From assembly GCF_053078305.1 (NCBI RefSeq), contig NZ_CP166879.1: a stretch of 64,000 bases of DNA; one strand, given 5' to 3'. The notes beneath the pieces were generated by a model. That model ran no database searches and was not told where the DNA came from. It was given only the letters and a program-made list of their open reading frames with translations. How positions within the stretch are numbered: the stretch's first letter is position 1; each line of letters opens with the position of its first letter. The position numbers were made by a program, and so were the translations under genes. Positions 1 through 64,000 of this stretch are shown one piece after another.

Positions 1-834
1 GAACCGGTGGTGGTGCCTCTTTCAGTCCGTGGCAGCAGTACGGTACAACCCGGGGCACCGGTATCCGGGATCCGGTCTGAAGTACCGGAGTGTCAACCGG
101 ATACGGATACAGAGGCGATGCCGGAAAGCACAGTCTCCATATTCCCCGGTACTGAGCGCGAGCAACATGGTATTACCCGGCCACTGAAAGCCGTGTCTGA
201 TACTGACACAGAGCGCACTGAAAAATGCAGTCGACCTTCTCAGGAAGAGAGCGCAGGCAGGGGGGACAGTGGGGCGTCTTCTGCTGAAAATGCCCTGCGT
301 CCTGAGATACAGCCGGATATGTACGGTGGTAAGCCAGTCTTCAGTGGTGATGTTATGGAAGATGGTGCTGCCGGAGCAGTACTGGCATCAGTTATGACAG
401 GAGATACTGCTCCGGGAACCACTGATGCTCTTCCCGCGTCGGTGACGCACTTTGCTGTGGGGCGGGATGATATCGAACATCTGCAGAATGAAGCGTTCCG
501 TCTGGCCTGGGAACTGGCTGAATCAGCCGGTTGTGCTGAAGAGATTGCCATGGACAGGGAAAGCGACCTGTCTGCCGGTTTCGGGGCAACAGTGGAGAAA
601 TGTTCTCCTGTAGTGGCGTTTCTGGCGGGTCTGGCCGGTGATGCACCGCGGACAGTCCTCCCCGTGAGTCTGAAAGACCTGCTTACAGGGGGCAGTGCAC
701 CGGAAGCGTGGCCACTGCTGGATGACGACCATGCCGTGAAGCTGCTGCGTCTTCTGAGTGTGCTGCGCCGCCTGAGAGCCCTGCAGCGCAGTGTATTACC
801 CGACGACGATGAGGGGGATGAGAATGATGAGTGA
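1..834 (+). CDS. hypothetical protein, 5' end probably truncated by window edge
   Basis: Frame 1 is open from position 1 with no upstream stop; ORF track reports 7..834 from the first GTG. Acidic C-terminus. No recognisable motif. Confidence 0.45.
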   Translation, partial: EPVVVPLSVRGSSTVQPGAPVSGIRSEVPECQPDTDTEAMPESTVSIFPGTEREQHGITRPLKAVSDTDTERTEKCSRPSQEESAGRGDSGASSAENALRPEIQPDMYGGKPVFSGDVMEDGAAGAVLASVMTGDTAPGTTDALPASVTHFAVGRDDIEHLQNEAFRLAWELAESAGCAEEIAMDRESDLSAGFGATVEKCSPVVAFLAGLAGDAPRTVLPVSLKDLLTGGSAPEAWPLLDDDHAVKLLRLLSVLRRLRALQRSVLPDDDEGDENDE

Positions 835-1552
835 TATGTCGCATCAGGAACGTCTGATCAGGCGGGTCAGGAAACTGCTGGAGCTGAGCCGTAATAACAG
901 CAATGCCCATGAGGCCGGGCTGGCGCTTGCAAGGGCGCAACAGCTGATGGCGAAACACGGTATCACGGAGCAGGATGCCGGACTTTCTTCGGTGCAGACC
1001 TCTTCATCACAGGGGGCACCTTCTGATGCTGAAAAAGTTCCGGCGTGGATGTTTCGTCTGGTCATGGTGGTGACACAGACATTTGGCTGCCGGGCGTATT
1101 ACGACTGGCGGGCGGTGCCCGGAGGCCGGTATCGCCGGTGTGTGACGTTTTACGGTTTCAGTGAACGTCCTCAGGTGGCGGCTTATGCGTTTGATGTTCT
1201 GTGCCGTCAGCTAAGGGAAGCAACGGATGCGTATCTTCGTACACAGAGCCGGAGACTGAAACTGAGCACCCGTCGTGCCCGGGCGGCTCAGTTTCGTGAT
1301 GGCTGGGTTCAGGGGATTCGTCAGGTGGTGATGCCATTCAGTGTGACAGAAGAGGAAAGTCGGCTGATGCGTCTCTGGATGGAGCAGCAGGATATGGTGA
1401 CGGTGGACTCCCGTGAGATGAAAGCCTGTCGCGGCGGTGACCTGGCCCGCTGGCAGGGGTATGAGGCCGGGAAAAATGCCTCACTGCATCATGGTGTGGG
1501 GGAGAGTGCCCGACAGGTGGTGCCGGGTCTGATGATACGGGAGGCGTCATGA
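824..1552 (+). CDS. hypothetical protein with N-terminal helical domain resembling DUF2786
   Basis: ORF 791..1552; internal ATG at 824 follows a GAGGGGG RBS. N-terminal RKLLELS..NAHEAGLALARAQQLMAKHGI pattern typical of DUF2786-type proteins. Overlaps upstream gene, suggesting coupling. Confidence 0.5.
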   Translation: MMSDMSHQERLIRRVRKLLELSRNNSNAHEAGLALARAQQLMAKHGITEQDAGLSSVQTSSSQGAPSDAEKVPAWMFRLVMVVTQTFGCRAYYDWRAVPGGRYRRCVTFYGFSERPQVAAYAFDVLCRQLREATDAYLRTQSRRLKLSTRRARAAQFRDGWVQGIRQVVMPFSVTEEESRLMRLWMEQQDMVTVDSREMKACRGGDLARWQGYEAGKNASLHHGVGESARQVVPGLMIREAS

Positions 1553-2157
1553 ATAACAGCTTGTCTCAGGCAACCAACGGTCTGCTGATGCAACTGGTGA
1601 TGGACCTCAAGAGCGGCTACCTGCGTCGCTGCGAATCTCTGGGGCTGGCCCGGGAGGAAATGCAGATGCTGCAGGGACTGACCATTGAGGAAATTCATTA
1701 CCTGTCAAACTCTGAAGTGTCGGTTATCCGGCTGGACATTAATCATGAAAACCTGCTGCGTATGCTGCAGCAGGCCCGGACGGAGCAGAAACGTCTGCAG
1801 CGCATTGACCGGGCACTGGCGCTGGGAGGCTCCATTGAACTGATGGCGTTTTACTTTGGACTTTCCAGTGTGGATGTGGCAGCGCGCCGTCGCATTGCCG
1901 GTATTGATGTTCGCCCGGGACGTGGCATCACACTGAGTGATGAGGAAAGTGCAGAGCTGTGGCGTTTATGGCAGAAGAGCGGCATCACAGATGTGGAAAG
2001 TGCGGACGGACTGGATGTCATGATGCTGGCAGCTGAGCAAATGAATATCCCGCTGACGGCGGTATGGCATGCAGTGAGGGGATGGCATCAGGGAACTGCG
2101 GGGTTTAATGATGTATCGGCCAGTCGCCGGAAACTGAACCGGGAAAAAGCAGAATGA
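1549..2157 (+). CDS. hypothetical ICE replication-region protein (possibly STY4526/DUF2857-like)
   Basis: 202-aa ORF with 4-bp overlap to upstream gene, same strand as STY4528-like gene downstream. Family assignment from memory, unverified. Confidence 0.45.
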   Translation: MNNSLSQATNGLLMQLVMDLKSGYLRRCESLGLAREEMQMLQGLTIEEIHYLSNSEVSVIRLDINHENLLRMLQQARTEQKRLQRIDRALALGGSIELMAFYFGLSSVDVAARRRIAGIDVRPGRGITLSDEESAELWRLWQKSGITDVESADGLDVMMLAAEQMNIPLTAVWHAVRGWHQGTAGFNDVSASRRKLNREKAE

Positions 2158-2171
2158 CAAGGACAAATGAC

Positions 2172-2321
2172 ATGGCCGAAATTAACTTTCAGGTACTGCG
2201 GGAGGCTGAACAGGTGAAGCGAGAGAACCAGCCGGTTGAGGCTGGAGCGTGGAAAGATGCCGTTGAGTGGGTGCTCCAGGAGGATTGCCAGGCTGTAAAC
2301 ATTCGCATCAAAGGAGAGTGA
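2172..2321 (+). CDS. small ORF (49 aa) whose C-terminal half duplicates the C-terminus of the 2615..3013 protein
   Basis: ATG 2172 to TGA 2319-2321, translating MAEINFQVLREAEQVKRENQPVEAGAWKDAVEWVLQEDCQAVNIRIKGE. Below the ORF-track size cutoff. About 112 bp of its DNA is a direct repeat of 2900..3013. Confidence 0.3.
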   Translation: MAEINFQVLREAEQVKRENQPVEAGAWKDAVEWVLQEDCQAVNIRIKGE

Positions 2322-2323
2322 AC

Positions 2324-2611
2324 ATGGCTACTTTGCAGGAATTAATCGACCTGACGCCAGAACAGGAAAAAGCGTGGAAGCGCCTTGTGAAGGCTGTAAA
2401 GGATTTCAGGGCAGCCGGAGGAAAGTTTTATAGCGTCCTGGACACGCTGAGTGCATACAACGGCGAGCACGTTGCCAGCATTGATAACGATAAGGGCTAC
2501 CACACTGCAAGAGTCTATATGCCTGGCATTGATGCGCCAGGGCTAACCAGTTGGGCTGATGACTGGCACGGCATCACGCTGAAAGATGGCGTTGAAGTGG
2601 ATGATGACTAA
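2324..2611 (+). CDS. hypothetical protein
   Basis: ORF track 2267..2611; preferred start ATG 2324 (MATLQELIDL) directly after AAAGGAGAG RBS embedded in the upstream stop region. Confidence 0.5.
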   Translation: MATLQELIDLTPEQEKAWKRLVKAVKDFRAAGGKFYSVLDTLSAYNGEHVASIDNDKGYHTARVYMPGIDAPGLTSWADDWHGITLKDGVEVDDD

Positions 2612-2614
2612 CAC

Positions 2615-3013
2615 ATGACCACGATTACCAAAGAGCGACTGCAATGGCTGGCTAACATTTCTGGCCGCGATGACATTGACGATATAGACGGCGGTGAGAT
2701 TCGTGAGCTGGCGCTTATCGCGCTGGCATCGCTGGAAGCAGAGCCTGTGGCGTCATGCATTATTGAAGATGGGGGCATGTGTGTTGACGGGGTCGGTGAG
2801 TATGTAGGTCACTCGCTGCCTGGTGGAACGTACCAGCTATACACCGCTTCACCTGTGCCGGTAGTGCCTGAAGGACTGGTTAAAGCAGTGCGCTTTTATG
2901 AACAGGTAAAGCGTGAGAATCCACCAGTTGAAACTGGGGCATGGAAAGATGCCGTTGAGTGGGTGCTCAAAGAGGCTTGCCAGGCTGTAAATATTCGCAT
3001 CAAAGGAGAGTGA
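2615..3013 (+). CDS. hypothetical protein
   Basis: 132-aa ORF, tightly packed with neighbours; C-terminus ...AWKDAVEWVLKEACQAVNIRIKGE is duplicated at 2172..2321. Confidence 0.5.
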   Translation: MTTITKERLQWLANISGRDDIDDIDGGEIRELALIALASLEAEPVASCIIEDGGMCVDGVGEYVGHSLPGGTYQLYTASPVPVVPEGLVKAVRFYEQVKRENPPVETGAWKDAVEWVLKEACQAVNIRIKGE

Positions 3014-3015
3014 GC

Positions 3016-3507
3016 GTGCAGATTTCACCAGTCACTCTTCGTGTTGCGAAGGCGTTTATATCCAGACATCACCGACACAATAAACCTCCGGTGGTGCATA
3101 AATTCAGTATTGGTCTGAGAAATGATGCGGGTGAATTGACAGGTGTGGCGACAGCCGGCAGACCTGTTGCACGCCACTTTGACGATGGGCTGACACTGGA
3201 GGTCAATCGTACCTGTACTACTGGTGAACGTAACGCTAACAGCGCACTTTATGGCGCTGTCTGGAGGGCGGCAAAAGATATGGGCTATCGCCGTTGCATT
3301 ACATACACCAGGGCTGATGAATCCGGGGCCTCTCTTCGGGCAGATGGTTTTGTTCGTGTGAAAGAACTTCCTTCAGGAAAAAGCTGGGCAGAATCAAGTG
3401 TCGCCCTGAAGAGTACACGCGATCCGGTTGGAAGCGGTGGTGTTCCTCGTGTGCTCCGGGAAATCAGGAGAATGAGCACTACTGTCATTCACATCAAAGG
3501 GGAATGA
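3016..3507 (+). CDS. hypothetical protein
   Basis: ORF track 2959..3507; preferred GTG start at 3016 after AAAGGAGAG RBS. Ends with ...IHIKGE, the same junction motif as the two upstream genes. Confidence 0.5.
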   Translation: MQISPVTLRVAKAFISRHHRHNKPPVVHKFSIGLRNDAGELTGVATAGRPVARHFDDGLTLEVNRTCTTGERNANSALYGAVWRAAKDMGYRRCITYTRADESGASLRADGFVRVKELPSGKSWAESSVALKSTRDPVGSGGVPRVLREIRRMSTTVIHIKGE

Positions 3508-3510
3508 GAT

Positions 3511-3978
3511 ATGGCTATTGCAGAGAGAATGGGTATCTCCTCGCGCGGCGATACTTACGAAATCTGGTTGGGAGCAAACTGTTATCACTACCGCTCTGAT
3601 GGTTATGCAGTGCTTCTGAAAGAAGGCAGGAATCGTGCTTATCCATGTCGGGTGACGAGTGAAACGATTAAATCTGCGCTGGCAGCAATTGTTGAATTGC
3701 AACAGAAATTAACTGCGGCAGAGAAGAAAAAGGAGTGTGAGAACCACGGGGTTCTTTTGCCAGCTGAGATGTTAATTCGCTGTCTGGAAGATCAAACAGG
3801 GGGACGGTGGATCCGTGCACATGAACCAGTAATGCTGATGAAACGATTAATCAGTAACCTGAAAAAAGCCAGACCAGAATGTACCGTTCCTGATGAAGCG
3901 CTGGCATATCTCCGGCGTAACTGTCTGGTGAATATGGGCGATATACCCGTTACCAGCAGACGGATGTCTGACGTATAA
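3511..3978 (+). CDS. hypothetical protein
   Basis: 155-aa ORF starting 3 bp after upstream stop; RBS AAAGGGGAA upstream. Confidence 0.5.
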   Translation: MAIAERMGISSRGDTYEIWLGANCYHYRSDGYAVLLKEGRNRAYPCRVTSETIKSALAAIVELQQKLTAAEKKKECENHGVLLPAEMLIRCLEDQTGGRWIRAHEPVMLMKRLISNLKKARPECTVPDEALAYLRRNCLVNMGDIPVTSRRMSDV

Positions 3979-3995
3979 CAAAAAGGAAAAGTGTA

Positions 3996-4571
3996 ATGAC
4001 ATTACCCGTAGACAGCCTGATTGCGTACACGCTGGAAAAAATGCAAGAGCGGATAGTGCAGAAAGGCCGACAACAGGACGGAAAAATACAAAGCGGACTG
4101 CTGTTTACCGGAAATGTGCATGATGCCATTCCGCGTCGACTGCTTCTGGATACTCGACTTTCTCCGCTGGATAAGATGGCGTGGATGATGATTCGGCTGT
4201 ATGCACAGAATAATGAAGGTGCAGTTTTCCCCACATATGACGAACTGCAACTGCAGCTTGCTTCCCCGGGGAAAGGAAAAGCCTCCAGGGAGACTGTCAG
4301 CCGGGTGCTGCTGATGCTGCGGATCACGGGCTGGCTGAGTCTGTGCAAACGGGTGCGTGATGAGAAAGGGCGGGTACGGGGCAATATTTATGCCCAGCAC
4401 GATGAACCGGTGACGTGCCGGGATGCTGAAATACTGGATCCACGTTATCTGGATATGGTGGCAGATGCCTGTATGAGCCGGAACCGGACCATAAGTCAGA
4501 CGGCCCGGGATATTCTGTGCGAAATAAAAAATGATCCGGGGATGCGTCATTATCACAGCCATATCAGTTAA
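3996..4571 (+). CDS. STY4528-family pathogenicity-island replication protein-like (putative winged-helix DNA-binding)
   Basis: 191-aa ORF; recognised by similarity of sequence pattern and position to the SPI-7 STY4528 family. Followed immediately by a palindromic motif array. Confidence 0.5.
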   Translation: MTLPVDSLIAYTLEKMQERIVQKGRQQDGKIQSGLLFTGNVHDAIPRRLLLDTRLSPLDKMAWMMIRLYAQNNEGAVFPTYDELQLQLASPGKGKASRETVSRVLLMLRITGWLSLCKRVRDEKGRVRGNIYAQHDEPVTCRDAEILDPRYLDMVADACMSRNRTISQTARDILCEIKNDPGMRHYHSHIS

Positions 4572-4650
4572 CTGGAAGCCCGGATAGGGAGTGCCCAGAC
4601 ACCGGGACAGATGGCGGCCCGTCAGCGGGTGACTGAGGACCGAATGCAGC

Positions 4651-4862
4651 CGGGTTCGGAAACCGAACCGGGGGTAGAAACACAGAGTTCGGTATTGAAA
4701 ATGCTGAGTTCGGATTCCGAACTCAGTGAAAAACAGGGGCAAAAAATACTGAGTTCGGATTCCGAACCATCAGAAAAATCAGAAGGTTATCACAGAGTTC
4801 GGAAACCGAACCATTACGTACGTAATATCACACACAGTGTGATTAAAAACACGTACGTATTG
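4651..4862. promoter_or_regulatory. array of palindromic GTTCGGA(A/T)(A/T)CCGAAC motifs plus adjacent perfect palindromes; candidate operator/origin
   Basis: Palindromes at about 4654-4668, 4706-4724, 4751-4768, 4795-4812, a half-site near 4685-4692, then TTACGTACGTAA (4814-4825) and ATCACACACAGTGTGAT (4827-4843). Lies between the STY4528-like gene and the RBS-supported start at 4905. Confidence 0.45.
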
Positions 4863-4904
4863 CCTGAAGCGCTGACAGGGCAAATCAGGGAGGAGGAGGC
4901 CATT

Positions 4905-5240
4905 ATGCTGACCAGTCAGTTGCAGGCGCTGCCGGAAGAACTGGCGCAGGGGGTTCTGGAAAGTCTGTCAGGGATGCTGGGCAGCCACTCGCTGCAGAAT
5001 CCTGTGGGCTGGTTGCTTGCAGTGCTGAAGCGAGCCCGGGAGGGAAATTTTTATCCGCCGAAGCAGAAACAACGTGTTGTTGTGCCAGCCTCCGTACTGG
5101 CAGGAGAAAGGGGGCGAGCTACTGCGCAATCAGTTTCATCGGGGAAACGTACGGAACCGATTTCAGCAGAACGTCTGAGTGGCATTGTGGCTGGATTACG
5201 GGCCTCGCTGCGCAGATGTTCTGCGATGAGACCTGAGTGA
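4905..5240 (+). CDS. hypothetical protein
   Basis: ORF track 4611..5240; the internal ATG at 4905 follows a very strong GGGAGGAGGAGG RBS, and the upstream part of the ORF is filled with palindromic repeats, so I take that part as non-coding. Confidence 0.45.
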   Translation: MLTSQLQALPEELAQGVLESLSGMLGSHSLQNPVGWLLAVLKRAREGNFYPPKQKQRVVVPASVLAGERGRATAQSVSSGKRTEPISAERLSGIVAGLRASLRRCSAMRPE

Positions 5241-5339
5241 TTGCGATACGGGCTATGTTCGCGGGAATAAAAATCAACCAGTGCCGCCAGCGACTGGTTA
5301 AAAAGAAAACAGAATCGGGAACTGGTCAGGTGAAACAAG

Positions 5340-5582
5340 GTGGTAAATAGCATGCAGAAATACAAACAGGAAAGTCTGAGTGCAGCCATGAAAGAAAGTG
5401 GCCTGTTGATCGCTAAAATTTGTGCCTGCGTGATTGCCGGAGTGGTGGTTATCTGGGGACTGGTGACAGGCACAGAGACCCTGCTCACTGCGCTGAAAAC
5501 AATGCACGAACAGTACGATAACAGTATGTGTTATATCGTATGTGCCACAGGGTGGTTTTTCCTGGTGTTAAGTAACTGGCTG
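5340..5582 (+). pseudogene. N-terminal fragment of a membrane-protein gene interrupted by IS66-family insertion
   Basis: GTG 5340 ORF reads into the IS end at 5583. The same frame resumes exactly after the target-site duplication at 8104 and continues to 8352. Confidence 0.6.
5575..5582. repeat. left 8-bp target-site duplication (ACTGGCTG) of IS66-family element
   Basis: ACTGGCTG immediately left of the IS end matches ACTGGCTG at 8096-8103 immediately right of the other end. Confidence 0.8.
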
Positions 5583-5612
5583 GTAAGCGTCAACGGAGCA
5601 CCGTATTGACGC

Positions 5613-7205
5613 TTATTTATTGGTGAGTACTACGTTCCATGGCAAGAGTTCATCAACTCGGTTGGAAGGCCATTCCGGCAGTACGCTCAGGATATGGCGC
5701 AGATACGCTTCCGGATCGATACCGTTCAGACGGCAGGTGCCGATCAGCCCGTACAACAGTGCTCCACGCTCGCCGCCGTGATCGCTGCCAAAGAACATAA
5801 AGTTTTTCTTTCCGAGACAGACTGCACGAAGCGCTCTTTCCGCAGCATTATTATCCGCCTCCGCCAGACCGTCATCACTGTAATAACAGAGGGCATCCCA
5901 CTGATTCAGTACATAGCTGAACGCTTCGCCCAGTCTGGATTTTTTCGACAGCGTACCATTCTTCTCCACCATCCATTCATGCAGCGACGTCAGTAACACT
6001 TTGCTTCGCTGCTGCCTGACGGAAAGACGCTCTGACTCCGGTAATCCCCGTATTTCATCCTCGATGGCGTACAGTTCACTGATTCGCTTCAGGGCTTCTT
6101 CTGCCTTCGCACTTTTGCTGCTGATGTATACATCGTGGATTTTTCGCCGGGCATGGGCCCAGCACGCAACTTCTGTCAGTGCACCACCTTCACGTTCTGC
6201 ACTGAACAACCTGTCGTAACCTGTGAACGCATCCGCCTGCAGGATACCCCGGAAGGGGCGGAGGTGTTGCTCCGGGTGTTTCCCCTGCCGGTTCGGCGAG
6301 TACGCGAACCAGACCGCTGGAGGAGATGACGAACCCACATTGCGATCATCCCGGACATACGTCCAGATACGCCCTGTTTTCGCCTTTTTCTGACCCGGTG
6401 CCAGTACCTTTACCGGTGTGTCATCAGTGTGAACCTTGCGGGTGTTCATTACATAACGGTACAGGGCATCATTCACCGGTGTCATTAACTGGCAGCACGC
6501 GTCAACCCAGTTGGAGAGTAAGGCCCGGCTCAGTTCGACACCCTTGCGGGCAAAGATTTCACTCTGACGATACAGTGGCAGATGTTCGCAGTATTTTCCC
6601 GTTAACACGCGGGCAAGTAATCCGGGGCCCGCGATACCACGCTCTATCGGGCGGGACGGCGCCGGTGCTTCAACGATGCAGTCACATTTTGTACAGGCTT
6701 TTTTTACCCGTTCTGTGCGGATCACTTTCAGGGCGCTGCTCACCAGTTCCAGTTGTTCTGCACTGACTTCCCCCAGATAATCCAGCTCACCGCCACACTC
6801 CGGGCAACAGCTTTCTTCAGACTCCAGACGGTGTATTTCACGGGGAAGGTGTGCCGGTAACGGACGACGATGGCGCGACTGTCGCAACTGGCGGGGAACC
6901 TGTGGATCGTCTTCCCGCCCACTGTAACGATCGCTGTCCTGTTCGCGTTGTTTCAGCAGGGCCTCAGCCTGTTCAACTTCACGACGCAGTTTTTCAGAAC
7001 GGGTACCGAACAGCATCCGGCGCAGTTTTTCTATCTGAGCCCGCAGATGTTCTATTTCCCGTTCATCTTCTTCGATCTTTTCTTCGGCACGTGCCAGTGC
7101 AGAGCGCAGGAAGGCCTCCGTCTCTTCAACCAGACTCAGTTGCTGGTCTTTCTGACGGAGCTGGCTTTCCAGTTCTGCAATGCGAATGAGGTATTTCTGA
7201 CTCAT
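5613..7205 (-). CDS. tnpC: IS66-family transposase (TnpC / Orf3)
   Basis: 530-aa ORF with N-terminal leucine-zipper-like coiled coil, CPECGGE zinc-finger motif and the conserved IS66 transposase core. Confidence 0.9.
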   Translation of the reverse strand: MSQKYLIRIAELESQLRQKDQQLSLVEETEAFLRSALARAEEKIEEDEREIEHLRAQIEKLRRMLFGTRSEKLRREVEQAEALLKQREQDSDRYSGREDDPQVPRQLRQSRHRRPLPAHLPREIHRLESEESCCPECGGELDYLGEVSAEQLELVSSALKVIRTERVKKACTKCDCIVEAPAPSRPIERGIAGPGLLARVLTGKYCEHLPLYRQSEIFARKGVELSRALLSNWVDACCQLMTPVNDALYRYVMNTRKVHTDDTPVKVLAPGQKKAKTGRIWTYVRDDRNVGSSSPPAVWFAYSPNRQGKHPEQHLRPFRGILQADAFTGYDRLFSAEREGGALTEVACWAHARRKIHDVYISSKSAKAEEALKRISELYAIEDEIRGLPESERLSVRQQRSKVLLTSLHEWMVEKNGTLSKKSRLGEAFSYVLNQWDALCYYSDDGLAEADNNAAERALRAVCLGKKNFMFFGSDHGGERGALLYGLIGTCRLNGIDPEAYLRHILSVLPEWPSNRVDELLPWNVVLTNK

Positions 7206-7235
7206 GACCGTTTTTATAATGCGGTCAGGATTTTT

Positions 7236-7586
7236 TTACAACATTGTCAGTGAGTTACGGCGGGATGTTTTTGGCTGACGCCAGTCCAGCTTATCGAGGA
7301 GCATTGCCAGTTGCGAGCGGGTAATGGATACCTTGCCGTCACGTACCGCAGGCCAGATAAACTGGCCTTCCTCCAGGCGTTTAGTGAACAGGCACAGACC
7401 ATCAGCATCAGCCCAAAGAATTTTAACGGTGTCACCCCGTCGGCCACGGAAGATAAACAGGTGACCGGAGAAGGGATTATCATTCAGCACATGTTGTACC
7501 TGTTCTCCCAGTCCGTTGAAGGATTTACGCATATCGGTAACGCCGGCAACGAGCCAGATACGGGTACCTGATGGGAGTGAGATCAT
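7236..7586 (-). CDS. tnpB: IS66-family accessory protein TnpB (Orf2)
   Basis: 116-aa ORF typical of IS66 Orf2, 4-bp overlap with tnpA. Confidence 0.85.
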   Translation of the reverse strand: MISLPSGTRIWLVAGVTDMRKSFNGLGEQVQHVLNDNPFSGHLFIFRGRRGDTVKILWADADGLCLFTKRLEEGQFIWPAVRDGKVSITRSQLAMLLDKLDWRQPKTSRRNSLTML

Positions 7587-8008
7587 CTTCCCCTCCCGGT
7601 CAGTTCACGGATCAACACCGTGAGCAGCTCTGGCGATGGATTTTCCAGCGTCATGTTACCGTGACGGAATTCCACCTTGCAGGAGCTGGCACTGACTCTG
7701 GTCTGAGAGGTAGTGGATAAAGATGGCGCAATGGCCACCACAGGTTCTTTCTGCTCATCCGGCGTTATTTCTACAGGTAATAATTCAACGCCAGTGTCAG
7801 AAGAGGTCGTTACCGGAAGACGCCGCGAAACACGCCCTTCGTTCTGCCAGAGCCTGAGCCATTTGAACAGGAGGTTATCATTGATATCGTGTTCCCGGGC
7901 GATACGGGCAACAGAGGCTCCTGGTTGCAAAGCCAGTTTAACCATTTGAAGTTTAAAATTATTTGAAAATGATCTGCGGGGTTCTGCGGATAATGTTTTT
8001 TGCTCCAT
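7583..8008 (-). CDS. tnpA: IS66-family TnpA (Orf1), helix-turn-helix protein
   Basis: 141-aa ORF at the 5' end of the IS66 operon; N-terminal HTH-like region. Confidence 0.8.
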   Translation of the reverse strand: MEQKTLSAEPRRSFSNNFKLQMVKLALQPGASVARIAREHDINDNLLFKWLRLWQNEGRVSRRLPVTTSSDTGVELLPVEITPDEQKEPVVAIAPSLSTTSQTRVSASSCKVEFRHGNMTLENPSPELLTVLIRELTGRGR

Positions 8009-8095
8009 AACAGGCGTCCACTAGTTTGAAAAGGTGGGCACCTACGTTACCAATACTGGCTTAATGGCTACATACGGCAGTCGGTTTACGCTTAC

Positions 8096-8103
8096 ACTGG
8101 CTG
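8096..8103. repeat. right 8-bp target-site duplication (ACTGGCTG) of IS66-family element
   Basis: Identical to 5575-5582. Confidence 0.8.
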
Positions 8104-8352
8104 TGGATCACATACAGTCTTTATAAAGCGCGTACAGGCAGTACAGTCGGAGGGGGCCTGCAATTTATGCTCCTCCTGAGTCTGCTGGCAGAATGCTTTT
8201 CATTTTTTGTGATTTTCTGGTCATTGTCTCATCTGGATATAACCGACATTCAGTTGCTCGTGATGGGGATAACAACATTAATGCTGTTTTTGTCTCTGAA
8301 CGTTAAGGTAGTAGTCATCATTAACCATGTTGCCAGTGGCAACAGTGATTAA
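8104..8352 (+). pseudogene. C-terminal fragment of the IS66-interrupted membrane-protein gene
   Basis: In frame with 5340..5582 once the IS and one TSD copy are removed; hydrophobic sequence (ORF track 8167..8352 is its tail). Its 3' end runs into the first unit of the tandem palindrome array. Confidence 0.5.
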
Positions 8353-9120
8353 AAAGCGAGCGGTGTTGCCAGTGGCAACAGAGTACAGAAAATAGTCAAT
8401 GGTGCCAGTGGCACCAGAGTACAAAAAATACTCAATGGTGCCAGTGGCACCATAGTATAAAAAATAGCCAATGGTGCCAGTGGTACCAGAGTACAAAAAA
8501 TAGCCAATGGTGCCAGTGGCACCAGAGTACAAAAAATAGCCAATGGTGCCAGTGGCACCATAGTATAAAAAATAGCCAATGGTGCCAGTGGCACCAGAGT
8601 ACAAAAAATAGCCAATGGTGCCAGTGGCACCAGAGTACAAAAAATAGCCAATGGTGCCAGTGGCACCATAGTATAAAAAATAGCCAATGGTGCCAGTGGC
8701 ACCAGAGTACAAAAAATAGCCAATGGTGCCAGTGGCACCATAGTATAAAAAATAGCCAATGGTGCCAGTGGCACCAGAGTACAAAAAATAGCCAATGGTG
8801 CCAGTGGCACCATAGTATAAAAAATAGCCAATGGTGCCAGTGGCAACAGAGTACAGAAAATAGTCAATGGTGCCAGTGGCACCAGAGTACAAAAAATAGT
8901 CAATGGTGCCAGTGGCACCATAGTATAAAAAATAGCCAATGGTGCCAGTGGCAGCAGAGGTTAAAAAGCGAACAGTGCAGCCAGTGGCAGCAGAGGTTAA
9001 AAAGTGAACAGTGCTGCCAGTGGCAGCAGAGATTAAAAAATGAGCAGTGCTGCCAGTGGCAACAGAGGTTAAAAAGTGAGCGGTGTTGCCAGTGGCAACA
9101 GCGATTAAAAAATAAGCGGC
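8329..9120. repeat. tandem array of about 22 units of 36-37 bp, each with a 15-bp palindrome G(G/T/C)TGCCAGTGGCA(C/A/G)C; candidate centromere-like or iteron array
   Basis: Central about 16 units near-identical, alternating two variants (72-bp higher-order period). Flanking units diverged, with GTTGCCAGTGGCAAC and GCTGCCAGTGGCAGC cores. Confidence 0.85.
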
Positions 9121-9216
9121 GTTAAATGTATATTCTGCCTGATTTGTTTTTTTGTTGTCGGTAATACGCAACCTGCGGACTATCTTCTGGTCATGAAATC
9201 ATTCGGAGTAAACACA

Positions 9217-9921
9217 ATGCCCCAGGAGAAAACCGGAGAAGTCAGAAAATCAGAACAAGTTGGTGCTCTGCAGTCATCGCTGACTATTGCCCTTCATACC
9301 CGATATGCGATCCGTCTCTGGGAGGGACGCAGGAATAATCAGAAGGAAGAAAAACAGGAAAAGCGGCCTGACATCATCAGTATGCCCAGGGCTATTGCGT
9401 TTGCGGGTCAGGCAACCAGAGATTCAGCCAGGGATAATCCTTATGCAGATATGATGTTAGTCAGGCTGGAAAATGCCCTGACGAAGGCAACTGAAACAAT
9501 TGAAAAGCATCTTGCGTGGCTTGACGGGATCCTTAAAAACCTGCCGGGACAGATCTCCCTTTCTGATATTAAATCCTCTTCGCCGGTAAATATTGGCGTG
9601 TACAGTAGTTCTCCGGTCGGTTATCGATGTGTATGGCTTCTGATCGGATATGATCGACTGGTCATGAAGGTATTTCAGGTATTTCATTACGGACTTATTT
9701 CCCGCACAAAACGGGATGAGTTGCTGAATCAGGGAGGGTATGCGGTACGCAGGATTTACGGGATTATTCAAAATTATAAATCAGTCAGTGTTACACGTGC
9801 TGATATTTTGTCCGGCACAGCCCGTGGAAAGGAGGCGGTTAACCGCATGGGGGAGCCGGATCCTGACGTGATGAGCGGTAAGAAACGTTCTGTTTATTCA
9901 CCACCGGTTAAAGCGGGGTGA
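9217..9921 (+). CDS. hypothetical ICE backbone protein
   Basis: ORF track 9193..9921; ATG 9217 preceded by GGAG RBS. 4-bp overlap with topB. Confidence 0.5.
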   Translation: MPQEKTGEVRKSEQVGALQSSLTIALHTRYAIRLWEGRRNNQKEEKQEKRPDIISMPRAIAFAGQATRDSARDNPYADMMLVRLENALTKATETIEKHLAWLDGILKNLPGQISLSDIKSSSPVNIGVYSSSPVGYRCVWLLIGYDRLVMKVFQVFHYGLISRTKRDELLNQGGYAVRRIYGIIQNYKSVSVTRADILSGTARGKEAVNRMGEPDPDVMSGKKRSVYSPPVKAG

Positions 9922-9923
9922 GT

Positions 9924-11966
9924 ATGCAACTCTTTCTGTGTGAAAAACCTTCTCAGGCGAAAGATATCGCCCGTGAACTGGCGCTCAGTAAGCGGGGCGA
10001 CGGATACATCGGAGATGACAATATTGCTGTCACCTGGGCGATAGGACACCTGCTGGAACTGGCTGAGCCGGAAGCTTACGGTGAACAGTTCGGTTCCCCA
10101 TGGCGTTCTGATGTGTTGCCGCTGATACCGGAACAATGGCAGATGGTGGTGAAGCCGAAGGTGAAAAAACAACTTATTGTGATCCGGGGGCTGTTAAAAC
10201 GCGCTTCTGAAGTGGTTATTGCCACAGATGCCGATCGTGAAGGAGAAGTGATAGCCAGAGAGTTGCTGGAGTACTGTCAGTACAGAGGGCGTGTCAGGCG
10301 TCTGTGGTTATCTGCACTGGATGAGGCCAGTATCAGGAAGGCGCTGAATAATATTCTCCCGGGCGAACAGACTGCGCTTCTCAGTGAAGCCGGTAAGGGG
10401 CGTGCCCGGGCTGACTGGCTGACAGGGATGAATCTGACCCGGTTGTATACCCTGAAGGCACGGGAACGTGGAATTTCTGGGGTTTTGTCAGTGGGCCGGG
10501 TGCAGACACCCACGCTGGCAATGGTGGTCAGACGGGATCAGGAGATCGCCACATTTGTGCCGGTTTCCTGGTGGCAGGTGATTGTCTGGCTGGAAAAGGA
10601 GGGGCTCCGTTTCCGCAGTAACTGGGTGGCAGCTGAGCAGTACTGCGATGATGAGGGACGTTGTGTGAATGTGCAGGCGGCCGGTGCTGTTCTCGGTCTG
10701 TGCCGTCAGCAGTCCTCTGCTGTTGTACAGGATGTTGTACAGAAGAGGGAGAAAACACCGCCACCTTTGTGTTTTTCGCTGGGAACGTTGCAGGACGCCT
10801 GTTCCCGGAAGTTTGGCATGGGGGCTCAGACCGTTCTGGATATCGCACAGTCCCTTTATGAGACTCACAAAGCAACAACTTATCCCAGGACAGACTGTGG
10901 TTATCTGCCTGCCTCGATGCATGAGGAGAGTTCTGAAGTGCTTGAGGCTGTCGGGCGTTCAGATCCGTCCGTGCTTCCACAACTGGCTGAACTGGAATCA
11001 GGACGGGTATCCCGTATCTGGAATGATAAAAAAATTACGGCTCACCATGCCATTATTCCGACCCGGCAGTTTTTTGACCTCAGCTTACTGAACGGTGATG
11101 AACTGAAGGTATATCAACTGATTCGTCAGCACTATCTGGCACAGTTTCTGCCGGAGCAGGAAGCCGATGTTACTGAGGCAACATTTGTGATTGGGGGGCA
11201 GTTATTCCGTTCCCGCGGAAGAGTGAATGTGATTATCGGGTGGAAACAGTTATTTCCACCGGAAAATCATGCAGATGAAGAAAAGCCTGACAGTGATGAA
11301 AGTGGAAACATATTGCCCCCTTTGATAAAGGGAGAACTCTGTGCTCTGGATGGTGCTGAACAGAAGGAGCTGAAAACCGTACCTCCCCGTCCTTTTACTG
11401 AAGGCAGTCTTATTACTGCGATGAAGAATGCTTCGTCTGGTGTAACGGATCCGGTGCTGAAAAAGATCCTGAGGGATAATGCGGGACTGGGAACGGAAGC
11501 CACACGCGCGGGGATCCTGGAAACGTTATTTGCGCGCAACTATATTGAGAGAGCGGGAAAACATATCCGTTCCACGCAACTGGGAAGAGAACTGGTGGCG
11601 GCATTGCCGGACTCTCTGACAAATCCGGGTATGACGGCTTTATGGGAACAGGCGCTGGATGATGTTGCCCGGGGGAAAATCTCACTGGAGGCGTTTATGG
11701 AGAAACAGCATCAGTGGATCAGGCACCTGGTGTTATCCGGACGTAACCAGACGGTTAATCTGTCAGTGGAATCAGGTCCTTCATGTCCACTCTGTAACGG
11801 TCCGACGGTGAAACGGAAGGGAAAAAGCGGTTTTTTCTGGGGATGCTCCCGTTATCCCGACTGCAGGGGAATTGCTGGTGAGCAGGGAAACAGCAGGGGC
11901 AGGAAAAGAAAAATTAATTTTTCTCATAAACAAAAATCTGGTGATGTCGGAGACAAACTGAATTAA
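9924..11966 (+). CDS. topB: DNA topoisomerase III
   Basis: MQLFLCEKPSQA start typical of TopB, Toprim and topoisomerase IA core, C-terminal zinc ribbon CPLCNGP...CSRYPDC. Standard ICE backbone gene. Confidence 0.9.
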   Translation: MQLFLCEKPSQAKDIARELALSKRGDGYIGDDNIAVTWAIGHLLELAEPEAYGEQFGSPWRSDVLPLIPEQWQMVVKPKVKKQLIVIRGLLKRASEVVIATDADREGEVIARELLEYCQYRGRVRRLWLSALDEASIRKALNNILPGEQTALLSEAGKGRARADWLTGMNLTRLYTLKARERGISGVLSVGRVQTPTLAMVVRRDQEIATFVPVSWWQVIVWLEKEGLRFRSNWVAAEQYCDDEGRCVNVQAAGAVLGLCRQQSSAVVQDVVQKREKTPPPLCFSLGTLQDACSRKFGMGAQTVLDIAQSLYETHKATTYPRTDCGYLPASMHEESSEVLEAVGRSDPSVLPQLAELESGRVSRIWNDKKITAHHAIIPTRQFFDLSLLNGDELKVYQLIRQHYLAQFLPEQEADVTEATFVIGGQLFRSRGRVNVIIGWKQLFPPENHADEEKPDSDESGNILPPLIKGELCALDGAEQKELKTVPPRPFTEGSLITAMKNASSGVTDPVLKKILRDNAGLGTEATRAGILETLFARNYIERAGKHIRSTQLGRELVAALPDSLTNPGMTALWEQALDDVARGKISLEAFMEKQHQWIRHLVLSGRNQTVNLSVESGPSCPLCNGPTVKRKGKSGFFWGCSRYPDCRGIAGEQGNSRGRKRKINFSHKQKSGDVGDKLN

Positions 11967-12148
11967 AATTGCGGGCGAGTTCTGGTATCACCCTGTTGAC
12001 CACAGTGGGGCTGACAGCCCTGAGAGGTCCGGTAACCCGTTATGCACACGGCGGGGTTACAAGGCACATGCACTCCGTGAAAACCGTGCCGGGAGTCGCT
12101 CTCTCCGGAGAAGATGAGAATCAACACCGGGATTTGGTATCCCCCTGA

Positions 12149-12176
12149 AGCACCGGCTTGCCGGTGCTTTTTTGTT
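12149..12176 (+). terminator. rho-independent terminator downstream of topB
   Basis: GC-rich stem AGCACCGGC-TTG-GCCGGTGCT followed by T tract. Confidence 0.6.
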
Positions 12177-12232
12177 TTTGGTTAGCTGTTGACTTTTTCC
12201 ATCAGTGATTTCAGTCTGTCCGGGCACATAAC

Positions 12233-12528
12233 GTCGCTCCGGCGACCACCAATGCTCCACAAGTGGCCTGAGAGGAGCGCCTTCGGGTGGCTACATGTCG
12301 CTTCGGCGACCACCAATGCTCCATAAGTGGTCTGAGAGGAGCGCCTTCGGGTGACCACATCCCGCTTCGGTGGGCACCAATGTTCCGTTGATCTGAGAGG
12401 AACGCCTTCGGGTGATCAACACCCCCGTAACCTGAAAGGGGATGTGCAGCCAGGATGTTTCTGGTGGTGGTAAATCTGCCCACCTTTGAGAGCAGATATC
12501 GTCAGTCATGACGATGAAGGTTTTCTTT
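12233..12528 (+). repeat. structured repeat element, copy 1 (three about 60-nt sub-units plus tail); candidate ncRNA
   Basis: Repeated hairpins with CTTCGG tetraloop motifs (GTCGC-TTCG-GCGAC etc.) and recurring CTGAGAGGA motifs. Near-identical to copies at 56604-56840 and 58871-59105. Confidence 0.5.
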
Positions 12529-12644
12529 AACTGTTACTGAGTCAGCCGGAATAGTTCTGTTCCGGCTCCCTGACGGGAATATCACAACCCGTCAGGGATG
12601 ATGATGTTCTCTGTCTTTCCGATACTGAGAATGGAGATATCATT

Positions 12645-13112
12645 ATGACTGCAAATACTTCTTCTGCAAACGCTAAAACTGAGTACTTCAATCTGACACT
12701 GAAAGGCCTGGGGTATCTCAGCAACATTCGTCAGGTTAATCATCAGAACGGGACATTTCTCAGTTGTGTTGTGAATGCACTGAGTGGTCCGACGGACAGC
12801 CCGTCCTATGTGCGTTTTGATGTGACGGTTGCCGGTAAAGAGGCAACTTCCCTGATTGCCCGCTGCCAGAAAGCGGTGGATGAAGATCGCAAGGTGCTGA
12901 TTGGTTTTACCATGAGCAACCCCTCTACTGACATTTTTACCCTTAACCGGGGTGAACATGCCGGTGAGCAACGCGTCAGTCTGAAAGCCCGCCTGATCAA
13001 GGTGGAGTGGATCAAAATAGGCCAGGACATGGTTTATAAGACTGAAAAATCGGAATCCATACCGCCACAGAATGGCAATACCCCGCGGGAATACGCAGAA
13101 AATTCTTTCTGA
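12645..13112 (+). CDS. conserved hypothetical ICE protein
   Basis: 155-aa ORF with upstream AT-rich leader and hairpins; followed by a terminator. Confidence 0.55.
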   Translation: MTANTSSANAKTEYFNLTLKGLGYLSNIRQVNHQNGTFLSCVVNALSGPTDSPSYVRFDVTVAGKEATSLIARCQKAVDEDRKVLIGFTMSNPSTDIFTLNRGEHAGEQRVSLKARLIKVEWIKIGQDMVYKTEKSESIPPQNGNTPREYAENSF

Positions 13113-13130
13113 TCGTATTTTTCAACTCAA

Positions 13131-13176
13131 CCTCCCTGATGAAAACAGACCAACCATCAGGGAGGTCTGTTTTCTT
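13131..13176 (+). terminator. rho-independent terminator
   Basis: Stem CCTCCCTGATG...CATCAGGGAGG followed by T-rich tract. Confidence 0.55.
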
Positions 13177-13202
13177 ATCGTTTAACTTTAAGGAAACATG
13201 TT

Positions 13203-13406
13203 ATGAAACCGACAAGCGGAATTCTGGCCGCCAAAGCGGGCTATACCTTACCTCTGCAGATCCTCAGCAGTGCTCGTGGTTATTATATTGGTACTCAGTG
13301 CGACGAAGGGCCTGTGTCCCGGGAATCCGAAGAGTATTTCAGAAATTATGAGCAGGCAGTCCGGGCTCTGGAAAACGGCATCTGGACTCAGCGTGAATGT
13401 GTGTGA
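13203..13406 (+). CDS. small hypothetical protein
   Basis: 67-aa ORF directly upstream of ssb, with AAGGAAA RBS. Confidence 0.4.
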   Translation: MKPTSGILAAKAGYTLPLQILSSARGYYIGTQCDEGPVSRESEEYFRNYEQAVRALENGIWTQRECV

Positions 13407-13421
13407 GGATAAGGAGTTGTT

Positions 13422-13982
13422 ATGGCATCGCGTGGAGTGAATAAAGTCATACTGATTGGTCATCTGGGACAGGATCCGGAAATCCGTTATTTCCCCAACG
13501 GCGGAGGTGCAGTGGCAAATCTGACGCTGGCCACCACTGATACCTGGCGTGATAAACAGAGCGGTGAAATGAAGGAACACACTGAATGGCACCGTGTTGT
13601 GATTTACGGAAAACTGGCTGAGATTGCCGGTGAATACCTTCGTAAAGGTTCACAGGTGTATATTGAAGGTCAGTTAAGAACCCGGAAGTGGTTCGATCAG
13701 CAGAATGGTGTTGATCGTTATTCCACGGAAGTTGTTGTGAGTGTCAATGGTACCCTGCAGATGCTGGGGTCTCCGCGTCAGCAGCAGGGGGGTGGAAATG
13801 TTTCATCTGCTCCTGCTCAGGGAGGATGGGGACAACCACCACAAAATGCACAACAATCAACGGGAAAAAACGGTCAGGCTTCCTCAGGAAGCGGGGGAAT
13901 GCCGCCGATGGACTTTGACGATGATATCCCCTTTATGGGGCGTGGGTATGGCGTTGAACGACGGATTATCCATGTCATCTGA
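13422..13982 (+). CDS. ssb: single-stranded DNA-binding protein with C-terminal extension
   Basis: OB-fold N-terminus ([20 protein letters not shown]...), Gly/Gln-rich linker and acidic tip DFDDDIPF. Unusually, 15 further residues ([15 protein letters not shown]) follow the tip before the stop. Confidence 0.9.
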
Positions 13983-14030
13983 TGTTAACCACGGGGCTTA
14001 CCGCCCCACTTTTAATTCAAGGAGGCGGTT

Positions 14031-14951
14031 GTGAATGAAAACACACCCACTACCCCCACGCCACATGATGCGGCGTTCAGAGCGATGATGGAATGTCCCT
14101 CTGTTGCGAGGGATTTCCTGAAAGGCGCGTTGCCCCCGGAACAACTGAACCGGTGCGATATGAACACCCTGCAACTGGAGCCGACCACGTTTGTGGATCC
14201 GGATCTTCGCCAGTTTGCCTGTGATGTTCTGTGGAGTATGAAAACCACAGATGGCAGGGATGGATACATTTATACGCTGACAGAGCACCAGAGCAAGGCG
14301 GATAAGTATATGGCCCTGCGAATGATGCGCTATGTTCTGGCGGTGATACATCGCCACCTGAAAGCACATGCGTGTGCTCCCGTTGTGATACCGGTGCTTT
14401 TTTACCATGGTGTACCCAGTCCTTATCCATACAGCATGAACTGGCCTGACTGTCTGGATGATCCGGCGTTTGGTCGGGAGCTTTATGGAGAAGGCAGGCC
14501 ACCCAGGGTGATTGATGTCGGTCTTCTTGATGATGAGGGTATCCGTCGCTATAAGCAGATGGCTGCGCTGATGCTTATGATGAAGCTCCGGCAGAAGAAA
14601 GTGGATCTGATGGTTCATCTTGACTTTTTGTCACAGTTGATTCAGATACAGGAAACACACACTCAGGTGGTGACATTGTTTAACTATATGGTGAAAGAAT
14701 GTGATTCAGCTTCACCTGAATTTATACGGGCGATGGCAGAACGTCTGCCAAGACATGAGGATGATCTAATGACTATTGCTGAACGACTGGAACTGGCTGG
14801 TATCGAAAAGGGCCGCCAGGAGGAGAGAGAAAAGGCTCTTCAGGAGAATTACGCATCGGCCCGTCGCATGCAGCAGATGGGTATATCGTCAGAGAAAATC
14901 AAAGAAATACTGCAGTTCTCGGATGATGATTTGCGTAATGCTCTCCGGTAA
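14031..14951 (+). CDS. Rpn-family recombination-promoting nuclease / putative transposase (YhgA-like)
   Basis: N-terminal PHDAAFRAMM...ARDFL and YIYTLTEHQSKADKYMALRMMRY motifs typical of the YhgA/Rpn PD-(D/E)XK family; GTG start with AAGGAGG RBS. Confidence 0.75.
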   Translation: MNENTPTTPTPHDAAFRAMMECPSVARDFLKGALPPEQLNRCDMNTLQLEPTTFVDPDLRQFACDVLWSMKTTDGRDGYIYTLTEHQSKADKYMALRMMRYVLAVIHRHLKAHACAPVVIPVLFYHGVPSPYPYSMNWPDCLDDPAFGRELYGEGRPPRVIDVGLLDDEGIRRYKQMAALMLMMKLRQKKVDLMVHLDFLSQLIQIQETHTQVVTLFNYMVKECDSASPEFIRAMAERLPRHEDDLMTIAERLELAGIEKGRQEEREKALQENYASARRMQQMGISSEKIKEILQFSDDDLRNALR

Positions 14952-15016
14952 TCGGTAATTTATGTTAACCGCAGGATTGTGACATATTTGTTATGTTGCT
15001 TTCCTTCCTGTCAACA

Positions 15017-15047
15017 AAGCGCCTGCATGTCTGCAGGCGTTTTTTTT
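15017..15047 (+). terminator. rho-independent terminator
   Basis: GCGCCTGCA-TGTC-TGCAGGCG stem followed by eight T. Confidence 0.65.
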
Positions 15048-15136
15048 CGCCAGCGGGTAATGAGTTGTTCATTGAGCCAGCCCCGTCTTCTTCTGCACAT
15101 TGACCTCTGATTTATCACTGCAGAGGTAAATACCCG

Positions 15137-15736
15137 ATGAAAAAACGCTTTATCCTGTCCGGACTGACAGTCTGCCTCCTGATGGCGGGATGTCAGGGCA
15201 CTCAGAAACTACAGCAACGGGATGCGGCCATGCCGGTACCGTCGGTCACAGTAAACCGTAATGTACAGCCTGCCAGCCCGGATGTGTATTCACAGGCACC
15301 GGAGGTGGTGCGCTATGACCGTTACCTGCTGGTCAGCACAGAGCCGCAGGCTGTACAGCGTGATCCACTTTCTCAGGTGATCGACATTCGCATTCCCTCC
15401 TCCCTGAAACCCACGGTGGCCGATGCCATGCGTTATGCCCTGAAACAGTCCGGTTACACGCTCTGCGCCACCGGACCGGCCAACGGCGTGCTGTACCGTC
15501 AGCCTCTGCCGGCGGTGCAGTATCAGCCAGGACCACTGAGACTGCGTACTGCCCTGCAGTTAATGGCGGGGCCGGCATGGCAACTGGAAGTGGATGATGT
15601 GCAGAGGGTGGTCTGCCACAGTCTGCGTGACGGTTACCAGTTACCGGTCAGCCAGCTGGCTCCTGTTCCGGTCACCGTTCCTTTTGTGGGTCGTGAACCG
15701 GGTGTGAAGGCAACAGGAGGGTTTCTGAAAAAATGA
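15137..15736 (+). CDS. pilL: PilL-like conjugative lipoprotein
   Basis: Signal peptide with lipobox LMAGC; first gene of the T4SS cluster. Confidence 0.6.
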   Translation: MKKRFILSGLTVCLLMAGCQGTQKLQQRDAAMPVPSVTVNRNVQPASPDVYSQAPEVVRYDRYLLVSTEPQAVQRDPLSQVIDIRIPSSLKPTVADAMRYALKQSGYTLCATGPANGVLYRQPLPAVQYQPGPLRLRTALQLMAGPAWQLEVDDVQRVVCHSLRDGYQLPVSQLAPVPVTVPFVGREPGVKATGGFLKK

Positions 15737-16482
15737 GTGAGAAACAGCCGCAGATACCGGAGGGTGCGTCTGGTATGTCGCCGGAGCGAAGAAAAAGTCG
15801 TTTCCCCGGCGTGTTGATACTGTCTGTCACTGTGGGGCTGGTCATGGGGGCAGTGGTATATGGCGTACTGATGCTTATGACCGGTCTTGACAGCCGGATC
15901 ACGACCCTGGAAGGCCAGAGAAGAGAAATGCTTTCTGCGTCAGAACTCGCGCCCCTGAGAATGAAACTGACAGAGACGGAGAAGCAACTGAAGGATATGG
16001 AAAAGCGCCTGGCAGTCCTGGAGCAGCAGCCCGTGCTGACAGCATCCTGGAAGGAACAACTGGAGAATCTGCCGGAGATGCTGGAGCAGATTGAGTCTGC
16101 CCGGGAAAAGCTTTCCCTGAGACTGGATACACTCAGCGGTCTGGTGGAGAAAATGCAGAAAGTACCGGAGTCACCGTCACAGCCGGACAGCAGGAAAGCG
16201 GGGATGAAAAAAACGGAGGAGAAAAAGCCCGCTCCGGTGACGTCCTCCCGTAAATCCCGCGCAGTTCATACAGTTCGGCAGGCTCCTTTTGTGCTGACCG
16301 GGACAGAGCTGCGCGGTGGCAGTACCCGTGCAGCCGTGGCTCCCCGGGGGTATACCAGCCTCTCTCAGGTGGCTCTGCTGGGTGAAGGAGAGAGTGTGGC
16401 CGGGTGGACGCTTGTGTATGCCGGCCATGGTGAAGCAACGTTCCGGGTGAATGGTCGTCAGACGGTGCTCAGGGTGGAGTAG
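15733..16482 (+). CDS. ICE conjugation membrane protein (single TM plus coiled coil)
   Basis: 249-aa ORF, 4-bp overlap with pilL; hydrophobic segment followed by heptad-like region. Confidence 0.55.
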   Translation: MSEKQPQIPEGASGMSPERRKSRFPGVLILSVTVGLVMGAVVYGVLMLMTGLDSRITTLEGQRREMLSASELAPLRMKLTETEKQLKDMEKRLAVLEQQPVLTASWKEQLENLPEMLEQIESAREKLSLRLDTLSGLVEKMQKVPESPSQPDSRKAGMKKTEEKKPAPVTSSRKSRAVHTVRQAPFVLTGTELRGGSTRAAVAPRGYTSLSQVALLGEGESVAGWTLVYAGHGEATFRVNGRQTVLRVE

Positions 16483-17205
16483 ATGATGAAGCGAAAAATA
16501 CTGTATCTGCTGGCACTGTGCCCCGTTCTGGCTCAGTCTGCCGGGCAGACGAATATGTCGTCAGAGGCGCAACGGACGACCGGTACGGTGGTGACGCAGA
16601 GTACCACATCCGGACTTCAGCAGCAGGCCGGGCAGTGGGGGGTGAGTGAGGAGGATTACCGGCGTTATCAGTCACTGATGTCCGGCCCCCGGGGGATACA
16701 GTCTCCCGGACTTGATCCGCTGACGGTACTCGGTATAGAGGCCAGAACGCCGGCAGAGCGACGTGTCTGGGCCGAAAAGTGGGTCAGGGCTGAATATGAA
16801 CGAACAGAGAAGGAGCTGGCGTTTCAGCAGGAGGTGAATGCGGCCTGGAAGCGCCTGTATCCCGGTATGTTGCCTGTCAGTATGGGAAAAACAGGAGCAC
16901 TTACCGGAGATACGGGGGGACGGCTGGCGCTGTTTGTGAAGGCGAAGGAATGTGGCACCTGTGATGCCCGTCTTGCCTCCGTACTGGCCACGGGACGGCA
17001 GGTTGATATCTACCTTGTCGACAGTCAGGGAAAGGATGAGATTCTGCGTCAGTGGGCGCATGCGCACAGCATACCTGTGGAGAAAGTTCGCAGCCGTCAT
17101 ATCACCCTGAATCATGATGCCGGACGCTGGCTGCGTTTTGGTGAAGGAAAAATGCCGGTGGTACTGCAGCAGGGGGCTGACGGATGGCGCGTGGCGGCAT
17201 TCTGA
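16483..17205 (+). CDS. periplasmic thioredoxin-fold protein of the ICE transfer region
   Basis: Signal peptide; CGTC (Cys-X-X-Cys) motif in KECGTCDARL. Confidence 0.55.
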   Translation: MMKRKILYLLALCPVLAQSAGQTNMSSEAQRTTGTVVTQSTTSGLQQQAGQWGVSEEDYRRYQSLMSGPRGIQSPGLDPLTVLGIEARTPAERRVWAEKWVRAEYERTEKELAFQQEVNAAWKRLYPGMLPVSMGKTGALTGDTGGRLALFVKAKECGTCDARLASVLATGRQVDIYLVDSQGKDEILRQWAHAHSIPVEKVRSRHITLNHDAGRWLRFGEGKMPVVLQQGADGWRVAAF

Positions 17206-17864
17206 CGGTTCTGCTGATGGTGGCCTGCAGTGGTGTCTGTCGTGCTGCCGTTCAGAACGTACCGGACGGGTACGTGCGGGTGGCCCGTGCCCATGGTATT
17301 CCCGCAGAGCTTTTGTATGCCGTTTCCCTGACGGAAACGTCCATGTCTCCGGAAGCGATGTCCGGAGTACTGAAACAACGGCGTCGTGATTTTCGTCAGC
17401 CGGACGTGGCCCGCCCCTGGCCCTGGACAATAAATGTGGCAGGAAAAGGGTACCGTTATGCCACACGTCTGGAGGCCTGGCAGGCATTGCAGGTGTTTCT
17501 GAAACATTATCCGGCAAAACGTATTGATGTCGGGATAGCACAGGTCAATCTGGGCTGGAATGGACATCGTTTCCCGTCCACATGGGCGGCATTTGATCCT
17601 TACACCAGTCTGAATACGGCAGCGGTCATTCTGCAGGAATGCCGGCGTCGCCATCCGGTCAGCTGGCTGCAGGTGGCCGGGTGTTATCACCACCCGGCAG
17701 GTGGTGCGCCGGCCGCACGTTATACCGCCGTGGTCAGACGGCATCTTGCCCGGCTCCACCGGGATAATTTCCTGAATCCGTCTGATGTGCATGTGGCAGC
17801 GACCGCCATGCTGACACCATCCCCCCGTTATATCTGGACTGAACCACAGGAGGAGCTGAAATGA
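17184..17864 (+). CDS. lytic transglycosylase (SLT domain), conjugation-associated
   Basis: Signal peptide; SLT-domain-like core GIPAELLYAVSLTETS. Confidence 0.7.
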   Translation: MARGGILTVLLMVACSGVCRAAVQNVPDGYVRVARAHGIPAELLYAVSLTETSMSPEAMSGVLKQRRRDFRQPDVARPWPWTINVAGKGYRYATRLEAWQALQVFLKHYPAKRIDVGIAQVNLGWNGHRFPSTWAAFDPYTSLNTAAVILQECRRRHPVSWLQVAGCYHHPAGGAPAARYTAVVRRHLARLHRDNFLNPSDVHVAATAMLTPSPRYIWTEPQEELK

Positions 17865-18379
17865 AACGAGAAAGACTGTTTTATGTACTGAGTCTGCTGC
17901 TGTTCTGTACAACAGCTGGCGCAGAACTGAAAGTGATTGCAGACCTGGGCGGCAGGGATGCCAGCCCCTTTTTTGAGGCGATAAACCGGCAGCCACCGGT
18001 TCCCGCTTCAGTTGTGCCATCACCCTCTTTTCCGCAGGGAGAGGCGGCAATGTTACCGGTCAGTACGCCTGAAATGTCACCCGGAGAGGTTGTGGCGCGC
18101 CGGCTTCAGTTACCGGGCATCGGTGCACTTTTTCTTGTGGGCGATGATGCCCATTCCCGCACATGGCTGCAGATGAATGCAGCAGTACTCAGGGAGCGGA
18201 AGGCGGCGGGAATGGTAGTGAATGTGGCGGATGAGAGCAGTCTGCGCGTACTGCGTGAGCTGGCACCGGGGGTGGTGATGGTTCCGGCATCCGGTTCTGT
18301 ACTGGCCCGCAGGTTACAGATAAGTCATTACCCGGTGCTGATAACGGACAACGGCCTGTCACAGGTACCAGCACCATGA
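17861..18379 (+). CDS. periplasmic ICE transfer-region protein
   Basis: 172-aa ORF with signal peptide, 4-bp overlap with neighbours. Confidence 0.5.
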   Translation: MKRERLFYVLSLLLFCTTAGAELKVIADLGGRDASPFFEAINRQPPVPASVVPSPSFPQGEAAMLPVSTPEMSPGEVVARRLQLPGIGALFLVGDDAHSRTWLQMNAAVLRERKAAGMVVNVADESSLRVLRELAPGVVMVPASGSVLARRLQISHYPVLITDNGLSQVPAP

Positions 18380-18969
18380 TGCCGCTGTCTGCCACTTCTG
18401 CTGCGCTCTCTGCTTCTCCGGTACTGACAGCCTGCCTGGTTCTCAGCCTGCTGGCTGTTGTCCTGGGGCCGGCACTGTGGCGCAGCCGGCGAAAAAAAGC
18501 GTGTGTGAGAACACGCCGGCATCAGCGTTATCGTGCCACGGCCTCACGGGTAATGAAGCGGCTGAACGAATTGCAGGGCGATGCCCGGCGGCTGAAATAT
18601 CTGCGCAAAATCAGTCCGTATGTGTTTGAGGAACTGTTGCTGCTGGCTTTTGAGCAACAGGGGATGCCGGTTATCCGTAACCCCTCATACAGCGGCGATG
18701 GTGGTCTTGATGGTCAGGTGGTGATTAACGGTGAACGCTGGCTGATACAGGCTAAACGTTACGGAAGAACCATTCGTCCGGCACATATTGATGCTTTTGG
18801 CGAACTGCTGCGCCGGAAGGGATGCAGGGGCTTTTTTATCCATACGGGGCGTACGGGGAACATCAGCCGGGCACGGCTGACACTGTGGCCGGATATTGAG
18901 CTGATCAGTGGACAACGTCTGTTGCAACTGCTGAATGGCACCTTACTGAGTAATAAAGGAAGATCATGA
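18376..18969 (+). CDS. membrane-anchored restriction-endonuclease-like (Mrr-cat) domain protein
   Basis: N-terminal TM helix; C-terminal GDGGLDGQ...ERWLIQAKRY matches the PD-(D/E)XK Mrr catalytic-domain pattern. Confidence 0.55.
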   Translation: MMPLSATSAALSASPVLTACLVLSLLAVVLGPALWRSRRKKACVRTRRHQRYRATASRVMKRLNELQGDARRLKYLRKISPYVFEELLLLAFEQQGMPVIRNPSYSGDGGLDGQVVINGERWLIQAKRYGRTIRPAHIDAFGELLRRKGCRGFFIHTGRTGNISRARLTLWPDIELISGQRLLQLLNGTLLSNKGRS

Positions 18970-19448
18970 TTATGACACTGTACCGGTTTGTTATGCTGCT
19001 GCTCCGGCTTCTGATTGTCTGGCCGTCAATGCTGGCAGGATGTCTGGTAATGCTGTATGTCTGGAACAATCTGAGTGGTGGTGAGGCAGGCATGACACAG
19101 CGTTATGCGACGGAGTCATCCCGCTGGCGTGATGCGCCTGAAGGGCATGTGATGGTACAAAAATGTTCCTCCGTCATATCCGTCTCAGGTATGTATGTCG
19201 ATGAGCAGGAATGTCCGCGAACAGCGATTTCTTTCGGGGAGGCTGTTGCTGAAGATATTCGTGAACTGAAAATGCAGGCAGTGGTTCTGTTGCTGGGCGC
19301 TTTGTTTATGGAAGGTGTCTCGTCAGTCATTCTGTTTCGTGGTTGTGGTTCTGCAGCCGTATCCGGGGAAGGCAGGGGGGGCCCGGCTGTTATGCCGTGG
19401 CCTGACGGTATCGGTATCTCAAAAGTGCAGGAGAGAAGAGCTGAATGA
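18966..19448 (+). CDS. ICE membrane protein
   Basis: 160-aa ORF with N-terminal TM segments; overlapping stop/start with neighbours. Confidence 0.5.
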   Translation: MIMTLYRFVMLLLRLLIVWPSMLAGCLVMLYVWNNLSGGEAGMTQRYATESSRWRDAPEGHVMVQKCSSVISVSGMYVDEQECPRTAISFGEAVAEDIRELKMQAVVLLLGALFMEGVSSVILFRGCGSAAVSGEGRGGPAVMPWPDGIGISKVQERRAE

Positions 19449-20233
19449 AGGGGGCATTTACAGAGCGGATACAGGCGAATGCTCCGGCCTGGGCACATGA
19501 ACAACTGGTTGCATGGGATACCGCAGAGTTTGCGGCAATGTCGGATTTTATTACGGAACACTACTGGACGGGACAGGGCAGTATCAATGTGTACCGCATT
19601 GTGGGGACTGACCATCCACAGTATGCCGGAATGAGCTGGCTGGAGCTGCTGGAGCGTGGTGAACGCATGGACATCAATATCCCGTTACTTGAAAAGAATC
19701 CGGGATATTACACGCAGGCAGAGCAACAGCATGCCGGGATGGGTTTTGTCAGCACGGATGGCATTCACTGGTATGTCAGTGCTGACGGTAATCACCGCAG
19801 CTGTCTGGCCCGCTTTCTGTTCCACCTGCAGGGGGAGGGGCGCACACAGCTTCACAATGTGGCCCAGAGTATTTATCACACAGACCAGGCGTTCCGGTCT
19901 GCCTGTCGGGAAATTCACAACCTGGCAGAACCGTTGTCCCGGCATGATGTGTATCTTCGTCTGCAGATCCGGCGGCAGTGTGTTTCCCGCGAAGACCTGG
20001 CCTGCTGGAAAGTGGATCGTTTCAGAACAGAGGCGCAGTTGACAGTGGATGATGTGCATGCCGGCGGACATGACGGGCCACTGGTGTATAAGGCATTACT
20101 GCTGAATGCGGCAGACGCATGGCGGGAGGTGATGGTGTTACAGCGCAGGCTGGAGGCACTGTCAGCGTCACCGGAGAAAGCGTTGCCGCGCTCATGGTGG
20201 CGGCGTCTTTTACAGAGAGGTACCCGGTCATGA
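19445..20233 (+). CDS. hypothetical ICE protein
   Basis: 262-aa ORF; its stop overlaps the traD start (ATGA). Confidence 0.5.
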   Translation: MKGAFTERIQANAPAWAHEQLVAWDTAEFAAMSDFITEHYWTGQGSINVYRIVGTDHPQYAGMSWLELLERGERMDINIPLLEKNPGYYTQAEQQHAGMGFVSTDGIHWYVSADGNHRSCLARFLFHLQGEGRTQLHNVAQSIYHTDQAFRSACREIHNLAEPLSRHDVYLRLQIRRQCVSREDLACWKVDRFRTEAQLTVDDVHAGGHDGPLVYKALLLNAADAWREVMVLQRRLEALSASPEKALPRSWWRRLLQRGTRS

Positions 20234-22326
20234 GTAACCGTTATGTGATTGAGGCTCTGCTGCGTCCGGCTGTGGAACTGAATACCGCCGTGGTGGCAGC
20301 AACGGCGGCCGGTGTCTGTGTGACAGCGCCCTGGGCGGTGGCGCTCGCGCCTTCGGTCAGCTATGTCACAGCCGCCGGCTTTGGCGTTCTGGCAGTGGTC
20401 CGTTTCCGACAGGGGATGAAGATCATCCGTTACCGTCGCAATCTGCGCCGGCTGCCCCGTTATGTGATGAGTTCCCGGCAAATTCCGGTCAGCCGTCAGC
20501 GGCTGTTTCTGGGACGCGGCTTCCGCTGGACACAGAAGCACACCCAGCGCCTTCAGGACACGCTGCGACCGGAGGTTGCGCACTATCTTCAGCCGGGCAG
20601 TCTGTACCGGACAGCGCGCTGGCTTGAAATGAAAACGGAGCGCAGTCTTCCCTGGATTGGGCAGCTTCTTCGTCGTGACTCGCCGCTGAATCCCGTCCGT
20701 CCCCTGCCGCCGGTGGGAGGAAATCCTGCCCTGCATGGTATTGAGCCGGATGAGCAGGATGTGACGCTGGCACTGGGTGAACGTGTGGGGCACACCATTG
20801 TCTATGGCACCACCCGTGTCGGGAAAACCCGGCTGGCGGAGTTGCTGGTCACACAGGATATTCGTCGGGGAGATGTCACCATTGTCTTTGATCCCAAAGG
20901 GGATGCGGATCTGTTGCTGCGTGTCTGGGCTGAAGCACACCGTGCAGGCAGGGGCGATGAGCTTTATATCTTTCATCTGGGCTGGCCGGAAATCTCTGCG
21001 CGTTATAACGCCGTGGGGCGTTTTGGTCGTGTGTCGGAGGTGGCTTCCCGTGTGGCCGGTCAGTTATCCGGTGAAGGTAACAGTGCGGCCTTCCGTGAGT
21101 TTGCATGGCGGTTTGTCAACATTGTTGCCCGTGCACTGGTGGCACTGGGGGAGCGCCCAGATTACACGCTGATTATGCGTTATGTGAATAATATTGCCGA
21201 CCTTTATATCCGTTATGCTGGTAAGGTGATCAGCGAACAGATGCCGGAACTGGAAAACGCCATTCTGAATAACATGAATGTACTGGGGGAAGCGGATGTT
21301 CCCCGGACCATGCAGAACCAGCCGGATGCTGTGCGTATCTGGGCCATTGAGGTGGCTCTCAGCAGTGAAGCCGGAAAGAAACTCTATGATCCGATACTGG
21401 ATGGTCTGCGAAGCGCGGTACGTTATGATCGTACCTATTTTGACAAAATTGTGGCATCCCTGTTGCCGTTGCTGGAAAAACTGACCACAGGAAAGACGGC
21501 AGAACTGCTGGCACCTGACTACCTGGATATGAGCGATACCCGTCCCGTGTTTGACTGGGAGCAGGTGATACGTAAAAAGGCGGTGGTGTACATTGGTCTT
21601 GATGCGCTGAGTGACAGTGAGGTGGCCAGTGCCGTGGGTAACTCCATGTTTGCGGATCTGGTGAGTGTCGCCGGGCATATCTACAAACACGGAATGAATG
21701 CCGGTCTTCCGGGAGGGAATGGTACCAAAAATCCGGTTAACCTGCATTGTGATGAGTTTAATGAACTGATGGGTGATGAGTTCATTCCGTTAATCAACAA
21801 GGGAGGCGGTGCCGGTATGCAGGTGACGGCTTACACGCAGACCTCTTCTGATATTGAGGCCCGTACCGGTAGTGCTGCCAAAACGGCCCAGGTGCAGGGT
21901 AACTTTAATAACATGATTATGCTGCGGGTCAGGGAGAACCGGACGGCCGAGTTACTGACGACCCAGTTGTCCCAGGTGGAAATTTATACCAAAACGCTGG
22001 TTTCCGGCCATCAGGACACCGCAGATGTCACGACCGGCCAGGACTTCACATCCAGTACCCAGGATCGTGTTGGTACTGTGAAGGTGCCTTTGCTGGAGCC
22101 GGCAGATATCGTGACCCTGCCGAAAGGACAGGCCTTTGCTCTGCTGGAAGGGGGACAGTTGTGGAAAATCCGTATGCCCCTGCCTGCAACTGATGCAGAT
22201 GACGCGCTGATGCCGGAGAGTATTGCAAAAATTGCAGAGGCCATGCGGCGTAATTACCACACCGGAGAGGGATGGTGGAATGAGACTCCCTCCGTGAACA
22301 TGCCGGAAGGAGAGCAGAATGGCTGA
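20230..22326 (+). CDS. traD: type IV coupling protein TraD (ICE/PFGI-1 class)
   Basis: ORF track 20119..22326; preferred ATG 20230. Two N-terminal TM helices and Walker A GTTRVGKT. Confidence 0.85.
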   Translation: MSNRYVIEALLRPAVELNTAVVAATAAGVCVTAPWAVALAPSVSYVTAAGFGVLAVVRFRQGMKIIRYRRNLRRLPRYVMSSRQIPVSRQRLFLGRGFRWTQKHTQRLQDTLRPEVAHYLQPGSLYRTARWLEMKTERSLPWIGQLLRRDSPLNPVRPLPPVGGNPALHGIEPDEQDVTLALGERVGHTIVYGTTRVGKTRLAELLVTQDIRRGDVTIVFDPKGDADLLLRVWAEAHRAGRGDELYIFHLGWPEISARYNAVGRFGRVSEVASRVAGQLSGEGNSAAFREFAWRFVNIVARALVALGERPDYTLIMRYVNNIADLYIRYAGKVISEQMPELENAILNNMNVLGEADVPRTMQNQPDAVRIWAIEVALSSEAGKKLYDPILDGLRSAVRYDRTYFDKIVASLLPLLEKLTTGKTAELLAPDYLDMSDTRPVFDWEQVIRKKAVVYIGLDALSDSEVASAVGNSMFADLVSVAGHIYKHGMNAGLPGGNGTKNPVNLHCDEFNELMGDEFIPLINKGGGAGMQVTAYTQTSSDIEARTGSAAKTAQVQGNFNNMIMLRVRENRTAELLTTQLSQVEIYTKTLVSGHQDTADVTTGQDFTSSTQDRVGTVKVPLLEPADIVTLPKGQAFALLEGGQLWKIRMPLPATDADDALMPESIAKIAEAMRRNYHTGEGWWNETPSVNMPEGEQNG

Positions 22327-23080
22327 ACCCCGTCGTGAGGTGAACAGAGCAGCACAACCCTCTCCGCCACGTCAGCACGGACTGCTCTGGAATCTGTTGT
22401 GGGGCTGGCCGTGGATGCTGGTCGGGATCCTGTTTTCCTCCCTGCTGCTGAGCCTGCTGGTTGAGTATATCGGGATTGCTTTTTTCTGGCCGGAGCAGGG
22501 GGCAGCACACAGTGAGGCAGTGATGAAGACAGAACTGGGGTGGCTGTCTTCGGAATTCACCCGCAGTCTGCTGCTGTCGGCACCATCGGTAACGGTGACA
22601 GAATGGATAGCAACGGCGTATCAGTGGCTGTTTGTGGAAACAGGTTTTCTGTCGTGGCTGAAGCAGCAAAATGCCGGTGCCGTGGTGGGTAACAGTGTGT
22701 CACAGTACAGTGAGGATGTGGGGCGCTGGCTGAGCCATTATCTGTATGAGTACCTGATGGCCACAGTATATGTCACGGTGGTCACACTGATACGGGTGAC
22801 GATCCTGGTGTTGTCTGTTCCGCTGTTTGTGATGGTGATACTGATCGCGGTTGTGGAGGGACTGGGGCGTCGTGATCTGCGCCGGTATGGTGCTGCGTAT
22901 GAGTCCAGCTTTGTTTATCACCATGCAAAAAAGTCTATTAAACCGGCGATATATATTCCCTGCATTCTTTACCTGTCCTGGCCGACGTCGGTGTATCCGA
23001 ACCTGCTGATATGGCCGGCAGCCATGCTGCTGGGGGTGGCCATCACCGTGACCATGGCATCCTTCAAGAAATATTTATAA
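22319..23080 (+). CDS. ICE integral membrane protein
   Basis: 253-aa ORF with about four TM helices, overlapping traD stop. Confidence 0.6.
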   Translation: MAEPRREVNRAAQPSPPRQHGLLWNLLWGWPWMLVGILFSSLLLSLLVEYIGIAFFWPEQGAAHSEAVMKTELGWLSSEFTRSLLLSAPSVTVTEWIATAYQWLFVETGFLSWLKQQNAGAVVGNSVSQYSEDVGRWLSHYLYEYLMATVYVTVVTLIRVTILVLSVPLFVMVILIAVVEGLGRRDLRRYGAAYESSFVYHHAKKSIKPAIYIPCILYLSWPTSVYPNLLIWPAAMLLGVAITVTMASFKKYL

Positions 23081-23171
23081 TCCACAGAGGCCGGACACCC
23101 TGATGCAAAACTTGTTTTGTGGCAGGGTGTCGGCAGACAAGCCACGCCCTTACGGTCAGTGCGCGTCAGTG

Positions 23172-23357
23172 TCAGAGTAACGACAGCGCCGGAATGACAA
23201 CAATGTTGACGAAAATAATGAACAGAGTGATGGCCCTGATGACGTCATAGATCCACGGGGGGCAACGAGGTTCTTCATAAATGAAAAAATACACAACACA
23301 AACCCAGGTCAGAAGGAACAGGGCCCAGAACGGAAGGGCAGTACGGAGAAATTCCAT
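23172..23357 (-). CDS. small membrane protein in AT-rich insert
   Basis: 61-aa two-TM ORF on the opposite strand in a low-GC segment inside the T4SS cluster. Confidence 0.35.
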   Translation of the reverse strand: MEFLRTALPFWALFLLTWVCVVYFFIYEEPRCPPWIYDVIRAITLFIIFVNIVVIPALSLL

Positions 23358-23463
23358 GCTGATGTGTTTCCTCTTTAAATTGTTAATGCGGTGCCATTAA
23401 CGGGAAACAGTAGTGATGCCGTGTTTTAATAAACAGGAATAAATCATTCAGGCTGGAATAAAT

Positions 23464-24030
23464 TTATTTGAACAGAATCTGGAACAGCGAGATGCAGAAA
23501 CTGGCTATGCTGACAGCCCCCAGAACATAGTTTATTCTTCTGGCCAGCTTCTCTTTTTTCTGACAGGAATTATAAATGTCATGAAGTGACATGGCTAATA
23601 ACTGCACTTCTGACTCACTGACATCGGGTAAACTGATTATATTTTGTAACTGTTGTTTTATATCCTCAGGGAGTTCTGTGAATGGGGCATATTTCTCGTA
23701 CCATGTGATCAGTTCTCTGACCCGGGGGACGTGATGTGAAAAGTTGTTATCAGTCAGAAAATCATTGAAAACAGACAGCAGTGCGCTTTTGATATGTTCA
23801 TGACTGGCAGACCAGCGTTCGGCCAGTAAACAGATATCATTATTTTGTAAACTGCCATTTATTATCGCTTCTTTCAGTTTTTTCTCGTACTTTCTCTTTT
23901 TTGATGATCTGTCTATATCATTGATAGTCAGGATAATGAATATCAGGCCGATGAGATAGACTGTCAGGAGAATGATTATACTGATGATGTCGTTCATGCC
24001 AGGAGTTCCGGGTTGTTTGCCTTCATCCAC
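23464..24030 (-). CDS. membrane protein in AT-rich insert
   Basis: 188-aa ORF with N- and C-terminal TM helices, low GC, convergent to the T4SS genes. Confidence 0.45.
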   Translation of the reverse strand: MDEGKQPGTPGMNDIISIIILLTVYLIGLIFIILTINDIDRSSKKRKYEKKLKEAIINGSLQNNDICLLAERWSASHEHIKSALLSVFNDFLTDNNFSHHVPRVRELITWYEKYAPFTELPEDIKQQLQNIISLPDVSESEVQLLAMSLHDIYNSCQKKEKLARRINYVLGAVSIASFCISLFQILFK

Positions 24031-24136
24031 ACCAGTGTATTCTCCCGTAAAAATTTTCTGTTTTGCAAATAGAGTTTATCGCTGATCCAGTCCCCTGCCT
24101 TACGCATCCTGTACGCACTGTTTAACTCTGACGGAG

Positions 24137-24484
24137 GTGCGTATGTTTTCTTTTCCGGCATCATCCTGCCGTGCCGGCCGTCTGGCCGGTGCCGTGGGGA
24201 TGCTGTTTCTTTTGTCCTTTGCATTACCTGCGCAGGCTGCCGAAAAGGATGAACTGGCCACTGTAATGCGCCAGCTTGACCACGTGCAGGCAGCGCTGGA
24301 GCGGGCCAGAACGGCCTCTCTGCAGGCTTCTTCACAGGGGGAACGCTACTTTTTTGATTATCTGCGTGCCCGTGCAGATTTGCAGACCATTCGTGACGGT
24401 ATTGACCATTATCTGGCCCCTTCCCGGGCGCAACCCCGGTCTTCCGCAGCCGTGATCGGTGACTACCGGCGGGAGCGTCCCTGA
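24137..24484 (+). CDS. RAQPRD-family ICE protein
   Basis: Signal peptide; RAQPRS motif near the C-terminus. Confidence 0.65.
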   Translation: MRMFSFPASSCRAGRLAGAVGMLFLLSFALPAQAAEKDELATVMRQLDHVQAALERARTASLQASSQGERYFFDYLRARADLQTIRDGIDHYLAPSRAQPRSSAAVIGDYRRERP

Positions 24485-24726
24485 TGGCGATGACGGCCCT
24501 GCAGAATACGGCCTTCCGGGCTGCTTCAGGTGAAGTGGATCTCAGTGTGCTGCATCTCATCACGCTGGGATTTCTGCTGGCAGTCGTGTTCCTCTGGGCA
24601 GCGTGGAGTCTGACGGATGCCTGGGCAGGCTGGCGTAGCGGTGATGTCCGGGATGGTGTGTTCGGCTGGTTTATGTTCCGACTCGTCCTGCTGCTGATCT
24701 GCAGTATCTGGATGTTTGCGGGTTGA
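24484..24726 (+). CDS. small ICE membrane protein
   Basis: 80-aa two-TM ORF, start overlapping upstream stop. Confidence 0.55.
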   Translation: MAMTALQNTAFRAASGEVDLSVLHLITLGFLLAVVFLWAAWSLTDAWAGWRSGDVRDGVFGWFMFRLVLLLICSIWMFAG

Positions 24727-25117
24727 TTTCAGTGTCTTGTTTAAGTTTCAGGAGGAAATAATGCATAAAAAAATGCGCATCTGTCGCCAGGCCTGGTATG
24801 CCATGGCGGTGTTTCTGTGTACCGGGATCACACCTGCTCTGGCTGATTTGCCTCAGATAGAGCCGCCAACATCCGGTGGAGGTGGTGGACTTTTCGGACA
24901 GATCAAAGGCTATCTCCAGGATGGTGTTGTGCTGTTTGGTCTTGTACTCAGTGCAGTTGCTTTTGTGAAGGTGGCGGAAGCGGCGCTTTCCACCTTCTCA
25001 GAGGTTCGTGACGGGAAGGCCGGATGGGGGCAGTTTGGTGCCATCGTGGTGGTTGGTGTTGTTCTGCTGGTCGCCATTATCTGGCTGCTGGGCAAGTCGG
25101 CCTCCATCATTCTGTAA
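24716..25117 (+). CDS. ICE membrane protein (pilin-like)
   Basis: 133-aa ORF with signal/TM segments and Gly-rich hydrophobic core. Confidence 0.55.
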   Translation: MRVDFSVLFKFQEEIMHKKMRICRQAWYAMAVFLCTGITPALADLPQIEPPTSGGGGGLFGQIKGYLQDGVVLFGLVLSAVAFVKVAEAALSTFSEVRDGKAGWGQFGAIVVVGVVLLVAIIWLLGKSASIIL

Positions 25118-25129
25118 GGAGACATCCCC

Positions 25130-25492
25130 ATGCAGACCATTCGTTTTTTGCCCGATCGTCTGAACGTGGAGCCTGCGGTTTTTCGTGGTTTTACCACACC
25201 GGAACTGGGGCTGGCGGCCCTGACAGGCGCTGTGGCAGGGGGGATCTGGCCGTTACCGCTGATTCCGCTACTTGGCTGGGTGATTATCCCGACCGGGATG
25301 TTGCTGACTCCCCTGCTGCTGGTCTGGTTCGGTGGCGTCTGGATCAGCCGGCTGAAGCGGGGAAAACCTGACAACTGGCTCTGGCAGCATCTGGCGAAGA
25401 AAAGCAGTGCATGGGGTGGTGGCCGGAAAACATTTATCCGGGAGGCGCATGGCTGGTCCCTGCGCCGTACCCGTAGCAGGGGGAAAAAATGA
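25130..25492 (+). CDS. ICE membrane protein
   Basis: 120-aa ORF with two TM helices. Confidence 0.55.
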   Translation: MQTIRFLPDRLNVEPAVFRGFTTPELGLAALTGAVAGGIWPLPLIPLLGWVIIPTGMLLTPLLLVWFGGVWISRLKRGKPDNWLWQHLAKKSSAWGGGRKTFIREAHGWSLRRTRSRGKK

Positions 25493-26151
25493 GTCGTTTT
25501 CGTCATGCTCTGCGGGATCGCGACCAGCATATCCTGACACTGCGTATTTTCAGCGGTGTGCTGGCCGGAATTCTGATGCTGGTCTGTATCGGGTGGATGA
25601 CGGCACCGGACAGACTGACAATTCACAATCCGCCGGATCTGCGTTCCGGCAGTACCCGTCCCTGGTGGGAAGTCCCGCCGTCAACGGTTTATTCCTTTGC
25701 CTTTTATATCTTTCAGCAACTGAATGCCTGGCCGAAGAACGGAGAGGTGGACTACCCGGCGAAAATTCATGCGCTCTCCGCCTACCTGACGCCATCCTGT
25801 CGGGAGATTCTGGAGAGTGATGCCCGCCGTCGCAGTGATGCGGGGGAGCTGCTGGAGCGTGTGCGCGTGGTGTATGAAATTCCGGAACATGGCTACGGGG
25901 GCAGGTACAACAAAAATCCGGTGACGGTGGAAGGGCGGGATAACTGGCAGGTACAGCTGGATCTGGTGGCAGATGAGTATTTTCATGCTGAGCCGGTAAA
26001 ACGGGCACTTGTCCGTTATCCGATAAAGGTGGTGCGCATGGAGGGGGATCCTGAACGTAATCCGTTCGGACTGGCGCTGGACTGCTACAGCAGTACACCA
26101 CAGCGGCTGGAAGCAGCCTCCCCGGCAGCCGGGAAGGGGGATAATCAGTGA
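25489..26151 (+). CDS. ICE transfer-region protein with N-terminal TM anchor
   Basis: 220-aa ORF, 4-bp overlaps on both sides. Confidence 0.55.
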   Translation: MSRFRHALRDRDQHILTLRIFSGVLAGILMLVCIGWMTAPDRLTIHNPPDLRSGSTRPWWEVPPSTVYSFAFYIFQQLNAWPKNGEVDYPAKIHALSAYLTPSCREILESDARRRSDAGELLERVRVVYEIPEHGYGGRYNKNPVTVEGRDNWQVQLDLVADEYFHAEPVKRALVRYPIKVVRMEGDPERNPFGLALDCYSSTPQRLEAASPAAGKGDNQ

Positions 26152-27059
26152 TGAACGGAGCTGAACGTTGTTTATACCGTAGTATTGTGATGGTCCTGTC
26201 ACTGCTGGTTTTACCACTGAGCGCACGGGCTGATGAGCTGATGAAATGGGAGCGCATTCCCTTACCCGTTACCCTGATGGCAGGACAGGAGCGGGTTATT
26301 TTTGCAGATAAAAATGTGCGGGTGGGCTTCCCGCCAGCACTGAACGGAAAGTTGAGGGTACAGAGTACCGGTGGGGCAGTCTATCTGAAAGCAGAGAGTG
26401 TTTTTCCGCAGACGCGTCTGCAACTGCAGGATGTGGAGAGCGGAGAAATTATTCTGCTGGATGTGACAGCAGCAGAAAAAGGGCCCACAGAGCCCGTACG
26501 GATTGTGTATGAGGGAAGCGTCAGTACGGTCAGTCAGGCTGGCACAGCGGCGTCTGCACGCTCTGCAGAACACAAAAAGGTGGTACCCGGCGGGGATGAC
26601 GGCTCGCAGGCCCTCCGTCAGCCGGTGAAGTATGCAGAGCCTTTACCCGTTCTGTTGACCCGCTATGCGGCACAGTCGCTGTACGCACCGTTACGGACGC
26701 TGGAAGCGGTACCGGGTATCCGGCCGGTTAATACACATCTGCCCGGGAAAATCACCACACTCTATCCGTCAGAGCCACTGACAGTCACGCCACTGGCAGC
26801 CTGGGCTGCGGGTGGGCGTGCAGTTGTTGCACTGAAACTGACGAGTACGGTAAGCCGCAAAATTATCCTTGATCCGCGGGCACTTCAGGGAAAATTCATT
26901 GCCGCGACTTTCCAGCACCGCTGGCTGGGTGCAGCAGGTACCCCTGAGGATACCACCACGCTCTATGTGGTGACGGCAGAACGGCCGGAACAGGCGTTTA
27001 TCGCGGAGCCTGCCTCCCGTCGCATTCCTTCACGGGGGGAGGTGAAGCATGCAGATTAA
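26148..27059 (+). CDS. periplasmic ICE transfer protein (possibly VirB9-like)
   Basis: 303-aa ORF with signal peptide; position in the cluster. Confidence 0.5.
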   Translation: MMNGAERCLYRSIVMVLSLLVLPLSARADELMKWERIPLPVTLMAGQERVIFADKNVRVGFPPALNGKLRVQSTGGAVYLKAESVFPQTRLQLQDVESGEIILLDVTAAEKGPTEPVRIVYEGSVSTVSQAGTAASARSAEHKKVVPGGDDGSQALRQPVKYAEPLPVLLTRYAAQSLYAPLRTLEAVPGIRPVNTHLPGKITTLYPSEPLTVTPLAAWAAGGRAVVALKLTSTVSRKIILDPRALQGKFIAATFQHRWLGAAGTPEDTTTLYVVTAERPEQAFIAEPASRRIPSRGEVKHAD

Positions 27060-28536
27060 ATCCAATACGATCGTGAAGTATGTGGTGCCCTGTGTGGTGG
27101 TGGCGGGGATCCTGACGGGATTAAAAAGCTGTGGAGGAGATACCGGGGAGCCCTCGTCTGCGGAAAGCTCAGGAACGCTGGCCGGACTGTCACCGGATGA
27201 ACTGAAGGCCCTGGGCGTGGAAGGAGACACACCTGAAGATACCCTGCGCACACTGATTGGGCGTATGAATCAGGTGAGGGAGCGGCAACTGGTACTGGAC
27301 AAACAGAATGAAAAGTTGCTGAAAGAAAATGAAATGCTGCGCAAGCGGGGCACGGATGTTTCCGGTCAGGTCAGTGAGGCAGTGGCAGGATTGCAGAAAA
27401 ATTATGAGCAGTCGCAGCGCCAGTTCCGGAATGAACAGAACGCGTTAATGACACAGGTTCAGTCACTGACAGAGCAACTGAAGCGTCAGCAGGAGAGTGC
27501 TGATGCCGGCGCCGGAGGACAGGAGAGCGATATTCCAGCAGGTCTGGGCCTTGACGGACTGGGGAGCGTGACAGGATCGGCAGCCTCACCGGGAACGGAT
27601 GGTCTGATGTGGGTGACACCGGCCGATCAGGTGCAGGATGAAGCGTCGTCGGTGGGGGATAAGAGCGGACCGCGTTTTCCAGTCTCTTTTCTGGATGACA
27701 ATCCACTGACCCGTCAGAAAGCGGCTTATGAACAGCAGGTGAAGGGATACAGCAATGAACAGCAGAAGGCGAGCACCCGGGCAGTGTATACCCTGCCGGA
27801 GAACTCGACGCTGGCAGGCAGCCGGGCGATGACAGCGCTTCTGGGACGGGTTCCGGTGAACGGAACCGTGACGGATCCCTATCCGTTCAAGATCCTGGTG
27901 GGTAAGGATAACCTGACGGCAAACGGAATAGAGCTGCCGGATGTGGAAGGTGCAGTGGTGTCCGGTACTGCGAGTGGTGACTGGACGCTCTCCTGTGTCC
28001 GTGGGCAGGTGAACAGCATCACGTTTGTTTTTGCCGACGGGACAGTGCGTACGCTGCCGTCATCAGACGTGAACGGCAGCAGTAACGCACAGGCAAAAAA
28101 TAACAGCAGTACAGGAGGCATTGGCTGGATTTCGGATGATGACGGGATCCCGTGTATCAGCGGAACCCGTAAATCCAATGCCTCCACGTATCTGCCGACA
28201 ATATTTGCCCTGTCTGCAGCCGGCGCTGCGGGTGATGCACTGAGTGAGGGGCAGTACACCTCACAGAACAACGTCAATGGCATCACATCAACACTGACCG
28301 GCAGTGCCGGAGAGGCGGCACTTGGAAAAGCCCTGTCCGGCGGGATGAATGAAACCGCGGAATGGGTGAAACAGCGATACGGGCAGACGTTTGATGCCAT
28401 TTATGTTCCCCCGGGGCAGACGCTGGCGGTGCATATCACGCGTCAACTGGCCATTGATTATGAAGATCAGGGGCGCCGGGTACGTTACGACTTCACTCTG
28501 CCGGGGGAAGTCCACGGTACCGGTGGTCTGGACTGA
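27049..28536 (+). CDS. ICE transfer protein (possibly VirB10-like)
   Basis: 495-aa ORF with N-terminal TM, coiled coil and Gly/Ser-rich region. Confidence 0.55.
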   Translation: MQIKSNTIVKYVVPCVVVAGILTGLKSCGGDTGEPSSAESSGTLAGLSPDELKALGVEGDTPEDTLRTLIGRMNQVRERQLVLDKQNEKLLKENEMLRKRGTDVSGQVSEAVAGLQKNYEQSQRQFRNEQNALMTQVQSLTEQLKRQQESADAGAGGQESDIPAGLGLDGLGSVTGSAASPGTDGLMWVTPADQVQDEASSVGDKSGPRFPVSFLDDNPLTRQKAAYEQQVKGYSNEQQKASTRAVYTLPENSTLAGSRAMTALLGRVPVNGTVTDPYPFKILVGKDNLTANGIELPDVEGAVVSGTASGDWTLSCVRGQVNSITFVFADGTVRTLPSSDVNGSSNAQAKNNSSTGGIGWISDDDGIPCISGTRKSNASTYLPTIFALSAAGAAGDALSEGQYTSQNNVNGITSTLTGSAGEAALGKALSGGMNETAEWVKQRYGQTFDAIYVPPGQTLAVHITRQLAIDYEDQGRRVRYDFTLPGEVHGTGGLD

Positions 28537-28550
28537 TGTAAGGAGATCCC

Positions 28551-28964
28551 GTGAAACGACAGTTATCTGTAATGACCGTCATGGTGGCGGTATTTATTCT
28601 GTCCGGCTGCTCGACATCGAAAGAGGAGCTTCTGCCTCCGGGTGAACAGAGTATGCTGGAGATCTGGCAGGGGAAAGGAAGCGGAGGACATTCGCGGCAC
28701 ATGACAGCGGCCAGGGACACCCTGCGGCGTCCGCTGACAATGCCGGAGCAGCAGGCAGATGCGCACGGAGCCATAAGCTACAGCCGGACACAGGAAAGTG
28801 AGATCAGTCAGCAGTTTCCGCGGCTGCCCAATCCTGACATGGTGATGTATGTTTTTCCGCATCTGGCTTCCGGTACGTCACCGGTTCCGGGGTACAGCAC
28901 AGTATTTCCTTTTTACAGCCGGACGCAGTATGCCATGCCGGGTGAACGAACGGAGGCGTTGTGA
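28551..28964 (+). CDS. conjugative lipoprotein
   Basis: Signal peptide with lipobox LSGC. Confidence 0.55.
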   Translation: MKRQLSVMTVMVAVFILSGCSTSKEELLPPGEQSMLEIWQGKGSGGHSRHMTAARDTLRRPLTMPEQQADAHGAISYSRTQESEISQQFPRLPNPDMVMYVFPHLASGTSPVPGYSTVFPFYSRTQYAMPGERTEAL

Positions 28965-31798
28965 TGCGATTTTCCCTGTTTACAGACACAAAAAAACGGG
29001 TTTCTTCCCCGGTGTCGCAGCATGACGGAGAAGCGGTATCTCCGGATATGAAAGAAAGAGTGGACCCTCAGGTACGAAAGCCACTGTCAAGGCCGGGGAA
29101 GATGACCCGACAGGATGAGACGAAGGTTTACCATGCCTGTCCGTCGGTGATTGATTTTCTGCCATGGGTGGAATATCTGGACGAAGAGCAGTGCCTGCTG
29201 CTGGATGATGGGGTGTCGGTTGGTGCCGTGTATGAGGTGAGTCCGGCTGCTACGGAAGGGCGGACCGCAGAGCGTCTGGAGCAAATCCGGGATACGGTGG
29301 AGGATGCGCTGCAGGACAGTTTTGATGAATATGACTCACATCCCTGGGTGGTGCAGTTCTTCTGTCAGGATGAAAACGACGTGGACACGTATGTTGACCA
29401 GCTCAGGGGGTACGTGAAACCTCATGCAGAAGGCTCCTCATTTACGGAGGCCTGGCTGAGGGAGATGGAGCGCCATCTGAAGGGGATTGCCCGACCGGAA
29501 GGTCTGTTCAGGGATACGCTGGTCACAGGTCAGCCATGGCGTGGTCAGCAGCGGCGCACGAGGATGGTGATTTACCGGTGGATCGGGAAAAACAACCACG
29601 ATCCGATGCCGCCGGTGGCAATGCTGAACCAGGTCTGTTCGCGGGTCGTGGGGGCGCTGGGTGGCGCAGGCGTCCGCTGTACACGGATGAACGGGCAGCA
29701 GGTGCATGGCTGGCTGCTGAGGCTGTTCAATCCCCGGCCGGAATGGGTGGACAGGGATATTCTGTACCGTATGGCATCCCGTGCAGAACCGCAGGAGACA
29801 CCGGAGGGAATGATGCCGGTGATGACCGATTTTGCAGAAAGCCTCTGGTTCACCCCACCGGTATCTGATCCGGAAAACGGCGTGTGGTGGCTGGACGGGC
29901 TTCCGCATGCCGCTGTTGTGGTGGAGAAACTGCGCACACCACCGGAGCCGGGAACCATCACAGGGGAACAGGCCCGGGGCGAAAAGACAGTGAATGCCCT
30001 GATGGACACCTTTCCGGAGGGAACGGTGCTGTGTATGACAATTGTGGTCCAGCCACAGGACACACTGGAAGAGCGCTTCACGAGGTTGTCGAAAAATGCG
30101 GTCGGGGAGAACAGTGAATCCCTGCGTGCCCGGGAGGATGTGGCGACCGTGAAGAAATATCTGGGAAACCGGCACAAGCTCTACCGTGCCGGGATCACGT
30201 TTCTGCTGCGGGCAGAGGATATGGAGAGTCTGAAGCGCAGACGGGTTGAACTGACGACGGTGCTGCTGGGCGCGGGCTTACAGCCAGTGCGCCCGGAGTT
30301 TGATGTCGGACCGCTGAACAGCTGGCTGCGCGCGCTGCCCATGTGTTTTGATCCTGATACGGATAAAAAACAGTGGTACACGCGTCTGATGTGGGTACAG
30401 CATCTGGCAGGGCTCCTGCCGGTGACGGGAAGGGAAACCGGTACGGGGCATCCCGGATTCAGTTTCTTTAACCGTGGCGGGGATGTGCTGACCTTTGATC
30501 CGCTGAACAAGCTGGACCGGACCCAGAATGCACATCTGCTGCTTTTCGGGCCTACCGGAGCCGGTAAATCGGCCACGCTGTGTGGTTCGTTGTCGCAGAT
30601 AATGGCAGTTCATCGTCCCCGTCTGTTTATCGCTGAGGCCGGGAACTCGTTTGGTCTGCTGGCGGATTATTTTGAGAGTCTCGGGCTTTCGGTTAACAAA
30701 ATCAGTGTCAAACCGGGAACGGGGGTGTGTCTTCCTCCATTTGCGGATGCTCATCAACTGGTGGAGCAGGGAGAGACGCTGCAGAGTGTGGATGAGCATT
30801 CACTGCCCGATCTTGATGAAGATGAGGGGGATGAAGAGGCAGAGAAACGCGACATTCTGGGGGAGATGGAAATCTCTGCCCGCATGATGATCACCGGAGG
30901 GGATCCGAAAGAAGAAGCAGCGCTCAAACGTGCGGACAGGGCGATGATCCGTGAGGCACTGCTGATGGCCACGCACACCACGTACCGGGAGGGGCGTCAG
31001 ATGCTGCCGGTGGATCTGCAGAGTGCGTTGTGGGAAATTTCGCGGGACACTCAGCGTAATGATGTTCGCCGGGCTAAAGCCGCAGAGATGGCAGAGTCGC
31101 TGGGGATGTTCACCCAGCCGGGCAGTTTTGAAGCGGAGCTGTTTAACCGGGAAGGAAAACTGTGGCCGGAAGCGGATGTGACCCTGATTGATCTGGGGCA
31201 TCTTGCCCGTGAAGGTTATGAAGCCCAGATGGCACTGACCATGGTGTCAATGACCAATATGATTAACAACATTGCCGAGCGCGATCAGTATCTGGGACGG
31301 GATATTCTGTTTGTGGTGGATGAGGCGCATATCGTGACGGTAAACCCGCTTTTGTCCCCGTATATGACCAAAGTGGTGAAAATGTGGCGCAAGCTGGGGG
31401 CCTGGCTGTGGCTGGCCACGCAGAACCTGAAGGATTATCCGGATGTTTCAGAGAAGATGCTGAATATGGCAGAGTGGTGGGTGTGCCTGACCATGCCGCC
31501 GGAGGAAGTGAACAATATTGCCCGTTTTAAATCCCTGACGGAGGAGCAGAAGGCGGTACTGCTGTCAGCCAGTAAACTGTCCGGCTGCTATACGGAGGGG
31601 GTGGTACTGGCGAAGCGCACAGAAGCGTTGTTCCGGGTTGTGCCACCGAGTCTGTATCTGGCTCTGGGGATGACGGAGAAAGAAGAGAAGGCTGAACGCC
31701 GCGCCCTGATGAAGGTGCACCAGTGCAGCGAACTGGAAGCAGCGTTTCATGTGGCACGAAAGCTGGACGGGCTACGTGGTCTGGCTGGCAGGGAGTGA
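28961..31798 (+). CDS. traC: conjugative transfer ATPase (VirB4/TraC-like, ICE class)
   Basis: 945-aa ORF; Walker A LLLFGPTGAGKSAT and Walker B-like region FVVDEAH. Confidence 0.85.
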   Translation: MMRFSLFTDTKKRVSSPVSQHDGEAVSPDMKERVDPQVRKPLSRPGKMTRQDETKVYHACPSVIDFLPWVEYLDEEQCLLLDDGVSVGAVYEVSPAATEGRTAERLEQIRDTVEDALQDSFDEYDSHPWVVQFFCQDENDVDTYVDQLRGYVKPHAEGSSFTEAWLREMERHLKGIARPEGLFRDTLVTGQPWRGQQRRTRMVIYRWIGKNNHDPMPPVAMLNQVCSRVVGALGGAGVRCTRMNGQQVHGWLLRLFNPRPEWVDRDILYRMASRAEPQETPEGMMPVMTDFAESLWFTPPVSDPENGVWWLDGLPHAAVVVEKLRTPPEPGTITGEQARGEKTVNALMDTFPEGTVLCMTIVVQPQDTLEERFTRLSKNAVGENSESLRAREDVATVKKYLGNRHKLYRAGITFLLRAEDMESLKRRRVELTTVLLGAGLQPVRPEFDVGPLNSWLRALPMCFDPDTDKKQWYTRLMWVQHLAGLLPVTGRETGTGHPGFSFFNRGGDVLTFDPLNKLDRTQNAHLLLFGPTGAGKSATLCGSLSQIMAVHRPRLFIAEAGNSFGLLADYFESLGLSVNKISVKPGTGVCLPPFADAHQLVEQGETLQSVDEHSLPDLDEDEGDEEAEKRDILGEMEISARMMITGGDPKEEAALKRADRAMIREALLMATHTTYREGRQMLPVDLQSALWEISRDTQRNDVRRAKAAEMAESLGMFTQPGSFEAELFNREGKLWPEADVTLIDLGHLAREGYEAQMALTMVSMTNMINNIAERDQYLGRDILFVVDEAHIVTVNPLLSPYMTKVVKMWRKLGAWLWLATQNLKDYPDVSEKMLNMAEWWVCLTMPPEEVNNIARFKSLTEEQKAVLLSASKLSGCYTEGVVLAKRTEALFRVVPPSLYLALGMTEKEEKAERRALMKVHQCSELEAAFHVARKLDGLRGLAGRE

Positions 31799-31802
31799 GA
31801 CT

Positions 31803-32180
31803 ATGCTGTGTCTGAAGTATCCGGAACCGGAAGTGGTGTCTGCTGTTCACCCCGCCGGAAGTGTGTTTGTTCTGCCGCCACAGGGTGCGCCGGGGATAAG
31901 TTGCACCACACGGGATAATCTTGAACGTCTTCGCGGGCATCTGGCGGCGCAACTGGGGCGGGTGGAGTGTATCCGTTGCCAGCCACAGAGGGTGGGTCTG
32001 AACAGCAGTGTGGCGGTGATGCTGGAAGGTCAGCGGGGTCAGTATGTGCATATTCTGCTTACTGTGAGTGGGCATGAGAGCTGGCCGTCGGAGGAGGAGT
32101 ATATTCATCCCCGCTGGTATATATCAGTGACTGATGCGGCGGATTTGTTCTATCTGCTGTTGTGGCTGGGAGAGGGGTGA
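31803..32180 (+). CDS. hypothetical ICE protein
   Basis: ORF track 31749..32180; ATG 31803 follows GGGAG RBS just after the ATPase stop. Confidence 0.45.
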   Translation: MLCLKYPEPEVVSAVHPAGSVFVLPPQGAPGISCTTRDNLERLRGHLAAQLGRVECIRCQPQRVGLNSSVAVMLEGQRGQYVHILLTVSGHESWPSEEEYIHPRWYISVTDAADLFYLLLWLGEG

Positions 32181-32181
32181 T

Positions 32182-32397
32182 ATGAGGAGCGATATCGATT
32201 TTCCGGGACCACTGTATCCATCGCTGTCAGATCAAATTGCCAGTGAACCTGTGCTGTTTCTGGCGGGAGCTGTGGGTGTGGCTGTGTTTTCATGGGTGCT
32301 TGCGAATTTTTCATGGATGCTTACGAATGTACTGGCCCGGATGCTGTCAGGGTTGTACTCCCGTGTCAGGAGGAGGGTAAAGAACTCTGAAAAATAG
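32182..32397 (+). CDS. small membrane protein
   Basis: ORF track 32134..32397; ATG 32182 after GGGAGAGGGG RBS. Confidence 0.4.
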   Translation: MRSDIDFPGPLYPSLSDQIASEPVLFLAGAVGVAVFSWVLANFSWMLTNVLARMLSGLYSRVRRRVKNSEK

Positions 32398-32566
32398 CGG
32401 GAGAGAGGTGCTGCCCTGATGCCTTCGTTGTATTCTGCGACGCTGTTGGTGCCCGTATTTTGTGCGGGTACCGTACAGAATCACCGCATGAGCCATTGCT
32501 GAGACGCTCACTTTTTTTCGCATGCATTACCGGAGTGATGGCTCAGCCGGTGATTTTGGTGTTGAG

Positions 32567-32767
32567 ATGAGAGCCAGTATGGGAAAGCGATATAAAATAA
32601 CTGCGACAATAATCAAACCAGGCAATATGCCGGTTCAGTGGCTGCGTTACCAGGATGAAAAAATGACTCAGGATGAATGTGAAAAACTGTTTGCGCCCGC
32701 AAAAGAGCCGGGACGGTATATTGGCGTCAGGGTGGAGGACTTCCGGTGTGAAGTGGTGAAGGCCTGA
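32567..32767 (+). CDS. small hypothetical protein
   Basis: ORF track 32522..32767; start uncertain. Confidence 0.3.
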   Translation: MRASMGKRYKITATIIKPGNMPVQWLRYQDEKMTQDECEKLFAPAKEPGRYIGVRVEDFRCEVVKA

Positions 32768-33087
32768 GTATGAAAATAAAAACCTCCGGCGGAGTCGGAG
32801 GGGGCAAAAACAGATAGTCCCGGAGTGTATCTGTGTAAATGGTGTTATTGGTATAATAATGGTGGTAAAGACCACGGGAGAATTTATTCATTTTATTCGT
32901 CATGAAATCAACGGTAATAGTGTGTTTCTGTGACGGGAATAAAAAAATACAGCACCGCCGATGACCCGGTGCTGAAAACAGGTTAAATGTAGTGGGCACA
33001 TTTCCGGTAATATCAGGAACAGCATGTTATGGTTATAAAAGCATATACCGGGAGTGTGCCCTGGCACTGTGATGTTCTGGTTGTCTT

Positions 33088-33116
33088 TTGACCATTTTCC
33101 GGGGACGAAATATAAG
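33088..33116 (+). promoter_or_regulatory. candidate sigma70 promoter (TTGACC, 17-bp spacer, TATAAG)
   Basis: Near-consensus -35 and -10 hexamers with 17-bp spacing, about 35 bp upstream of the lipoprotein start. Confidence 0.4.
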
Positions 33117-33151
33117 CTGTTCTGCGTTAACACTTAATAATGAGAGATTGT

Positions 33152-33601
33152 ATGCTGAAAAAAACAATTCTGGCGTTATGTATTTCCGCACCATTTCTGG
33201 TTGCGGGCTGTGATGATGCGACAAAGGAGAATGTAAGTAAGAAGGCGGCAGATATAAAGGAAGCTGCGCAGACTCAACTCAGTGATGTGAAGGATGCCGC
33301 GGAGGAAGTGAAAATGCAGGCTGTCGGAAAGGTGGCAGAGGTTTCTGAAGCGGCTCAGTCCGGGCTCAGCGAGGTGAAGGATGCCGTGGAGGAAGTGAAA
33401 ACACAGGCAGCCGGAAAGGTGGCAGAGGTCTCTGAAGCGGCTCAGTCCGGGCTCAGCGAGGTGAAGGATGCCGTGGAGGAAGTAAAAACACAGGCAGCCA
33501 GAAAGGTGGCAGAGGTCTCTGAAGCGACTCAGTCCGGTCTCAGTGATGTGAAGGATACCGCTCCTGAAAAGGGGGCTGAAATATCCGTAACGGAGGAGTA
33601 A
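33152..33601 (+). CDS. lipoprotein with tandem internal repeats
   Basis: ORF track 33140..33601; ATG 33152 after GAGAG RBS; lipobox LVAGC. Three tandem copies of an about 20-aa (60-bp) unit AEVSEAAQSGLSEVKDAVEEVKTQAAGKV. Confidence 0.6.
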   Translation: MLKKTILALCISAPFLVAGCDDATKENVSKKAADIKEAAQTQLSDVKDAAEEVKMQAVGKVAEVSEAAQSGLSEVKDAVEEVKTQAAGKVAEVSEAAQSGLSEVKDAVEEVKTQAARKVAEVSEATQSGLSDVKDTAPEKGAEISVTEE

Positions 33602-33705
33602 AAGAGCGCCGTCGGTGCAGTTTTTTTCAGCACCCGGTGACACGGAATTTTATATACGGGGCATGTCTGTCTCTTTAATAAATCAGCATATTTACCGGAT
33701 ATCCG

Positions 33706-34425
33706 ATGCCCTGTACCTGCGCTGTCATTATGGCTCTCAAACAGACAATGCTTTGTCTGGAGCACAGGAACTCTGTCATACCTGCCGGCACAATGCTTCT
33801 GATTGCCGGGCATCTGCGCCCTGCTTTTCAGGCTCATACCGGACGTTTCCTTATCGCTGACCTCAGTGAGGAGGTGGTGAGGCGGTATCTGCGGTTCTGC
33901 ACGCCATTATCCGGTATGGCAGTCAGCCCGTCGTCTTTGCTTTTACAGATCCGGCCACAGATGTCCGTGCTGGCGGAATGTCTGATCAGACAACTTATTA
34001 CAGATGAACCATCGCCGGTGTACTTCAGGGATGCGGTGGCTTTTTCCAGTCTGGCGCTGTTTGAGGAACATCCGGATTTCCATGCCCTGCTCACGGGGTG
34101 TATCCGGAGCTGCACTGTCCGGGTGAAGAATATTATCAGTGCTGATTTGTCCCGTCCATGGATGCTGGGTGAAGTGGCCAGTCTGTTATATATAAGTGAG
34201 AGTTTACTGAAGAAAAAGCTTCAGGAAGAGCTGACGACCTTCAGTGAGCTTCTTCTGAAAGAGAGAATGCAGTATGCCGTTCAGCTTTTGTCTGCGGGAG
34301 AAAACCGTATTTCCCGGGTGGCAGAGTTGTGTGGCTATGCCAGTGCTTCTTATTTTATTTCTGTGTTCAGGCGTTATTATAGTATTACCCCGAATCAGTG
34401 GCTTCCTGTGATGCAACCGGATTAA
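33706..34425 (+). CDS. AraC-family transcriptional regulator
   Basis: C-terminal AraC-type HTH signature (...SRVAELCGYASASYFISVFRRYYSITPNQW); start position uncertain. Confidence 0.7.
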   Translation: MPCTCAVIMALKQTMLCLEHRNSVIPAGTMLLIAGHLRPAFQAHTGRFLIADLSEEVVRRYLRFCTPLSGMAVSPSSLLLQIRPQMSVLAECLIRQLITDEPSPVYFRDAVAFSSLALFEEHPDFHALLTGCIRSCTVRVKNIISADLSRPWMLGEVASLLYISESLLKKKLQEELTTFSELLLKERMQYAVQLLSAGENRISRVAELCGYASASYFISVFRRYYSITPNQWLPVMQPD

Positions 34426-34560
34426 TTTGATTCAGATGCAGAGTGTGCGTTATTCAGAGGAAGAGGCTTAATTTTTATCATCCGGTTTTGAATTTATTGC
34501 TGATTGTCCCTTTGCCTTTGCGCACGCTGTCAGATACCAGTTGTCTGACGGAGTCGCATC

Positions 34561-34956
34561 ATGTACCGACTGTTACTGTATTCCTTCCTGATACTACCGG
34601 TGGCAGCATCTGCCGGTACAACAATTTATACCGATTCGCACCAGCGCCCCATGAACCCGCCAGCAGGTGTTCGTGTTGTCCTGCTTGATGCTCCTGAGCA
34701 GACGCAGGATACATTTTTCGGGGTACTTCCCGCAGAGCCTGCAGAAGCATCTGCCCGTGTCATGGAACGGATGCAGTCGCCTGAATGGCAGTCGTTTCAG
34801 GCAGGGCTTGCTGAACACTACCGTGCATTAGCACATGCCTGGTCCCTTGGACTGAAAAAATATCCGGCTGTGGTTTTTGATGACAGTGAAGTGGTCTACG
34901 GAACCACAGACGTGGTGCTGGCAGAACAACTGCGTACAGGGGGAGGGCAGCCATGA
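34561..34956 (+). CDS. periplasmic ICE transfer-region protein
   Basis: 131-aa ORF with signal peptide, followed by overlapping genes. Confidence 0.55.
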   Translation: MYRLLLYSFLILPVAASAGTTIYTDSHQRPMNPPAGVRVVLLDAPEQTQDTFFGVLPAEPAEASARVMERMQSPEWQSFQAGLAEHYRALAHAWSLGLKKYPAVVFDDSEVVYGTTDVVLAEQLRTGGGQP

Positions 34957-35927
34957 TTTCCTGCACATCACGTCATCGCGCCGGTGTTCTGCTGTTAAGT
35001 ATGGCGGTATTGCCGGTGGCAGAGGCATCGCTGAACACCGCGCAGATAGTGGCCAGTGCAGCCTCACAGAGCTGTATCAGCTGGCGGGTCAGCGGGATTT
35101 GCTACTGGCTGTTCTGCACCAAATTCAGTTGCAAGGTCAGAACATCAGTGAAAGTTTCCCATTATATCCCGGAAGTGGTTGTTTCCACCTATACCGCACC
35201 TGGCGGAAATCCCTGGCGTGAAATGTCGGCGGTCAGCAGTACAGCCGGTGGTCCGGAGAATGCCATAAGCAAAGGTATTGCCGGTCTGTCAGCAGGAGGA
35301 GGGAACCCCGCAGACATGAAGGTACAGGGGGAACGTCGTTCGTCAATCCGTTTTAAATATGCCGATGCAACAGGGCACCCGGCCACCACGCTTATCGGAG
35401 GGATGGTGCCGGGATATTCCTGTGAGTCACCGGTGACACCTTTTGTTCCTTATTTTCTCAGTACGCTTGACAGTATTGCCTGGCGTACAGGACTGCCGGA
35501 GTCACTGTACCCGGAGGCCCTGATCCCCGGTAAACGCGAAATAGGCAGCCAGGAAGAAGAGAATATGTGGGGCAATGTGTATCCCCGCTCCGGGTTCGTG
35601 ACCCAGACAGATGATGATAAAGCTGCTGCGGTGGTGGCCCAGCGGGTGGCTGACATTATCACCCGCACCGGTGAGCCACATGTCTATCAGCCGGTGAAAG
35701 CAGGGAAGAAGGACGGTTACTGGCCACCGGATCCGGTGGAGGAAAATACGGGCACCCGGAACCATAAATGGCAGAGACTGACGCCTTCAGTCTCCACGTC
35801 CTGCGCAGTCTTCCCTGACGGAGAGCATGAAGCGGCTGAAACAGGTAATGCTGCCTTTGCCCTGTGGCAGCCCTACAGTTGCTGCAAGAAACGGGGACAG
35901 ACATTCCTGGGCAGTACGAATTTTTAA
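34953..35927 (+). CDS. periplasmic ICE transfer-region protein
   Basis: 324-aa ORF with signal peptide; 4-bp overlap upstream. Confidence 0.55.
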   Translation: MISCTSRHRAGVLLLSMAVLPVAEASLNTAQIVASAASQSCISWRVSGICYWLFCTKFSCKVRTSVKVSHYIPEVVVSTYTAPGGNPWREMSAVSSTAGGPENAISKGIAGLSAGGGNPADMKVQGERRSSIRFKYADATGHPATTLIGGMVPGYSCESPVTPFVPYFLSTLDSIAWRTGLPESLYPEALIPGKREIGSQEEENMWGNVYPRSGFVTQTDDDKAAAVVAQRVADIITRTGEPHVYQPVKAGKKDGYWPPDPVEENTGTRNHKWQRLTPSVSTSCAVFPDGEHEAAETGNAAFALWQPYSCCKKRGQTFLGSTNF

Positions 35928-35937
35928 GTAAGGGGAA

Positions 35938-37362
35938 GTGATGAAACAGAAAATGACGATACCTGTTCTGGCTGTGGTGCTTTGTGCGGGTACGGTACAG
36001 GCTGACGGAAACTTTTTGTCCCTGCCGAAAGTGAATGACAGTGCGTTTGGCTACGGTAAATCCGTGGACGGCGCAGTATCAGACAAACTGTTTTATACCC
36101 TGGGAGGGGGCTCGGTGATATCGCAGCCGGCAACGCGCAGCAATATGCAGAAACTTGGGGTGGATCTCGGGTGGAGCAGTGATCTGATGTGTGGCAATTT
36201 TGACCTGAAAACAACAGTGGGTAACCAGCTGAACGGGATCACTGATGGTTTCAAAAACCTGATGGGGGATGTGATTCAGGGGGCGAGCGGAGCCGTGGCG
36301 AGTCTGCCGGCAATGGTGATACAGCGGGCTAATCCGGGGCTGTATGACATGCTGACCAACGGTGTACTGCAGGCGAATGTGGCATTCGACAAAGCGCAGC
36401 TCAATTGTCAGAACATGGCGAAACGCATGATGGAGTTCACGGACAGCAATAAGTGGACGCAGGCGGCCATGCTCGAGGAGTACAAAAAAATTGTGAATAC
36501 GGGGGACGGTGATGCGATCAAAGGGGATGAAGCAGGTCGTCAGGTTACCGGGGAGGAGGGGCAACGCTGGATCGGAGGGCAGCAGCGTGGTGGAGCGGGA
36601 CAGTCTGCTATCCGGCCGACACATGATCTGACAGCTGCCGGTTTCAATATGATGAACAGTCTGCCTTCGACCAGTACATCCAGTGTCAGTCCCGGGAACT
36701 GTAACGGGAGTGCCTGCATGAAATACCGTAATGCAGAGGAAGCTGCCCGGGCGGTGGTGAAGGTTCTGGGGGATAAATCCATGCGGACCTGTGGTGATGC
36801 AAAGGCATGTACCAGCGGGGATGCTGATCAGCAGCCGGGGACCAGTATTGCCGGCACGGGGTTTGCGCCGATGCTTGAAGAAGCGACGCGGGTTAACACG
36901 GAACTGCTGGCAGGTATGGTCAATGGTCGTGACAAGCCGACAGCCGGGAATCTGGCAAAACTGAAAGCCGGGAGTCTGTCTGTGACAGCGGGAGTGATCC
37001 GTGCCCTGCAGCGTGATCCGGACAATGGTGCCCTGACGTCGCGTCTGGCGGGAGAACTGGCCATGGCGGATACCGTTGAAACGGCGCTGCTGATGCGCAG
37101 GATGCTGCTCACGGGGATGGCCGAGCCGTATGCTGCAGCTCAGCCTGCTGCACTGGAAGAGGGGGAACGCCGTATTGAGGCGCTGGATCGGGAAATTATG
37201 GCGCTGAAAAACGAGATGGAGCTGAAGCGGGATCTGGCGCGTAACAGTGTTCTGACCATCATTGAACGGGATAACGAGCGTGTGGGGAATAACCCGATGA
37301 TCCAGCAGGCTGACAATGCTGACAGCCGTATCCATTCTCTCGATGCCCCGGATAAGGAGTGA
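35938..37362 (+). CDS. periplasmic ICE transfer-region protein
   Basis: 474-aa ORF with signal peptide and C-terminal coiled coil. Confidence 0.55.
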   Translation: MMKQKMTIPVLAVVLCAGTVQADGNFLSLPKVNDSAFGYGKSVDGAVSDKLFYTLGGGSVISQPATRSNMQKLGVDLGWSSDLMCGNFDLKTTVGNQLNGITDGFKNLMGDVIQGASGAVASLPAMVIQRANPGLYDMLTNGVLQANVAFDKAQLNCQNMAKRMMEFTDSNKWTQAAMLEEYKKIVNTGDGDAIKGDEAGRQVTGEEGQRWIGGQQRGGAGQSAIRPTHDLTAAGFNMMNSLPSTSTSSVSPGNCNGSACMKYRNAEEAARAVVKVLGDKSMRTCGDAKACTSGDADQQPGTSIAGTGFAPMLEEATRVNTELLAGMVNGRDKPTAGNLAKLKAGSLSVTAGVIRALQRDPDNGALTSRLAGELAMADTVETALLMRRMLLTGMAEPYAAAQPAALEEGERRIEALDREIMALKNEMELKRDLARNSVLTIIERDNERVGNNPMIQQADNADSRIHSLDAPDKE

Positions 37363-37366
37363 GAGG

Positions 37367-37708
37367 ATGAGCAGAATTTATGGCCGGGTGAAAAAGAGGA
37401 TGAAGGTATTCGCCCTGTATACGCTGTTGCTGACAGGGATTACCGTGTTTTCCCTCTGGCTGGCCGATACCGGTATACGTCACGCAGAAGGATTTGCGGC
37501 CCTGCGGGAGTGGATGTATGAGACACGTTATGGCTGGCTGGGATGGCGTCTGTGTCTTTACAGTGCGATCGGATGGCTGGGGTGGAGGATCTGGCATGCG
37601 CCGGGGTTCAGGGCAGAATACCGGGCTTCTTTTCTGCGTATGGCCACAGTCAGTGTTCTGTTTATCCTGCTGTGTGAATACGCCATTTTTGCTGAGCCGG
37701 GGCGTTGA
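37367..37708 (+). CDS. ICE membrane protein
   Basis: ORF track 37316..37708; ATG 37367 after AAGGAGTGAGAGG RBS; three TM helices. Confidence 0.45.
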   Translation: MSRIYGRVKKRMKVFALYTLLLTGITVFSLWLADTGIRHAEGFAALREWMYETRYGWLGWRLCLYSAIGWLGWRIWHAPGFRAEYRASFLRMATVSVLFILLCEYAIFAEPGR

Positions 37709-37714
37709 GCAATC

Positions 37715-39233
37715 ATGACCACAAATAACTATCTGGAATATTTTCTGACTCTGCTGGGCTGGGTGGTGAATAACGGTCTGTGGAATGTGTTGATCAGCAC
37801 AGGACTGTTTGCCCTGCCACTGGCATTCAGGATCATCGGGATCTGGCTGAAAGTCAGGGAAGAAGGTGCGGATGAGGGAAACAAAGGGATGCTTTCCCTG
37901 CCGCGTATTGAGCATGTTCTCTATGGTGCTTTTTTTGTGATGATATCCTGCTGTGTTCCTCTGGTACAGGTGACGCTGGATACGCTGTCATTCGATAAAT
38001 CCAGGGCACAGACCTGTGGGGTATGGACACCTGAAGAGCCCGGAGAGACGGGGTACAGTGGGGTGATCAGCAGTATAGGGGATCAGACTGCTGCAGCCCC
38101 GGTATGGTGGGTGGTGGTTCATAAATTGTCGAAAGGTGTCACCCAGGCGGCAGTGGCTTCGATTCCGTGCCGGCCTGATTTGCGCCAGTTGCGTTTTGAG
38201 ATCCAGCGAACGTTTATAGAAAACAGGGCACTTGCTGATGAGCTGCAGGACTTTATGAACGACTGTTATTCACTGGCACTGTATGTGGAAACAGCGTGAT
38301 CAGGGGCAGAGTAAAGATAAAAAAGTGCTTGATGATATCTCCTGGATAGGGAGCGCCACATTCATGCAGGGGGATTACGGGACGCTGCAGTCAAAGATGC
38401 CGCGGGCTGCGTTCCCGTGGAATACAGCACGTGACAGCGGACGACCGGATACGGGGCGGGGAGGCTATCCGACATGCCGGGAGTGGTGGAGTGACAGTAG
38501 TGTGGGGCTGAAAAAACGGGTCATGGAGGAGGTCAGTGACCATTACTGGTTACGTCTGTCAGCTGCAATGAAGATGATTGGCAGTAGTCAGGTGGATTAT
38601 AAGGAGGAGGTGATCAAGCGTCTGGTGAGTCCGGCAAACCTGACGCTCTCTCAGGGGGGAGAGGTGTATCGTGGCTATGGTGGCAATGCAGATATGACGA
38701 CTATGAATGCGGTGGCCCGGATTGCGGGAACGGCGGGCAGTGCGGTAGCAGCACTGGGTGCGTTTCCGGCACTGGATGCAATGCGGCAGGCACTGCCGAT
38801 GGTACAGTCGATAATACTGATGGCGATTTACATCATGATACCGCTGATTCTGGCGTTTGCGGCATATGAACTGTCGACGTTAATCACACTGACGTTTGTG
38901 GTGTTTGCGGTACACTTTCTGACGTTCTGGTGGGAGCTTGCACGGTGGCTTGACAGCTGGATGCTGACGGCGCTGTACAGTTCGGATACACATACCCGGT
39001 TCAATATGATGGGATTCCAGAACACATCGGATGATCTGATAATGAATCTGGTGATGGGGACAATGTTTCTCGTCTTGCCGGCAGTGTGGCTGGGTGCGTT
39101 GTCCTGGGCTGGGGTGAATATGGGCTCTGTGGTTGGTGATACTTTTGGAAAAAGTACAAGTCATACCTTTCAAGCTGCATCAAAAAGTGGTGATCTTGCA
39201 TCTAGTGGAATTTCAAAAGGTATGAATAAATAA
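37715..39233 (+). pseudogene. traG: TraG-like conjugal transfer protein (TraG_N-type), apparently split by a frameshift near 38283-38299
   Basis: Two overlapping ORFs in different frames (37715..38299 and 38283..39233) together give about 510 aa with multiple TM helices typical of TraG_N. Could be a genuine frameshift or a sequencing error. Confidence 0.6.
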
Positions 39234-39235
39234 GA

Positions 39236-39267
39236 AAAAGTCCAGTATAATTTATACTGGACTTTTT
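39236..39267. terminator. bidirectional rho-independent terminator after traG
   Basis: Perfect inverted repeat AAAAAGTCCAGTATA-ATT-TATACTGGACTTTTT, with A/T tracts on both sides. Confidence 0.65.
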
Positions 39268-39671
39268 GAATAAGTATCATCATATGAAAGGCGTTTTTAT
39301 TTGTGTTGGTGAAATAAATGGAGATTCAATTTCTGATACAAATGGTGATTTATAAGATAGGTCTAAGGGCATGTCGTTATTATTTTTAATAACTGAAGCA
39401 GATTGTTTATTAGCCAAAAATGCACAAGTGACCTTTTTTACAAGGGAGTTGAAGGTCCATGGATTATCCATCGGCTTACAACGCCACATTGCTTTTTCAG
39501 ATTCGTTATTCATATCTATACCCTCGGCGCAGGATAAATAACACAGTGTTATCATACGTCTTGTATGATAAATGTGCAATCACATGTCTTCCATTTGATG
39601 AGAGGCTGTGACGCCACATTACCTTGGGACACGGGGATTCTGTTGAAATGATCCATCTGAGAATGTATCTT

Positions 39672-39692
39672 GTTGTTATGTTATAACATGGG
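39672..39692. promoter_or_regulatory. Zur-box-like palindrome upstream of ykgM
   Basis: Palindrome ATGTTATAACAT inside TGTTGTTATGTTATAACATGG, about 15 bp upstream of the ykgM start. ykgM-ykgO is the classic Zur-repressed operon. Confidence 0.4.
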
Positions 39693-39701
39693 TGAAGACA
39701 G

Positions 39702-39965
39702 ATGAAACCAAATATCCATCCTGAATACCGCACAGTAGTGTTCCATGACACGAGTGTGGATGAGTACTTTAAAATAGGTTCTACCATCAAAACAGAGCGC
39801 GAGATTGAACTGGACGGTGTGACGTATCCGTATGTGACGATTGACGTTTCCTCCAAATCGCATCCGTTCTATACCGGTAAACTTAGAACGGTGGCATCAG
39901 AAGGCAATGTTGCCCGCTTTACTCAGCGTTTTGGTCGTTTCGTTGGGACTCAGAAGGGGGAATGA
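39702..39965 (+). CDS. ykgM: 50S ribosomal protein L31 type B (zinc-independent paralog)
   Basis: 87-aa protein [31 protein letters not shown]... lacking the Cys zinc ribbon; followed by an L36 paralog. Confidence 0.9.
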
Positions 39966-40105
39966 TGAAAGTGCTTAATTCTCTGCGAACGGCCAAAGAG
40001 CGACCTCCTGACTGTCAGATAGTGAAGCGCAAAGGGCGATTGTATGTAATTTGTAAATCCAATCCTCGTTTTAAGGCTGTTCAGGGACGCAAAAAAAAGC
40101 GTTGA
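39965..40105 (+). CDS. ykgO: 50S ribosomal protein L36 paralog
   Basis: 46-aa [49 protein letters not shown], start overlapping ykgM stop. Below the ORF-track size cutoff. Confidence 0.85.
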
Positions 40106-40588
40106 TTCCGAAGCTTGTACATAGACTGTGAGCAGTGCTCAGACATGATTTATGTCGGTACATTAGCATTGATGTGTGTCGGCATTAATTAATTTTTGTG
40201 GATGCGTTCTATCATTCATATCTTCCTGTGCTTTGCTGCTTGATGGGAAATCCTCTTCCAATATCACGGCGATGTTCACTTTTTGCGTAAGTGGACATCG
40301 CTGCGTATTTTTTGTTAGTTGGGGTTTGAGGCTCAGTGGAACAATAACCGCCGTTAAGCGGTCATTTTAAATAGCCAAAAATCAACCCAAAAATCAACCA
40401 GCCAATTTACATCGTGAATCTGCGTTCTTGGCTATCTGTTTTGGGGGGGCCAAGTTGGCTTTAGTCATCCTGGCCGTTTGCGGAACAAAAGACGTTGTTG
40501 ATCTCAACAGATTGATTTACCTGTTATTGACCATTCAATTGAACCGCTTAACCGCCTTTTGAGTTCCACTACTCCCCAAACCCCTAGT

Positions 40589-41683
40589 TTAGTTTTTAGT
40601 TTCCAACGGTGGTAATTTTTCAAGTGTCAGTAGTTCCTGCCCCTTTACCCGACGGCATTGGGAAGCTGCATCCTGAAGTTTTTCGCGAACGTTATTATCA
40701 TAGTCGGGATCCAATAGTTGGTATTGAAGACTATCTTTGTATGATTGAATGATATTTAGTGGACAGATAAGGCGTATATCACCGAGTGAATAAAGTTTTA
40801 CTGCCTTAAGTAAATAGTATTTTTCATCTGAAGAGCGAGCACTCTGCCAGGCTGAGTTTCTGAAATATTCAGCAGGATATGAGGTGGTCGGTATTCCATA
40901 AACATGAGGAGTCAAGTCCATGATTCCTGATATTTTAAGGAAAATAGTTAGTATTAGAGCTGGAACCATATGCACAAACGTAAAAATGAAGGCTAATATT
41001 CCAGCCATGATTCCGCCAGTCACAATTACCTGATTTAGCAAGCTGGTGCGGGTTCTTAACCTGAGGAAAACAATACAGGGAATAAGTGAAAAAATAATCA
41101 GAAGAATTGATAATACTATAACACTCAACACCTGCCAGAACTCGTTTATTCCTTCCGGGAATTCCAACGTATGAAGAAATAACTCAAGAGGAATAATATA
41201 TATGCAGGCTGCGTGGGTGAATAGCGTTGACTGTACAATATGCATGGAAAGAAACTTTTTGATCTGCTTCCACTTACCCTCTGTGCTTATCTGTCTATAA
41301 GTAATAGAGCCATTGAGACACAGAGAAAGTATAAAACTGCAAATCCAGATAATGCTTAACTGAAGTAGCACATATTGTTCAATTTCTTTTCCTGCGTTGT
41401 ACATGAGGAAAAAATAACCAAAAAATATCAGTGTTGATAATAGCGAGGTCAGAAGAACGATTTTGATGTTGTTTTCCGTCAGTTCATTCCGGAAATCACT
41501 TTCCCCTGGATAATTGGAAATATAGAATCCTGCCACTAGTGAGGGCATAAATAACGCCATGCAAAATAGGAGTACGCTGATACAAGCAAAGACCATCAGA
41601 TAACTGAACAATGATGAAAAAGAAATACTGTCAAAAAAAAGTCCTGTTTGTCCAATACGCGCAAGATGTGACCATATAAACAA
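40589..41683 (-). CDS. polytopic membrane protein of unknown function (low GC)
   Basis: 364-aa ORF with about 8 predicted TM helices and a C-terminal soluble tail; AT-rich codon usage unlike surrounding DNA. Confidence 0.5.
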   Translation of the reverse strand: MFIWSHLARIGQTGLFFDSISFSSLFSYLMVFACISVLLFCMALFMPSLVAGFYISNYPGESDFRNELTENNIKIVLLTSLLSTLIFFGYFFLMYNAGKEIEQYVLLQLSIIWICSFILSLCLNGSITYRQISTEGKWKQIKKFLSMHIVQSTLFTHAACIYIIPLELFLHTLEFPEGINEFWQVLSVIVLSILLIIFSLIPCIVFLRLRTRTSLLNQVIVTGGIMAGILAFIFTFVHMVPALILTIFLKISGIMDLTPHVYGIPTTSYPAEYFRNSAWQSARSSDEKYYLLKAVKLYSLGDIRLICPLNIIQSYKDSLQYQLLDPDYDNNVREKLQDAASQCRRVKGQELLTLEKLPPLETKN

Positions 41684-42026
41684 TGCTACAATAGAAGTTG
41701 ACGCGATCGGTGTAAGGATTGTTAAAAACCAAGCACATAGTTTTATAAAATGTTTGTTTACTCTGTAATTTTCTATATTTTAGTGTCCATTCAAAGTTTG
41801 ACATATGATCTAGCTAATGACTCCATTTTTGGGCATTGCTTACCAACATACCTCTTATGTGTATTACTGTGAAGGAGAACGATGAATAGCGACTATTCAC
41901 GTGGATCTCCACAACAACCATCAATATTCCAGCCATTATCATTCCCGGTATCCTTACCGGCATTACCTGTAGAATCGGTTATTGTTGTTGCCCTATAACA
42001 CACTTTTGTGGCTATAACGTTTATAG

Positions 42027-42521
42027 CTATCGACAAAAAACCATATTAATTCTTTTGGAAAAAAGAAAATAAGGTATCCATATAACAACACCAAATATTC
42101 CACTCACTAATAATCTGATATTATCTGAATCCAGCTGTACGTCAAAAAGAATAGCCGGTAATAAAGTAAGATAGAGAGCAATAATCAGTCCTGTTGCATA
42201 ATAAGCGATCATGGCTTTTCGAGTTCCTTTTTTGCGTCTGAAAAACAACCACGTTGCATAAAGGGAAACAATGAATCCACATATCAGCAACACAAATGCC
42301 CCCATAGCGTAATAAGATAAAAAGCCAGTTTCATTGAAATAATTGAATGCAGTTATGGTAAAACTGTAAAGTTCAATAGTACTACCAATAACACCCAAGA
42401 TAAGTCCCAGAGCAGGAAGATATAATAGTCCATTAATTTTACTTAACTCTTCTCTTTCACAGGCATCACACAATCCCGACTCTTTGTTTGCTTCTGACAT
42501 TTTACATTTTATACATTCCAT
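42027..42521 (-). CDS. zinc-ribbon plus four-TM membrane protein of unknown function (low GC)
   Basis: N-terminal CxxC...CxxC (MECIKCK...CDACE) followed by four hydrophobic helices. Confidence 0.5.
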   Translation of the reverse strand: MECIKCKMSEANKESGLCDACEREELSKINGLLYLPALGLILGVIGSTIELYSFTITAFNYFNETGFLSYYAMGAFVLLICGFIVSLYATWLFFRRKKGTRKAMIAYYATGLIIALYLTLLPAILFDVQLDSDNIRLLVSGIFGVVIWIPYFLFSKRINMVFCR

Positions 42522-42606
42522 TTTTTATTCCATTATTCATTGCGTTACGATAATGTTTAGTTTTTTAAACATCCCCCACCACATGTATGGGGATTGTTGC
42601 AAATCT

Positions 42607-42862
42607 CACTTAGGATCTGATGGTGTTTTCTTACGGGAGTTAAATTTATCTATTAAATTAAATACTATTGTAGCTAATGTTATTGCTGTTCCTGCTATAC
42701 AACCAAAAACGATAGCTCTTTTAAACTGATTCACTGGAAAATAAAACCCATCACCTTTAAAAAATAAAAGATTGAAACCGCCCCTCCCAGAAATAGTAAC
42801 ATGACTATAGATGATAAACAGCTATAAAGGAACAATATCACATAACTATATAGTTGTTTCAT
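42607..42862 (-). pseudogene. degenerate orphan cdiI-like immunity gene (frameshifted paralog of 43100..43348)
   Basis: DNA is homologous to cdiI; translation from the ATG at 42862 stops after about 42 codons, and the conserved C-terminal part (...IVFGCIAGTAITLATIVFNLIDKFNSRKK) continues in another frame. Confidence 0.5.
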
Positions 42863-43103
42863 TTTTTCTTATCCTCTGACGAACCTTTCGGTTTATTGAG
42901 TTATTGGCTCCTTCAGGTAACTCACCTTTGGCAAGTTTATCCAGTCCTGCCTGCTTCTGTTCCGAGGTGAGATTATTGGCATCAGCATACTGATTCCATG
43001 AGGAAACCGCCTGACCATAACTCACCATTCCTGATGGAAGACTGAGCGAGTTATTCTCAACAACAATCCTAACCGCAAAGGTTGGGATTGTTGTTAATCT
43101 CAC
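42846..43103 (-). CDS. orphan CdiA C-terminal fragment (VENN-containing, truncated)
   Basis: 85-aa ORF containing VENNSLS and a segment (SWNQYADANNLTSEQKQAGLDKLAKG) paralogous to the start of the main CdiA-CT; lacks the Gly-rich toxin core. Confidence 0.5.
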   Translation of the reverse strand: MRLTTIPTFAVRIVVENNSLSLPSGMVSYGQAVSSWNQYADANNLTSEQKQAGLDKLAKGELPEGANNSINRKVRQRIRKNETTI

Positions 43104-43348
43104 TCAGGATCTGATGGAGGTTTTTTACGAGAATTAAACTTATCGATCAGATTAAAAACTATCGCTGCTAGTGTTATCGATGTACCTGCTATGCACCCAA
43201 ACACAATAACTCTTATCATTTGGTGGGTCGGGAAAAAAAAGAATCCTTTTGTTAGGTAAATAAATAAAGCTCCTCCCCCCATCAAAAGAAATCCACTGAT
43301 GATACAAAAGAGGCATGCATATATGAACAATACAATGTAAGCAATCAT
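43100..43348 (-). CDS. cdiI: CdiI immunity protein (small two-TM membrane protein)
   Basis: 82-aa ORF whose start overlaps the cdiA stop (ATGA); two hydrophobic helices. Confidence 0.65.
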   Translation of the reverse strand: MIAYIVLFIYACLFCIISGFLLMGGGALFIYLTKGFFFFPTHQMIRVIVFGCIAGTSITLAAIVFNLIDKFNSRKKPPSDPE

Positions 43349-46300
43349 TTCCCCTCCTCCTTCTTCGCGCTAGAAGAGAACTGATTATTACTACTTGCTT
43401 CTTTTATATATCCACCAAGAAATTCACTACCAAAAGATCCTGTCGCATCAAATATAAATCCCGGAAACTCTTTCCCAGTAACTGAGTTTACTATTCCGGG
43501 AGCATATACTCCAAATGCTCCACCCAATCCGGCCCCGGCAGCAGCCCCTCCAATAGAGCCTGTATTTGGACCATCGGTAAAGAATGCACCACCCATCGCA
43601 ATTCCGACGTTTTGTCCGACAGTTCTCCCCGGCGCAAGCATACCCGCAATGCCTGAACTGGCACTGCTTTTCCAGTCCCAGTTTTTGTTTTCATTACCTG
43701 GCTGGCTTAAATCAAACCACTGGTAACTTCCATTGGCTATCTCCGCGACGACTCCACCACTGACCATTTTACCGACCGAAGCAGCAGGCCCCAGATACCA
43801 TGCCCCGGCAATCATTACACCATCCTGATATCCATCCACGATCACTTTCGTGATATTGGTGCTGTCCGGCATATCACCTTTCGCTATCTTATCCAGTCCA
43901 GCCTGTGTTTGTTCCGGTGTCAGATTATTGTCCACCGCGTACTTGTTCCATGATGTAGCCGCAGCAGCATTGCTTTCAAAACCATCACCGAAGCTGAGCG
44001 CATTATTCTCAACCGTCGTCTTACCTGACTGTGCTCCGGCTACCGCTGAAGCTCCCGAATCTCCCACCAGACCACCGGCCAGGCCGGCAGCAACCGTTGC
44101 CAGTGTCGAGACCGTCTGCTTCTCTGTCCCGCTCAGTTCACTCACCGGCTTACCGTACATCTGTGTGGCTATCATTCCCACCACCTCGCCGGTGGCTGCG
44201 CCTGCGGCACCAGCCAGAGCATTCTTACCCTGTGCCAGAGACAGGGCTGCATTCACTACTGCATGAGCTGCCACACGTCCCGCACCGTCCGGGGTGGTCT
44301 GTTTGATAATTTCAGCAATATACGGTGCTGCACCACCTGCCAGGGCTGCACTCAGATTACCGCCGGCCAGCCCCTGTACTGCTGCCGTTGCGGCCTGTAT
44401 CGCCTGCTGGTATTTGCCTCCCGTTCCAAAACCTGAGGCCGCCATACCGTTATTGTAGGCCCGCTGCGCCACATCCTGTTCCGTGAACGGTTTTCCTGCT
44501 GCCTCAAGCTCCTCACGGGCCTGATTCAGTGCTGCCGGGTCCCGCTTCGCTTTCTCACCAGCTATCTGGCCTTCCGTTCTGGCAATATCTGCCACCTGGT
44601 TACCAATCTCACCAATGAGCTGCGCCTGCTGCAGTCGCTGCTGCTCTTTTTCCCTGTCAAAGATGGGGGACAGCGTCTGGTTTGCATGTGCTGCGTCACG
44701 GTTCAGGTCTGCCACATCCTGTTTCTGGCTCTGCGTATCCCGGATGGTGATATTCCCGGCAGACACAGCCGACTGAGTGGTGCTTTCTGCATGGCCTTCA
44801 TGATTTGCACCAACCAGCAGATTGTTGGCCATATTTCCCGCGAACTGGCCACCGATGCTGCCGCCAGTGCTGATACCCACGCTCTGGTGTTCAACTTTGT
44901 AATCAGCACGATTTTCGATATCACGGAAGCCCAGTGTACCGGTATCCAGCCGGTTTTTATCTGCCGTTGCCGTGGACGCAATCACCGCACCGTTCAGTTG
45001 CGTATGCTGTCCGGTGGTGACATCAAACCCGCCCCTGCCGGCAAAAATCCCCGTCTGCTCCTGCACACTGTCATAGTTACTGTGCATTTTATCCCGGCTG
45101 AGGCTCACACTCGCCGAACCGCTCATGGACCCGAAAGTGAAGCTGCCTCCGGCACTGGCATTCTGCTGCTTACTGTCATAACGGTCACTGTCCTGCTCAC
45201 TGGTCAGTGTCAGATGACGACCGGCATCCACTTTCACCGTTTCACCGCCGGCCTGCACGCCGGTAAGCGTGGTGTCCCGCCCGCTGATAATGGTCAGGCG
45301 GTTTCCCGCATCCACCGTGGTTTCTGTATGGGTGGTACCGTTGCCTTTTTCACTGCCCTTACCCTGGTTTGCGCTGGCTGAAACACTGATACCCCAGCCT
45401 CCGGCCCCCACACCGATACCGACACCCACACTGCCGCCACTGGATGAGTTCTTTCCTTCCAGCTTTGACGTGTTTTCTGCTGATACCAGATTCACGTCAC
45501 GGTTTGCCTGCAGCAGAACGTTGTTCCCTGCCTTTATCTGACTGCCCTGTATCGTCAGGTCACCATCCACGTCCTTCACGCCGGAGCCGGTGGCCTGAAT
45601 ACTGAGGTTATTACCTGCGGTCAGGGCGCTGTTCTTCGCCACCGTCTGCTCTGACTGCTGTTCTGATTTCGAAGACTGGCTGCCGTAAGAGAGGCTGATA
45701 CCCACGGCATTGTTATTCTCTTTCTGGTTGCCCTGTGCTTCTGCCAGTCGTCCGGCCTGCACGGCCTGAGCCCCCGAGAGCGCGGCCTTCACCCCCTGCA
45801 GGGCTTCAAGCCGGCTGTTTCCGGCAGATTTCGCCGCCTGCACGGTCTCCACCGTCGTGTTCAGGGCGCTGCCCACTGTGCCGGACAGGGCAAGCGTCAG
45901 ACCGGAGGTTTTCTGCTCCACCGAATGCGTCTGCACATGCCGGTCTGTGACGGCGCTAATGCTGACCTCCTTACCACTGAGTGCCATGTCCCTGCCGGCA
46001 ATCAGGTCAGCACTGTTGGCGCTCAGCCGGTTACCTGCCTGAAGGGAAACATCACCGTGAACACTCCCCACCGTGCTGCCTTTCTGTGTGCTGTCTGTTG
46101 CGGTGTCCGTGACTTTCAGACTCTGGCTGCCCACACTGAATCCCACACCTCCGGAGCTCATCAGCCCGGATTTTTTCTCCTGTTTCAGGTGTGTTTCACG
46201 GTTGCTTTCTGTCAGCGTGCCGATACTCAGGTCATTTCCGGCAGCCAGGGAGACACGGTTATCCCCGGCCACACTGCTGCCCGTGACGTTCAGATTATGT

Positions 46301-49300
46301 CCGGCACTGATACTGACCGTATCCCCGTTCAGTTCACTGCCCGTCATGGTCCGGCGGTCAGTGACATCATGCGTGGTTGTGGTGGTTTTCGATAACATCC
46401 CGCTGCTGCCGGTCACTTTATGGTATTCATCCAGCGAGCGGGTATTCTGTGCACCGGTCAGCGTCACGTCATGACCTGCCATCAGGGCCAGGCCTTTCTG
46501 AGCTGACAGCGATGCCGCCTGTGACGTCATATCCCGTCCGGCGGTCAGCGTGACATCACCGTTACCGGCAAGCGTGCTGCCCGTACTCTGTGTGACGCCC
46601 TGCGACAGACGATTATTTTTATCCCAGATAATATTGTCCTGCGCGGAAGTGGTCACTGTGGAAAGCGTCATATCCCTGCCCGCACTGAGTTGCGTCAGGC
46701 TGTCCTTACCCTGATTCACCACCGTTGCAGCCGTCAGATTCATATCCCGTCCGGCCTGCAGCACCAGTCTTCCCTGGTCGTTCTGCACATACACGCCGGC
46801 CACACTGTCGATACTGGTACGTTCAAAATGGTTCTGTCCGGCGTCGCGCTGTGCCGTACGGGTGGTGGTGGTCAGACTGATATCCCGTCCGGCCATCGCC
46901 AGCAGGCTGTCCGTGGCCTGCAGCAGCCCGCCGGTACTGTTAATATCCGTCCGGGCCGTCAGGCTGACATTTGCTCCCTGAATGGAGCCGGCCTGGTTGT
47001 GAATGTTTTCTGCACTGAGCTGCACGGTCTGCTTCCCGGCCAGTTTACCGCTGTTAAACAGGTCACCATCCAGCTTCATCACCATGTCCCTGCCGGCAAT
47101 CAGCGCACCGGCACTGTTCACATCACCGGGTTTTACACGGGCATACACCTGAGGTACCTGAACTGTCTGCGTGCTGCCGTCCGGCAGTGTCACCGTGGTG
47201 TTAACCAGCCAGACAATATCCCCGGTCAGTAACGCCATCTGCTCAGCCGTCAGCGCCACACCCGGTTTCAGGTTGTATTGCTTACCAAATGCAATACCCG
47301 CATCCATTAATGCCTTAAACTGCTCTTCATCACTGCCGTATCTGTCCAGGTACCGTTGCCCGGTCAGAGCGACAACCTGCTCTCGAATCAGACGCTGCTC
47401 GTAAAAACCGTCTCCCAGACGTTTGAGCATGTTATCCCCGTTCTGAGAAAACGCCTTCTGCATGTAATCACTGCCCAGCCACATCTTCTGGTTCGTAAAA
47501 CGCGGGTCCGTTTCAACCAGATATGGCACATTCACTGCCGGATTTGTTTTAAACAGACTGCTGTCCGGCAGACGGGTATCCGGCCCGGCAACATGGATAC
47601 TGCCCTGAGGTGTGCTGACTTCAAACTGCTGCCCCGGCAACAGAATGACCGGTTCACCGGCAGACACCACCGGGCGAAGCGGTATCCGGTCAGTAGCGGC
47701 TACTGCCGCATCCACATTTCCGGCCTGTCCTGTCTGTACATCCGTTCCCTGTGGCTTCAGAGGAGAAAGCGTGACCTGGCTGCCCTGAATCTGTCCGTGG
47801 CTGGTGAGCTCTCCCGGCTTCAGCGTAATGCTCTGAATTACAGTGGGCGGAGTGTACTGAGAGGTTTTCTCCCCCTGCTTATCCTTTCCTTTTTTCCTGA
47901 TACGGTAATAATACGTGGATGTTCCTGAGTCCGTAACATGCCGCTCGCCACTGACACTGACATTTTCCACGCTTCCTGACGGAATGGTCAGCAGGCCGCC
48001 TGCAACAACCTGACTCTTATCATTAAGCAGTTTGTCTGCCACAATCGTCATGCCGGCACCGGACAGAATTTTTCCCGGGTCGGAGTCTTTTACCCGGGTT
48101 TCTTCCACGGTACGGGTGTAATCATACTGCGTGAATTTATCTCTGGCGCCTTCCGGTGTATGCAGTTTTTTCAGTGAGTTACTGGAATCGTTATCCACAT
48201 AAACGCCCGGTTCACCGGCGCTCCAGCGTTTATCTGAGCCGCTGAGCTGATACTCAGTCACCTTTTCCGTGGAAACCACCACGCGCTCCGTGGTGAAATG
48301 GTCATTGACGTTATTGATTTGTCCGGCACTCAGTACCAGATATCCGGCGGCTTCAATAGTGGCACTGTGATTATTCAGTACACCGGCTTTCCCCGTGGCG
48401 GCACCATTCGCATCCAGCATGCCACCAGTATGCATATCACCTGCACTGTAAATCAGGCTGTGCGTCCGGTTATTCAGGGTCTGTACCCCTAAGTCCACAC
48501 GCTCACGCCCGGCCAGCGTCGCCGCCACGCCATTTTCTTCCAGATTATTAAATGTGGCAGCGCTGACACCAACAGCATCGCCGTAGATTCGCCCGGTACC
48601 GGAATTCGTCAGGGTGTTCGCCTGAAGATGCGTATATTTCCCGTCAATCAGCCCACGGTTCAGCAGTGTGTCCGTCACGTTAAGCCAGGTCTGCCCGGCA
48701 CTGATTTCACCTTTCTCTGTGTTTTCAAGGCGGATGCTGTTCAGGTCAAGCCGGCTGCCTGCCAGCAGGCTGCCGGTATTAGAGACATCGCCATTAACGG
48801 AAAGCGTAAGGTTTCCGTTCGCAATAGTCTGACCACTGTTGCTGAACGTTGTGTTACTTTTCAGCGTCATATCGCCCAGCGAAAGCAGTTTCCCGTCACC
48901 ACCGAGCTGACCGGCATCCACAGATACTGACTGCCCGGCCTTAACCACGCCGTCACGGTTCGAAAACGCCAGCTGACGGCCACTGACAGACAATGTCGCG
49001 CCGGAAGAGAGGACGCCGTCATTATTACTGAGCGTCCTGTCTGCCATAACCGTAAGCGCCCTGTCTGCCAGAATACTGCCCTCCTGGTTATCAAGGTCCT
49101 GCGTCGTGATGTGTATTGTCTGCGCTTCCAGCCCCTGACCGGTATTCTGCGTGTGGCGATTGATAAACTGCAGGGCGTTCAGCGTAATGGCGGAACCACT
49201 GCGAATCAGACCAGAGACGTTGTCCACAACGCCCCGTACACTGTTGAGCAACATGTCGCCCACAGACTGTATTTGTCCGTGGCTGTTCTGCAGACCTCCC

Positions 49301-52290
49301 GTATGCAGACGGAGTTCACCTTCACTGACCAGCCGGCCCCCCTCACGGTTATCCAGCGAGGTGGTGCTCAGGTCAGCTGTCGTTTTCGCCCCCACGGTCC
49401 CGCCCCGGTTATCCATTGCTCCGGTACTGACAGTCAGTTCCTGCAGGCTGTTCAGCGTACCGCGTCTGTTATCCAGCGTCTGGCCTGCGGTATTAATGCT
49501 GATACCCCTCCCCTGAATAAGACCGGACTGATTGTTCAGCGCCTGGCTGTTCCAGCCGAGCAGACCGTTTGCCACCATCTGACCGGATGTATTGTTAACC
49601 ACGCCTGCAGTCAGGGACAGAGCATCTCCCGACAAAAGCACACCGGCAGTGCTGTCCAGTGTGCCGGCATTCAGCGTCATCGGACCCTGACTGATAACCC
49701 CGCCCCGGTCACCACTATTACGGTTACTCAGTGTGTCAGCACGGAGATTCAGCGATGCACCGCTCTGTATCAGGCCGCCGGCATCGTTGATGATATCCGT
49801 CGAGGAAAGTGTCAGTGACTGCTGTGCCACCAGTCTGCCGCCCTGATTATCAAACCGTGTGACATCCAGCCTGCTGTTACCGTTGCTGACCACCGTCCCC
49901 TGCTGATTTTCCAGCACACTCAGGTGCGTATTCAGGTCCCCGCCGGCGGCAAGCGCCCCTTCCTGATTACTGACATCACCACCACTCAGCAACATATCCG
50001 TCCCGGCCTTCAGTGCGCCTTTCTGGTTCATCAGCGTACCTGACGATATCTGTAATGACGTCTGACTCCCCAGCACGCCCTGACGGTTATCGAGCGTTCC
50101 GGCGTTCAGGGTCATATCCTTCTGACCCGCCATAAATCCCTGCTGGTTATTCAGCATACCGGCCCGCACTGTCAGGGTACCGGCGCTGCTGATACCACCC
50201 CGTGTTTTCGTGTTCCGGTTACTGAGTACCCCGTCCTGTACATCCAGCGTCATGTCACTGCCGGACTGAATCAGACCATCATCAGAGACCAGTTCGCTGC
50301 CTGACACAGACAGCGTTTTCTGTGAAAGCAGTCTGCCGGACGTATTATCCAGCGCACCATCCAGCGTCACAGACAGCCCGTCAGCCACCACCGTACCCTG
50401 GTGGTTATTCAGATTCCCTGCCGAAATATCCAGCCTGCCGGCGGACTCCATTCGTCCCTCAGTATTGCTGACAGCCTGCTGTGTTTTTATCCTGCCCGTT
50501 CCGGCAGCAGCTGAAATCAGTCCGTTGTCGTTATTCAGCGCCTGTGTATTAATCAGGATGTCACGGCTGGCAAGCAGACGTCCCTGCTGGTTATCCACGG
50601 CGCCGGTTGTCCTCACCTGCAGACTGCCTGACTGCGCCGCCTGCACTTTCCCCCTGCGATTATCAAGGCTCAGTGCATCCAGACGCACCGCGCCATTTGC
50701 CGCAAACAGCCCTTCCCGGTTATCCACGCTTCCCGGCAGACTCAGCGAAAAATCCCCTGTTCCCGTCTGAGTCAGACTGCCTTTACGATTTGACAGGCTT
50801 TGTGCCGATATCTGCAGTGTGTCGGCATTTATCGTGCCACCATTATTGCTGAAGTGCCCGACAGTCCGGGCGGAAAGCGTACCGGCACTCAGTTGCGCAT
50901 TCTGTGTGGACAGATTTCCACTGGTTGCATCCAGCTCAGTATGTTGTCCCTGTATCCGGCTGTTGCTTAAATCCAGCCCCTGCCCCTTCAGTTGCATGTC
51001 CCCACCGGACAGAACCTGTCCGTGTGCCGCCAGTTCGCCGGTGGTACTGACAGTCAGGTTGCCCGCTGCCGCCAGACGTCCGTCATCTTTCACCCCGGCG
51101 GCCAGCAGACTCCGCTCACCGCCGGTCAGACGCGCTGTCTGAATCCGGGTGTTGCGACGTGATGCCACAGAGCCTGTATGGGTGAAGACACCATCACTCT
51201 GTATCTGCGTATCCTGCCCCGCATAAACAGAACCACTGTTATGCAGCTCCCGGGTTGTCGCCAGATGCACATCCGTTTTCGCACTGATACTGCCACTGTT
51301 TTCAATACGTCCGTCAGCCGTCAGGGTAACCGCCCCTGCCTGTGCACCAATATGACCGGCGTTACGAACACCCACCCCCGTTTCCGTACCGACAAGGCGA
51401 ATTTTTCCGGCATACATTCCGCCAAGACTGGCCACATCCAGTGCCATCTGAGGCTGTGAAGAGACATCACCGGTCTTTTTCTCAATCTGCCCGTGCGCGA
51501 TATCCACATTGTTACGTCCTGTGGTCACTTTCAGATCCTGCGCCCAGATACCCGCATTAATCTTCACAGACCGGGCAATGATATCGGTATAATCCGTGCG
51601 CGAGGCATCCATCCCTTTGCCCGTAACCTGAATCTCACCACGTTCAACACTGAATCCGGTCAGACTGCCGTTTTTCATCTGCGGCTGCCCCGTGGTCAGC
51701 GTGGCCCGGTTCGCATTAATAAAACCGCACCCGTCGCAACTGATGCCGGCCGGGTTCGCAATCACCACCTGCGCCTTTTTACCGGCAACCTCAACAAAAC
51801 CGTTCAACTGGCTGGGATTGCGACTGTTCACTTCATTAAGAATGATTCTGGCCTCTCCCTTAGCCAGCCACGGGTTCCCGGCCACCATGCCACCCAGTTG
51901 AGTCTGCACATTGTTATGGGCATTATTCAGAATGACGCCCTGGTTACCGACGTCGAACTGGCTGTATGCGTTATGTGAAACCCCGCCGGCAGAAGGCGTC
52001 TGAATATTCACCTGCGGAATGCCGCTGGCCGTCTGCGTAATCGTGGGCTGCTGATACCCTGGTGCGCCATGGTCTGCGACAATGCCTGCAGCACTGACAG
52101 AATGCACCATCCCCGAAGCCAGCCACAAAGAGAATGCAAGCGGCGTGACACGGCAGATACGTTGCCTGTGTGGATATCCTGTGCGGGAGGACAGTGATGT
52201 ACCGGCGCGACCGGAACGGGCAATATCTGCCACCACCATCAGCATTCCCCGGGCTTTGTTAAAAATAATGCGGTAACAATTTCTGTTCAT
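43345..52290 (-). CDS. cdiA: CdiA, contact-dependent growth inhibition exoprotein (TpsA/filamentous-haemagglutinin family)
   Basis: 2981-aa ORF; extended TPS signal peptide MNRNCYRIIFNKARGMLMVV, TPS domain with NPAGISCDGCGFIN, long haemagglutinin-type repeats, VENN motif at 44002-44013, then a 218-aa Gly-rich hydrophobic C-terminal domain (43348-44001). Confidence 0.9.
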   Translation of the reverse strand: MNRNCYRIIFNKARGMLMVVADIARSGRAGTSLSSRTGYPHRQRICRVTPLAFSLWLASGMVHSVSAAGIVADHGAPGYQQPTITQTASGIPQVNIQTPSAGGVSHNAYSQFDVGNQGVILNNAHNNVQTQLGGMVAGNPWLAKGEARIILNEVNSRNPSQLNGFVEVAGKKAQVVIANPAGISCDGCGFINANRATLTTGQPQMKNGSLTGFSVERGEIQVTGKGMDASRTDYTDIIARSVKINAGIWAQDLKVTTGRNNVDIAHGQIEKKTGDVSSQPQMALDVASLGGMYAGKIRLVGTETGVGVRNAGHIGAQAGAVTLTADGRIENSGSISAKTDVHLATTRELHNSGSVYAGQDTQIQSDGVFTHTGSVASRRNTRIQTARLTGGERSLLAAGVKDDGRLAAAGNLTVSTTGELAAHGQVLSGGDMQLKGQGLDLSNSRIQGQHTELDATSGNLSTQNAQLSAGTLSARTVGHFSNNGGTINADTLQISAQSLSNRKGSLTQTGTGDFSLSLPGSVDNREGLFAANGAVRLDALSLDNRRGKVQAAQSGSLQVRTTGAVDNQQGRLLASRDILINTQALNNDNGLISAAAGTGRIKTQQAVSNTEGRMESAGRLDISAGNLNNHQGTVVADGLSVTLDGALDNTSGRLLSQKTLSVSGSELVSDDGLIQSGSDMTLDVQDGVLSNRNTKTRGGISSAGTLTVRAGMLNNQQGFMAGQKDMTLNAGTLDNRQGVLGSQTSLQISSGTLMNQKGALKAGTDMLLSGGDVSNQEGALAAGGDLNTHLSVLENQQGTVVSNGNSRLDVTRFDNQGGRLVAQQSLTLSSTDIINDAGGLIQSGASLNLRADTLSNRNSGDRGGVISQGPMTLNAGTLDSTAGVLLSGDALSLTAGVVNNTSGQMVANGLLGWNSQALNNQSGLIQGRGISINTAGQTLDNRRGTLNSLQELTVSTGAMDNRGGTVGAKTTADLSTTSLDNREGGRLVSEGELRLHTGGLQNSHGQIQSVGDMLLNSVRGVVDNVSGLIRSGSAITLNALQFINRHTQNTGQGLEAQTIHITTQDLDNQEGSILADRALTVMADRTLSNNDGVLSSGATLSVSGRQLAFSNRDGVVKAGQSVSVDAGQLGGDGKLLSLGDMTLKSNTTFSNSGQTIANGNLTLSVNGDVSNTGSLLAGSRLDLNSIRLENTEKGEISAGQTWLNVTDTLLNRGLIDGKYTHLQANTLTNSGTGRIYGDAVGVSAATFNNLEENGVAATLAGRERVDLGVQTLNNRTHSLIYSAGDMHTGGMLDANGAATGKAGVLNNHSATIEAAGYLVLSAGQINNVNDHFTTERVVVSTEKVTEYQLSGSDKRWSAGEPGVYVDNDSSNSLKKLHTPEGARDKFTQYDYTRTVEETRVKDSDPGKILSGAGMTIVADKLLNDKSQVVAGGLLTIPSGSVENVSVSGERHVTDSGTSTYYYRIRKKGKDKQGEKTSQYTPPTVIQSITLKPGELTSHGQIQGSQVTLSPLKPQGTDVQTGQAGNVDAAVAATDRIPLRPVVSAGEPVILLPGQQFEVSTPQGSIHVAGPDTRLPDSSLFKTNPAVNVPYLVETDPRFTNQKMWLGSDYMQKAFSQNGDNMLKRLGDGFYEQRLIREQVVALTGQRYLDRYGSDEEQFKALMDAGIAFGKQYNLKPGVALTAEQMALLTGDIVWLVNTTVTLPDGSTQTVQVPQVYARVKPGDVNSAGALIAGRDMVMKLDGDLFNSGKLAGKQTVQLSAENIHNQAGSIQGANVSLTARTDINSTGGLLQATDSLLAMAGRDISLTTTTRTAQRDAGQNHFERTSIDSVAGVYVQNDQGRLVLQAGRDMNLTAATVVNQGKDSLTQLSAGRDMTLSTVTTSAQDNIIWDKNNRLSQGVTQSTGSTLAGNGDVTLTAGRDMTSQAASLSAQKGLALMAGHDVTLTGAQNTRSLDEYHKVTGSSGMLSKTTTTTHDVTDRRTMTGSELNGDTVSISAGHNLNVTGSSVAGDNRVSLAAGNDLSIGTLTESNRETHLKQEKKSGLMSSGGVGFSVGSQSLKVTDTATDSTQKGSTVGSVHGDVSLQAGNRLSANSADLIAGRDMALSGKEVSISAVTDRHVQTHSVEQKTSGLTLALSGTVGSALNTTVETVQAAKSAGNSRLEALQGVKAALSGAQAVQAGRLAEAQGNQKENNNAVGISLSYGSQSSKSEQQSEQTVAKNSALTAGNNLSIQATGSGVKDVDGDLTIQGSQIKAGNNVLLQANRDVNLVSAENTSKLEGKNSSSGGSVGVGIGVGAGGWGISVSASANQGKGSEKGNGTTHTETTVDAGNRLTIISGRDTTLTGVQAGGETVKVDAGRHLTLTSEQDSDRYDSKQQNASAGGSFTFGSMSGSASVSLSRDKMHSNYDSVQEQTGIFAGRGGFDVTTGQHTQLNGAVIASTATADKNRLDTGTLGFRDIENRADYKVEHQSVGISTGGSIGGQFAGNMANNLLVGANHEGHAESTTQSAVSAGNITIRDTQSQKQDVADLNRDAAHANQTLSPIFDREKEQQRLQQAQLIGEIGNQVADIARTEGQIAGEKAKRDPAALNQAREELEAAGKPFTEQDVAQRAYNNGMAASGFGTGGKYQQAIQAATAAVQGLAGGNLSAALAGGAAPYIAEIIKQTTPDGAGRVAAHAVVNAALSLAQGKNALAGAAGAATGEVVGMIATQMYGKPVSELSGTEKQTVSTLATVAAGLAGGLVGDSGASAVAGAQSGKTTVENNALSFGDGFESNAAAATSWNKYAVDNNLTPEQTQAGLDKIAKGDMPDSTNITKVIVDGYQDGVMIAGAWYLGPAASVGKMVSGGVVAEIANGSYQWFDLSQPGNENKNWDWKSSASSGIAGMLAPGRTVGQNVGIAMGGAFFTDGPNTGSIGGAAAGAGLGGAFGVYAPGIVNSVTGKEFPGFIFDATGSFGSEFLGGYIKEASSNNQFSSSAKKEEGK

Positions 52291-52842
52291 TCTGATAAAC
52301 CTGACTTATCTCTCCGGCACATCCACAGCAAGCGGGTGCTGCACACGCCACTGGCGCGCCTCTTCACGACTGACCTGTGCACCCCGGAAATTCATCACCC
52401 GTAACCCGGTCTGCTGCCCACGGTGGTACAGCGAACGCCAGCACAGACGGGGAAAAATATCCTGCCGGACAAGACGACTCATATCCGGAGTGTGTCCAAA
52501 AGGGGCAACCCAGTCACAGACCCACATCCGGTCGCCGCTGTTCCAGTCCGACTGAGGCATGAGAATTGCCGGCTGCGTAAGATAACGCGCCTCTGCCTCC
52601 GGGCTGAGCCAGGCCTGGCTCATGAAGAAAACCGGTCGCCCCTGCTCTGTTGCCACCACATACTGTCGGTGCTTAATCACCGGCAGCTGCAGGTCCGGCA
52701 GGGTATGCAGTGGCGCATCACGATGCAGGGGGGAGTGCATCCACAACCAGACGGCCGCCCCCAGGACTTCCGCCTCATTGACCGGCTCACCGGAATACAG
52801 GGGACTCAGAACGTCATATTTCCCGTTACGCATGAAACTTTC

Positions 52843-54582
52843 TCAGAAATCCCGGAACAGATTAAAACCGGCTGTCACATCACTCGTCATAAAACCCGCC
52901 GGCTTTGAAAACGGACGACCGATGAAAACGTCATAATCCGTACTGAACAGTTGCCCCCTCAGCCCCACAACACCACCGGCCAGATGACGTCCCACCAGAT
53001 ATTCACTGCCGGCTCCCCCCACCTCGCCGTAATCCATTCCCAGATATAACGCCTGCTCCGGCAGTGGCGTACGCCAGGCCAGGTCGTTGCGGATATACCA
53101 GCCGTTACTGGCATTCAGCGTTCGCTCCCCGTCAAAACCACGAACCGTCCAGCGGTTACCGATGGCAAACTGTTCCTGTGGGGTCAGCGGGGTATTGCTC
53201 AGCTGGCGCTGATACCGGAAGGAATAACTGAAGGGCTGCTCTGCCAGTGTAAAGGGCAGATTAAAGGATGCATTCATCTGCAGGATCTTACTGAGCGCCG
53301 TTGCCTCACCGAAGATTTCCTCCGGTGCCGGCTGTGCACCAAACCAGCGGGTTCCCCGTTGCCAGCTGACACCAGCATCCAGTGTGGCCTGAGAAATATA
53401 ATGACGGTGCTGCAGCCCAAGTCGCCAGGCCGCTGTCTGCCGGCGCTGCACCTGGATTTCCGTATCATTAATGTAGTTACGCGACCTGCGGGCCTGAACA
53501 TCGTAAGTCAGCACCGTTTTCTGCGTCCCGTTACGATGCAGTACCCGGCTCAGCTGCATGCCCAGATTCTGACTCTCGCCACTGTACTGGTAATCCTCAA
53601 CCGCACCAGCTACCGTCTGATGGTAATCGTAATCACTGGCGGTGACGGAAAACTGCCAGTAACCGAAAGGCACAGAGTAATGGGCCGTGTAGTTTTTACT
53701 GCCCTTACCCCCGTAATGTGGAAAATTATGGGTGGCAGAAACATACAGCAGGTCACTCAGGGAAAAAGGATTATCCAGAGAAAATGTTATACCACCGAGA
53801 TAACGCCCTGTGCTGCGGGTACCTGAATCATCAAGCGAAAACCCCAGTCGCCAGTATTTATCCTGTTTACGGGTAATAAGAATATCACTTTCCCCTGGCT
53901 GCTCACCGGGCACAATTTCCATATCAGCCTGCACACCCGGCAGTCGTTGCATATTCTCCAGCCCCTGCTCAATGTCCCGTAAATCCAGCAGAGAACCTTC
54001 GTGTGCCGGGAATGAGGAATACAACTGAATATAGTCATCACTGTCCGGTGTCAGACGCACATGTCGCACAACACCGGGAATAACAACCAGCCGGAGGATA
54101 CCGCTTTTTAAATCCTGCGAAGGTGCCAGAACACGGGTGGTGACATAACCATGATCGACAAGACGGTTCTGCAATGTACTCATCAGCAGATTAATTCCTT
54201 TCGCCCCCAGGCAATGCCCGACCGCCCCGTTGGCGATTTTTTGTAAAGGCAGCCAGTGTGGTAACGCATCAGCCCCCTTCAGTTCCGTCTGTTTAATCTG
54301 AAAACAGGGCGTTTCAACAGGAAAATTAATCTTATGGGCAAAAGAGCCAGGTGCAGAAAGGCGAACATCAGGGGCTGAAGGCGTCAGTTGTTGCTCAAGG
54401 GCTTCCTGACGCTGCTGCTGAATGATAAATGTATCCTCTCCACTACGCCGGATATCCGCGGCCTGAAGAGATAAAGGCGATAATAAAACAGACATCAGTG
54501 TCAGTGATAAAATGAACGGACAGCGCCGGAATAAGCTTTGTTCCTCAGCCCTCTCGTTCCTGCAACATAATTTTCCAGCCAA
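52843..54582 (-). CDS. cdiB: CdiB, TpsB-family outer-membrane transporter
   Basis: 579-aa ORF directly upstream of cdiA on the same strand; signal peptide, POTRA-like region and C-terminal beta-barrel ending ...FNLFRDF. Start may instead be at an internal Met (about 54495). Confidence 0.85.
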
Positions 54583-55203
54583 ACGAAAAACCTTTTATGC
54601 ATGCTGTGTCAACAATCACCAGCCTCCTGACGATGTCTGCCGCCATTTTGGCAATAACACACTACCGCCCTTCCGGAATTCCCCGTATCAACCGGTACCA
54701 GAATGCTGAGTAACCAGTCAGCCAAATCAGGCTGGTTTAATTTTGCTCATTATAGAATAATGATCTGAAAAATATCAATATAACAGGTGTATCGATCGTA
54801 ATTGCAGATGCTTGCAGATCTTTATTCCAGTATATGTTGTCAAGCTGGAATATTTAGAAATATATATCCATGACTAATGTGGAAATACAGAAAATTATTC
54901 CAGTGAATGCTTTTTATACGGTCTCCTGGCACAGAAAATGGTGATTTTTGATTTGAATCATTGAAATCAGTTCTGCTAATAAGAAGACATGCTGAAAAGC
55001 CGATTTTCAGGGGGTGATTGAAGGGATTGTGAGTTTTTCCTTCGGCTTTTAACGTAACTTCCTGTTTTCCTGATATTCCACGGCAAGATTAATTTTTAGC
55101 GGAGCAGAATGAATAAAATCTTCATCTGGTGTTTTTGCTGCGCGTAAATGCAGGTGTAACTGTGGATGTTATCCACTGAAGAGCTGCTGATGAGGATGAA
55201 GAC

Positions 55204-55776
55204 ATGCTGACTAAAAAAATGTTACTCGTTTGTGCTTCGTGTGTTGCGCTGAGTGCCTGTTCTGCACAGGAAATTGCAGAGCTGAACAGGCAGATAAGTG
55301 ACGGTGCATTTGCTGTGACAAAAGTACTGAACGTAGGTGTAAACCAGGCAGATGATGATCTCAAATATCTGTCTCAGGCACCCCGGGCAAAAAGAGAGAA
55401 ACGTGATCATGTCATAGAAGTCCCTGTTGATGTGGATACAGCTGCGGGAAGACTGAAACGGTACTATAAGTTTTATTCAAATGAAGAAGTCGATGCGATT
55501 CGTAATAACGGACATGCGAACGGGAAGTGGGCCGCAGCAGCAATAAGTCAGAACGGACATATGTGGGATGCCATGCCCGGTAGTTATTATAAAATGGGCA
55601 GTGACTGGGATGGTGGCGAATTTGATGATCATCTGACGCTTGAACTTGAAAAAAATGGCAAAGGAAGTCGGATATATATAACGTATGCATCTCCGGCACC
55701 GGGGCATCTGAAAGATAAATTTATTGAGCCATTAGTTAAACGTGTGAAGGATGTGGCTGAAGGCCGGGTCAGGTAA
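55204..55776 (+). CDS. hypothetical lipoprotein
   Basis: Signal peptide with lipobox LSAC; divergent from cdiB. Confidence 0.55.
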   Translation: MLTKKMLLVCASCVALSACSAQEIAELNRQISDGAFAVTKVLNVGVNQADDDLKYLSQAPRAKREKRDHVIEVPVDVDTAAGRLKRYYKFYSNEEVDAIRNNGHANGKWAAAAISQNGHMWDAMPGSYYKMGSDWDGGEFDDHLTLELEKNGKGSRIYITYASPAPGHLKDKFIEPLVKRVKDVAEGRVR

Positions 55777-55795
55777 CGTGTACTATATAATATAT

Positions 55796-55828
55796 CCCCT
55801 GGCATACTGCCAGGGGATGTTGTTTTTC
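55796..55828 (+). terminator. rho-independent terminator
   Basis: CCCCTGGCA-TACT-GCCAGGGG stem followed by T tract. Confidence 0.6.
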
Positions 55829-56159
55829 TGTATGTCATTTTATGATGATACCTTTGATATTCTTATAGATGTTTAGGTGAACTGTTAATGATAAATATTG
55901 TCCGATATTATACTTTCTTGTAAGTATATTTTGGGGAGGTTATTTTTATTAAGGTTTTAAATGTTTTATTTTGTTCGCTTTTTCTTTCTCTGTTTGTTGT
56001 TTCTTGCTATTACAACTATCTTGTGATTGTTTATATGCTAAACATAATTCTGATGTTTTAGTACATGTAACATATTGACACATTCTTTATCTGTTTGTAT
56101 TTTACGTGTTAGCAGTGTTTTTATTTTGACATTGCTGTTAACAACCGATTGCTGGAGAG

Positions 56160-56444
56160 GTGAAAATGAATAAAATGTTCAGTCAGTGGATTGATTTTGA
56201 TGAGATGATTACTCCGAAGATCATCAAGGTAATATACTGGTTTTTTCTTTTTATTACAGTGGCCGGTGGTGTTATAGGTATGATAGCCAATCCGTTTGTC
56301 GGACTGCTTGGTCTTATTATGGGTATTATTGGTCTGAGGATTGGGTGTGAAATGATAATTCTTCTTTTTAATATTTATAAGCAGGTTAAAAAGATTGCTG
56401 ATGCGGTACCGGATAAAATAAACGAACAGGCTGAGGATAGTTAA
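56160..56444 (+). CDS. small membrane protein
   Basis: 94-aa ORF with two Gly-rich TM helices, preceded by GGAGAGG RBS; low-GC region. Confidence 0.5.
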   Translation: MKMNKMFSQWIDFDEMITPKIIKVIYWFFLFITVAGGVIGMIANPFVGLLGLIMGIIGLRIGCEMIILLFNIYKQVKKIADAVPDKINEQAEDS

Positions 56445-56603
56445 TTATCTCAGAATAAACATTGATGAATGGTAATAACAGGGACTGTTAATACTGTCCC
56501 TGTTATTTTTTCTGCAGACTGTTTTCTGTTCTTCCTGGTTATGTTCTGAGTGATGATGATTGACGCCTTTTATACGCTCTGATATGCTCAGAATGCATTA
56601 TCT

Positions 56604-56840
56604 GTCGCTTCGGCGACCACCAATGCTCCATAAGTGGTCTGAGAGGAGCGCCTTCGGGTGGCCACATCCCGCTTCGGTGGGCACCAATGTTCCGTTGATC
56701 TGAGAGGAACGCCTTCGGGTGATCAACACCCCCGTAACCTGAAAGGGGATGTGCAGCCAGGATGTTTCTGGTGGTGGTAAATCTGCCCACCTTTGAGAGC
56801 AGATATCGTCAGTCATGATGATGAAGGTTTCTTTTAACCG
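56604..56840 (+). repeat. structured repeat element, copy 2; left direct repeat flanking the recombinase module
   Basis: Near-identical to 58871-59105 and to the last two sub-units plus tail of 12233-12528; the similarity continues about 20 bp past the element. Confidence 0.55.
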
Positions 56841-57467
56841 CGCCCTTTATTACGGGCAATACACAGCAGTGGTTGTGTGATCCTTATCTATCCGGTGATG
56901 CCGGAATGTTTTTACTGCGTAATGGCGGTATTGACTTCTTTTATTCTTTTCATTTGTTTGCCAGCACTTCCTGCGACTGTGCGCGCTGTATAAGACCATT
57001 TGAAATTTGGTCGCTTACGCGTGTACCTGGCGTCTGAAGCTGCGCGGCGTCACTTTCGTCAGCGTGTCACGATGACAAAGTGACGCACGCGCGTCTGCTT
57101 AACGAACCCGCACGAACTGCCGTTTCACGTGATGTTTTTTAACATTTGAAGAAGTGACCCGGCGTGAGAGTGTTTTTTCAACCTCTTCTGCAAATTTACG
57201 GACGATTTTGTGAATAACGTCCATAAATGGTTTTTTGCAGAATTAATTGTTTTTTAAGGAGTTTTATGTAGTGAGATGCCGAATCGGCGATACCACTTAT
57301 TAGAGGTGGTGTCGGGGGCGACCTGGAGACAGGTACAGCAAATGCTGCAGTCGGTGTGCAACACCGATTTGTTACCCCTCAATACCTAAACAATCTGCGC
57401 TACCCTGGCGCACAGGCAGTCACTACCCGAAGGATCGCAACGTTTAACCGTGTCGTCAGGGAGAAAT

Positions 57468-57518
57468 GCAGATGAGTTTTTCTGTTGTGTTCACGGCACA
57501 ACAGAAAAACTCATCTGC
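57468..57518. other. perfect 22-bp inverted repeat with 7-bp spacer; candidate recombinase target site
   Basis: GCAGATGAGTTTTTCTGTTGTG-TTCACGG-CACAACAGAAAAACTCATCTGC, about 50 bp upstream of the recombinase start; no T tract after it, so not a typical terminator. Confidence 0.6.
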
Positions 57519-57567
57519 CGAACGTACAGCTGTTTAAGGTAAAAATTATTATGTGCAGGAGAAGTTG

Positions 57568-58470
57568 ATGTCCAGACGTGAAAAATTACTGAAACAGGAT
57601 CTGGTTGCTCACATTCGAAAAGACAAAGGCAGCTTCAAGAAGCTGAGTGATTACACCAGGATCATGCACCGCTTTGCTGAAAGTCTGGCAAAAATGAATG
57701 TACAGATCAGTTCTGCCGCGCAGGTAAAAGTCCGGCATATTGAGCTATATATGAGAAGCCGGAGTAATGTTTCTGGGCGAACAAGGGAAAATGAAATGTC
57801 TGCAATACGGGTTATGTTACGTCAGGCAGGTAAATATAAGATGGCTGATCCCGAACATCCTCGTCTCAGCAATAAAGCGTTAGGCATTTCCGGCTCCAGT
57901 CGTAAGGGAACAAAAAAATTAATCACGGATGAGCGTTTTCGGGAGATTCTTCAGCGTGTGGAAGCAAAAGATAAAGGGGTGGCTGCTGTTGTTAAACTGT
58001 CACGTTACCTCGGTCTGAGAAATGAAGAAGCTATCCAGTCGGCCAAATCATTACGAACCTGGAAAAAAGCGTTACAACGGGGAGATGAAAAAATAAGAGT
58101 GATTTTTGGTACGAAAGGGGGACGGGAAAGAATGACAACGGTTGTTGACCGGGATAACGTTCTTGATGCTGTTAATTATGCACTCAAATATGCCAGTGAA
58201 CATAATGGACGTCTTATAGACAGAGATAATCTTAAGTCGGCAATGGATTATTATCTTAATACATTACGTCGTTATGGAGAACTGAAAGGCGGAGATGAGA
58301 CTGCACACAGTTTTCGGTACAGTTACGCTGCAAGTGCCATGAAATATCATATTATGAACGGTTACAGTTATAAGGAGGCACTTGCACTGACATCAATTGA
58401 TCTTGGTCATGGTGATGGCAGAGGACGATATATTGAACAGGTTTATTGTCAGTTGTTAGGCTATGAGTAA
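57568..58470 (+). CDS. tyrosine recombinase / phage-integrase-family protein
   Basis: ORF track 57553..58470 (GTG); ATG 57568 after AGGAGAAG RBS. Catalytic-domain-like motifs: LGLRNEE (Arg I), HSFRYSYA (H-x-x-R) and a C-terminal RGRY region. Confidence 0.6.
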   Translation: MSRREKLLKQDLVAHIRKDKGSFKKLSDYTRIMHRFAESLAKMNVQISSAAQVKVRHIELYMRSRSNVSGRTRENEMSAIRVMLRQAGKYKMADPEHPRLSNKALGISGSSRKGTKKLITDERFREILQRVEAKDKGVAAVVKLSRYLGLRNEEAIQSAKSLRTWKKALQRGDEKIRVIFGTKGGRERMTTVVDRDNVLDAVNYALKYASEHNGRLIDRDNLKSAMDYYLNTLRRYGELKGGDETAHSFRYSYAASAMKYHIMNGYSYKEALALTSIDLGHGDGRGRYIEQVYCQLLGYE

Positions 58471-58502
58471 TAACTCATGGCGATTTCGTACGGGTAAATA
58501 TT

Positions 58503-58826
58503 ATGGATTGTACTATTTTGCTGAAAATAATCTCTGTAAAAGAGATTACAAAAAATTCGCCTTTGTGGTCACACTATCTGGCGCGATATGTTGATTCCGG
58601 ATATCAGGCCGAGTTTGAATGTGAAGGAACAGCAGATAAATGGGATATCTATGATGAATGGGACATCTATGAATCCATTGCGGATTATTTTGATGTGGTA
58701 GGAGATTTTAACTGTGATGTCAGATGGTCGGGAAGAAAAATACTGATTAAAGGGACCTGTGTTTTTCCTCTGGGAGAACCCGTTAAGGGAATACATAATA
58801 TTCCTCTTTGGATTGATGTTGAATAA
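58503..58826 (+). CDS. hypothetical protein
   Basis: 107-aa ORF, AT-rich, downstream of the recombinase. Confidence 0.35.
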   Translation: MDCTILLKIISVKEITKNSPLWSHYLARYVDSGYQAEFECEGTADKWDIYDEWDIYESIADYFDVVGDFNCDVRWSGRKILIKGTCVFPLGEPVKGIHNIPLWIDVE

Positions 58827-58870
58827 CTTGACATTCATCTTTTGTGATTTAAAAATATACAGGCTTATAT

Positions 58871-59105
58871 GTCGCTTCGGCGACCACCAATGCTCCATAA
58901 GTGGTCTGAGAGGAGCGCCTTCGGGTGACCACATCCCGCTTCGGTGGGCACCAATGTTCCGTTGATCTGAGAGGAACGCCTTCGGGTGATCAACACCCCC
59001 GTAACCTGAAAGGGGATGTGCAGCCAGGATGTTTCTGGTGGTGGTAAATCTGCCCACCTTTGAGAGCAGATATCGTCAGTCATGACGATGAAGGTTTCTT
59101 TATAA
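58871..59105 (+). repeat. structured repeat element, copy 3; right direct repeat flanking the recombinase module
   Basis: Near-identical to 56604-56840. Confidence 0.55.
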
Positions 59106-59227
59106 CTGCGCCCTTTATTAACGGGCTTTTTCTGACAGCAACACCATGCTGTACTGGTGGTGTTTTAACCCTGACGGGAGTTTTTGTCCGTCGGGGCGAA
59201 GGCTCCCGTTTTTTTACAGGAGTCTTT

Positions 59228-59620
59228 ATGTCAACGTTTATTTTGTGCCCTGAACCGGGCATCTCTTCTTTTTTCCGGCGAATGACGGCTCAGTTGCGGG
59301 TGTTTTTTTCCCGCAATAACCTGTCATATTACAGTCGCTGGTACACTAATCCGGCCGGCAATCTGAGCGTGCGGGTCTGTATGTTCCGTCGTGGCGGTGT
59401 CTGGACACCCTGCCTGTATTACCGGCAGGGAATGTATCGCAACGAGTACACAGGATGGTATCAGCCGTTACCGCGTGAGGTCATTTATCTGAACCGGTTT
59501 ACCGGACGGATATCCCGTCGCAGGACATGGCATGCTGCCTGCCGTATGGCGGAGCAACTGACCACCCTGCGTTACCGGTTTGGTCTGCAGGGTGATGGAA
59601 TCGTCGCACAGCCCTGCTGA
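59228..59620 (+). CDS. hypothetical protein
   Basis: ATG 59228 after AGGAG RBS; preceded by a CCCTGACGG...CCGTC(A/G)GGG hairpin leader. The ORF-track entry 59060..59620 begins inside the repeat. Confidence 0.4.
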   Translation: MSTFILCPEPGISSFFRRMTAQLRVFFSRNNLSYYSRWYTNPAGNLSVRVCMFRRGGVWTPCLYYRQGMYRNEYTGWYQPLPREVIYLNRFTGRISRRRTWHAACRMAEQLTTLRYRFGLQGDGIVAQPC

Positions 59621-59702
59621 TTTATCATTTATTACCCTGTCGGGAACACGCTTCCCGCAGGGCAGGTGTGTTCCCGTTATTTTTTGTATCTGAGGTGAAC
59701 AC

Positions 59703-60182
59703 ATGCATAGTCTGTTAATACTCCTTTACGTTGTTGTATGGCGTGCCTGCACCATTCTTCGGGTAATCGCACCAGTGTCGGCTGTCCGTGCGTGGTGTGA
59801 GTATCAACTGGAAGGTATGACGATACTTCGTGATGCGTACAGCTCGCTGGCTAAGGCGGCTGGAATGCAGAATGATGCATTTGAATATACTGAAAGTATT
59901 GCACGTCATCTGGGCTACAAAAGCGGTGGTGACCAACTGAAATCAGGACTTTTCCGGCCGTTTCTGTGGCATATACGTGTGAAAGGCCACAGGCTGGGGG
60001 CTGTCATGGAGATGGAGGCATGGAAGACATGGAAGAATGGCTGTAACGATGTCTGCAATCCATGGGAGGATGTCTGTAATCCATGGGAGCGTGGATGGAA
60101 CGATGGCTGGACGGAATGTCTGAATCAACGTATAGCCGGGCTCCTGAAGCAGGCCTGTATTGAATTTTCCGACGCAGACTGA
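59703..60182 (+). CDS. hypothetical protein
   Basis: 159-aa ORF with GAGGTG RBS. Confidence 0.45.
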   Translation: MHSLLILLYVVVWRACTILRVIAPVSAVRAWCEYQLEGMTILRDAYSSLAKAAGMQNDAFEYTESIARHLGYKSGGDQLKSGLFRPFLWHIRVKGHRLGAVMEMEAWKTWKNGCNDVCNPWEDVCNPWERGWNDGWTECLNQRIAGLLKQACIEFSDAD

Positions 60183-60377
60183 CGGGCAGGATGCCAGTCA
60201 GTCACAGGAAGGATGTCAAATCGTGAGCGATGCAACTGCCATTTTGCAATGATGGCTGTTTTGCTCCCGTAACGGTTTTTCTTTTACTTACTGCACCGTG
60301 TTTTTGCGCCGGTGTTTTCCCTGACGGGAGTTTTGTTCCGTCAGGGACAGGACTTCCTTTAAGAGACGGAGGTCATC

Positions 60378-60755
60378 ATGTATTCACCTTTAATTGCTCA
60401 TTATTCAGCGCTTCAGACGCAGTCTGCTCTGCTGGCTCATATCAGTCAGATGGAAGGCGAGCTGATGCGGTTACGTGCCTGGCAACGGCTGGGTATTACC
60501 CCGGAGCCGGATGATGAGACGGAGCCTTCACTGGTATACGTGTATCTGTGGGATACCGGCGAGGCGCTGGGCTGGCTGTTGTATGACCTGGAGCAGGAGG
60601 AGATTTCCGCACCGGGAATTCAGGCCCGTCAGGCACTCGACAGTCTGATGGCTCTGGGGCGTGAAATTAATCATGAAATCTGGGCTGACAGTATCAGTAC
60701 CGGAAAGATGGTGGCCGGAGCGGATGAATATTTTGCCCGGCACGACATGATGTAA
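60378..60755 (+). CDS. hypothetical protein
   Basis: 125-aa acidic ORF with GGAGG RBS; same hairpin leader as 59228. Confidence 0.45.
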   Translation: MYSPLIAHYSALQTQSALLAHISQMEGELMRLRAWQRLGITPEPDDETEPSLVYVYLWDTGEALGWLLYDLEQEEISAPGIQARQALDSLMALGREINHEIWADSISTGKMVAGADEYFARHDMM

Positions 60756-60836
60756 TTCATGACCTGACTCTGACGGGGGAGTTCTCCGTCCGGGAGACAT
60801 TCCCCGTTGTTTAGTTTTAACCATGAGGAATGTTCC

Positions 60837-61466
60837 ATGTCTGAGTTATCTTCACGTCCGGTCCGTGAGCCGGTGGTATATACCCTTGAGCAGGTTTCCA
60901 CAATACCGGAAAAGCAGTGGCATGCTTTTGTTCTGGCTGTCACTGAAACCTTCTGGCAGTTGCCGGAGGCGTTACGGCCGCAGAATGCGTATTTCGGCTC
61001 CCTGACCCGGGCGTCAGAGTTGTTTCCGGTAACGGACACGCTGGCGTTTTACTGCCGGTCTGCCGACGGGCTGTGGTCGGTGAATGTCACTATTGAGCGG
61101 GAGCACAGCCGGAATATCCTGGCTCTTAATGAGCTGAATTTCGGACGTCAGCCGGGAGATTTCTTTGCCCGTACAGTCTTTGTGCTGTTGCACAATCTGT
61201 GTCCGGACTGTTTTCGTATTCATTCCACTGTCGGTGGTGCCAGCTGGTCGCTGCCGCTGAAATGGATAAAACGGTACCTGGGGCATGAGAATTTTTCTGC
61301 TCCGGAGTCTGTATTAACCACCCCGGTAAGGGGAGATGCGTTTGACAGCTTACTGCTGCAGTTTTTGTCCGGTCAGGGGCGACAGTTATCCCCGGATGAC
61401 TGGGCAGCACTGGAAGAGGCCGAATATCAGCTTTACTGGCTGCGGGCTCTTGCCGGTGGGCGGTAA
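60837..61466 (+). CDS. hypothetical protein
   Basis: ORF track 60807..61466; ATG 60837 after GAGGA RBS. Confidence 0.45.
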   Translation: MSELSSRPVREPVVYTLEQVSTIPEKQWHAFVLAVTETFWQLPEALRPQNAYFGSLTRASELFPVTDTLAFYCRSADGLWSVNVTIEREHSRNILALNELNFGRQPGDFFARTVFVLLHNLCPDCFRIHSTVGGASWSLPLKWIKRYLGHENFSAPESVLTTPVRGDAFDSLLLQFLSGQGRQLSPDDWAALEEAEYQLYWLRALAGGR

Positions 61467-61581
61467 CAGAACGCCGTAGTTTCTTTATCCGGAATAACGT
61501 CATCACGTATTCCGTCATTATATCACCCGGCAGGGACATATCCCTGTGGGGAGAGTCCCGGCTTTATTCAGGAGAATTGTT

Positions 61582-61965
61582 ATGGGACTCGATATTTACT
61601 TTCTGGCTCGTGATAACCATCACAGTGGTGCCGTTGTGGGAACACAGGAACATCAGGAGGTGGGGGCTTTCCGTAAGGTGAAACCGCTTCTGACATGGTT
61701 TCGTGAACATACCGGTGCTTCAGATGAGCAGCATGCTTTCCCTGTAACCCGCAGTTCACTGGCTGCATTATTGCGCGACCTCAGTATGCTGACACCGGGG
61801 AACTGCCACAGGCTGTTTCCTTATGTCACAGGCTCGTGTTTACGGGGGGAAGATTATGCCGGTGATTACTGGTATGACGTGGATGACGTAAAAGCGTGGG
61901 TCAGCAATACGCTGAAGACGTTTGATTTTGAGCGTCGTTCACTGGTGATGCTGGCGTTGTGGTAA
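61582..61965 (+). CDS. hypothetical protein
   Basis: ORF track 61546..61965; ATG 61582 after AGGAG RBS. Confidence 0.45.
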   Translation: MGLDIYFLARDNHHSGAVVGTQEHQEVGAFRKVKPLLTWFREHTGASDEQHAFPVTRSSLAALLRDLSMLTPGNCHRLFPYVTGSCLRGEDYAGDYWYDVDDVKAWVSNTLKTFDFERRSLVMLALW

Positions 61966-62057
61966 TTCTGGCCAGTCTGATTTTCGTTATTAATTTAACT
62001 GTACGGTGCACTCTCACCGTACAGGGAGCGTGCATCTTTTTCAGGGGGCATGCTCTT

Positions 62058-63035
62058 ATGAAAACGAAAAAACATACTTCACGTACCGCGATTAAAACTC
62101 CGGAACGTGACCTGTATCAGCTTGTGACCGACAGGGTTGTTACGGCCATTGAAAATGGTGTGCCACCCTGGAAACGTCCCTGGCGCTCTGCGCGTAATGG
62201 CGTGGGGCTTCCGGAGATGATGCCGGCAAATGCCCTGACCGGGAAGCCTTATACAGGGGTGAACGTCCTGTTGCTGTGGCTGGCCGCGGATGAAGCCGGG
62301 TATGTCAGCAATGACTGGCTGACGTACCGTCAGGCGCAACAACTGGGTGGCCACGTCCGTAAAGGGGAGGTGGCCACGCTGGCGGTGATTTACAAAGACT
62401 GGAAAAAACAGGCTGTGGATGAACACGGTAACCGGCTGACGGACAGTGAGGGGGAGCCTCTCATGGAAATCGTACCGGTACTGAAATCGAATCCTCTGTT
62501 TAATGTGGGGCAGTGTGACGGTTTACCTGAACATCTGATGGTGAAGGCGGAAGGCAGCGCGGATGCACTGCCGGCAGATACCTTCAGTGAGCGGGTGCTG
62601 CAGGTACTGAATGGCAGCGGCGTCAGCGTCTCGTCACTTCCACAGGACAGGGCATTCTACCGGCCTGATCTTGACCGTATCGTGATGCCACTGTCGTCGC
62701 AGTTTGACCAGGTGGCTGATTACTGGACCACCCTGCTGCATGAGCTGGTACACAGTACCGGTCATGAAAAGCGCCTGCGGCGGGTGGGGATAAGTACCTT
62801 TACCGGTCGCAAAAGCCCGGAATATGCGTTTGAAGAGCTGATTGCCGAGATGGGCAGTGCTTTTCTGTGTGCACATCTCGGGATTGCCGGTGACGTACAG
62901 CACGAAAGTTATATTGACGGATGGCTTAAGGTTCTGAAGTCTGACAAAAAAGCGCTGTTTCGCGCCTGCCGGCAGGCACGTGAAGCATCAGAGTATTTAC
63001 TGACGCGGCGAACTTCGCAGGAGTGCGCAGCATAA
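62058..63035 (+). CDS. ardC: ArdC-like antirestriction protein (N-terminal ssDNA-binding domain plus zincin-like metallopeptidase domain)
   Basis: ORF track 61959..63035; ATG 62058 after AGGGGG RBS. HELVHSTGH (HExxH) motif in the C-terminal domain; N-terminal ...ENGVPPWKRPW... pattern typical of ArdC. Confidence 0.7.
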   Translation: MKTKKHTSRTAIKTPERDLYQLVTDRVVTAIENGVPPWKRPWRSARNGVGLPEMMPANALTGKPYTGVNVLLLWLAADEAGYVSNDWLTYRQAQQLGGHVRKGEVATLAVIYKDWKKQAVDEHGNRLTDSEGEPLMEIVPVLKSNPLFNVGQCDGLPEHLMVKAEGSADALPADTFSERVLQVLNGSGVSVSSLPQDRAFYRPDLDRIVMPLSSQFDQVADYWTTLLHELVHSTGHEKRLRRVGISTFTGRKSPEYAFEELIAEMGSAFLCAHLGIAGDVQHESYIDGWLKVLKSDKKALFRACRQAREASEYLLTRRTSQECAA

Positions 63036-63148
63036 TTTTTACTACCGGTGGCGGTTATAACCTGACCGCCATTTATCCCGTGAGGGCATTGTACCTCACG
63101 GGACAATGCCCTCTTTTTACATCTGTATAAAAAAGAGGAGCGTAAACA

Positions 63149-64000
63149 ATGTCTGAATGGTGCAAAAACCGTTTTGAAATTACCGGTAAATCAGTCTGTC
63201 TTGATGTACTTACACAGTGGATTGAAGGGCGTGAGACCCCGCGCTACCGTCATGCCATACAGCAGAGTATACAGCTGTTTCTGGCCGGTTGTGCAGGGCT
63301 GGTAAAACCCACACGGACGACGCAGTATCCGCCATATCCGGCGCTGGTTCGTCAAGGAACGGGGTTGTCATCTCCGGCTAACCAGGCGTTTGAGCAGTGG
63401 CTGGGGTTGCTGGTAAAAAATGCCGTTCTGGATGGTGAAACGATAAAGACCATTGAGCGTCTTTATCACCAGTCATGTATCGGCGCTGTTCGCTGGGGTA
63501 ATCTGCCGGATAATGCCAGGGAGATCATCACCACGCTGATGAGCCGTCAGTATTCTGACTGGTTTGGTCTGGCCGGGCTGAGTGAACACATTGATGCAGA
63601 AGCCTGCTGGAGCTGGTTGTCGGATTACCCGGAACAGGCGCAGCCCTGTGACATGCTGATGGTCATACCCTCCCGTCTGGCTACAGAGCTGAATGGTTCA
63701 GGTGGACTGCTGCAGGGTATTTCCACAACGACCAGCCTTTACAGCCGGATATACGGTGTGGAGTGGCCGTCAGGAAATAATGTTCGCCATGCGCGTGATG
63801 AGATGAGCAGTCTGGTGCTGCTGATCGACACGCCCTGGTATCCGCCTTCAGGCGAACTGGTTGGTGAGATCTCGAAGGTGTTTGACTGCGAGGTCCGACA
63901 CTGGTACAGCGAGCCGGTACACGGTATACAGGGTTACAACTGTTACGATGGCGGAGAGCATACGGACAGTGATCTGCAGGCCGAATGGCCGGGCAGGGAA
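63149..64000 (+). CDS. hypothetical protein, 3' end truncated by window edge
   Basis: ATG 63149 after AAGAGGAG RBS; frame open through position 64000 (284 codons, no stop), so absent from the ORF track. Confidence 0.5.
   Translation, partial: MSEWCKNRFEITGKSVCLDVLTQWIEGRETPRYRHAIQQSIQLFLAGCAGLVKPTRTTQYPPYPALVRQGTGLSSPANQAFEQWLGLLVKNAVLDGETIKTIERLYHQSCIGAVRWGNLPDNAREIITTLMSRQYSDWFGLAGLSEHIDAEACWSWLSDYPEQAQPCDMLMVIPSRLATELNGSGGLLQGISTTTSLYSRIYGVEWPSGNNVRHARDEMSSLVLLIDTPWYPPSGELVGEISKVFDCEVRHWYSEPVHGIQGYNCYDGGEHTDSDLQAEWPGRE

Follow-up and report, generated by a model that had tools for sequence, protein, structure and literature searches.

Elements of the SXT/R391 family carry hotspot cargo in variable regions that are located between conserved transfer genes. 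A comparable site has been described as GI-Hotspot 8, a defence hotspot which comprises the interval between traD, together with the TIGR03747 gene, and the RAQPRD gene. Known defence systems occupy it in 29.6% of instances, and beyond Pseudomonas it is also present in Serratia, Salmonella and Klebsiella (PMC12629846). In ICEclc the slot holds orf67800, which is not required for transfer, and the position is described as permissive to the loss of genes (PMC10018362).

We analysed the same slot in a stretch of 64,000 nucleotides from contig NZ_CP166879.1 (assembly GCF_053078305.1), which is called the window in the following. Since the slot and its behaviour were already known, the E. coli (STEC) element described here mainly confirms the hotspot rule. 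The new part is the occupant, a protein of a small family which matches no library, for which a confident structural model was obtained, and which is found in the same slot in at least five diverged elements from E. coli, Salmonella and Klebsiella.

The conjugative element and its transfer genes

A chromosomal element in E. coli O22:H8 strain 154 matches the window at 99.7% identity. The strain 154 element is located beside tRNA-Phe and comprises a tyrosine recombinase (integrase), a TraI-domain protein (relaxase), an SPI-7-type DnaB (dnaB-PI), ParB and the full complement of TIGR037xx transfer genes. Because of this gene set and the tRNA-Phe site the element is assigned to the MPF-G integrative conjugative elements of the SPI-7/PAPI-1/ICEclc family. 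According to NCBIfam and Pfam matches and to the RefSeq annotation of the 99.7% identical locus, the transfer genes are arranged in the order TraD (TIGR03754 type), TIGR03747, RAQPRD, TIGR03758, TIGR03745, TIGR03750, TIGR03746, TIGR03749, TIGR03752, TIGR03751 and a VirB4-like ATPase.

The two genes of interest, the larger of which is here named X and the smaller S, are flanked by the TIGR03747 and RAQPRD genes. On its left side the slot is bounded by the conserved gene for a TIGR03747/DUF4400 (DtrJ-like) ICE membrane protein (22319-23080, plus strand), which is supported by TIGR03747 (E 2.8e-92), DUF4400 (E 3.4e-69) and the RefSeq annotation of the 99.7% identical strain. Its final ~180 bp are inside a recombination patch that is described below. 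The right conserved boundary is the gene for a RAQPRD-family ICE protein (24143-24484, plus strand; TIGR01690 E 9.6e-30, PF09686 E 2.4e-26), for which the RefSeq start maps to 24143 and which leads the downstream transfer operon. The otherwise co-directional orientation of the transfer neighbours, which had been pointed out in an earlier note on this DNA, was found as described for TraD, TIGR03747, RAQPRD and TIGR03758.

A variable cargo site

The TIGR03747-RAQPRD interval was surveyed in 62 loci from other species that contain both boundary genes, in which its length ranges from 178 to 8999 bp or more (up to >10 kb). Further other-species loci had no RAQPRD gene inside the fetched flank. In 61 of the 62 loci the G+C content of the interval is below that of the backbone. 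The intervals contain genes as diverse as those for Abi_2, a YhcG nuclease, a ParA-like ATPase, DprA, an ETX/MTX2 toxin and proteins with DUF4225, DUF2913 or DUF7000, and in Serratia oryzae (L040) a toxin-antitoxin pair fills the slot. Plasmid-borne or excised relatives carry there an FxLYD protein (Citrobacter), a DUF5710 protein (Klebsiella), an MFS transporter together with a ferritin-like gene (Pantoea), the ars operon (Salmonella SGI-4) or a UvrD helicase (pKLC102), and e.g. in Marinobacter, Halomonas and Yersinia the slot is without a credible gene.

The segment of the window is accessory and probably dispensable cargo in a known slot and not a structural component of the T4SS. This reading stands on the unrelated contents of the slot, on GI-Hotspot 8 and on the dispensable orf67800. 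As a structural part of the T4SS gene X fails in universality, as a member of its family is present in none of the 62 surveyed loci and no more than 21 of 68 E. coli elements have an intact X; a conservation of the segment throughout the family as known structural T4SS components, which would have spoken against the cargo reading, was looked for and is not seen. Since no surveyed other-species locus carries it, X is regarded as a recurrent but minority occupant of the slot. In position and in variability of content the slot agrees with GI-Hotspot 8, while a recognised defence or anti-defence occupant was not found in it.

The earlier note had spoken of a likely cargo insertion. Its cargo part holds, whereas a discrete recent insertion is not supported, as a comparison with related ICEs yielded no insertion boundaries and four diverged alleles of the segment are present in E. 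coli. At the slot edges there are no terminal direct or inverted repeats beyond pairs of 10-24 nt, which are expected by chance, and no transposase ORF was found.

Base composition and layout of the segment

Between the flanking genes the slot (23081-24136) has a G+C content of 0.432, compared to a mean of 0.522 for the window. In 300-bp windows the values drop to 0.39-0.41 at 23400-24149 and are 0.52-0.60 on either side, which bears out the reported segment of about 1 kb with low G+C (43% versus 52-60% in the flanks). The dip amounts to about 2 sd (sd 0.063, 600-bp windows across the whole window), and the G+C content falls still further in the cargo regions at 38.8-43 kb and 54-58 kb, so that the minimum of the window is not located here. 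The AT-richness is mostly confined to 23358-24030, with values of 0.402 for the 188-aa ORF (39-40% for the larger gene), 0.473 for the 61-aa ORF and 0.37 for the AT-rich spacer that separates S and X (23358-23463). The stretch 23081-23171, on the other hand, has 59% G+C and includes a hairpin.

This conserved G+C-rich hairpin (23090-23134, with an inverted repeat at 23094-23131) is located between the convergent TIGR03747 and 61-aa genes. Its fold was calculated to -27.5 kcal/mol on the plus strand and -23.1 kcal/mol on the minus strand (z -4.5 and -4.0), and none of 200 shuffled sequences was as good. In allele L004 the stem is preserved through change on both sides. The hairpin was not called as an intrinsic terminator, and a T-run is absent. 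It is probably a two-way transcript-end or stability element.

In the earlier note the two genes were termed convergent. With respect to each other they are arranged in tandem on the same strand, and it is the X-S unit that converges on the TIGR03747 gene and diverges from the RAQPRD gene. The region between X and the RAQPRD operon (23998-24142, 145 bp) is a putative divergent control region, as judged from the alignment of six E. coli loci and their identity profile, and includes a conserved block at ~24040-24087. A control function is only proposed for it, since a promoter consensus scan of 24003-24142 gave no match; the only site has its -35 hexamer at 24002, and no convincing promoter sites were obtained for X-S. 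A third ORF of 56 aa (23994-24164), which overlaps the start of X by ATGA and was considered as a coupled upstream gene, was dismissed because it is broken in L003 and L004 and thus not conserved.

Genes S and X

Gene S (23172-23357, minus strand) encodes 61 aa with two predicted membrane helices and a conserved E-P-x-x-P-x-W loop; it is identified by conservation of its ORF and is annotated by RefSeq in some genomes. The ORF is intact and has the same AAGAGGAAA upstream in the window and in L002, L003, L004, L005, L114 and L115; every E. coli class except L113 has an intact S. L112 has an annotated diverged allele of 71 aa and L094 a positional analogue, both with the loop motif in the form E-P-x-x-P/A-x-W. 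The dN/dS values for S range from 0 to 0.85. Outside the E. coli alleles and L094, X is found without S. From this pattern of conservation S is probably a real gene.

The ORF of gene X extends to a GTG at 24030 (23464-24030, minus strand, 188 aa). However, its homologues all begin with MNDIIS at an internal methionine (M12), and RefSeq calls proteins of 177-178 aa in two other lineages. The true start is therefore most likely the ATG at 23997, which would give a protein of 177 aa (23464-23997, minus strand). The two minus-strand ORFs of 61 and 188 aa named in the earlier note thus both exist, the larger of them probably with a shorter product, and the description as membrane proteins agrees with the prediction of two hydrophobic helices per ORF.

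X is a real gene, as indicated by dN/dS values of 0.29-0.36, about 100 relatives with common motifs and an AlphaFold2 model with a mean pLDDT of 91.3, which was calculated with 45 sequences. The structure prediction, which the earlier note had suggested as a check, resulted in a high-confidence membrane-hairpin model. In the model two long helices (2-47 and 128-176) each extend out of the membrane into the cytoplasm, and the head is made up of four shorter helices. The modelled helical head measures ~125 aa and lies between the N-terminal and the C-terminal membrane helix. According to the positive-inside rule the head would be cytoplasmic, as basic residues follow the first and precede the last helix. 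X is thus predicted to be an inner-membrane hairpin protein.

The X family

A word-based homologue search with X found relatives in E. coli only, and the wider family was revealed by an exhaustive profile search of 1.84 billion representative sequences. That search returned 100 relatives at E<=1e-3, 32 of them at E<=1e-10. Nearly all are 170-230 aa in length and match from end to end. They share a common architecture with the motifs LAERW and EPFxELPExIxxQL ... LAxSLxxLYxxNQ, the first part of the latter with an invariant proline.

Neither X nor S nor any of 45 X-family members had a consistent match in Pfam, NCBIfam, PADLOC or PHROGs. With PADLOC there was nothing below E 0.007 for X and no match at all for S, and no exclusion family that resembles X was found in Pfam or NCBIfam. 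A profile search of PDB sequences with X returned only designed coiled coils at E>=0.004, and sequence and fold searches of the PDB gave generic helical bundles only. Three family members used in tblastn searches of phage and plasmid collections remained without a match. In the source databases the names that were looked up are either 'hypothetical protein' or absent. The X family is described in no library or paper that was searched.

Five further members could be placed on contigs that are long enough for an analysis of their neighbourhood; P0016 was placed on no contig and several other members are on contigs too short for context. Four members, P0017, P0028 and P0029 from Klebsiella sp. 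LTGPAF-6F and other Enterobacteriaceae and P0020 from Salmonella enterica, occupy the same TIGR03747-RAQPRD slot. They diverge from the RAQPRD gene and converge on the DtrJ-like gene, and their slots are AT-rich as well (G+C 0.40-0.43 versus 0.52-0.58 for the locus). The slot loci with an X-family member in this orientation comprise the four E. coli alleles, L094, L100/L101, L103-L105 (Klebsiella sp.) and L110 (Salmonella). Outside the slot, members are found beside a restriction enzyme (RE_AlwI), beside ParE, in a chromosomal AT-rich islet of 1.3 kb and in an island that also encodes an integrase and an S24 peptidase. For the members in L107 and L097 no T4SS gene is present among the genes called within 6 kb on either side. 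In L097 three neighbouring ORFs of similar size were considered as tandem paralogues, but only one of them matches the family profile and the idea was rejected.

Across the diverged elements the X proteins of the slot share 23-37% identity, compared to 32-85% for the TIGR03747, RAQPRD and TIGR03758 proteins. The clearest case is the pair L100 and L103, in which the backbone proteins are 76-85% identical but the X proteins only 35%. From this comparison of sequences the turnover of X points to allele replacement rather than slow drift.

Exchange and loss of the X-S unit

The X-S unit exists as four alleles in E. coli, represented by the window, L003 (92% identity at the amino acid level), L004 (75%) and L112 (about 61%). 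The slot of L004 has diverged about equally with its backbone. Between the window and L003, by contrast, a patch of 1.2 kb (~22900-24090) shows 91-100% identity, while the backbones are mostly 56-88% identical. The identity climbs from 0.69-0.79 to 0.90-0.93 from ~22900 on, and the right edge of the patch is at ~24090. Correspondingly, the dS values between window and L003 are 0.10-0.11 for X and S and 0.88-0.98 for the two flanking genes. The identity of the patch and the contrast in dS therefore show that homologous recombination has moved the X-S unit between lineages of the element.

The S region was found in 68 of 5426 complete E. coli genomes, and X is intact in 21 of these. At least 22 more E. 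coli genomes retain only an X remnant of 57 or 76 bp. Elements with 99.5% identity to the window have a 9-bp tandem repeat in place of the body of X (~23537-24015), and the L005 class has a clean deletion of X (~23520-24020). In L113 the 5' half of S is lost and X is intact. As judged from these sequences, X and S have each been lost independently, X through two independent types of deletion, and the present distribution is shaped by homologous exchange and deletions.

Possible functions

We slightly favour the view that the X-S unit, a separate occupant of the known slot on the opposite strand, has a conflict role at the host inner membrane. The unit would start in the region divergent from the transfer operon and end at the conserved hairpin. 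It would have a promoter of its own within the 145-bp region that it has in common with the transfer operon. Judged from its orientation it may be expressed independently of that operon, in ordinary element-bearing cells. Acting at the inner membrane, the products would guard the cell against incoming DNA and would not build pilus or channel. Phage defence or superinfection exclusion would be the most likely form of protection; they are ranked first because of the published content of the hotspot and because X also occurs away from any T4SS. The alleles of X turn over much faster than the backbone, and such a pattern is typical of conflict genes. Outside ICEs, the neighbours of X-family members, e.g. 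RE_AlwI and ParE, are of a conflict type as well. On the other hand, neither X nor S has homology that ties it to any function, and the frequent deletion would equally fit costly or useless genes. The negative results with PADLOC, PHROGs, Pfam and NCBIfam for 45 family members and with tblastn of phage and plasmid collections also speak against a conflict role, as does the minority status of X in the species survey.

A more far-reaching proposal, which is made tentatively and is more doubtful than the conflict role as such, is that single-gene, membrane-anchored immunity proteins form a new family, of which X (by itself or together with S) is the founding member. These would block or abort incoming phage or rival-element DNA, prefer the traD-RAQPRD hotspot and evolve by allele replacement. 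Should this be true, with a rival element as the target, the PAPI-1/ICEclc/SPI-7 family would have in X its first named exclusion determinant. X is a well-defined candidate, cheap to test, for phage defence or for the exclusion function of this element family.

Entry exclusion in the narrow sense, an attractive rival, would mean that X, with or without S, blocks the entry of DNA from the T4SS of a related element into a cell that already holds the element. Several features of X are consistent with it: it is a predicted small inner-membrane protein with a cytoplasmic domain, it is located inside the transfer cluster in the exact slot in at least five ICE lineages, and its alleles diverge much faster than the backbone and are exchanged. 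For Eex, the exclusion determinants are cytoplasmic according to work cited in the reference list of PMC5812530. Since X is on the opposite strand, it could also be expressed while the transfer operon is silent, and for the exclusion genes sfx and eexC expression does not depend on the transfer activator (PMC11493245). An exclusion index of ~298 has been reported for PAPI-1, to which no gene was assigned (PMC5297154). We nevertheless consider it unlikely as the function of X, which only 21 of 68 E. coli elements have in intact form and none of the 62 surveyed loci contains. Moreover, OkiPb01696 holds two element copies with identical X, SCU-171 has two elements with intact X of ~94% identity, and two places were found in six of the seven genomes with an intact module of the window type; this genomic evidence gives no indication of a lowered acquisition of second copies. 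The traG gene (73-82% identity) has no high-identity patch that would match the 91-100% of the slot, but specificity could rest on few residues. Family members without a nearby T4SS (L107, L097) and the lack of a match to exclusion families in Pfam also argue against entry exclusion. A role as a non-essential accessory or regulator of transfer, in which X would tune assembly or timing by way of its head, bound to TraD, the TIGR03747/DtrJ-like protein or control proteins of the operon, appears rather improbable. It would fit the predicted membrane-anchored cytoplasmic domain, the position and orientation of X, which are fixed beside the RAQPRD operon promoter region in at least five lineages, and the finding that the deletion of several genes in the T4SS region of ICEclc had a small or no effect on transfer (PMC10018362). 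X is, however, absent from most members of the family and repeatedly deleted in E. coli elements whose flanking transfer genes are annotated as intact, homologues exist outside ICEs, and its divergence far exceeds that of the putative partners.

Two further readings are given still less weight. X or S could be part of a toxin or addiction module, or of other cargo of benefit to the host such as for envelope stress tolerance, whereby the deregulated protein would damage the membrane and stabilise the element. Both proteins are small and hydrophobic, the genes are AT-rich, the slot of Serratia oryzae L040 holds a toxin-antitoxin pair, and ParE is encoded beside one member of the X family. But no antitoxin-like partner or antisense RNA was identified, no toxin or antitoxin family was matched, and X and S have each been lost without the other, which is not expected for a toxin-antidote pair; this reading seems improbable to us. 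That the ORFs are chance products or decaying remnants of an AT-rich promoter region is hardly credible and is largely refuted for X, which has ~100 relatives, enough covariation for a model with a pLDDT of 91 and a dN/dS near 0.3. S is intact with a ribosome-binding site in alleles down to ~60% identity, also where X is deleted. That S is often not annotated by RefSeq, that the third ORF (56 aa) is not conserved and that deletions are frequent would be in line with non-function.

Comparison with known systems

The slot and its occupants can be compared with several described systems. ICEclc is similar in that a gene without matches, orf67800, has the TIGR03747/DUF4400 gene (orf68241) on one side and the RAQPRD gene (orf67231) on the other. 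In contrast to X, orf67800 encodes 134 aa and has no predicted membrane helix (PMC10018362). The profile search returned X-like proteins only, and a similarity of orf67800 to X or S was therefore not detected.

With the SXT/R391 elements the locus shares the principle of permissive fixed sites in a conserved conjugation backbone, at which accessory or defence genes can be swapped, but these belong to another element family and the sites are others. The exclusion proteins Eex of SXT/R391 and TraS of F are inner-membrane proteins, each paired with a TraG/VirB6-like partner of the donor. X resembles them as a small inner-membrane protein that is encoded among transfer genes, has fast-diverging alleles and a predicted cytoplasmic domain. 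It differs from them in that it has no sequence relation to either, is not universal in its element family, and in that co-resident copies are common.

A further counterpart is GI-Hotspot 8. In Pseudomonas this site often contains CBASS III, type III restriction-modification, Gabija or Lamassu systems, whereas here it holds only two genes for small membrane proteins that are without a match in the defence library. As in GI-Hotspot 8 of PAGI-2, of PAGI-3 and of LESGI-3, the content of the slot varies between related islands.

Recombination patch and gene X

A comparison of the window with the related E. coli elements L003 and L111 revealed a 1.2-kb patch (window 22900-24090) of 91-100% identity, while the remaining backbones are mostly only 56-88% identical. 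Besides most of the slot between the TIGR03747 gene (22319-23080) and the RAQPRD gene (24143-24484), the patch takes in the terminal ~180 bp of the former gene. No second patch of that kind could be identified in 15 kb of compared transfer genes, with the exception of one 200-bp window at ~36268, which exhibits 94% identity.

In E. coli elements which are 99.5% identical to the window, a 9-bp unit repeated perfectly in tandem (TTGCCCGTA, 6.8 copies) has taken the place of the body of gene X (23464-23997, minus strand). In L002 the repeat lies at 2739-2799, and the sequence equivalent to window ~23537-24015 is missing. The region containing the repeat spans 2071-2160 bp depending on the strain, which suggests that the copy number of the repeat varies among strains. 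The repeat does not occur in the window.

In many E. coli strains the chromosome harbors a second element of this family at another site (genomes compared: NZ_AP042574.1, NZ_CP054363.1, NZ_CP075665.1 and NZ_CP067426.1). In some strains both elements are of the same type, in others the two backbones differ, and in one pair of the latter kind gene X is gone from one partner.

Other occupants of the slot

In Klebsiella and in several species of Xenorhabdus (loci L009, L031, L045, L046, L062 and L074), the slot frequently holds a gene for a DUF5710-type protein. The protein is encoded on the minus strand, and like gene X its gene adjoins the RAQPRD gene. Intact copies comprise 230-247 aa, the copy in L062 is broken into smaller ORFs, and the Xenorhabdus proteins start with MLRIDLNVPD. 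In two Serratia species the slot is occupied by a plus-strand gene (L015 and L016, 10964-11150) encoding a 61-aa protein with two membrane helices. No similarity was detectable between this protein and that of gene S (23172-23357, minus strand, 61 aa); the slot may repeatedly be filled by small membrane proteins with two helices.

A probable backbone gene and other cargo regions

A Mrr_cat restriction-endonuclease-like gene (18376-18969) is located amid the transfer genes upstream of traD. Because the domain is found at the same position in seven distant relatives (L008, L010, L011, L100, L103, L104 and L105), the gene looks like a conserved backbone gene and not like cargo.

Two larger cargo regions of low G+C content (minimum 31-33%) are located at ~38800-43000 and ~54300-58400. 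According to the annotation of strain 154, an E. coli O22:H8 isolate, the genes in these regions include those for a DUF2778 protein with a Hcp-family T6SS effector, a YadA-like adhesin, a GNAT/DUF1778 pair, a dolP-like lipoprotein, a N-6 DNA methylase and ArdC.

A second variable site (~32200-34400) separates the conjugative ATPase gene from the TIGR03757 gene. Strain 154 carries genes for an AraC-family regulator, a DUF1187 protein and hypothetical proteins there, and L111 the iha adhesin/siderophore receptor gene. This site may be equivalent to the published TraU-TraC hotspot (GI-Hotspot 3).

Follow-up and report, generated by a model that had tools for sequence, protein, structure and literature searches.

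An accessory patch in the T4SS cluster of an Escherichia coli ICE carrying a predicted repeat lipoprotein and an AraC-family regulator of the YdeO/GadW/AppY/PatE clade

Introduction

A lipoprotein gene and an AraC-family regulator gene lie next to each other inside the conjugative gene cluster of an ICE in the 64,000-nucleotide stretch of contig NZ_CP166879.1 (assembly GCF_053078305.1) analysed here, hereafter the window. Their position raises the question of whether they belong to the transfer machinery, form a functional pair of their own, or are separately acquired cargo. An earlier note on this DNA had described them as a cargo pair that might act in stress or host interaction. The homology boundaries, the distribution and the alleles of the two genes were compared among E. 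coli genomes and related ICEs, and their products with known proteins.

The variable slot

The following features delimit the region:
32177..34469, no strand assigned: variable cargo slot, defined by blastn against the related ICEs L004, L005 and L006
34470..34560, plus strand: leader of the TIGR03757 gene, part of the conserved backbone, at which related ICEs become homologous again

The host element is an ICE of the SPI-7/PAPI-1/ICEclc type of E. coli. In the blastn comparisons, backbone homology to the three related E. coli ICEs (72-79% nucleotide identity) ended at 32168-32176 and was back at 34468-34470, enclosing a slot of 2.3 kb within the mating-pair-formation cluster of the T4SS, with the conjugative ATPase block on one side and the TIGR03757/TraU-like block on the other. 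The same slot was about 300 bp long and without an annotated gene in the ICEs of GF4 and SF-088, and it was occupied by iha in the ICE of 2015C-3121, so that neither the lipoprotein gene nor the AraC gene was found at this position in these E. coli relatives. Because the homology breaks at the slot edges and the contents differ among related ICEs, the slot genes are cargo; neither is a core T4SS component, and the earlier note was right to place them outside the conserved transfer backbone. The comparisons identify an intergenic hotspot for cargo among the T4SS genes of these related ICEs.

Among 5426 complete E. coli genomes, both genes were present in all 18 with a backbone of at least 98.8% identity, most of them from human clinical and bovine sources. 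In none of these genomes was the ICE located on a plasmid, and PLSDB plasmids gave neither DNA matches nor tblastn matches to the lipoprotein. Strain OkiPb01692 carried two ICE copies with a lipoprotein gene in each. No RNA family was found in the cargo region by Rfam, either with gathering thresholds over the whole window or with E-value thresholds over 32300-34700, and no tRNA was found within the window. PADLOC defence models gave only compositional matches to the lipoprotein (E >= 1e-3) and none to the AraC and DUF1187 proteins. As a separate observation, a 2-bp deletion splits the traG-like gene of the window's own ICE.

Mosaic structure of the slot

The left part of the slot contained two features upstream of the lipoprotein gene:
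32363..32767, plus strand: module A, a DUF1187 small protein with about 215 bp of upstream DNA, from Pfam, PHROG and nucleotide homologues
32768..33151, plus strand: AT-rich spacer (GC 40-47%) that opens module B, ahead of the lipoprotein gene

The DUF1187 CDS (32579-32767, 62 aa) matched the Pfam DUF1187 profile at 1.9e-17 and phrog_5753 at 3.7e-17. Over 100 other E. coli genomes and plasmids carried homologues of module A at about 83% nucleotide identity, and the homology ended exactly at the DUF1187 stop codon (32767). The spacer that follows was confined to the 18 ICE-carrying genomes and had no Rfam match; GC content was 40-43% over 32800-33200 as compared with 52-60% in the flanks. On the right side, a 1.7-kb contig (L011) carried an AraC homologue 73% identical to that of the window, without a neighbouring lipoprotein gene. 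DNA homology with this contig began at 33622, just past the terminator-like hairpin of the lipoprotein gene, and covered 33622-34500; the contig itself had no match in complete E. coli genomes.

Because the DUF1187 homology stops at 32767 and L011 matches only 33622-34500, the homology boundaries resolve the slot into a mosaic of three separately derived, moron-like modules, namely the DUF1187 module, the AT-rich spacer with the lipoprotein gene, and the AraC gene. By their separate boundaries and separate distributions, the lipoprotein and AraC genes do not make up one evolutionary unit. Both are accessory, as the earlier description of a cargo pair implied, but the pairing does not hold in the evolutionary sense, and the DUF1187 gene had been omitted from the patch.

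The lipoprotein gene

The lipoprotein gene and its associated elements are as follows:
33088..33116, plus strand: candidate sigma-70-like promoter TTGACC-17-TATAAG, read directly, 10/12 match
33152..33601, plus strand: orphan lipoprotein gene, 149 aa, an ORF annotated as the same CDS by RefSeq
33158..33164, plus strand: A7 tract in codons 3-5, from the alignment and allele table
33278..33560, plus strand: tandem repeat of 87 bp (29 aa) in 3.3 copies, amphipathic helix, found by TRF
33571..33575, plus strand: G5 tract near the 3' end of the gene, from allele comparison
33606..33627, plus strand: terminator-like hairpin (GCGCC-GTC-GGTGC, then T7) closing module B, from a program scan and folding

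The candidate promoter consists of TTGACC (33088-33093), a 17-nt spacer and TATAAG (33111-33116). It lies 36 nt ahead of the ATG (33152) and, at 10/12, was the best sigma-70-like site on either strand over about 500 bp. Its -10 hexamer has a final G in place of the highly conserved T, and because this -7T is missing the site was omitted from the program's own promoter scan. Dinucleotide shuffling of the 382-bp spacer produced matches of at least 10/12 in 10% of cases, as against 2% when the last 90 bp alone were counted, and the candidate is only modestly better than chance. The site is therefore present and the best available, as had been noted, but "near-consensus" overstated it. Similarly, the AT-rich leader described upstream of the gene corresponds to a truly AT-rich region (32800-33200), but one that is mostly upstream DNA, with a predicted leader of only about 30 nt. 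A ribosome-binding site, GAGAG, was located at 33142-33146. An ATG at 33140 was considered as a longer start and dropped in favour of 33152 on ribosome-binding-site spacing and the RefSeq call. The hairpin downstream of the gene is weak (5-bp stem, -14.8 kcal/mol, z = -1.0), and the minus-strand terminator-like hairpins that were folded in the spacer were insignificant (z about 0 to -0.9). An antisense ORF at 33176-33643 (155 aa), without signals and without a family, was set aside as a by-product of the repeat.

The N-terminus reads directly as MLKK-TILALCISAPFL-VAG-C20 and fits PROSITE PS51257. The signal peptide and lipobox span 33152-33211, with the lipobox MLKKTILALCISAPFLVAG followed by C and the Cys20 codon at 33209-33211. 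The basic residues, the hydrophobic core, a lipobox of the form [LVI][ASTVI][GAS]C and a Cys within residues 15-35, as in bacterial lipoproteins, were all present, which agrees with the earlier reading of the ORF, and the product is predicted to be lipidated at Cys20. The mature N-terminus, C-D-D-A, has Asp at both +2 and +3. Since Asp at +2 acts as a LolCDE-avoidance signal for inner-membrane retention in Enterobacteria (PMC5727369, PMC6469965), the lipoprotein is predicted to be kept in the inner membrane through Asp+2/Asp+3.

The repeat (TRF score 461, 92% matches) had been described in the earlier note as three 60-bp units encoding 20 aa at about 33330-33540; the unit, copy number and extent given by TRF replace that description. 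Its amphipathic character was borne out by a hydrophobic moment that is maximal at 100 degrees per residue, with a hydrophobic spacing of 7+11+11. AF2 modelled residues 22-136 as one helix at a pLDDT of about 90, in a single-sequence model of a low-complexity protein for which the helix may be overstated; the predicted form is one helix of about 115 residues.

In a set of 1.84 billion representative proteins the lipoprotein had no relative other than E. coli alleles; beyond those alleles, searches of the word-indexed and the exhaustive kind yielded only compositional matches to long A/E/K/V-rich repeat proteins, and no curated family gave a significant match above its cut-off. PDB sequence and fold searches returned nothing meaningful, there being little information in a single helix. 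A weak likeness is seen to Ag473 (NMB1468) of Neisseria meningitidis, which is also a small, alanine-rich lipoprotein with tandem repeats and a mature part without aromatics (PMC3402496). However, the score against the Ag473 family (NCBIfam NF047840) was 39.4 bits against a cut-off of 100 bits, the Ag473 repeats are of 7 aa rather than 29 aa, and Ag473 is a surface lipoprotein whereas the ICE lipoprotein carries an inner-membrane retention signal; shared composition probably explains the likeness. Lpp, the Braun lipoprotein, which is lipid-anchored, periplasmic and dominated by one long helix, resembles the predicted form in anchor and helix, but it is an outer-membrane protein built on heptads. 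TrbK and TraT are, like the ICE lipoprotein, small lipoproteins encoded among transfer genes. In the Pfam and NCBIfam lists, the Lpp, TrbK and TraT families gave no sequence match to the ICE lipoprotein.

The regulator

33706..34425, plus strand: AraC/XylS-family regulator, 239 aa, YdeO/GadW/AppY/PatE clade, from Pfam, NCBIfam, PHROG and alignments

The downstream ORF, ending at 34425, had been called an AraC-type regulator, and both Pfam domains of its double HTH scored above cut-off (HTH_AraC, 54.7 bits, cut-off 26.6; HTH_18, 50.4 bits, cut-off 33.6). A regulatory domain occupies about residues 1-130, and the two-HTH DNA-binding domain about residues 135-232 (34108-34401). The start lies at 33706; in BLASTP, YdeO, GadW, AppY, ECs0287 and a phage protein align with the product from its first residue to about residue 230, and the RefSeq (PGAP) starts are too short, the corrected length of 239 aa replacing 210 and 154 aa. 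The NCBIfam YdeO match was full length (1.5e-36), and the best profile match was phrog_1450 (180 bits, 1.5e-52, residues 3-232). No sigma-70-like promoter was recognisable upstream of the gene in the scan, and no terminator-like site was found between it and the TIGR03757 leader, near which the program scan placed a promoter-like site, TTCAGA-17-TATCAT (34453-34481).

Over its full length the regulator was 37% identical to Sakai ECs0287, 37% to a Stx2k-phage protein, 33% to YdeO, 31% to GadW and 27% to AppY; GadX aligned in the DNA-binding domain only, at 44%. ECs0287, encoded on prophage Sp1 and presumed from that location to be PatE, represented PatE in the comparison, from which the PsrA and PsrB sequences were left out. 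It is likewise about 240 aa long, alignable from residue 1, and shares the N-terminal motif M-x-x-x-C-S-V-I as well as SESLLKKKL and S-SYF. The predicted recognition-helix motifs, SESLLKKKL in HTH1 and S-SYF in HTH2, are common to the clade, in columns invariant across nine members; the clade-invariant columns include C5, S164, S166, L167, K169 and L172, and position 226, otherwise an invariant Gly, is Ser in the allele of the window. With full-length homology that includes the N-terminal domain, together with M-x-x-x-C-S-V-I and SESLLKKKL, the alignments place the regulator as a new branch of the YdeO/GadW/AppY/PatE/Psr clade. Because its scores fall far below the equivalog cut-offs for YdeO (NF007407, 126.3 against 348 bits) and GadX (NF007432, 107.2 against 500 bits), it is a paralogue and not an orthologue of these proteins.

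YdeO, GadW and GadX are chromosomal and AppY lies on prophage DLP12 in K-12; the regulator is homologous to them, but its N-terminal domain is divergent, and for this reason its input signal probably differs from theirs. Judging from the identities of 27-37% and the scores below cut-off, its targets may differ as well. A scan of one genome per species with the AraC peptides found no relatives. In the AF2 model, Foldseek superposed the DNA-binding domain on GadX (3mkl) with an rmsd of 0.9-1.2 A. Rns, CsvR and ToxT, virulence regulators with solved structures, were also matched (E = 1e-11 to 1e-7), having, like the model, a beta-rich N-terminal domain and a double HTH. Nevertheless, identity to them was only 16-22%, the N-terminal domain of the regulator is shorter, the domain arrangement does not superpose (rmsd about 16 A overall), and there was no sign of a fatty-acid pocket. 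Literature searches with the RefSeq protein accessions, or for YdeO together with ICE, returned nothing.

Allelic variation

The earlier note had suggested comparing repeat copy number between strains, and it does vary: alleles with 1.3, 2.3 and 3.3 copies were found, differing by exact 87-bp units and in frame. An A6 in place of A7, which is a frameshift, occurred in four complete genomes and in a 21-member protein cluster, and G4 or G6 in place of G5 altered the C-terminal tail in some genomes. The full-length 149-aa ORF was present in 10 of 16 copies, and five more kept the signal peptide and all or most of the repeats. The 239-aa AraC ORF was intact in 14 of 16 copies, the other two being disrupted by a 34-bp deletion and by an IS600 insertion. 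The lipoprotein gene was intact where AraC was destroyed (O22:H8 strain 154 and OkiPb01692 copy 1), and AraC was intact where the lipoprotein start was frameshifted (A6 alleles). SNPs among AraC alleles were mostly non-synonymous. The AraC disruptions and the lipoprotein frameshift alleles suggest weak selection; over deeper divergence, a dN/dS of 0.29 against the 73% homologue, in both domains, points to purifying selection on the regulator.

Discussion

Based on these results, an accessory mosaic patch that contributes a regulator of the acid-resistance clade and an inner-membrane helical lipoprotein is, as a whole, a rather probable explanation of the locus. Previous studies showed that YdeO, GadW, GadX and AppY converge on gadE and the acid-fitness island (PMC10057817), and that PatE, PsrA and PsrB act on gadE and acid-resistance genes like other characterised members of the clade (PMC10877973). 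By analogy with these chromosomal and prophage relatives, the regulator would bind AT-rich promoters in the host acid-fitness island, those of gadE and hdeAB, and activate them; we infer that it most likely feeds into the host gadE/hdeAB acid-resistance regulon, and the ICE would thereby make its host more acid-resistant. It could, in addition, dampen type III secretion where the host is LEE-positive. The earlier suggestion of a stress or host-interaction module is consistent with membership of this acid-stress clade (PMC10057817, PMC10877973). The lipoprotein would be made from its own promoter-like site, with its own terminator-like hairpin. Anchored in the inner membrane, it would reach about 17 nm into the periplasm as a single amphipathic helix, acidic and about 115 residues long; every 29-residue repeat would lengthen it by about 4.4 nm, and the repeat number depends on the strain. 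Its most likely role would be that of a structural protein related to the envelope or to stress and dispensable for ICE transfer.

Alternatively, the two genes could be a regulator and its target, with AraC made by read-through from the lipoprotein promoter and activating that AT-rich, probably H-NS-silenced promoter, and the lipoprotein acting as its dedicated effector. This is loosely analogous to safA-ydeO or slp-dctR: in K-12, the gene immediately before ydeO is safA, whose product is a small membrane protein, and AppY directly activates the lipoprotein gene slp (PMC10057817). The genes also have the same orientation, 104 bp apart, with only the weak terminator between them and no promoter found for AraC, and they occur together in every carrier genome. 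Nevertheless, we regard a dedicated pair as unlikely. The 18 ICEs are near-identical, so that the co-occurrence is clonal and uninformative; the L011 homologue has no lipoprotein and its homology starts after the lipoprotein terminator; and either gene persists where the other is broken.

A further explanation, which seems quite improbable, is that an ICE lineage which is young and clonal still carries the lipoprotein ORF, and perhaps the regulator, as a remnant without function or one that can be dispensed with. The restriction of the lipoprotein to one ICE lineage in one species, the varying frameshift-prone A7 and G5 tracts, the two inactivated AraC copies with mostly non-synonymous allele SNPs, and the split traG-like gene would agree with decay. 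On the other hand, no expression or sorting signal is missing from the lipoprotein gene, which has a promoter-like site, a ribosome-binding site, a signal peptide, a lipobox and a terminator; its ORF or most of its repeats are kept in nearly all copies; and AraC is under purifying selection by its dN/dS and has a mostly intact ORF.

It is very unlikely that the genes serve the ICE itself, with the lipoprotein as an entry or surface-exclusion factor (cf. TrbK of IncP and TraT of F) and AraC controlling the downstream transfer genes (TIGR03757, TraU-like and others), since, although both lie co-directionally inside the T4SS cluster with no terminator-like site before the TIGR03757 leader, and exclusion proteins are known, such as TrbK, that are small lipoproteins with predicted inner-membrane retention, both genes are missing from related ICEs that share the T4SS gene set, TraT and TrbK are not among the Pfam/NCBIfam matches and no curated family is above cut-off, two ICE copies each with the lipoprotein gene coexist in OkiPb01692, against effective exclusion, and the relatives of the regulator are prophage-carried regulators of host physiology and not of transfer.

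The regulator has its closest parallels in PatE (Z0321), PsrA and PsrB of EHEC O157:H7, AraC-like regulators that are also mobile moron-type genes in pathogenic E. coli. These sit on lambdoid prophages, whereas the present regulator lies inside a T4SS cluster. To our knowledge, the mobile examples characterised so far (AppY, PatE and PsrA/B) are all prophage-borne. If the regulator acts on gadE/hdeAB, an ICE could reprogramme acid resistance, a trait tied to the low infectious dose, and in LEE-positive hosts type III secretion might be affected too.

More speculatively, and with little probability, the lipoprotein could be a length-tunable periplasmic rod, at 4.4 nm per repeat and with alleles of about 9, 13 and 17 nm, which alters the envelope or blocks a phage or rival conjugative pilus, with on/off or tail switching at A7/G5 and a YdeO-like regulator coupling expression to acid or host signals. 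If true, such an ICE-borne, repeat-variable envelope module would have no described counterpart. The hotspot in the T4SS cluster also accepts other cargo in this ICE family, as one relative has there the adhesin/siderophore-receptor gene iha, and the lipoprotein cleanly illustrates how a repeat protein restricted to one lineage can be polymorphic in copy number.

Cargo slot inside the T4SS cluster

The accessory genes studied here are surrounded by genes of an ICE of the SPI-7/PAPI-1/ICEclc type. Their layout in window coordinates is as follows.

Features of the cargo slot and its flanks
28961-31798: conjugative ATPase, upstream of the slot, where a small hypothetical gene also lies
32768-33151 (+): AT-rich stretch, GC 40-47% vs 52-60% in the flanks
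33088 (start of TTGACC) to 33116 (end of TATAAG) (+): promoter candidate TTGACC-17-TATAAG
33152-33601 (+): lipoprotein ORF, 149 aa, from ORF reading
33606-33627 (+): short hairpin followed by T7, from terminator scan and folding
33706-34425 (+): AraC-family ORF, 239 aa
34561-34956: TIGR03757 gene, downstream of the slot, followed by a TIGR03756/TraU-like gene and more transfer genes

A survey of 5426 complete E. coli genomes found DNA matching 32770-34425 at 98-99.6% identity in 18, most of them of human clinical or bovine origin. Every copy was chromosomal, and a search of a plasmid database returned none. The carriers are exactly the 18 genomes in which the ICE backbone is at least 98.8% identical. 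A related ICE of about 75% identity is present in 15 further genomes, and for three of these the backbone homology ends at window position ~32176 and restarts at ~34468-34470. The corresponding interval measures about 300 bp in GF4 and SF-088 and has no annotated genes, while in the ICE of 2015C-3121 (L006 4477-6567) iha, an adhesin/siderophore-receptor gene that here contains an internal stop, lies between the ATPase block and TIGR03757. Judged from these breakpoints and slot contents, 32177-34469 is a cargo hotspot within the T4SS cluster, and the presence of iha marks it as a recurrent one. The lipoprotein and AraC genes are absent from the slot in these three strains, in agreement with the earlier note, which had placed them outside the conserved transfer backbone. 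At 32134-32397 (+), an 87-aa ORF that is missing from the annotation and encodes a hydrophobic segment overlaps the end of the hypothetical gene behind the ATPase and the left edge of the slot; it matched no family in curated-family, PADLOC or phrog profiles.

Separate histories of the three modules

In sensitive blastn searches with 32177-33151 as query, homologues of about 83% identity to the DUF1187 gene and the DNA preceding it were found in >100 other genomes and plasmids, in unrelated contexts, and this homology stopped precisely at the DUF1187 stop codon (32767). The spacer and lipoprotein gene (32768-33621) are confined to this ICE lineage. For the AraC gene, a homologue of 73% identity, P0005, is carried on E. 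coli contig L011, whose DNA matches window 33622-34500 only and has no lipoprotein gene upstream of P0005. Based on these differing homology limits and distributions, three modules of separate history stand side by side, and the lipoprotein and AraC genes, previously described as a pair, are better regarded as parts of a mosaic. The slot was probably filled with independent, moron-type cargo genes. The regulator would then act, like PatE or YdeO, on acid-stress genes of the host, and the lipoprotein would be a helical repeat protein tethered to the inner membrane with some envelope role.

Expression signals

The lipoprotein ATG is preceded, at a distance of five bases, by a GAGAG ribosome-binding site. 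Upstream, TTGACC-17-TATAAG is the top sigma-70-like site within ~500 bp on both strands (10/12), and a reasonable candidate for the predicted promoter. The earlier note had called it near-consensus; the site is present and the best in the region, but its strength was overstated. The -10 hexamer does not end in the conserved T, which is why the promoter scan omits the site, and when the spacer was shuffled by dinucleotides an equally good match arose in 10% of cases (2% for the last 90 bp alone). The AT-rich DNA before the lipoprotein gene and the AraC-type gene after it are both present.

The search for sigma-70-like sites revealed no promoter upstream of the AraC gene, and by folding, the hairpin between the two genes is a weak terminator. 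For these reasons the two genes could possibly form a local operon of regulator and target. Their separate distributions, however, speak against this arrangement, and we regard it as unlikely. On the minus strand, two terminator-like hairpins are located in or beside the AT-rich spacer, at 32941-32975 (CAGCACCG...CGGTGCTG then T7) and 32783-32801 (CCTCCG...CGGAGG then T5AT4); their folds were non-significant against shuffles, and no minus-strand gene is evident ahead of them.

The AraC-family regulator

The regulator contains Pfam AraC domains above cut-offs. Its leading curated models were YdeO (1.5e-36, full length), followed by GadX, HilD and HilC, all scoring well under their equivalog cut-offs, and its top profile overall was the phage family phrog_1450 (180 bits). 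In pairwise alignments, which begin at residue 1, it is 37% identical to both Sakai ECs0287 (prophage Sp1, presumed PatE) and a Stx2k-phage protein, 33% to YdeO, 31% to GadW and 27% to AppY; identity to GadX is 44%, in the DNA-binding domain only. The start codons chosen in RefSeq/PGAP annotation, 33793 (210 aa) or one further downstream (154 aa), leave truncated N-termini at window 33706-33792 and in three compared loci (L001 21024, L017 2694, L026 1194; L017 is an ICE copy of OkiPb01692). The regulator and its relatives share an N-terminal M-x-x-x-C-S-V-I motif, and because this is common to the clade a 239-aa protein starting at 33706 is supported, as it also is by conservation in the 73% homologue. 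The motifs SESLLKKKL and S-SYF of the two HTH regions are conserved in nine clade members. The AlphaFold2 model built from the alignment of these nine sequences (pLDDT 85.5) resembles Rns, CsvR and ToxT as a whole, and the DNA-binding domain in it superposes on GadX (3mkl) with a deviation of about 1 A. Comparison with the 73% homologue gave a dN/dS of 0.29 for the whole gene, 0.32 for the N-terminal half and 0.25 for the DNA-binding domain, which shows that the gene is real and under constraint.

The location of relatives in lambdoid phages, between Q and the lysis genes, is that of morons. The Stx2k homologue (phage phiSTEC1575-Stx2k, L010 4001-4714) is full length and lies just upstream of tRNA genes and stx2AB; in other lambdoid phages, relatives lie beside the Blc and Bor lipoprotein morons. 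By sequence, the regulator is another mobile paralogue of the YdeO/PatE clade, here on an ICE. YdeO, GadW, GadX, AppY, PatE, PsrA and PsrB target gadE and acid-resistance genes, and the Psr proteins repress type III secretion as well (PMC10057817, PMC10877973). By analogy with these relatives, the ICE-borne regulator most likely acts on gadE and acid-resistance genes.

The repeat lipoprotein

The lipoprotein begins with MLKKTILALCISAPFLVAG|C, comprising two lysines, a hydrophobic core, a canonical lipobox and Cys20. The repeat had been given as 20 aa; Tandem Repeats Finder places it at 33278-33560 with a period of 87 bp (3.3 copies, 92% matches, score 461), i.e., a 29-aa unit, LSEVKDAVEEVKTQAAGKVAEVSEAAQSG. 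Hydrophobic residues in this unit are spaced 7+11+11, and the hydrophobic moment has a sharp maximum at 100 degrees per residue. The acidic mature protein (pI 4.5) is abundant in Ala, Glu, Val and Lys, and has no aromatic residues; single-sequence AlphaFold2 modelled residues 22-136 as one unbroken helix (pLDDT about 90). Cys20 is followed by Asp at +2 and +3, a LolCDE-avoidance signal (PMC5727369, PMC6469965), and retention in the inner membrane, on the periplasmic side, is predicted from it. Both a word-indexed search of 5.8 billion clusters and exhaustive HMMER against 1.84 billion representatives returned only E. coli alleles and compositional matches, and the matches to Ag473, apolipoprotein and YtxH were weak, all of them far under cut-offs. 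It thus appears as an orphan repeat lipoprotein.

Variation between strains

The comparison of repeat number between strains that the earlier note had proposed revealed that, of the 18 complete genomes, thirteen have 3.3 copies, one has 2.3 and four have 1.3 (from sequenced copies, else estimated from match length), and that their lengths differ by whole 87-bp units. In draft assemblies a 91-aa single-repeat form predominates, a count that is uncertain because short reads may collapse the repeat. The A7 tract in codons 3-5 of the lipoprotein gene is A6 in the four single-repeat genomes and a 21-member protein cluster, shifting the frame. Towards the 3' end, four genomes have G4 or G6 in place of a G5 tract, altering the C-terminal tail.

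Of the 16 locus copies compared, 14 have an intact 239-aa AraC ORF. The remaining two have lost it, through a 34-bp deletion in O22:H8 strain 154 and through an IS600 insertion in one of the two ICE copies (L016, L017) of the bovine strain OkiPb01692; this insertion lies at the 3' end of the lipoprotein gene, and the AraC ORF is cut to 133 aa. The other copy has an IS66 element directly 5' of DUF1187; the second copy in this strain also has 3.3 repeats. Codon 226 (34381-34383) encodes Ser in the window allele, vs Gly, part of a YYG-x-P motif, in all 13 other intact copies and every aligned family member; public data contain 52 contigs with the Ser226 allele.

The frameshift alleles would fit decay of the lipoprotein gene, and perhaps of the regulator gene too, as non-functional passengers, but the complete signal set of the lipoprotein and the dN/dS of the AraC gene make this improbable. 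A role in exclusion or transfer control is more doubtful still, since related ICEs lack both genes and two ICE copies reside together in OkiPb01692.

Other features of the window

The TraG_N-domain transfer gene (37715-39233, +) is split into ORFs 37715-38299 and 38283-39233, because 2 bp present in the intact gene of E. coli FHI_NMBU_10 are missing at ~38281; the deletion could make this ICE copy defective in transfer, or it could be an artefact of sequencing. A cargo block of ~15 kb (39973-55020), absent from the otherwise collinear FHI_NMBU_10 ICE, holds a two-partner secretion/contact-dependent inhibition pair (43345-54582, -), consisting of a 2981-aa CdiA-like exoprotein (ESPR, TPS, haemagglutinin repeats, PT-VENN) and a ShlB/CdiB-type transporter. 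Three STAXI RNA motifs (12360-12525, 56603-56768 and 58870-59035, +; 76-94 bits) and one EFASI motif (57268-57425, +; 53 bits) in other parts of the ICE exceed Rfam gathering thresholds. The window also encodes an IS66-family transposase (5613-7205, -), an Integrase_1-type integrase (57553-58470, +) and an ArdC-like anti-restriction/metallopeptidase protein (61959-63035, +).

Follow-up and report, generated by a model that had tools for sequence, protein, structure and literature searches.

The 64,000-nt stretch of DNA analysed in this study (the window) likely lies in its entirety inside an ICE at a tRNA-Phe gene, ~94 kb long if its left end is placed as in relatives, in which a frameshifted TraG_N gene is followed by cargo and then by UvrD, TraI and Int, and which is probably not self-transmissible. 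The ICE is not truncated; it is a lightly decayed, ordinary member of a known family, and its architecture holds nothing new. It belongs to the ICEclc/PFGI-1/SPI-7/pKLC102 family with an MPF_G transfer system, and is ICEEc2-like in E. coli. An earlier note on this DNA had correctly spotted the traG pseudogene but wrongly inferred a truncation, a mistake that goes back to the position of the window edge and to cargo that resembles chromosome.

Transfer Region and TraG_N Gene

MPF_G-type transfer genes occupy positions 15137..37708 (+) and are all full length, as judged from NCBIfam matches, the RefSeq annotation of relatives and a length check. They comprise pilL2 (from 15137), TIGR03759, SLT, traD (20230..22326), TIGR03747/58/45/50, PFL_4703, TIGR03749/52/51, a TraC-like ATPase (29102..31798), TIGR03757, TraU/TIGR03756, TIGR03755 and a 113-aa ORF. 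The MPF_G type is indicated by TIGR03744 (PFL_4706-type TraC ATPase), matched with 1401 bits, and by TIGR03755, TIGR03756 and TIGR03757, all above their cut-offs; the remaining transfer genes were named from 99%-identical RefSeq relatives. The T4SS set is thus complete from pilL2 to the ORF before traG, as had been proposed, each gene being full length compared with annotated relatives.

The gene that follows is split into two ORFs in different frames with a 17-nt overlap, exactly as first described: a 5′ fragment at 37715..38299 (+) and a 3′ fragment at 38283..39233 (+). The former encodes 194 aa, which correspond to native residues 1-190 followed by VETA and a stop; the latter encodes 316 aa, native residues 191-506, its start codon being native Met191. 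One uninterrupted frame is therefore not present in the window. A three-way alignment of the window with loci L001 and L002 places the change at 38282..38285 (+), where intact alleles read TATATG and the window TATG, i.e., a 2-bp “TA” deletion in CTGTA[TA]TGTGG that converts CTGTATATGTGG into CTGTATGTGG within a short alternating pyrimidine-purine run, TGTATATGTG. Apart from the two lost bases, the C-fragment is identical to native residues 191-506 in alignment with intact alleles, and the only other difference across the gene is one synonymous SNP (37961). The frameshift is real in the sequence as read.

A megablast search of positions 37300-40100 against complete E. coli genomes returned 74 records, four of which are 99.8-99.9% identical across ~2.8 kb, including the junction with the L31/L36 genes described below. 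The intact allele in these four genomes is a single 1521-nt gene encoding 506 aa (WP_033811029.1), named in RefSeq [quoted passage not shown] Residues 8-481 of the repaired protein align with positions 1-457 of the 462 in the Pfam model TraG_N (PF07916; E = 1.1e-77), and Pfam detected in it TraG_N alone, with no coupling-protein ATPase domain; NCBIfam assigned no family to either fragment. The window “traG” thus encodes a TraG_N polytopic inner-membrane protein, a VirB6 analogue, and stands at the end of the transfer operon. Its product shares the N-terminal domain family PF07916 with TraG of the F plasmid and SXT, which acts in mating-pair stabilisation and entry exclusion, but differs from it in being of the N-domain type only (506 aa). 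A VirD4-type “TraG” coupling protein was considered and ruled out, as the product lacks a coupling-protein domain and that role is filled by the intact traD.

The transfer operon is closed by a bidirectional intrinsic terminator at 39235..39267, a perfect 15-bp stem flanked by A5 and T5 with a folding energy of −18.5 kcal/mol (z = −5.9 versus shuffles), which separates traG from a convergent 77-aa gene (39280..39513, −) that shares it. The strong bidirectional terminator that had been noticed after traG is thus confirmed, and it is a normal operon terminator.

A hydropathy scan of the intact 506-aa protein identified hydrophobic segments at about residues 25-43, 68-86, 366-405 and 442-468. With membrane segments at these positions, the break at residues 190/191 caused by the 2-bp deletion in TATATG would fall in the large loop between the N- and C-terminal membrane blocks, and the C-fragment, if made, would be missing the preceding membrane segments that set the orientation of this loop; we infer a loss of function. 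All native residues are nevertheless still encoded and the second ORF starts at native Met191, so that termination-reinitiation could give a working two-piece VirB6-like protein; alternatively, TGTATATGTG might act as a recurrent 2-bp slippage switch turning ICE transfer off and on. Both ideas appear extremely improbable to us. One unrelated Logan contig (L004), which carries a different allele, starts exactly at the TA site, where a TA indel would be expected to form a bubble in a de Bruijn graph; this contig and the preserved Met191 lend the two ideas circumstantial support. Programmed +1 frameshifting was rejected, since neither a slippery nor a prfB-like context occurs in the overlap ACA GCG TGA and the ATG at 38283 has no Shine-Dalgarno sequence ahead of it.

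Across the assembly collection, 383 blocks list the intact 506-aa protein, whereas the 194-aa frameshifted product occurs in none of its gene-called assemblies (0 blocks), which indicates that the deletion is a rare, lineage-private and derived state. The C-fragment has a sole match in this collection, which proved to be a gene cut by a contig end in another strain and not a second frameshift case.

Partition/Replication Module, Other Lesions, and Origin of the Deletion

The left edge of the window falls within the ICE partition/replication module: positions 1..834 (+) hold the 3′ part of the ICE parB gene, whose alignment with ParB of CFIAFB20190157 begins at nt 901 of 1734. This ParB 3′ end is intact, as are TopB, STY4534 and SSB, whereas ParA and DnaB, to the left of the window, are seen in relatives only. 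The STY4528-family gene (3996..5240, +), whose NCBIfam name is “pathogenicity island replication protein,” contains a premature stop: family NF040582 matches two consecutive ORFs, and the nonsense codon lies at 4569-4571 (191 of 414 codons). The alignment to the intact gene is gap-free, so that the change is a substitution. An IS66-family element (5583..8095, −) with an NF033517 transposase and an 8-bp target duplication interrupts a 159-aa hypothetical ICE gene, whose halves lie at 5352-5582 and 8096-8352 with eight shared bases. When ~60 annotated ICE genes of close relatives were checked against the window, these two changes and the TraG_N frameshift were the three clear lesions; the other length differences are few and represent in-frame or repeat variation. 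The STY4528 nonsense mutation and the insertion of IS66 suggest an early stage of decay.

These lesions bear on whether the 2-bp deletion might be a sequencing or consensus error, with traG intact in the living strain. An error would account for the absence of the frameshifted product from every other gene-called assembly and for the very common occurrence of an otherwise identical protein without the frameshift, and the sole assembly that shares the deletion (GCA_000736735.1) comes from the same or a near-identical strain and does not constitute independent confirmation. However, a loss of 2 bp in a non-homopolymer context is not a usual long-read error, and the window is otherwise clean, with no gaps in 15.3 kb and two in 11.5 kb compared with L001 and ~60 other genes at full length. 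Real decay is moreover under way in the element, as its substitution-type nonsense mutation and its IS insertion show. An error is therefore unlikely, and we regard the deletion as a genuine mutation.

Cargo Region Downstream of traG

Over 39-43 kb, GC content drops to 0.34-0.41 from 0.54-0.60, consistent with the AT-rich DNA noted earlier after traG, with which a variable ~45-kb cargo region begins. The genes next to the terminator, which had been taken for chromosomal ykgM/ykgO, are a type-B L31 paralogue (39702..39965) and an L36 paralogue (39965..40105) that together span 39702..40105 (+). They share only ~83% DNA identity with the chromosomal ykgM-ykgO locus (82.6-83.6% in the core-genome copies sampled), and in relatives their neighbours are ICE genes, which identifies them as ICE cargo. 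Searches with the L31/L36 DNA found 5071 records in the 80-90% identity band and five only at ≥99%, and strain STEC1585 holds both the chromosomal and the ICE-type ykgMO copies. Wherever the intact TraG_N allele occurs, it is followed by the same 77-aa gene, L31, L36, a 395-aa gene and a DUF2569 gene. The palindrome TGTTATGTTATAACA (39674..39688, +), located 14 nt upstream of the L31 paralogue start, is the sole match in the window and was found in 0 of 100 shuffles; it resembles a Zur box, to whose consensus it presumably conforms.

AT-rich cargo genes continue over 40589..42521 (−), with the 395-aa hypothetical gene at 40589..41776 (−) and the DUF2569 gene at 42027..42521 (−). A block of CDI-type two-partner secretion cargo follows at 43100..54582 (−), recognised by Pfam families on identical genes in locus L006, and consists of ShlB/CdiB (52843..54582, −), an HlyC-like acyltransferase (52306..52833, −), a 2981-aa exoprotein with a PT-VENN domain (43345..52290, −) and an 82-aa ORF (43100..43348, −). 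The cargo in the window includes the L31/L36 paralogues with their Zur-box-like element and a CDI-type system, and that beyond it probably a sialic-acid gene cluster and subAB. NCBIfam assigned no family to ten of the cargo proteins.

A 300-aa integrase-domain protein is encoded at 57568..58470 (+), with PF12834/PF12835 found on the identical gene in locus L011, and its gene is flanked by 237-bp direct repeats (56598-56834 and 58865-59101); it is not the ICE integrase. ICE backbone genes resume with ArdC (62058..63035, +) and with the start of DUF1281 (63149 onward, +), and the backbone is still running at position 64000, the end of the window.

Continuity to the Relaxase and Integrase

The transfer cluster had been thought to end abruptly after traG, with neither relaxase nor integrase in the window. 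ICE DNA in fact continues to 64000, through the cargo to the ArdC and DUF1281 backbone. The relaxase is indeed absent from the window; the second half of the statement does not hold as worded, since the integrase-domain gene at 57568..58470 is present, though it is not the integrase of the ICE itself. The expectation that relaxase and integrase normally lie beyond traG in this ICE family is correct, and both are missing from the window because of where it ends.

In relatives the ICE runs on past traG, as seen in strains 154, OkiPb01714 and STEC1585. The complete genome of strain 154 carries the ICE at pheU, where traG is followed by L31/L36, hypothetical genes, the CDI-type operon, the integrase-domain gene, ArdC, DUF1281, an N6-methylase, DUF465, a DolP-like gene, TacA/GNAT, a YadA-like gene, UvrD, TraI, Int, tRNA-Phe and dicD, with ParA at the opposite end. 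In STEC1585, where the ICE lies at pheV, extra cargo is present between the methylase and DUF465, namely a sialic-acid cluster, subAB, a type I secretion locus and a kps capsule locus, after which UvrD, TraI, Int, tRNA-Phe and yqgA follow. We compared the positions of the traG and UvrD-TraI-Int matches in the 18 complete genomes whose traG region is ≥95% identical, and in at least 12 of them the listed UvrD-TraI-Int match shares the strand of traG and sits ~20-70 kb downstream. Four of the 18 hold more than one copy, which makes the listed UvrD-TraI-Int match uninformative there; for two of these four, strains 154 and OkiPb01714, the annotation places or implies UvrD-TraI-Int downstream. Two of the 18 genomes look rearranged.

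The matching assembly is the draft GCA_000736735.1 of E. coli strain 48, the reference for subAB2-3 (genome announcement, PMC5323612). The exact 2981-aa exoprotein occurs on one contig only, JPQG01000001.1 of this assembly, which is base-identical to window positions 33345-52687, traG deletion included, and which has no gene call at traG, as would fit its annotation as a pseudogene. Window positions 52058-64000 are matched base for base by a second contig, JPQG01000003.1. We walked this second contig rightwards with its own proteins, through loci L011, L061 and L069 with identical overlaps. Beyond the window end it carries DUF1281, the N6-methylase, a transposase remnant, a sialic-acid cluster, NanR, an esterase, subB/subA, two hypothetical genes, DUF465, a BON/DolP-like gene, TacA with an intact GNAT partner, a 506-aa YadA-like gene, UvrD, TraI, Int, tRNA-Phe(GAA) (pheV), yqgA and speC. 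In window-equivalent coordinates, UvrD (496 aa) lies at 84414-85904, the MobH-type relaxase TraI (493 aa; PF07514 and PF07515; 490 of 493 residues identical to strain 154) at 85897-87378, and the tyrosine integrase Int (345 aa; identical to strain 154) at 87446-88483. A MobH/TraI_2-type relaxase is thus present on the element in the strain 48 assembly, outside the window, and an integrase beside a tRNA gene is found in strain 48 (L069), as it is in strain 154 (pheU) and STEC1585 (pheV). The link from the window to TraI and Int depends on the strain 48 assembly, whose identity to the window is confined to two pieces that overlap but lie on different contigs. In the resident element, the cargo would likewise be followed by UvrD, a MobH-type relaxase TraI, a tyrosine integrase and tRNA-Phe.

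A truncated remnant ending after traG, its relaxase and integrase lost or moved, had been suggested on account of the missing relaxase and of the terminator and GC drop directly after traG, and some relatives are truly truncated, such as STEC1585, in which a Mu-like prophage replaces everything left of TIGR03755. Against this stand the ArdC and DUF1281 backbone genes at 62-64 kb and the ICE-specific nature of the ykgMO pair. UvrD, TraI, Int and tRNA-Phe lie intact 20-25 kb past the window end in strain 48, which refutes truncation in that assembly. There and in most relatives, the genes for both enzymes are contiguous with the transfer cluster, which also disposes of the proposed rearrangement that would have placed them elsewhere; for the window itself, a truncated remnant is almost certainly not the explanation. 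A truncation ~0.9 kb past the window was also considered, since just past the N6-methylase terminator the similarity to strain 154 gives way to a sialic-acid (nan-like) cluster; it was dropped, as both STEC1585 and the strain 48 walk show the ICE resuming after that cluster, which is itself cargo.

The same draft assembly raises the question of whether recombination between the CDI operon and a second CDI locus has physically split the ICE, such that the transfer genes and the relaxase/integrase would not form one excisable unit. Contig JPQG01000001.1, identical to the window up to 52687, leaves the window path at 52688; it shows ~4% divergence as far as 54966, past which its DNA is unrelated (DUF4222, YagK and Hha genes), and the block 42023-54966 is present at another locus in many E. 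coli. The window, however, reads straight through 54966 into ICE backbone, and its path matches the complete genome of strain 154, while a repeat-induced misjoin in a draft assembly is the simpler explanation. The strain 48 draft may thus contain a misjoin at the CDI repeat or represent a rearranged or recombinant strain, and a split of the ICE of the window is very unlikely; we retain the reading of a single continuous element.

Comparison With Known Elements and Consequences for Transfer

The closing part of the transfer operon resembles that of ICEclc (Pseudomonas knackmussii/putida), in which orf57827, orf56883, orf55476, orf55120 and orf53587 follow one another (PMC10018362); the same order of DUF1525/TIGR03757, TraU/TIGR03756, TIGR03755, a small ORF and TraG_N in last position is found here. 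Orf53587 is a 505-aa TraG_N protein with five TM helices and a proposed VirB6 analogue, and its deletion abolishes ICEclc transfer and disturbs IceB4 and IceB8 foci (PMC10018362). The product in our element, matched to it by domain and synteny, is likewise ~505 aa long with a whole-length TraG_N domain and about five membrane segments. The two elements differ in that the TraG_N gene of the window is broken by the 2-bp deletion, and in that the relaxase gene is close by in ICEclc, whereas ~45 kb of cargo intervenes here.

Because the ICEclc orthologue of the TraG_N gene is essential for transfer, the element is probably transfer-defective. By analogy with this orthologue, the frameshift plausibly blocks self-transfer, in agreement with the earlier suggestion of a possibly immobile element: without a functional TraG_N protein, the secretion channel would probably not be assembled and the element would not be self-transmissible. 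With its intact integrase, it can probably still excise. Several relatives carry two ICE copies, and a second copy could supply the TraG_N protein in trans.

A large ICE carrying virulence genes in a Shiga-toxin-producing E. coli lineage is thus structurally complete; its cargo in strain 48 includes the CDI system, the subtilase toxin genes subAB2-3 and additional ribosomal proteins that are zinc-independent. Its self-transfer has probably just been lost by a single 2-bp deletion, which is useful for judging whether the island can still spread. The case also cautions that a window edge, a terminator and AT-rich cargo can together mimic the end of an element. Its importance beyond annotation is little.

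The element falls into the ICEclc/ICEHin1056/SPI-7/PAPI-1/pKLC102 family (reviewed in PMC5812530), of which ICEEc2 at tRNA-Phe is the E. coli representative. SPI-7 of Salmonella Typhi shares with the element the NCBIfam backbone names SPI-7-type DnaB (in relatives), STY4528 and STY4534, the latter two both named replication proteins, and is also tRNA-Phe associated (PMC5812530). The element differs from SPI-7 in having an E. coli host and in lacking the Vi capsule and SopE phage cargo. In its described features, ICEEc2 of E. coli BEN374, together with the PAPI-1/pKLC102/PAGI-2/PFGI-1 family, resembles our element: insertion at tRNA-Phe in Enterobacteriaceae, a PFGI-1-class pilL2, PFL_47xx and TIGR037xx transfer proteins, a TraI_2-type relaxase and a tyrosine integrase adjoining the tRNA gene. 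The cargo differs. The ST58 subAB island was also considered as a relative and set aside; it is a different island, with a DUF4102 integrase.

Cargo Genes and Portable Modules of the ICE

In strain 48 (Escherichia coli assembly GCA_000736735.1), the subtilase cytotoxin operon subAB2-3 was identified at 13107-14589 of locus L061 and 3365-4847 of locus L069, approximately 11-12 kb past the window end. It lies within the cargo region of the ICE, with a sialic-acid cluster on one side and DUF465/DolP-like genes on the other, and the toxin genes are therefore carried on a conjugative-element backbone at pheV. The slot that holds subAB2-3 in strain 48 is occupied by defence systems in relatives (1284-5595 of loci L066-L070; approximately 15100-16440 of L056, L064 and L065). 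One set of relatives encodes a CBASS-like group (SMODS, ThiF, JAB and SAVED) in this slot, and another encodes KwaA/KwaB (Kiwa) adjoining subAB.

The block at 42023-54966 comprises a CDI-type operon, which encodes a ShlB-type transporter, an HlyC-like lysine acyltransferase, a 2981-aa PT-VENN exoprotein and an 82-aa ORF, and a VENN-containing orphan fragment (42846-43103). The operon has a layout similar to that of the acyltransferase-containing CDI class. The block is found at another locus in many E. coli with approximately 96% identity, and it acts as a portable unit. Compared with 52688-54966 of the window, contig 1 of strain 48 (L006) changes to a cdiB allele that is approximately 4% divergent and then continues into unrelated DUF4222, YagK and Hha DNA. 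The window's version of this region is carried by contig 3 of the same strain. The switch on contig 1 is either a repeat-induced misjoin in the draft assembly or the product of recombination between two CDI loci.

Two direct repeats of 237 bp (56598-56834 and 58865-59101; 99% identical) lie on either side of an integrase-domain gene and a 107-aa ORF. Because this module is missing in some relatives (locus L016), its gain or loss via the repeats is suggested.

The ICE also bears a type-B (zinc-independent) L31/L36 ribosomal protein pair with an upstream Zur-box-like palindrome (39674-40105). This pair is approximately 83% identical to the chromosomal ykgMO, indicating that ICE-bearing strains have two copies, and it may provide a fitness gain when zinc is limited.

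Lesions of the ICE Backbone and a Truncated Relative

In a STY4528-family gene at 3996-5240, which NCBIfam names "pathogenicity island replication protein", a base substitution has created an early stop codon at 4569-4571, after 191 of 414 codons. This nonsense codon is a second inactivating lesion within the same ICE. A hypothetical gene of the ICE (159 aa) is disrupted by an IS66-family element at 5583-8095, whose insertion duplicated 8 bp of the target. The relative CFIAFB20190157 lacks the element at this site.

The ICE of STEC1585 is a genuinely truncated relative, in which a Mu-like prophage takes the place of the entire ICE left of TIGR03755 (L002, 1-19300), and the remainder comprises traG, cargo, TraI and Int without the transfer apparatus.

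A 1094-bp contig from another strain (L004, Logan SRR20818783), which has several synonymous differences, begins at position 1 with exactly TATGTGG, the sequence that borders the TA indel in traG (38282-38285) on its right. This start may be a coincidence. A de Bruijn bubble at the TA indel would give such a contig break.

The Ag473-like lipoprotein gene (33140-33601) contains tandem repeats of approximately 87 nt, corresponding to three near-identical 29-aa units, and the repeat copy number varies across relatives (142 vs. 149 aa).

Follow-up and report, generated by a model that had tools for sequence, protein, structure and literature searches.

Organization of the ykgMO locus

The 64-kb stretch of DNA analyzed here (hereafter, the window) carries, downstream of the conjugation gene traG, a two-gene operon encoding paralogs of ribosomal proteins L31 and L36. 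The operon, its upstream region and its immediate neighbors are laid out as follows:

37713-39233, plus strand: traG (TraG_N domain), which closes the conjugation module and is interrupted by a 2-bp deletion at 38281/38282
39280-39513, minus strand: small gene for a conserved hypothetical protein of 77 aa, transcribed divergently to ykgM, its position kept in all integrative conjugative element (ICE) lineages examined
39643-39671, plus strand: sigma-70 promoter of ykgMO from a promoter scan, with -35 hexamer TTGAAA (39643-39648), 17-nt spacer and -10 hexamer TATCTT (39666-39671)
39674-39693, no strand assigned: predicted Zur operator TGTTATGTTATAACATGGGT, 20 nt, homologous to the footprinted operator of E. 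coli K-12 PykgM (PMC4219657)
39691-39695, plus strand: likely Shine-Dalgarno sequence GGTGA, 6 nt ahead of the ATG, from reading of the sequence
39702-39965, plus strand: ykgM, intact, 87 aa, type-B (zinc-free) ribosomal protein L31
39965-40105, plus strand: ykgO, intact, 46 aa, type-B ribosomal protein L36
40267-40313, plus strand: terminator-like hairpin of 15 pairs followed by a T-run

The stop codon of ykgM overlaps the start codon of ykgO in the sequence TGATG, with an alternative ATG for ykgO at 39962, and the hairpin at 40267-40313 is probably the 3' end of the operon. The promoter scan also returned a promoter-like site on the minus strand, at 39578-39551. Local GC content falls to about 0.41 around ykgMO, and an Rfam search of positions 39000-41000 at a permissive threshold yielded nothing credible.

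An earlier note on this DNA, made from its letters, had taken the two genes for zinc-independent L31 and L36 paralogs, and this assignment is confirmed by their NCBIfam matches. YkgM scores 122.7 bits against the type B L31 model NF002462 (cut-off 86) and falls under the cut-offs of the type-A L31 equivalog models NF000612 and NF001809, and YkgO scores 87 bits against the type B L36 model NF002021 (cut-off 70). The 87-residue translation of YkgM contains no cysteine and hence none of the CxxC motifs by which type-A L31 binds zinc. RpmJ has four zinc ligands; the only cysteines of YkgO are C17 and C30, and the histidine found at position 14 of K-12 YkgO is a proline here, leaving an incomplete set of zinc-ribbon ligands. 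The proteins are otherwise nearly those of K-12 (97-98% identity): 83 of 86 YkgM residues are the same, including all of residues 1-31, as are 45 of 46 YkgO residues, the one change being H14P.

A predicted Zur-type operator spans the predicted ykgMO transcription start

The promoter hexamers and their spacing are those of the aligned K-12 PykgM promoter, and in this alignment the homology of the upstream DNA to K-12 starts abruptly at the -35 hexamer. The predicted Zur operator begins 2 nt past the -10 hexamer and spans the predicted transcription start, with the same geometry as in the aligned K-12 promoter. Its core is the 12-nt palindrome ATGTTATAACAT (39678-39689), which ends 12 nt ahead of the ykgM ATG and is the sole match to this sequence in the window at up to one mismatch, against a chance expectation of 0.07. 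The Zur-box-like palindrome reported upstream of the operon in the earlier note is thus real, and it forms the center of an operator homologous to that of K-12.

The structure-based pattern for two Zur dimers is TGWNAYRWTATAWYRTNWCA, with skeleton RNNNYRNNRYNNYRNNNY (Gilston et al. 2014, PMC4219657). The window operator agrees with the full pattern at 17 of 20 positions, comprising 10 of 10 in the left half and 7 of 10 in the right half, and with the skeleton at 7 of 8, the position lost being the outermost RNNNY pyrimidine. The site keeps TTATAA at its center and no longer has the outer WCA on the right. The K-12 operator is an 18-nt perfect palindrome (GTTATGTTA/TAACATAAC), whereas the right half of the window operator is degraded, reading GGGT at the right outer positions where K-12 has AACA, and the whole operator lies 2 nt nearer to the ATG than its K-12 counterpart.

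A position weight matrix (PWM) was derived from the ykgM-proximal Zur boxes of 79 species, taken from species-representative genomes and comprising 46 distinct reference boxes; at all of these 79-species ykgM loci a box was present with at most three mismatches. The PWM scan that the earlier note had proposed as a check ranks positions 39674-39693 first in the 64-kb window, with 17.0 bits compared to 8.2 bits for the next unrelated site (mean -47, standard deviation 12.8). This score is nonetheless lower than those of all 46 reference boxes (minimum 17.9, median 29, K-12 32.5). Three ICE variants with differing flanking bases share the operator core TGTTATGTTATAACAT without change, and the core of the box is likewise invariant in about 30 genera. 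Scans with bare patterns were not significant: the 20-nt IUPAC Zur pattern at three mismatches showed no enrichment in the 64-kb window (4 sites found, 1.3 expected), and the older 23-nt Zur consensus had no match in the window at up to three mismatches. The case for the operator therefore rests on its homology to the K-12 operator, its position and the PWM built from ortholog boxes. PL31p is the tightest Zur operator of E. coli, and central bases dominate the binding energy, with outer bases counting less (PMC4219657). Since the central bases carry most of this energy, it is reasonable to infer that Zur binding is kept at the window operator but is weaker than at the native one.

The operon lies inside an integrative conjugative element

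Comparison with related genomes places the whole window inside a single mobile element, whose main features are:

1-64000, no strand assigned: internal segment of an ICE of the PFGI-1/SPI-7/ICEclc family, with neither element end in the window
12360-12525, 56603-56768 and 58870-59035, plus strand: STAXI RNAs (76-94 bits, above Rfam gathering thresholds)
57268-57425, plus strand: EFASI RNA (above Rfam gathering threshold)
43996-54726, minus strand: two-partner-secretion (TPS)/CDI module, with a tpsB-like gene, an acyltransferase, a 2981-aa CdiA-like PT-VENN protein and small downstream ORFs (Pfam)
52843-54582, 52306-52833 and 43345-52290, minus strand: ORFs of the TPS/CDI module

From a ParB gene to a DUF1281 gene, positions 1-64000 are collinear (98.5-99.8%) with the tRNA-Phe ICE of E. 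coli OkiPb01714, with three exceptions: 5583-7967 (IS66-like), 43996-54726 (the TPS/CDI module) and 57060-58861 (a variant stretch). The annotated genes include TIGR03745-03759 proteins, a PFGI-1-class PilL2, an SPI-7-type DnaB and STY4528/STY4534 replication proteins, as well as TraG_N, TraD, ArdC, a TraI relaxase, an integrase-domain protein and DUF1281; the integrase-domain protein, ArdC and DUF1281 are encoded to the right of the TPS/CDI module. STAXI and EFASI RNAs are motifs typical of such mobile elements, and STAXI RNAs occur on both sides of ykgMO. The window thus has the family-marker backbone of the PFGI-1, SPI-7, PAPI-1 and ICEclc elements, and its relative in OkiPb01714 is integrated at a tRNA gene. 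In the OkiPb01714 ICE, the tRNA-Phe gene, an IS-interrupted integrase and TraI are annotated, and an exact repeat of the 3' end of the tRNA-Phe gene was not found in 98 kb. What sets the window apart from these ICEs is its cargo (ykgMO, the TPS/CDI module and a DUF2569 protein), the frameshift in traG and the IS66 insertion.

Alignment to the intact 506-aa traG of a relative reveals that the gene, read here as two ORFs (37715-38299 and 38283-39233), has undergone a 2-bp deletion that converts TGTATATG into TGTATG. The same sequence is present in contig JPQG01000001.1 of GCA_000736735.1, which is 100% identical to the window over the 16.3 kb compared. Because of this deletion, and barring an assembly error, this copy of the ICE is probably conjugation-defective. 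The order traG, small divergent ORF, ykgM recurs in STEC1585, OkiPb01714, STEC2018-553 and O22:H8 strain 154, and it is the arrangement in all 10 distinct contexts returned for the exact YkgM protein of the window.

The TPS/CDI module starts 3.9 kb downstream of ykgO. OkiPb01714 and STEC1585 lack it in ICEs that are collinear elsewhere, and it was found in strain 154 and CFIAFB20190157. Judging from its absence in collinear elements, the module was inserted into the ICE cargo region.

The window operon is a second, diverged copy

A sensitive search located the native ykgMO operon in about 5044 of 5426 complete E. coli genomes, with 80-90% (typically about 82%) DNA identity to the window, so that nearly all hosts already possess it. 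An operon of the window type that is at least 95% identical is present in only 5 of these 5426 genomes, and a window-type copy in about 12 complete genomes. Both types coexist in STEC1585, which has ykgMO at two places. Native ykgMO and the window copy are alike in gene order, TGATG overlap, -35 and -10 elements, a Zur box following the -10 (PMC4219657; PMC9825181), encoded proteins and the N-terminus of YkgM. In contrast, they share only about 82% identity at the DNA level, their synonymous sites are close to saturation, and their neighborhoods are unrelated: the K-12 operon is flanked by ykgR on one side and ykgL/ecpR on the other, whereas the window copy has traG and ICE cargo in their place.

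These comparisons bear directly on the interpretation put forward in the earlier note, in which ykgMO is a housekeeping chromosomal locus that marks the chromosomal junction, with a truncated ICE to its left and a CDI island of separate origin to its right, at a hotspot with insertions on both sides. The resemblance of the genes and the Zur box to the K-12 operon, the local fall in GC content and the variable presence of the CDI module are all in keeping with such a locus. However, the native locus is a different sequence in a different neighborhood, the exact YkgM protein is always found beside traG, and the synteny comparison that the note had called for identifies the flanks of ykgMO as mobile-element DNA: one continuous ICE is collinear on both sides, and ICE genes and STAXI RNAs continue to the right of the CDI module. 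We consider a housekeeping chromosomal locus at this position extremely improbable in the light of this synteny, which refutes it. The operon is not a housekeeping locus but a second copy inside an ICE, there is no junction for it to mark, and the ICE, although damaged by the traG frameshift and the IS66 insertion, is not truncated at ykgMO and continues past it. The idea of a two-sided hotspot survives in part, in that the DNA downstream of ykgMO is variable and prone to insertion, but this DNA is an internal cargo region of the ICE and not chromosome. Furthermore, since the operon is itself mobile cargo, ykgMO is unusable here as a housekeeping marker for calling an island boundary in annotation.

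Selective constraint and origin of the ICE-borne copy

Compared to K-12, the ykgMO coding sequence shows 64.5 synonymous and 5.5 nonsynonymous differences (pS 0.69, pN 0.018, dN/dS about 0.01). From the -35 hexamer to the end of the palindrome, 43 of 50 positions (86%) are as in K-12, whereas the flanks match it at the level of random sequence, both upstream (30/83, 36%) and downstream (101/233 columns, 43%). A promoter-operator region that is recognizable at a depth where its flanks are unalignable is constrained sequence, and these substitution patterns show that both the coding sequence and the promoter-operator of ykgMO are under purifying selection. ICE lineages compared with each other differ by 30-44 synonymous and 6-8 nonsynonymous changes. 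The window copy differs from the closest ICE variant, that of strain 154, by two nonsynonymous changes (YkgO H14P and YkgM D32E) and no synonymous change.

The closest chromosomal ykgMO operons among 100,044 species representatives are those of E. albertii (83% DNA identity) and E. coli K-12 (82%), followed by Kluyvera (76%), with other genera at or below 76% in DNA and at 70-80% in protein; no chromosomal copy in this set that could mark a donor species is nearer than 83%. A small neighbor-joining tree places the ICE copies with Escherichia, outside the coli/albertii group, at the poor resolution that an 87-codon gene affords. Given the 82-83% identity of the closest chromosomal copies and this tree position, the operon was either captured long ago or donated by an Escherichia-like lineage outside the sample. 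That ykgM was captured by the ICE family in a single ancient event is an idea based on parsimony, from the position that the copies share. A plasmid origin of ykgMO was considered and rejected, as the 'plasmid' matches are F-primes or mislabeled chromosomes bearing the native E. coli type. Records of Salmonella and Enterobacter labeled as plasmids were discarded as a source as well, their neighborhood being the normal chromosomal one (amtB, tesB, acrB, hha/tomB).

Island-borne ykgM copies in other E. coli lineages

An additional copy of the type-B L31 gene, located on an island, occurs in about one in eight complete E. coli genomes. Besides the window type, these copies fall into three types:

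FDN-4 type, 36 genomes: without ykgO and without a Zur box, with a strong AAGGGGGA ribosome-binding site
JE86 type (ICE of JE86-ST05), 13 genomes: N-terminus replaced and GRF motif duplicated, without a Zur box and without ykgO
ter/ure island copy of O157/O26/O111, about 600 genomes: ykgM promoter recognizable, Zur box replaced, without ykgO

All of these encode an Escherichia-type YkgM (pN 0.02-0.05) and retain a homologous promoter remnant. In the ICE-borne FDN-4 and JE86 types, which belong to lineages about 20% diverged, the gene occupies the same slot as in the window, after traG and the small divergent ORF. The window type, with about 12 genomes, is far rarer than any of the three, yet it is the only lineage of island-borne copies in which both the Zur operator and ykgO are retained. 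Even within it, ykgO has been lost to an IS fragment in seven genomes. In two further ICE variants, those of NCCP 13963 (sequence L104, about 4985-5010) and OkiPb01692 (sequence L105, about 4960-4985), a mere promoter stump is left. In these two genomes the ykgM -35 and -10 elements are kept and ykgMO is gone; homology to the window stops inside the palindrome of the Zur box (about 39684), beyond which come TTAAGGGGGA and a hairpin. The occurrence of sister ICE lineages without the Zur box, ykgO or the whole operon indicates that this cargo is dispensable to the element. From these comparisons, the window copy is the most complete and most ancestral-looking member of a mobile ykgM series in which Zur control has repeatedly been lost.

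A literature search for ykgM together with 'integrative conjugative element' retrieved no paper, and no discussion of extra island-borne type-B L31 genes in E. coli was found in the searchable literature, where the sole listing is that of 'ykgM_2' in island GI46 of FDN-4/EC958, given without comment in the genome paper (PMC12054123). The closest conceptual precedent is provided by the Zur-regulated genes of the V. cholerae genomic island VSP-II (PMC8248653). In both cases the cargo of an acquired island is wired to the host Zur regulon through a Zur box. The VSP-II cargo consists of a regulator with chemotaxis/aerotaxis genes and its Zur control was tested experimentally, whereas the window cargo consists of ribosomal paralogs and its Zur control is predicted from sequence.

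We also observed that, in the ter/ure island of E. coli O157:H7 NE122 (sequence L100, 8946-9209), a full-length type-B L31 gene with a GTG start is followed by hok/gef, an arrangement that matches the cargo of the JE86-type ICE. The ykgM-derived PWM further detects Zur-box-like 20-mers at 11304-11323 of the same sequence (14.5 bits) and at 8364-8383 of sequence L098 (9.3 bits). Each immediately precedes a conserved hypothetical gene of 672 nt that is located 2 kb downstream of ykgM in the island and that may be another zinc-responsive cargo gene.

Predicted regulation and alternative explanations

With the gene identities, the ICE location, the divergence from the native copy and the purifying selection established as described above, we consider it probable that ykgMO is a second and intact copy of the operon, carried horizontally as ICE cargo downstream of traG and wired to the Zur regulon of the host. 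The following model is carried over by analogy from the K-12 system (PMC4219657; PMC9825181). No Fur-family regulator is annotated in the ICE, and the element probably has no regulator of its own for ykgMO and would rely on host Zur. Under zinc-replete conditions, Zn-Zur dimers would occupy positions 39674-39693, overlapping the stretch between the -10 and the transcription start, and shut out RNA polymerase. In zinc-starved cells, such as those facing host nutritional immunity, Zur would leave the operator and the translationally coupled ykgM and ykgO would be expressed, supplying an extra pool of zinc-free L31 and L36 to replace the zinc-binding forms in the ribosome. The N-terminus of L31p represses rpmE translation (Rasmussen et al. 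2022, PMC9825181), and that of the window YkgM, identical to K-12 over residues 1-31, would be expected to do the same. The degenerate right outer edge of the operator leads to the prediction of weaker or leakier repression, and of earlier induction, than at the native promoter. Several findings weigh against a functional cargo: the PWM score of the operator is lower than that of any chromosomal ykgM box in the survey, sister ICE lineages have lost the Zur box, ykgO or the entire operon, nearly all hosts already have a native copy, YkgO H14P and YkgM D32E set the window copy apart from its closest ICE variant, and the ICE is decaying, as seen in the traG frameshift and the IS66 insertion.

Alternatively, the operon could be a hitch-hiking relic, captured from a chromosome and drifting to loss, with its conservation reflecting constraint prior to capture. 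The deletion of ykgO by an IS fragment in seven genomes, the bare promoter remnant in NCCP 13963 and OkiPb01692, the disrupted N-terminus of the JE86 type, the weakened right half of the operator, the two nonsynonymous and no synonymous differences from strain 154 and the damage to the ICE itself all point in this direction. However, the operon retains two undamaged ORFs with their coupling overlap, its promoter, its Shine-Dalgarno sequence and an undamaged operator core, no chromosomal copy above 83% among the sampled species representatives qualifies as a recent donor, and ICE lineages with the gene in the same post-traG slot differ by 44 synonymous against 8 nonsynonymous changes, indicating constraint while ICE-borne; we judge a drifting relic to be unlikely. 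The type-B L31 gene might instead serve the element itself, remodeling host ribosomes or shutting off rpmE during stationary-phase transfer competence, with a vestigial zinc control that is being shed. Such a role would fit the presence of ykgM in one slot across several ICE lineages about 20% diverged, the weakness of the window operator relative to all those surveyed, and the finding that most island-borne copies lack a Zur box and yet keep a promoter remnant and the strong ribosome-binding site; it would also draw on the regulation of rpmE mRNA by L31p (PMC9825181). The proposal is nevertheless inferential throughout, some ICE variants do without ykgM altogether, and the invariance of the operator core in three variants of the window lineage suggests that Zur control is still under selection. 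To our knowledge, ykgM has no link to ICE transfer. A benefit to the element itself thus seems to us distinctly unlikely.

Implications of a mobile ykgM

The ykgMO operon is textbook knowledge, and the novelty here lies in its mobile setting. Retaining our preferred reading of an ICE-borne second copy under host Zur, we advance, as a speculation that is itself rather unlikely, that selection has long kept the type-B L31 gene aboard this ICE family, and that the gene is slipping step by step out of zinc control. The escape may have proceeded from the state of the window, where the core of the operator is kept and its edge lost, to that of the FDN-4, O157 and JE86 copies, where the box is gone and the ribosome-binding site is strong, and on to promoter remnants. 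If this were true, mobile elements would re-tune the L31A/L31B switch and the zinc economy of their hosts through repression of rpmE by L31p, to the advantage of host and element together in niches where zinc is scarce, such as the inflamed gut. The ykgM copies further constitute a natural allelic series with full, weakened and absent operators. This series is suited to studying the dose and timing of the L31A-to-L31B switch under zinc limitation, and it bears on whether mobile elements exploit that switch.

Additional features of the element

The IS66-like element at 5583-7967, absent from OkiPb01714, is 93-96% identical to IS66 copies found elsewhere in relatives. A tandem array at 8367-9114, within an ORF region, repeats a 36-nt unit 20.8 times (91% matches) and differs in length from the array of the OkiPb01714 ICE. 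At 40319-40500, about 180 nt of unannotated sequence are about 92% identical to sequence at 136 places in E. coli plasmids; in plasmid pSA186_2, a ProQ/FinO-family gene and a small hypothetical gene lie upstream of the similar sequence. This segment had no Rfam match, and its predicted fold (182 nt) does not stand out, with z-scores of -0.4 (plus strand) and -2.1 (minus strand). Lastly, the 175-aa ORF located between the tpsB-like gene and the 2981-aa exoprotein in the TPS/CDI module is annotated in relatives as a toxin-activating lysine-acyltransferase, an unusual partner of a CdiA-like protein.
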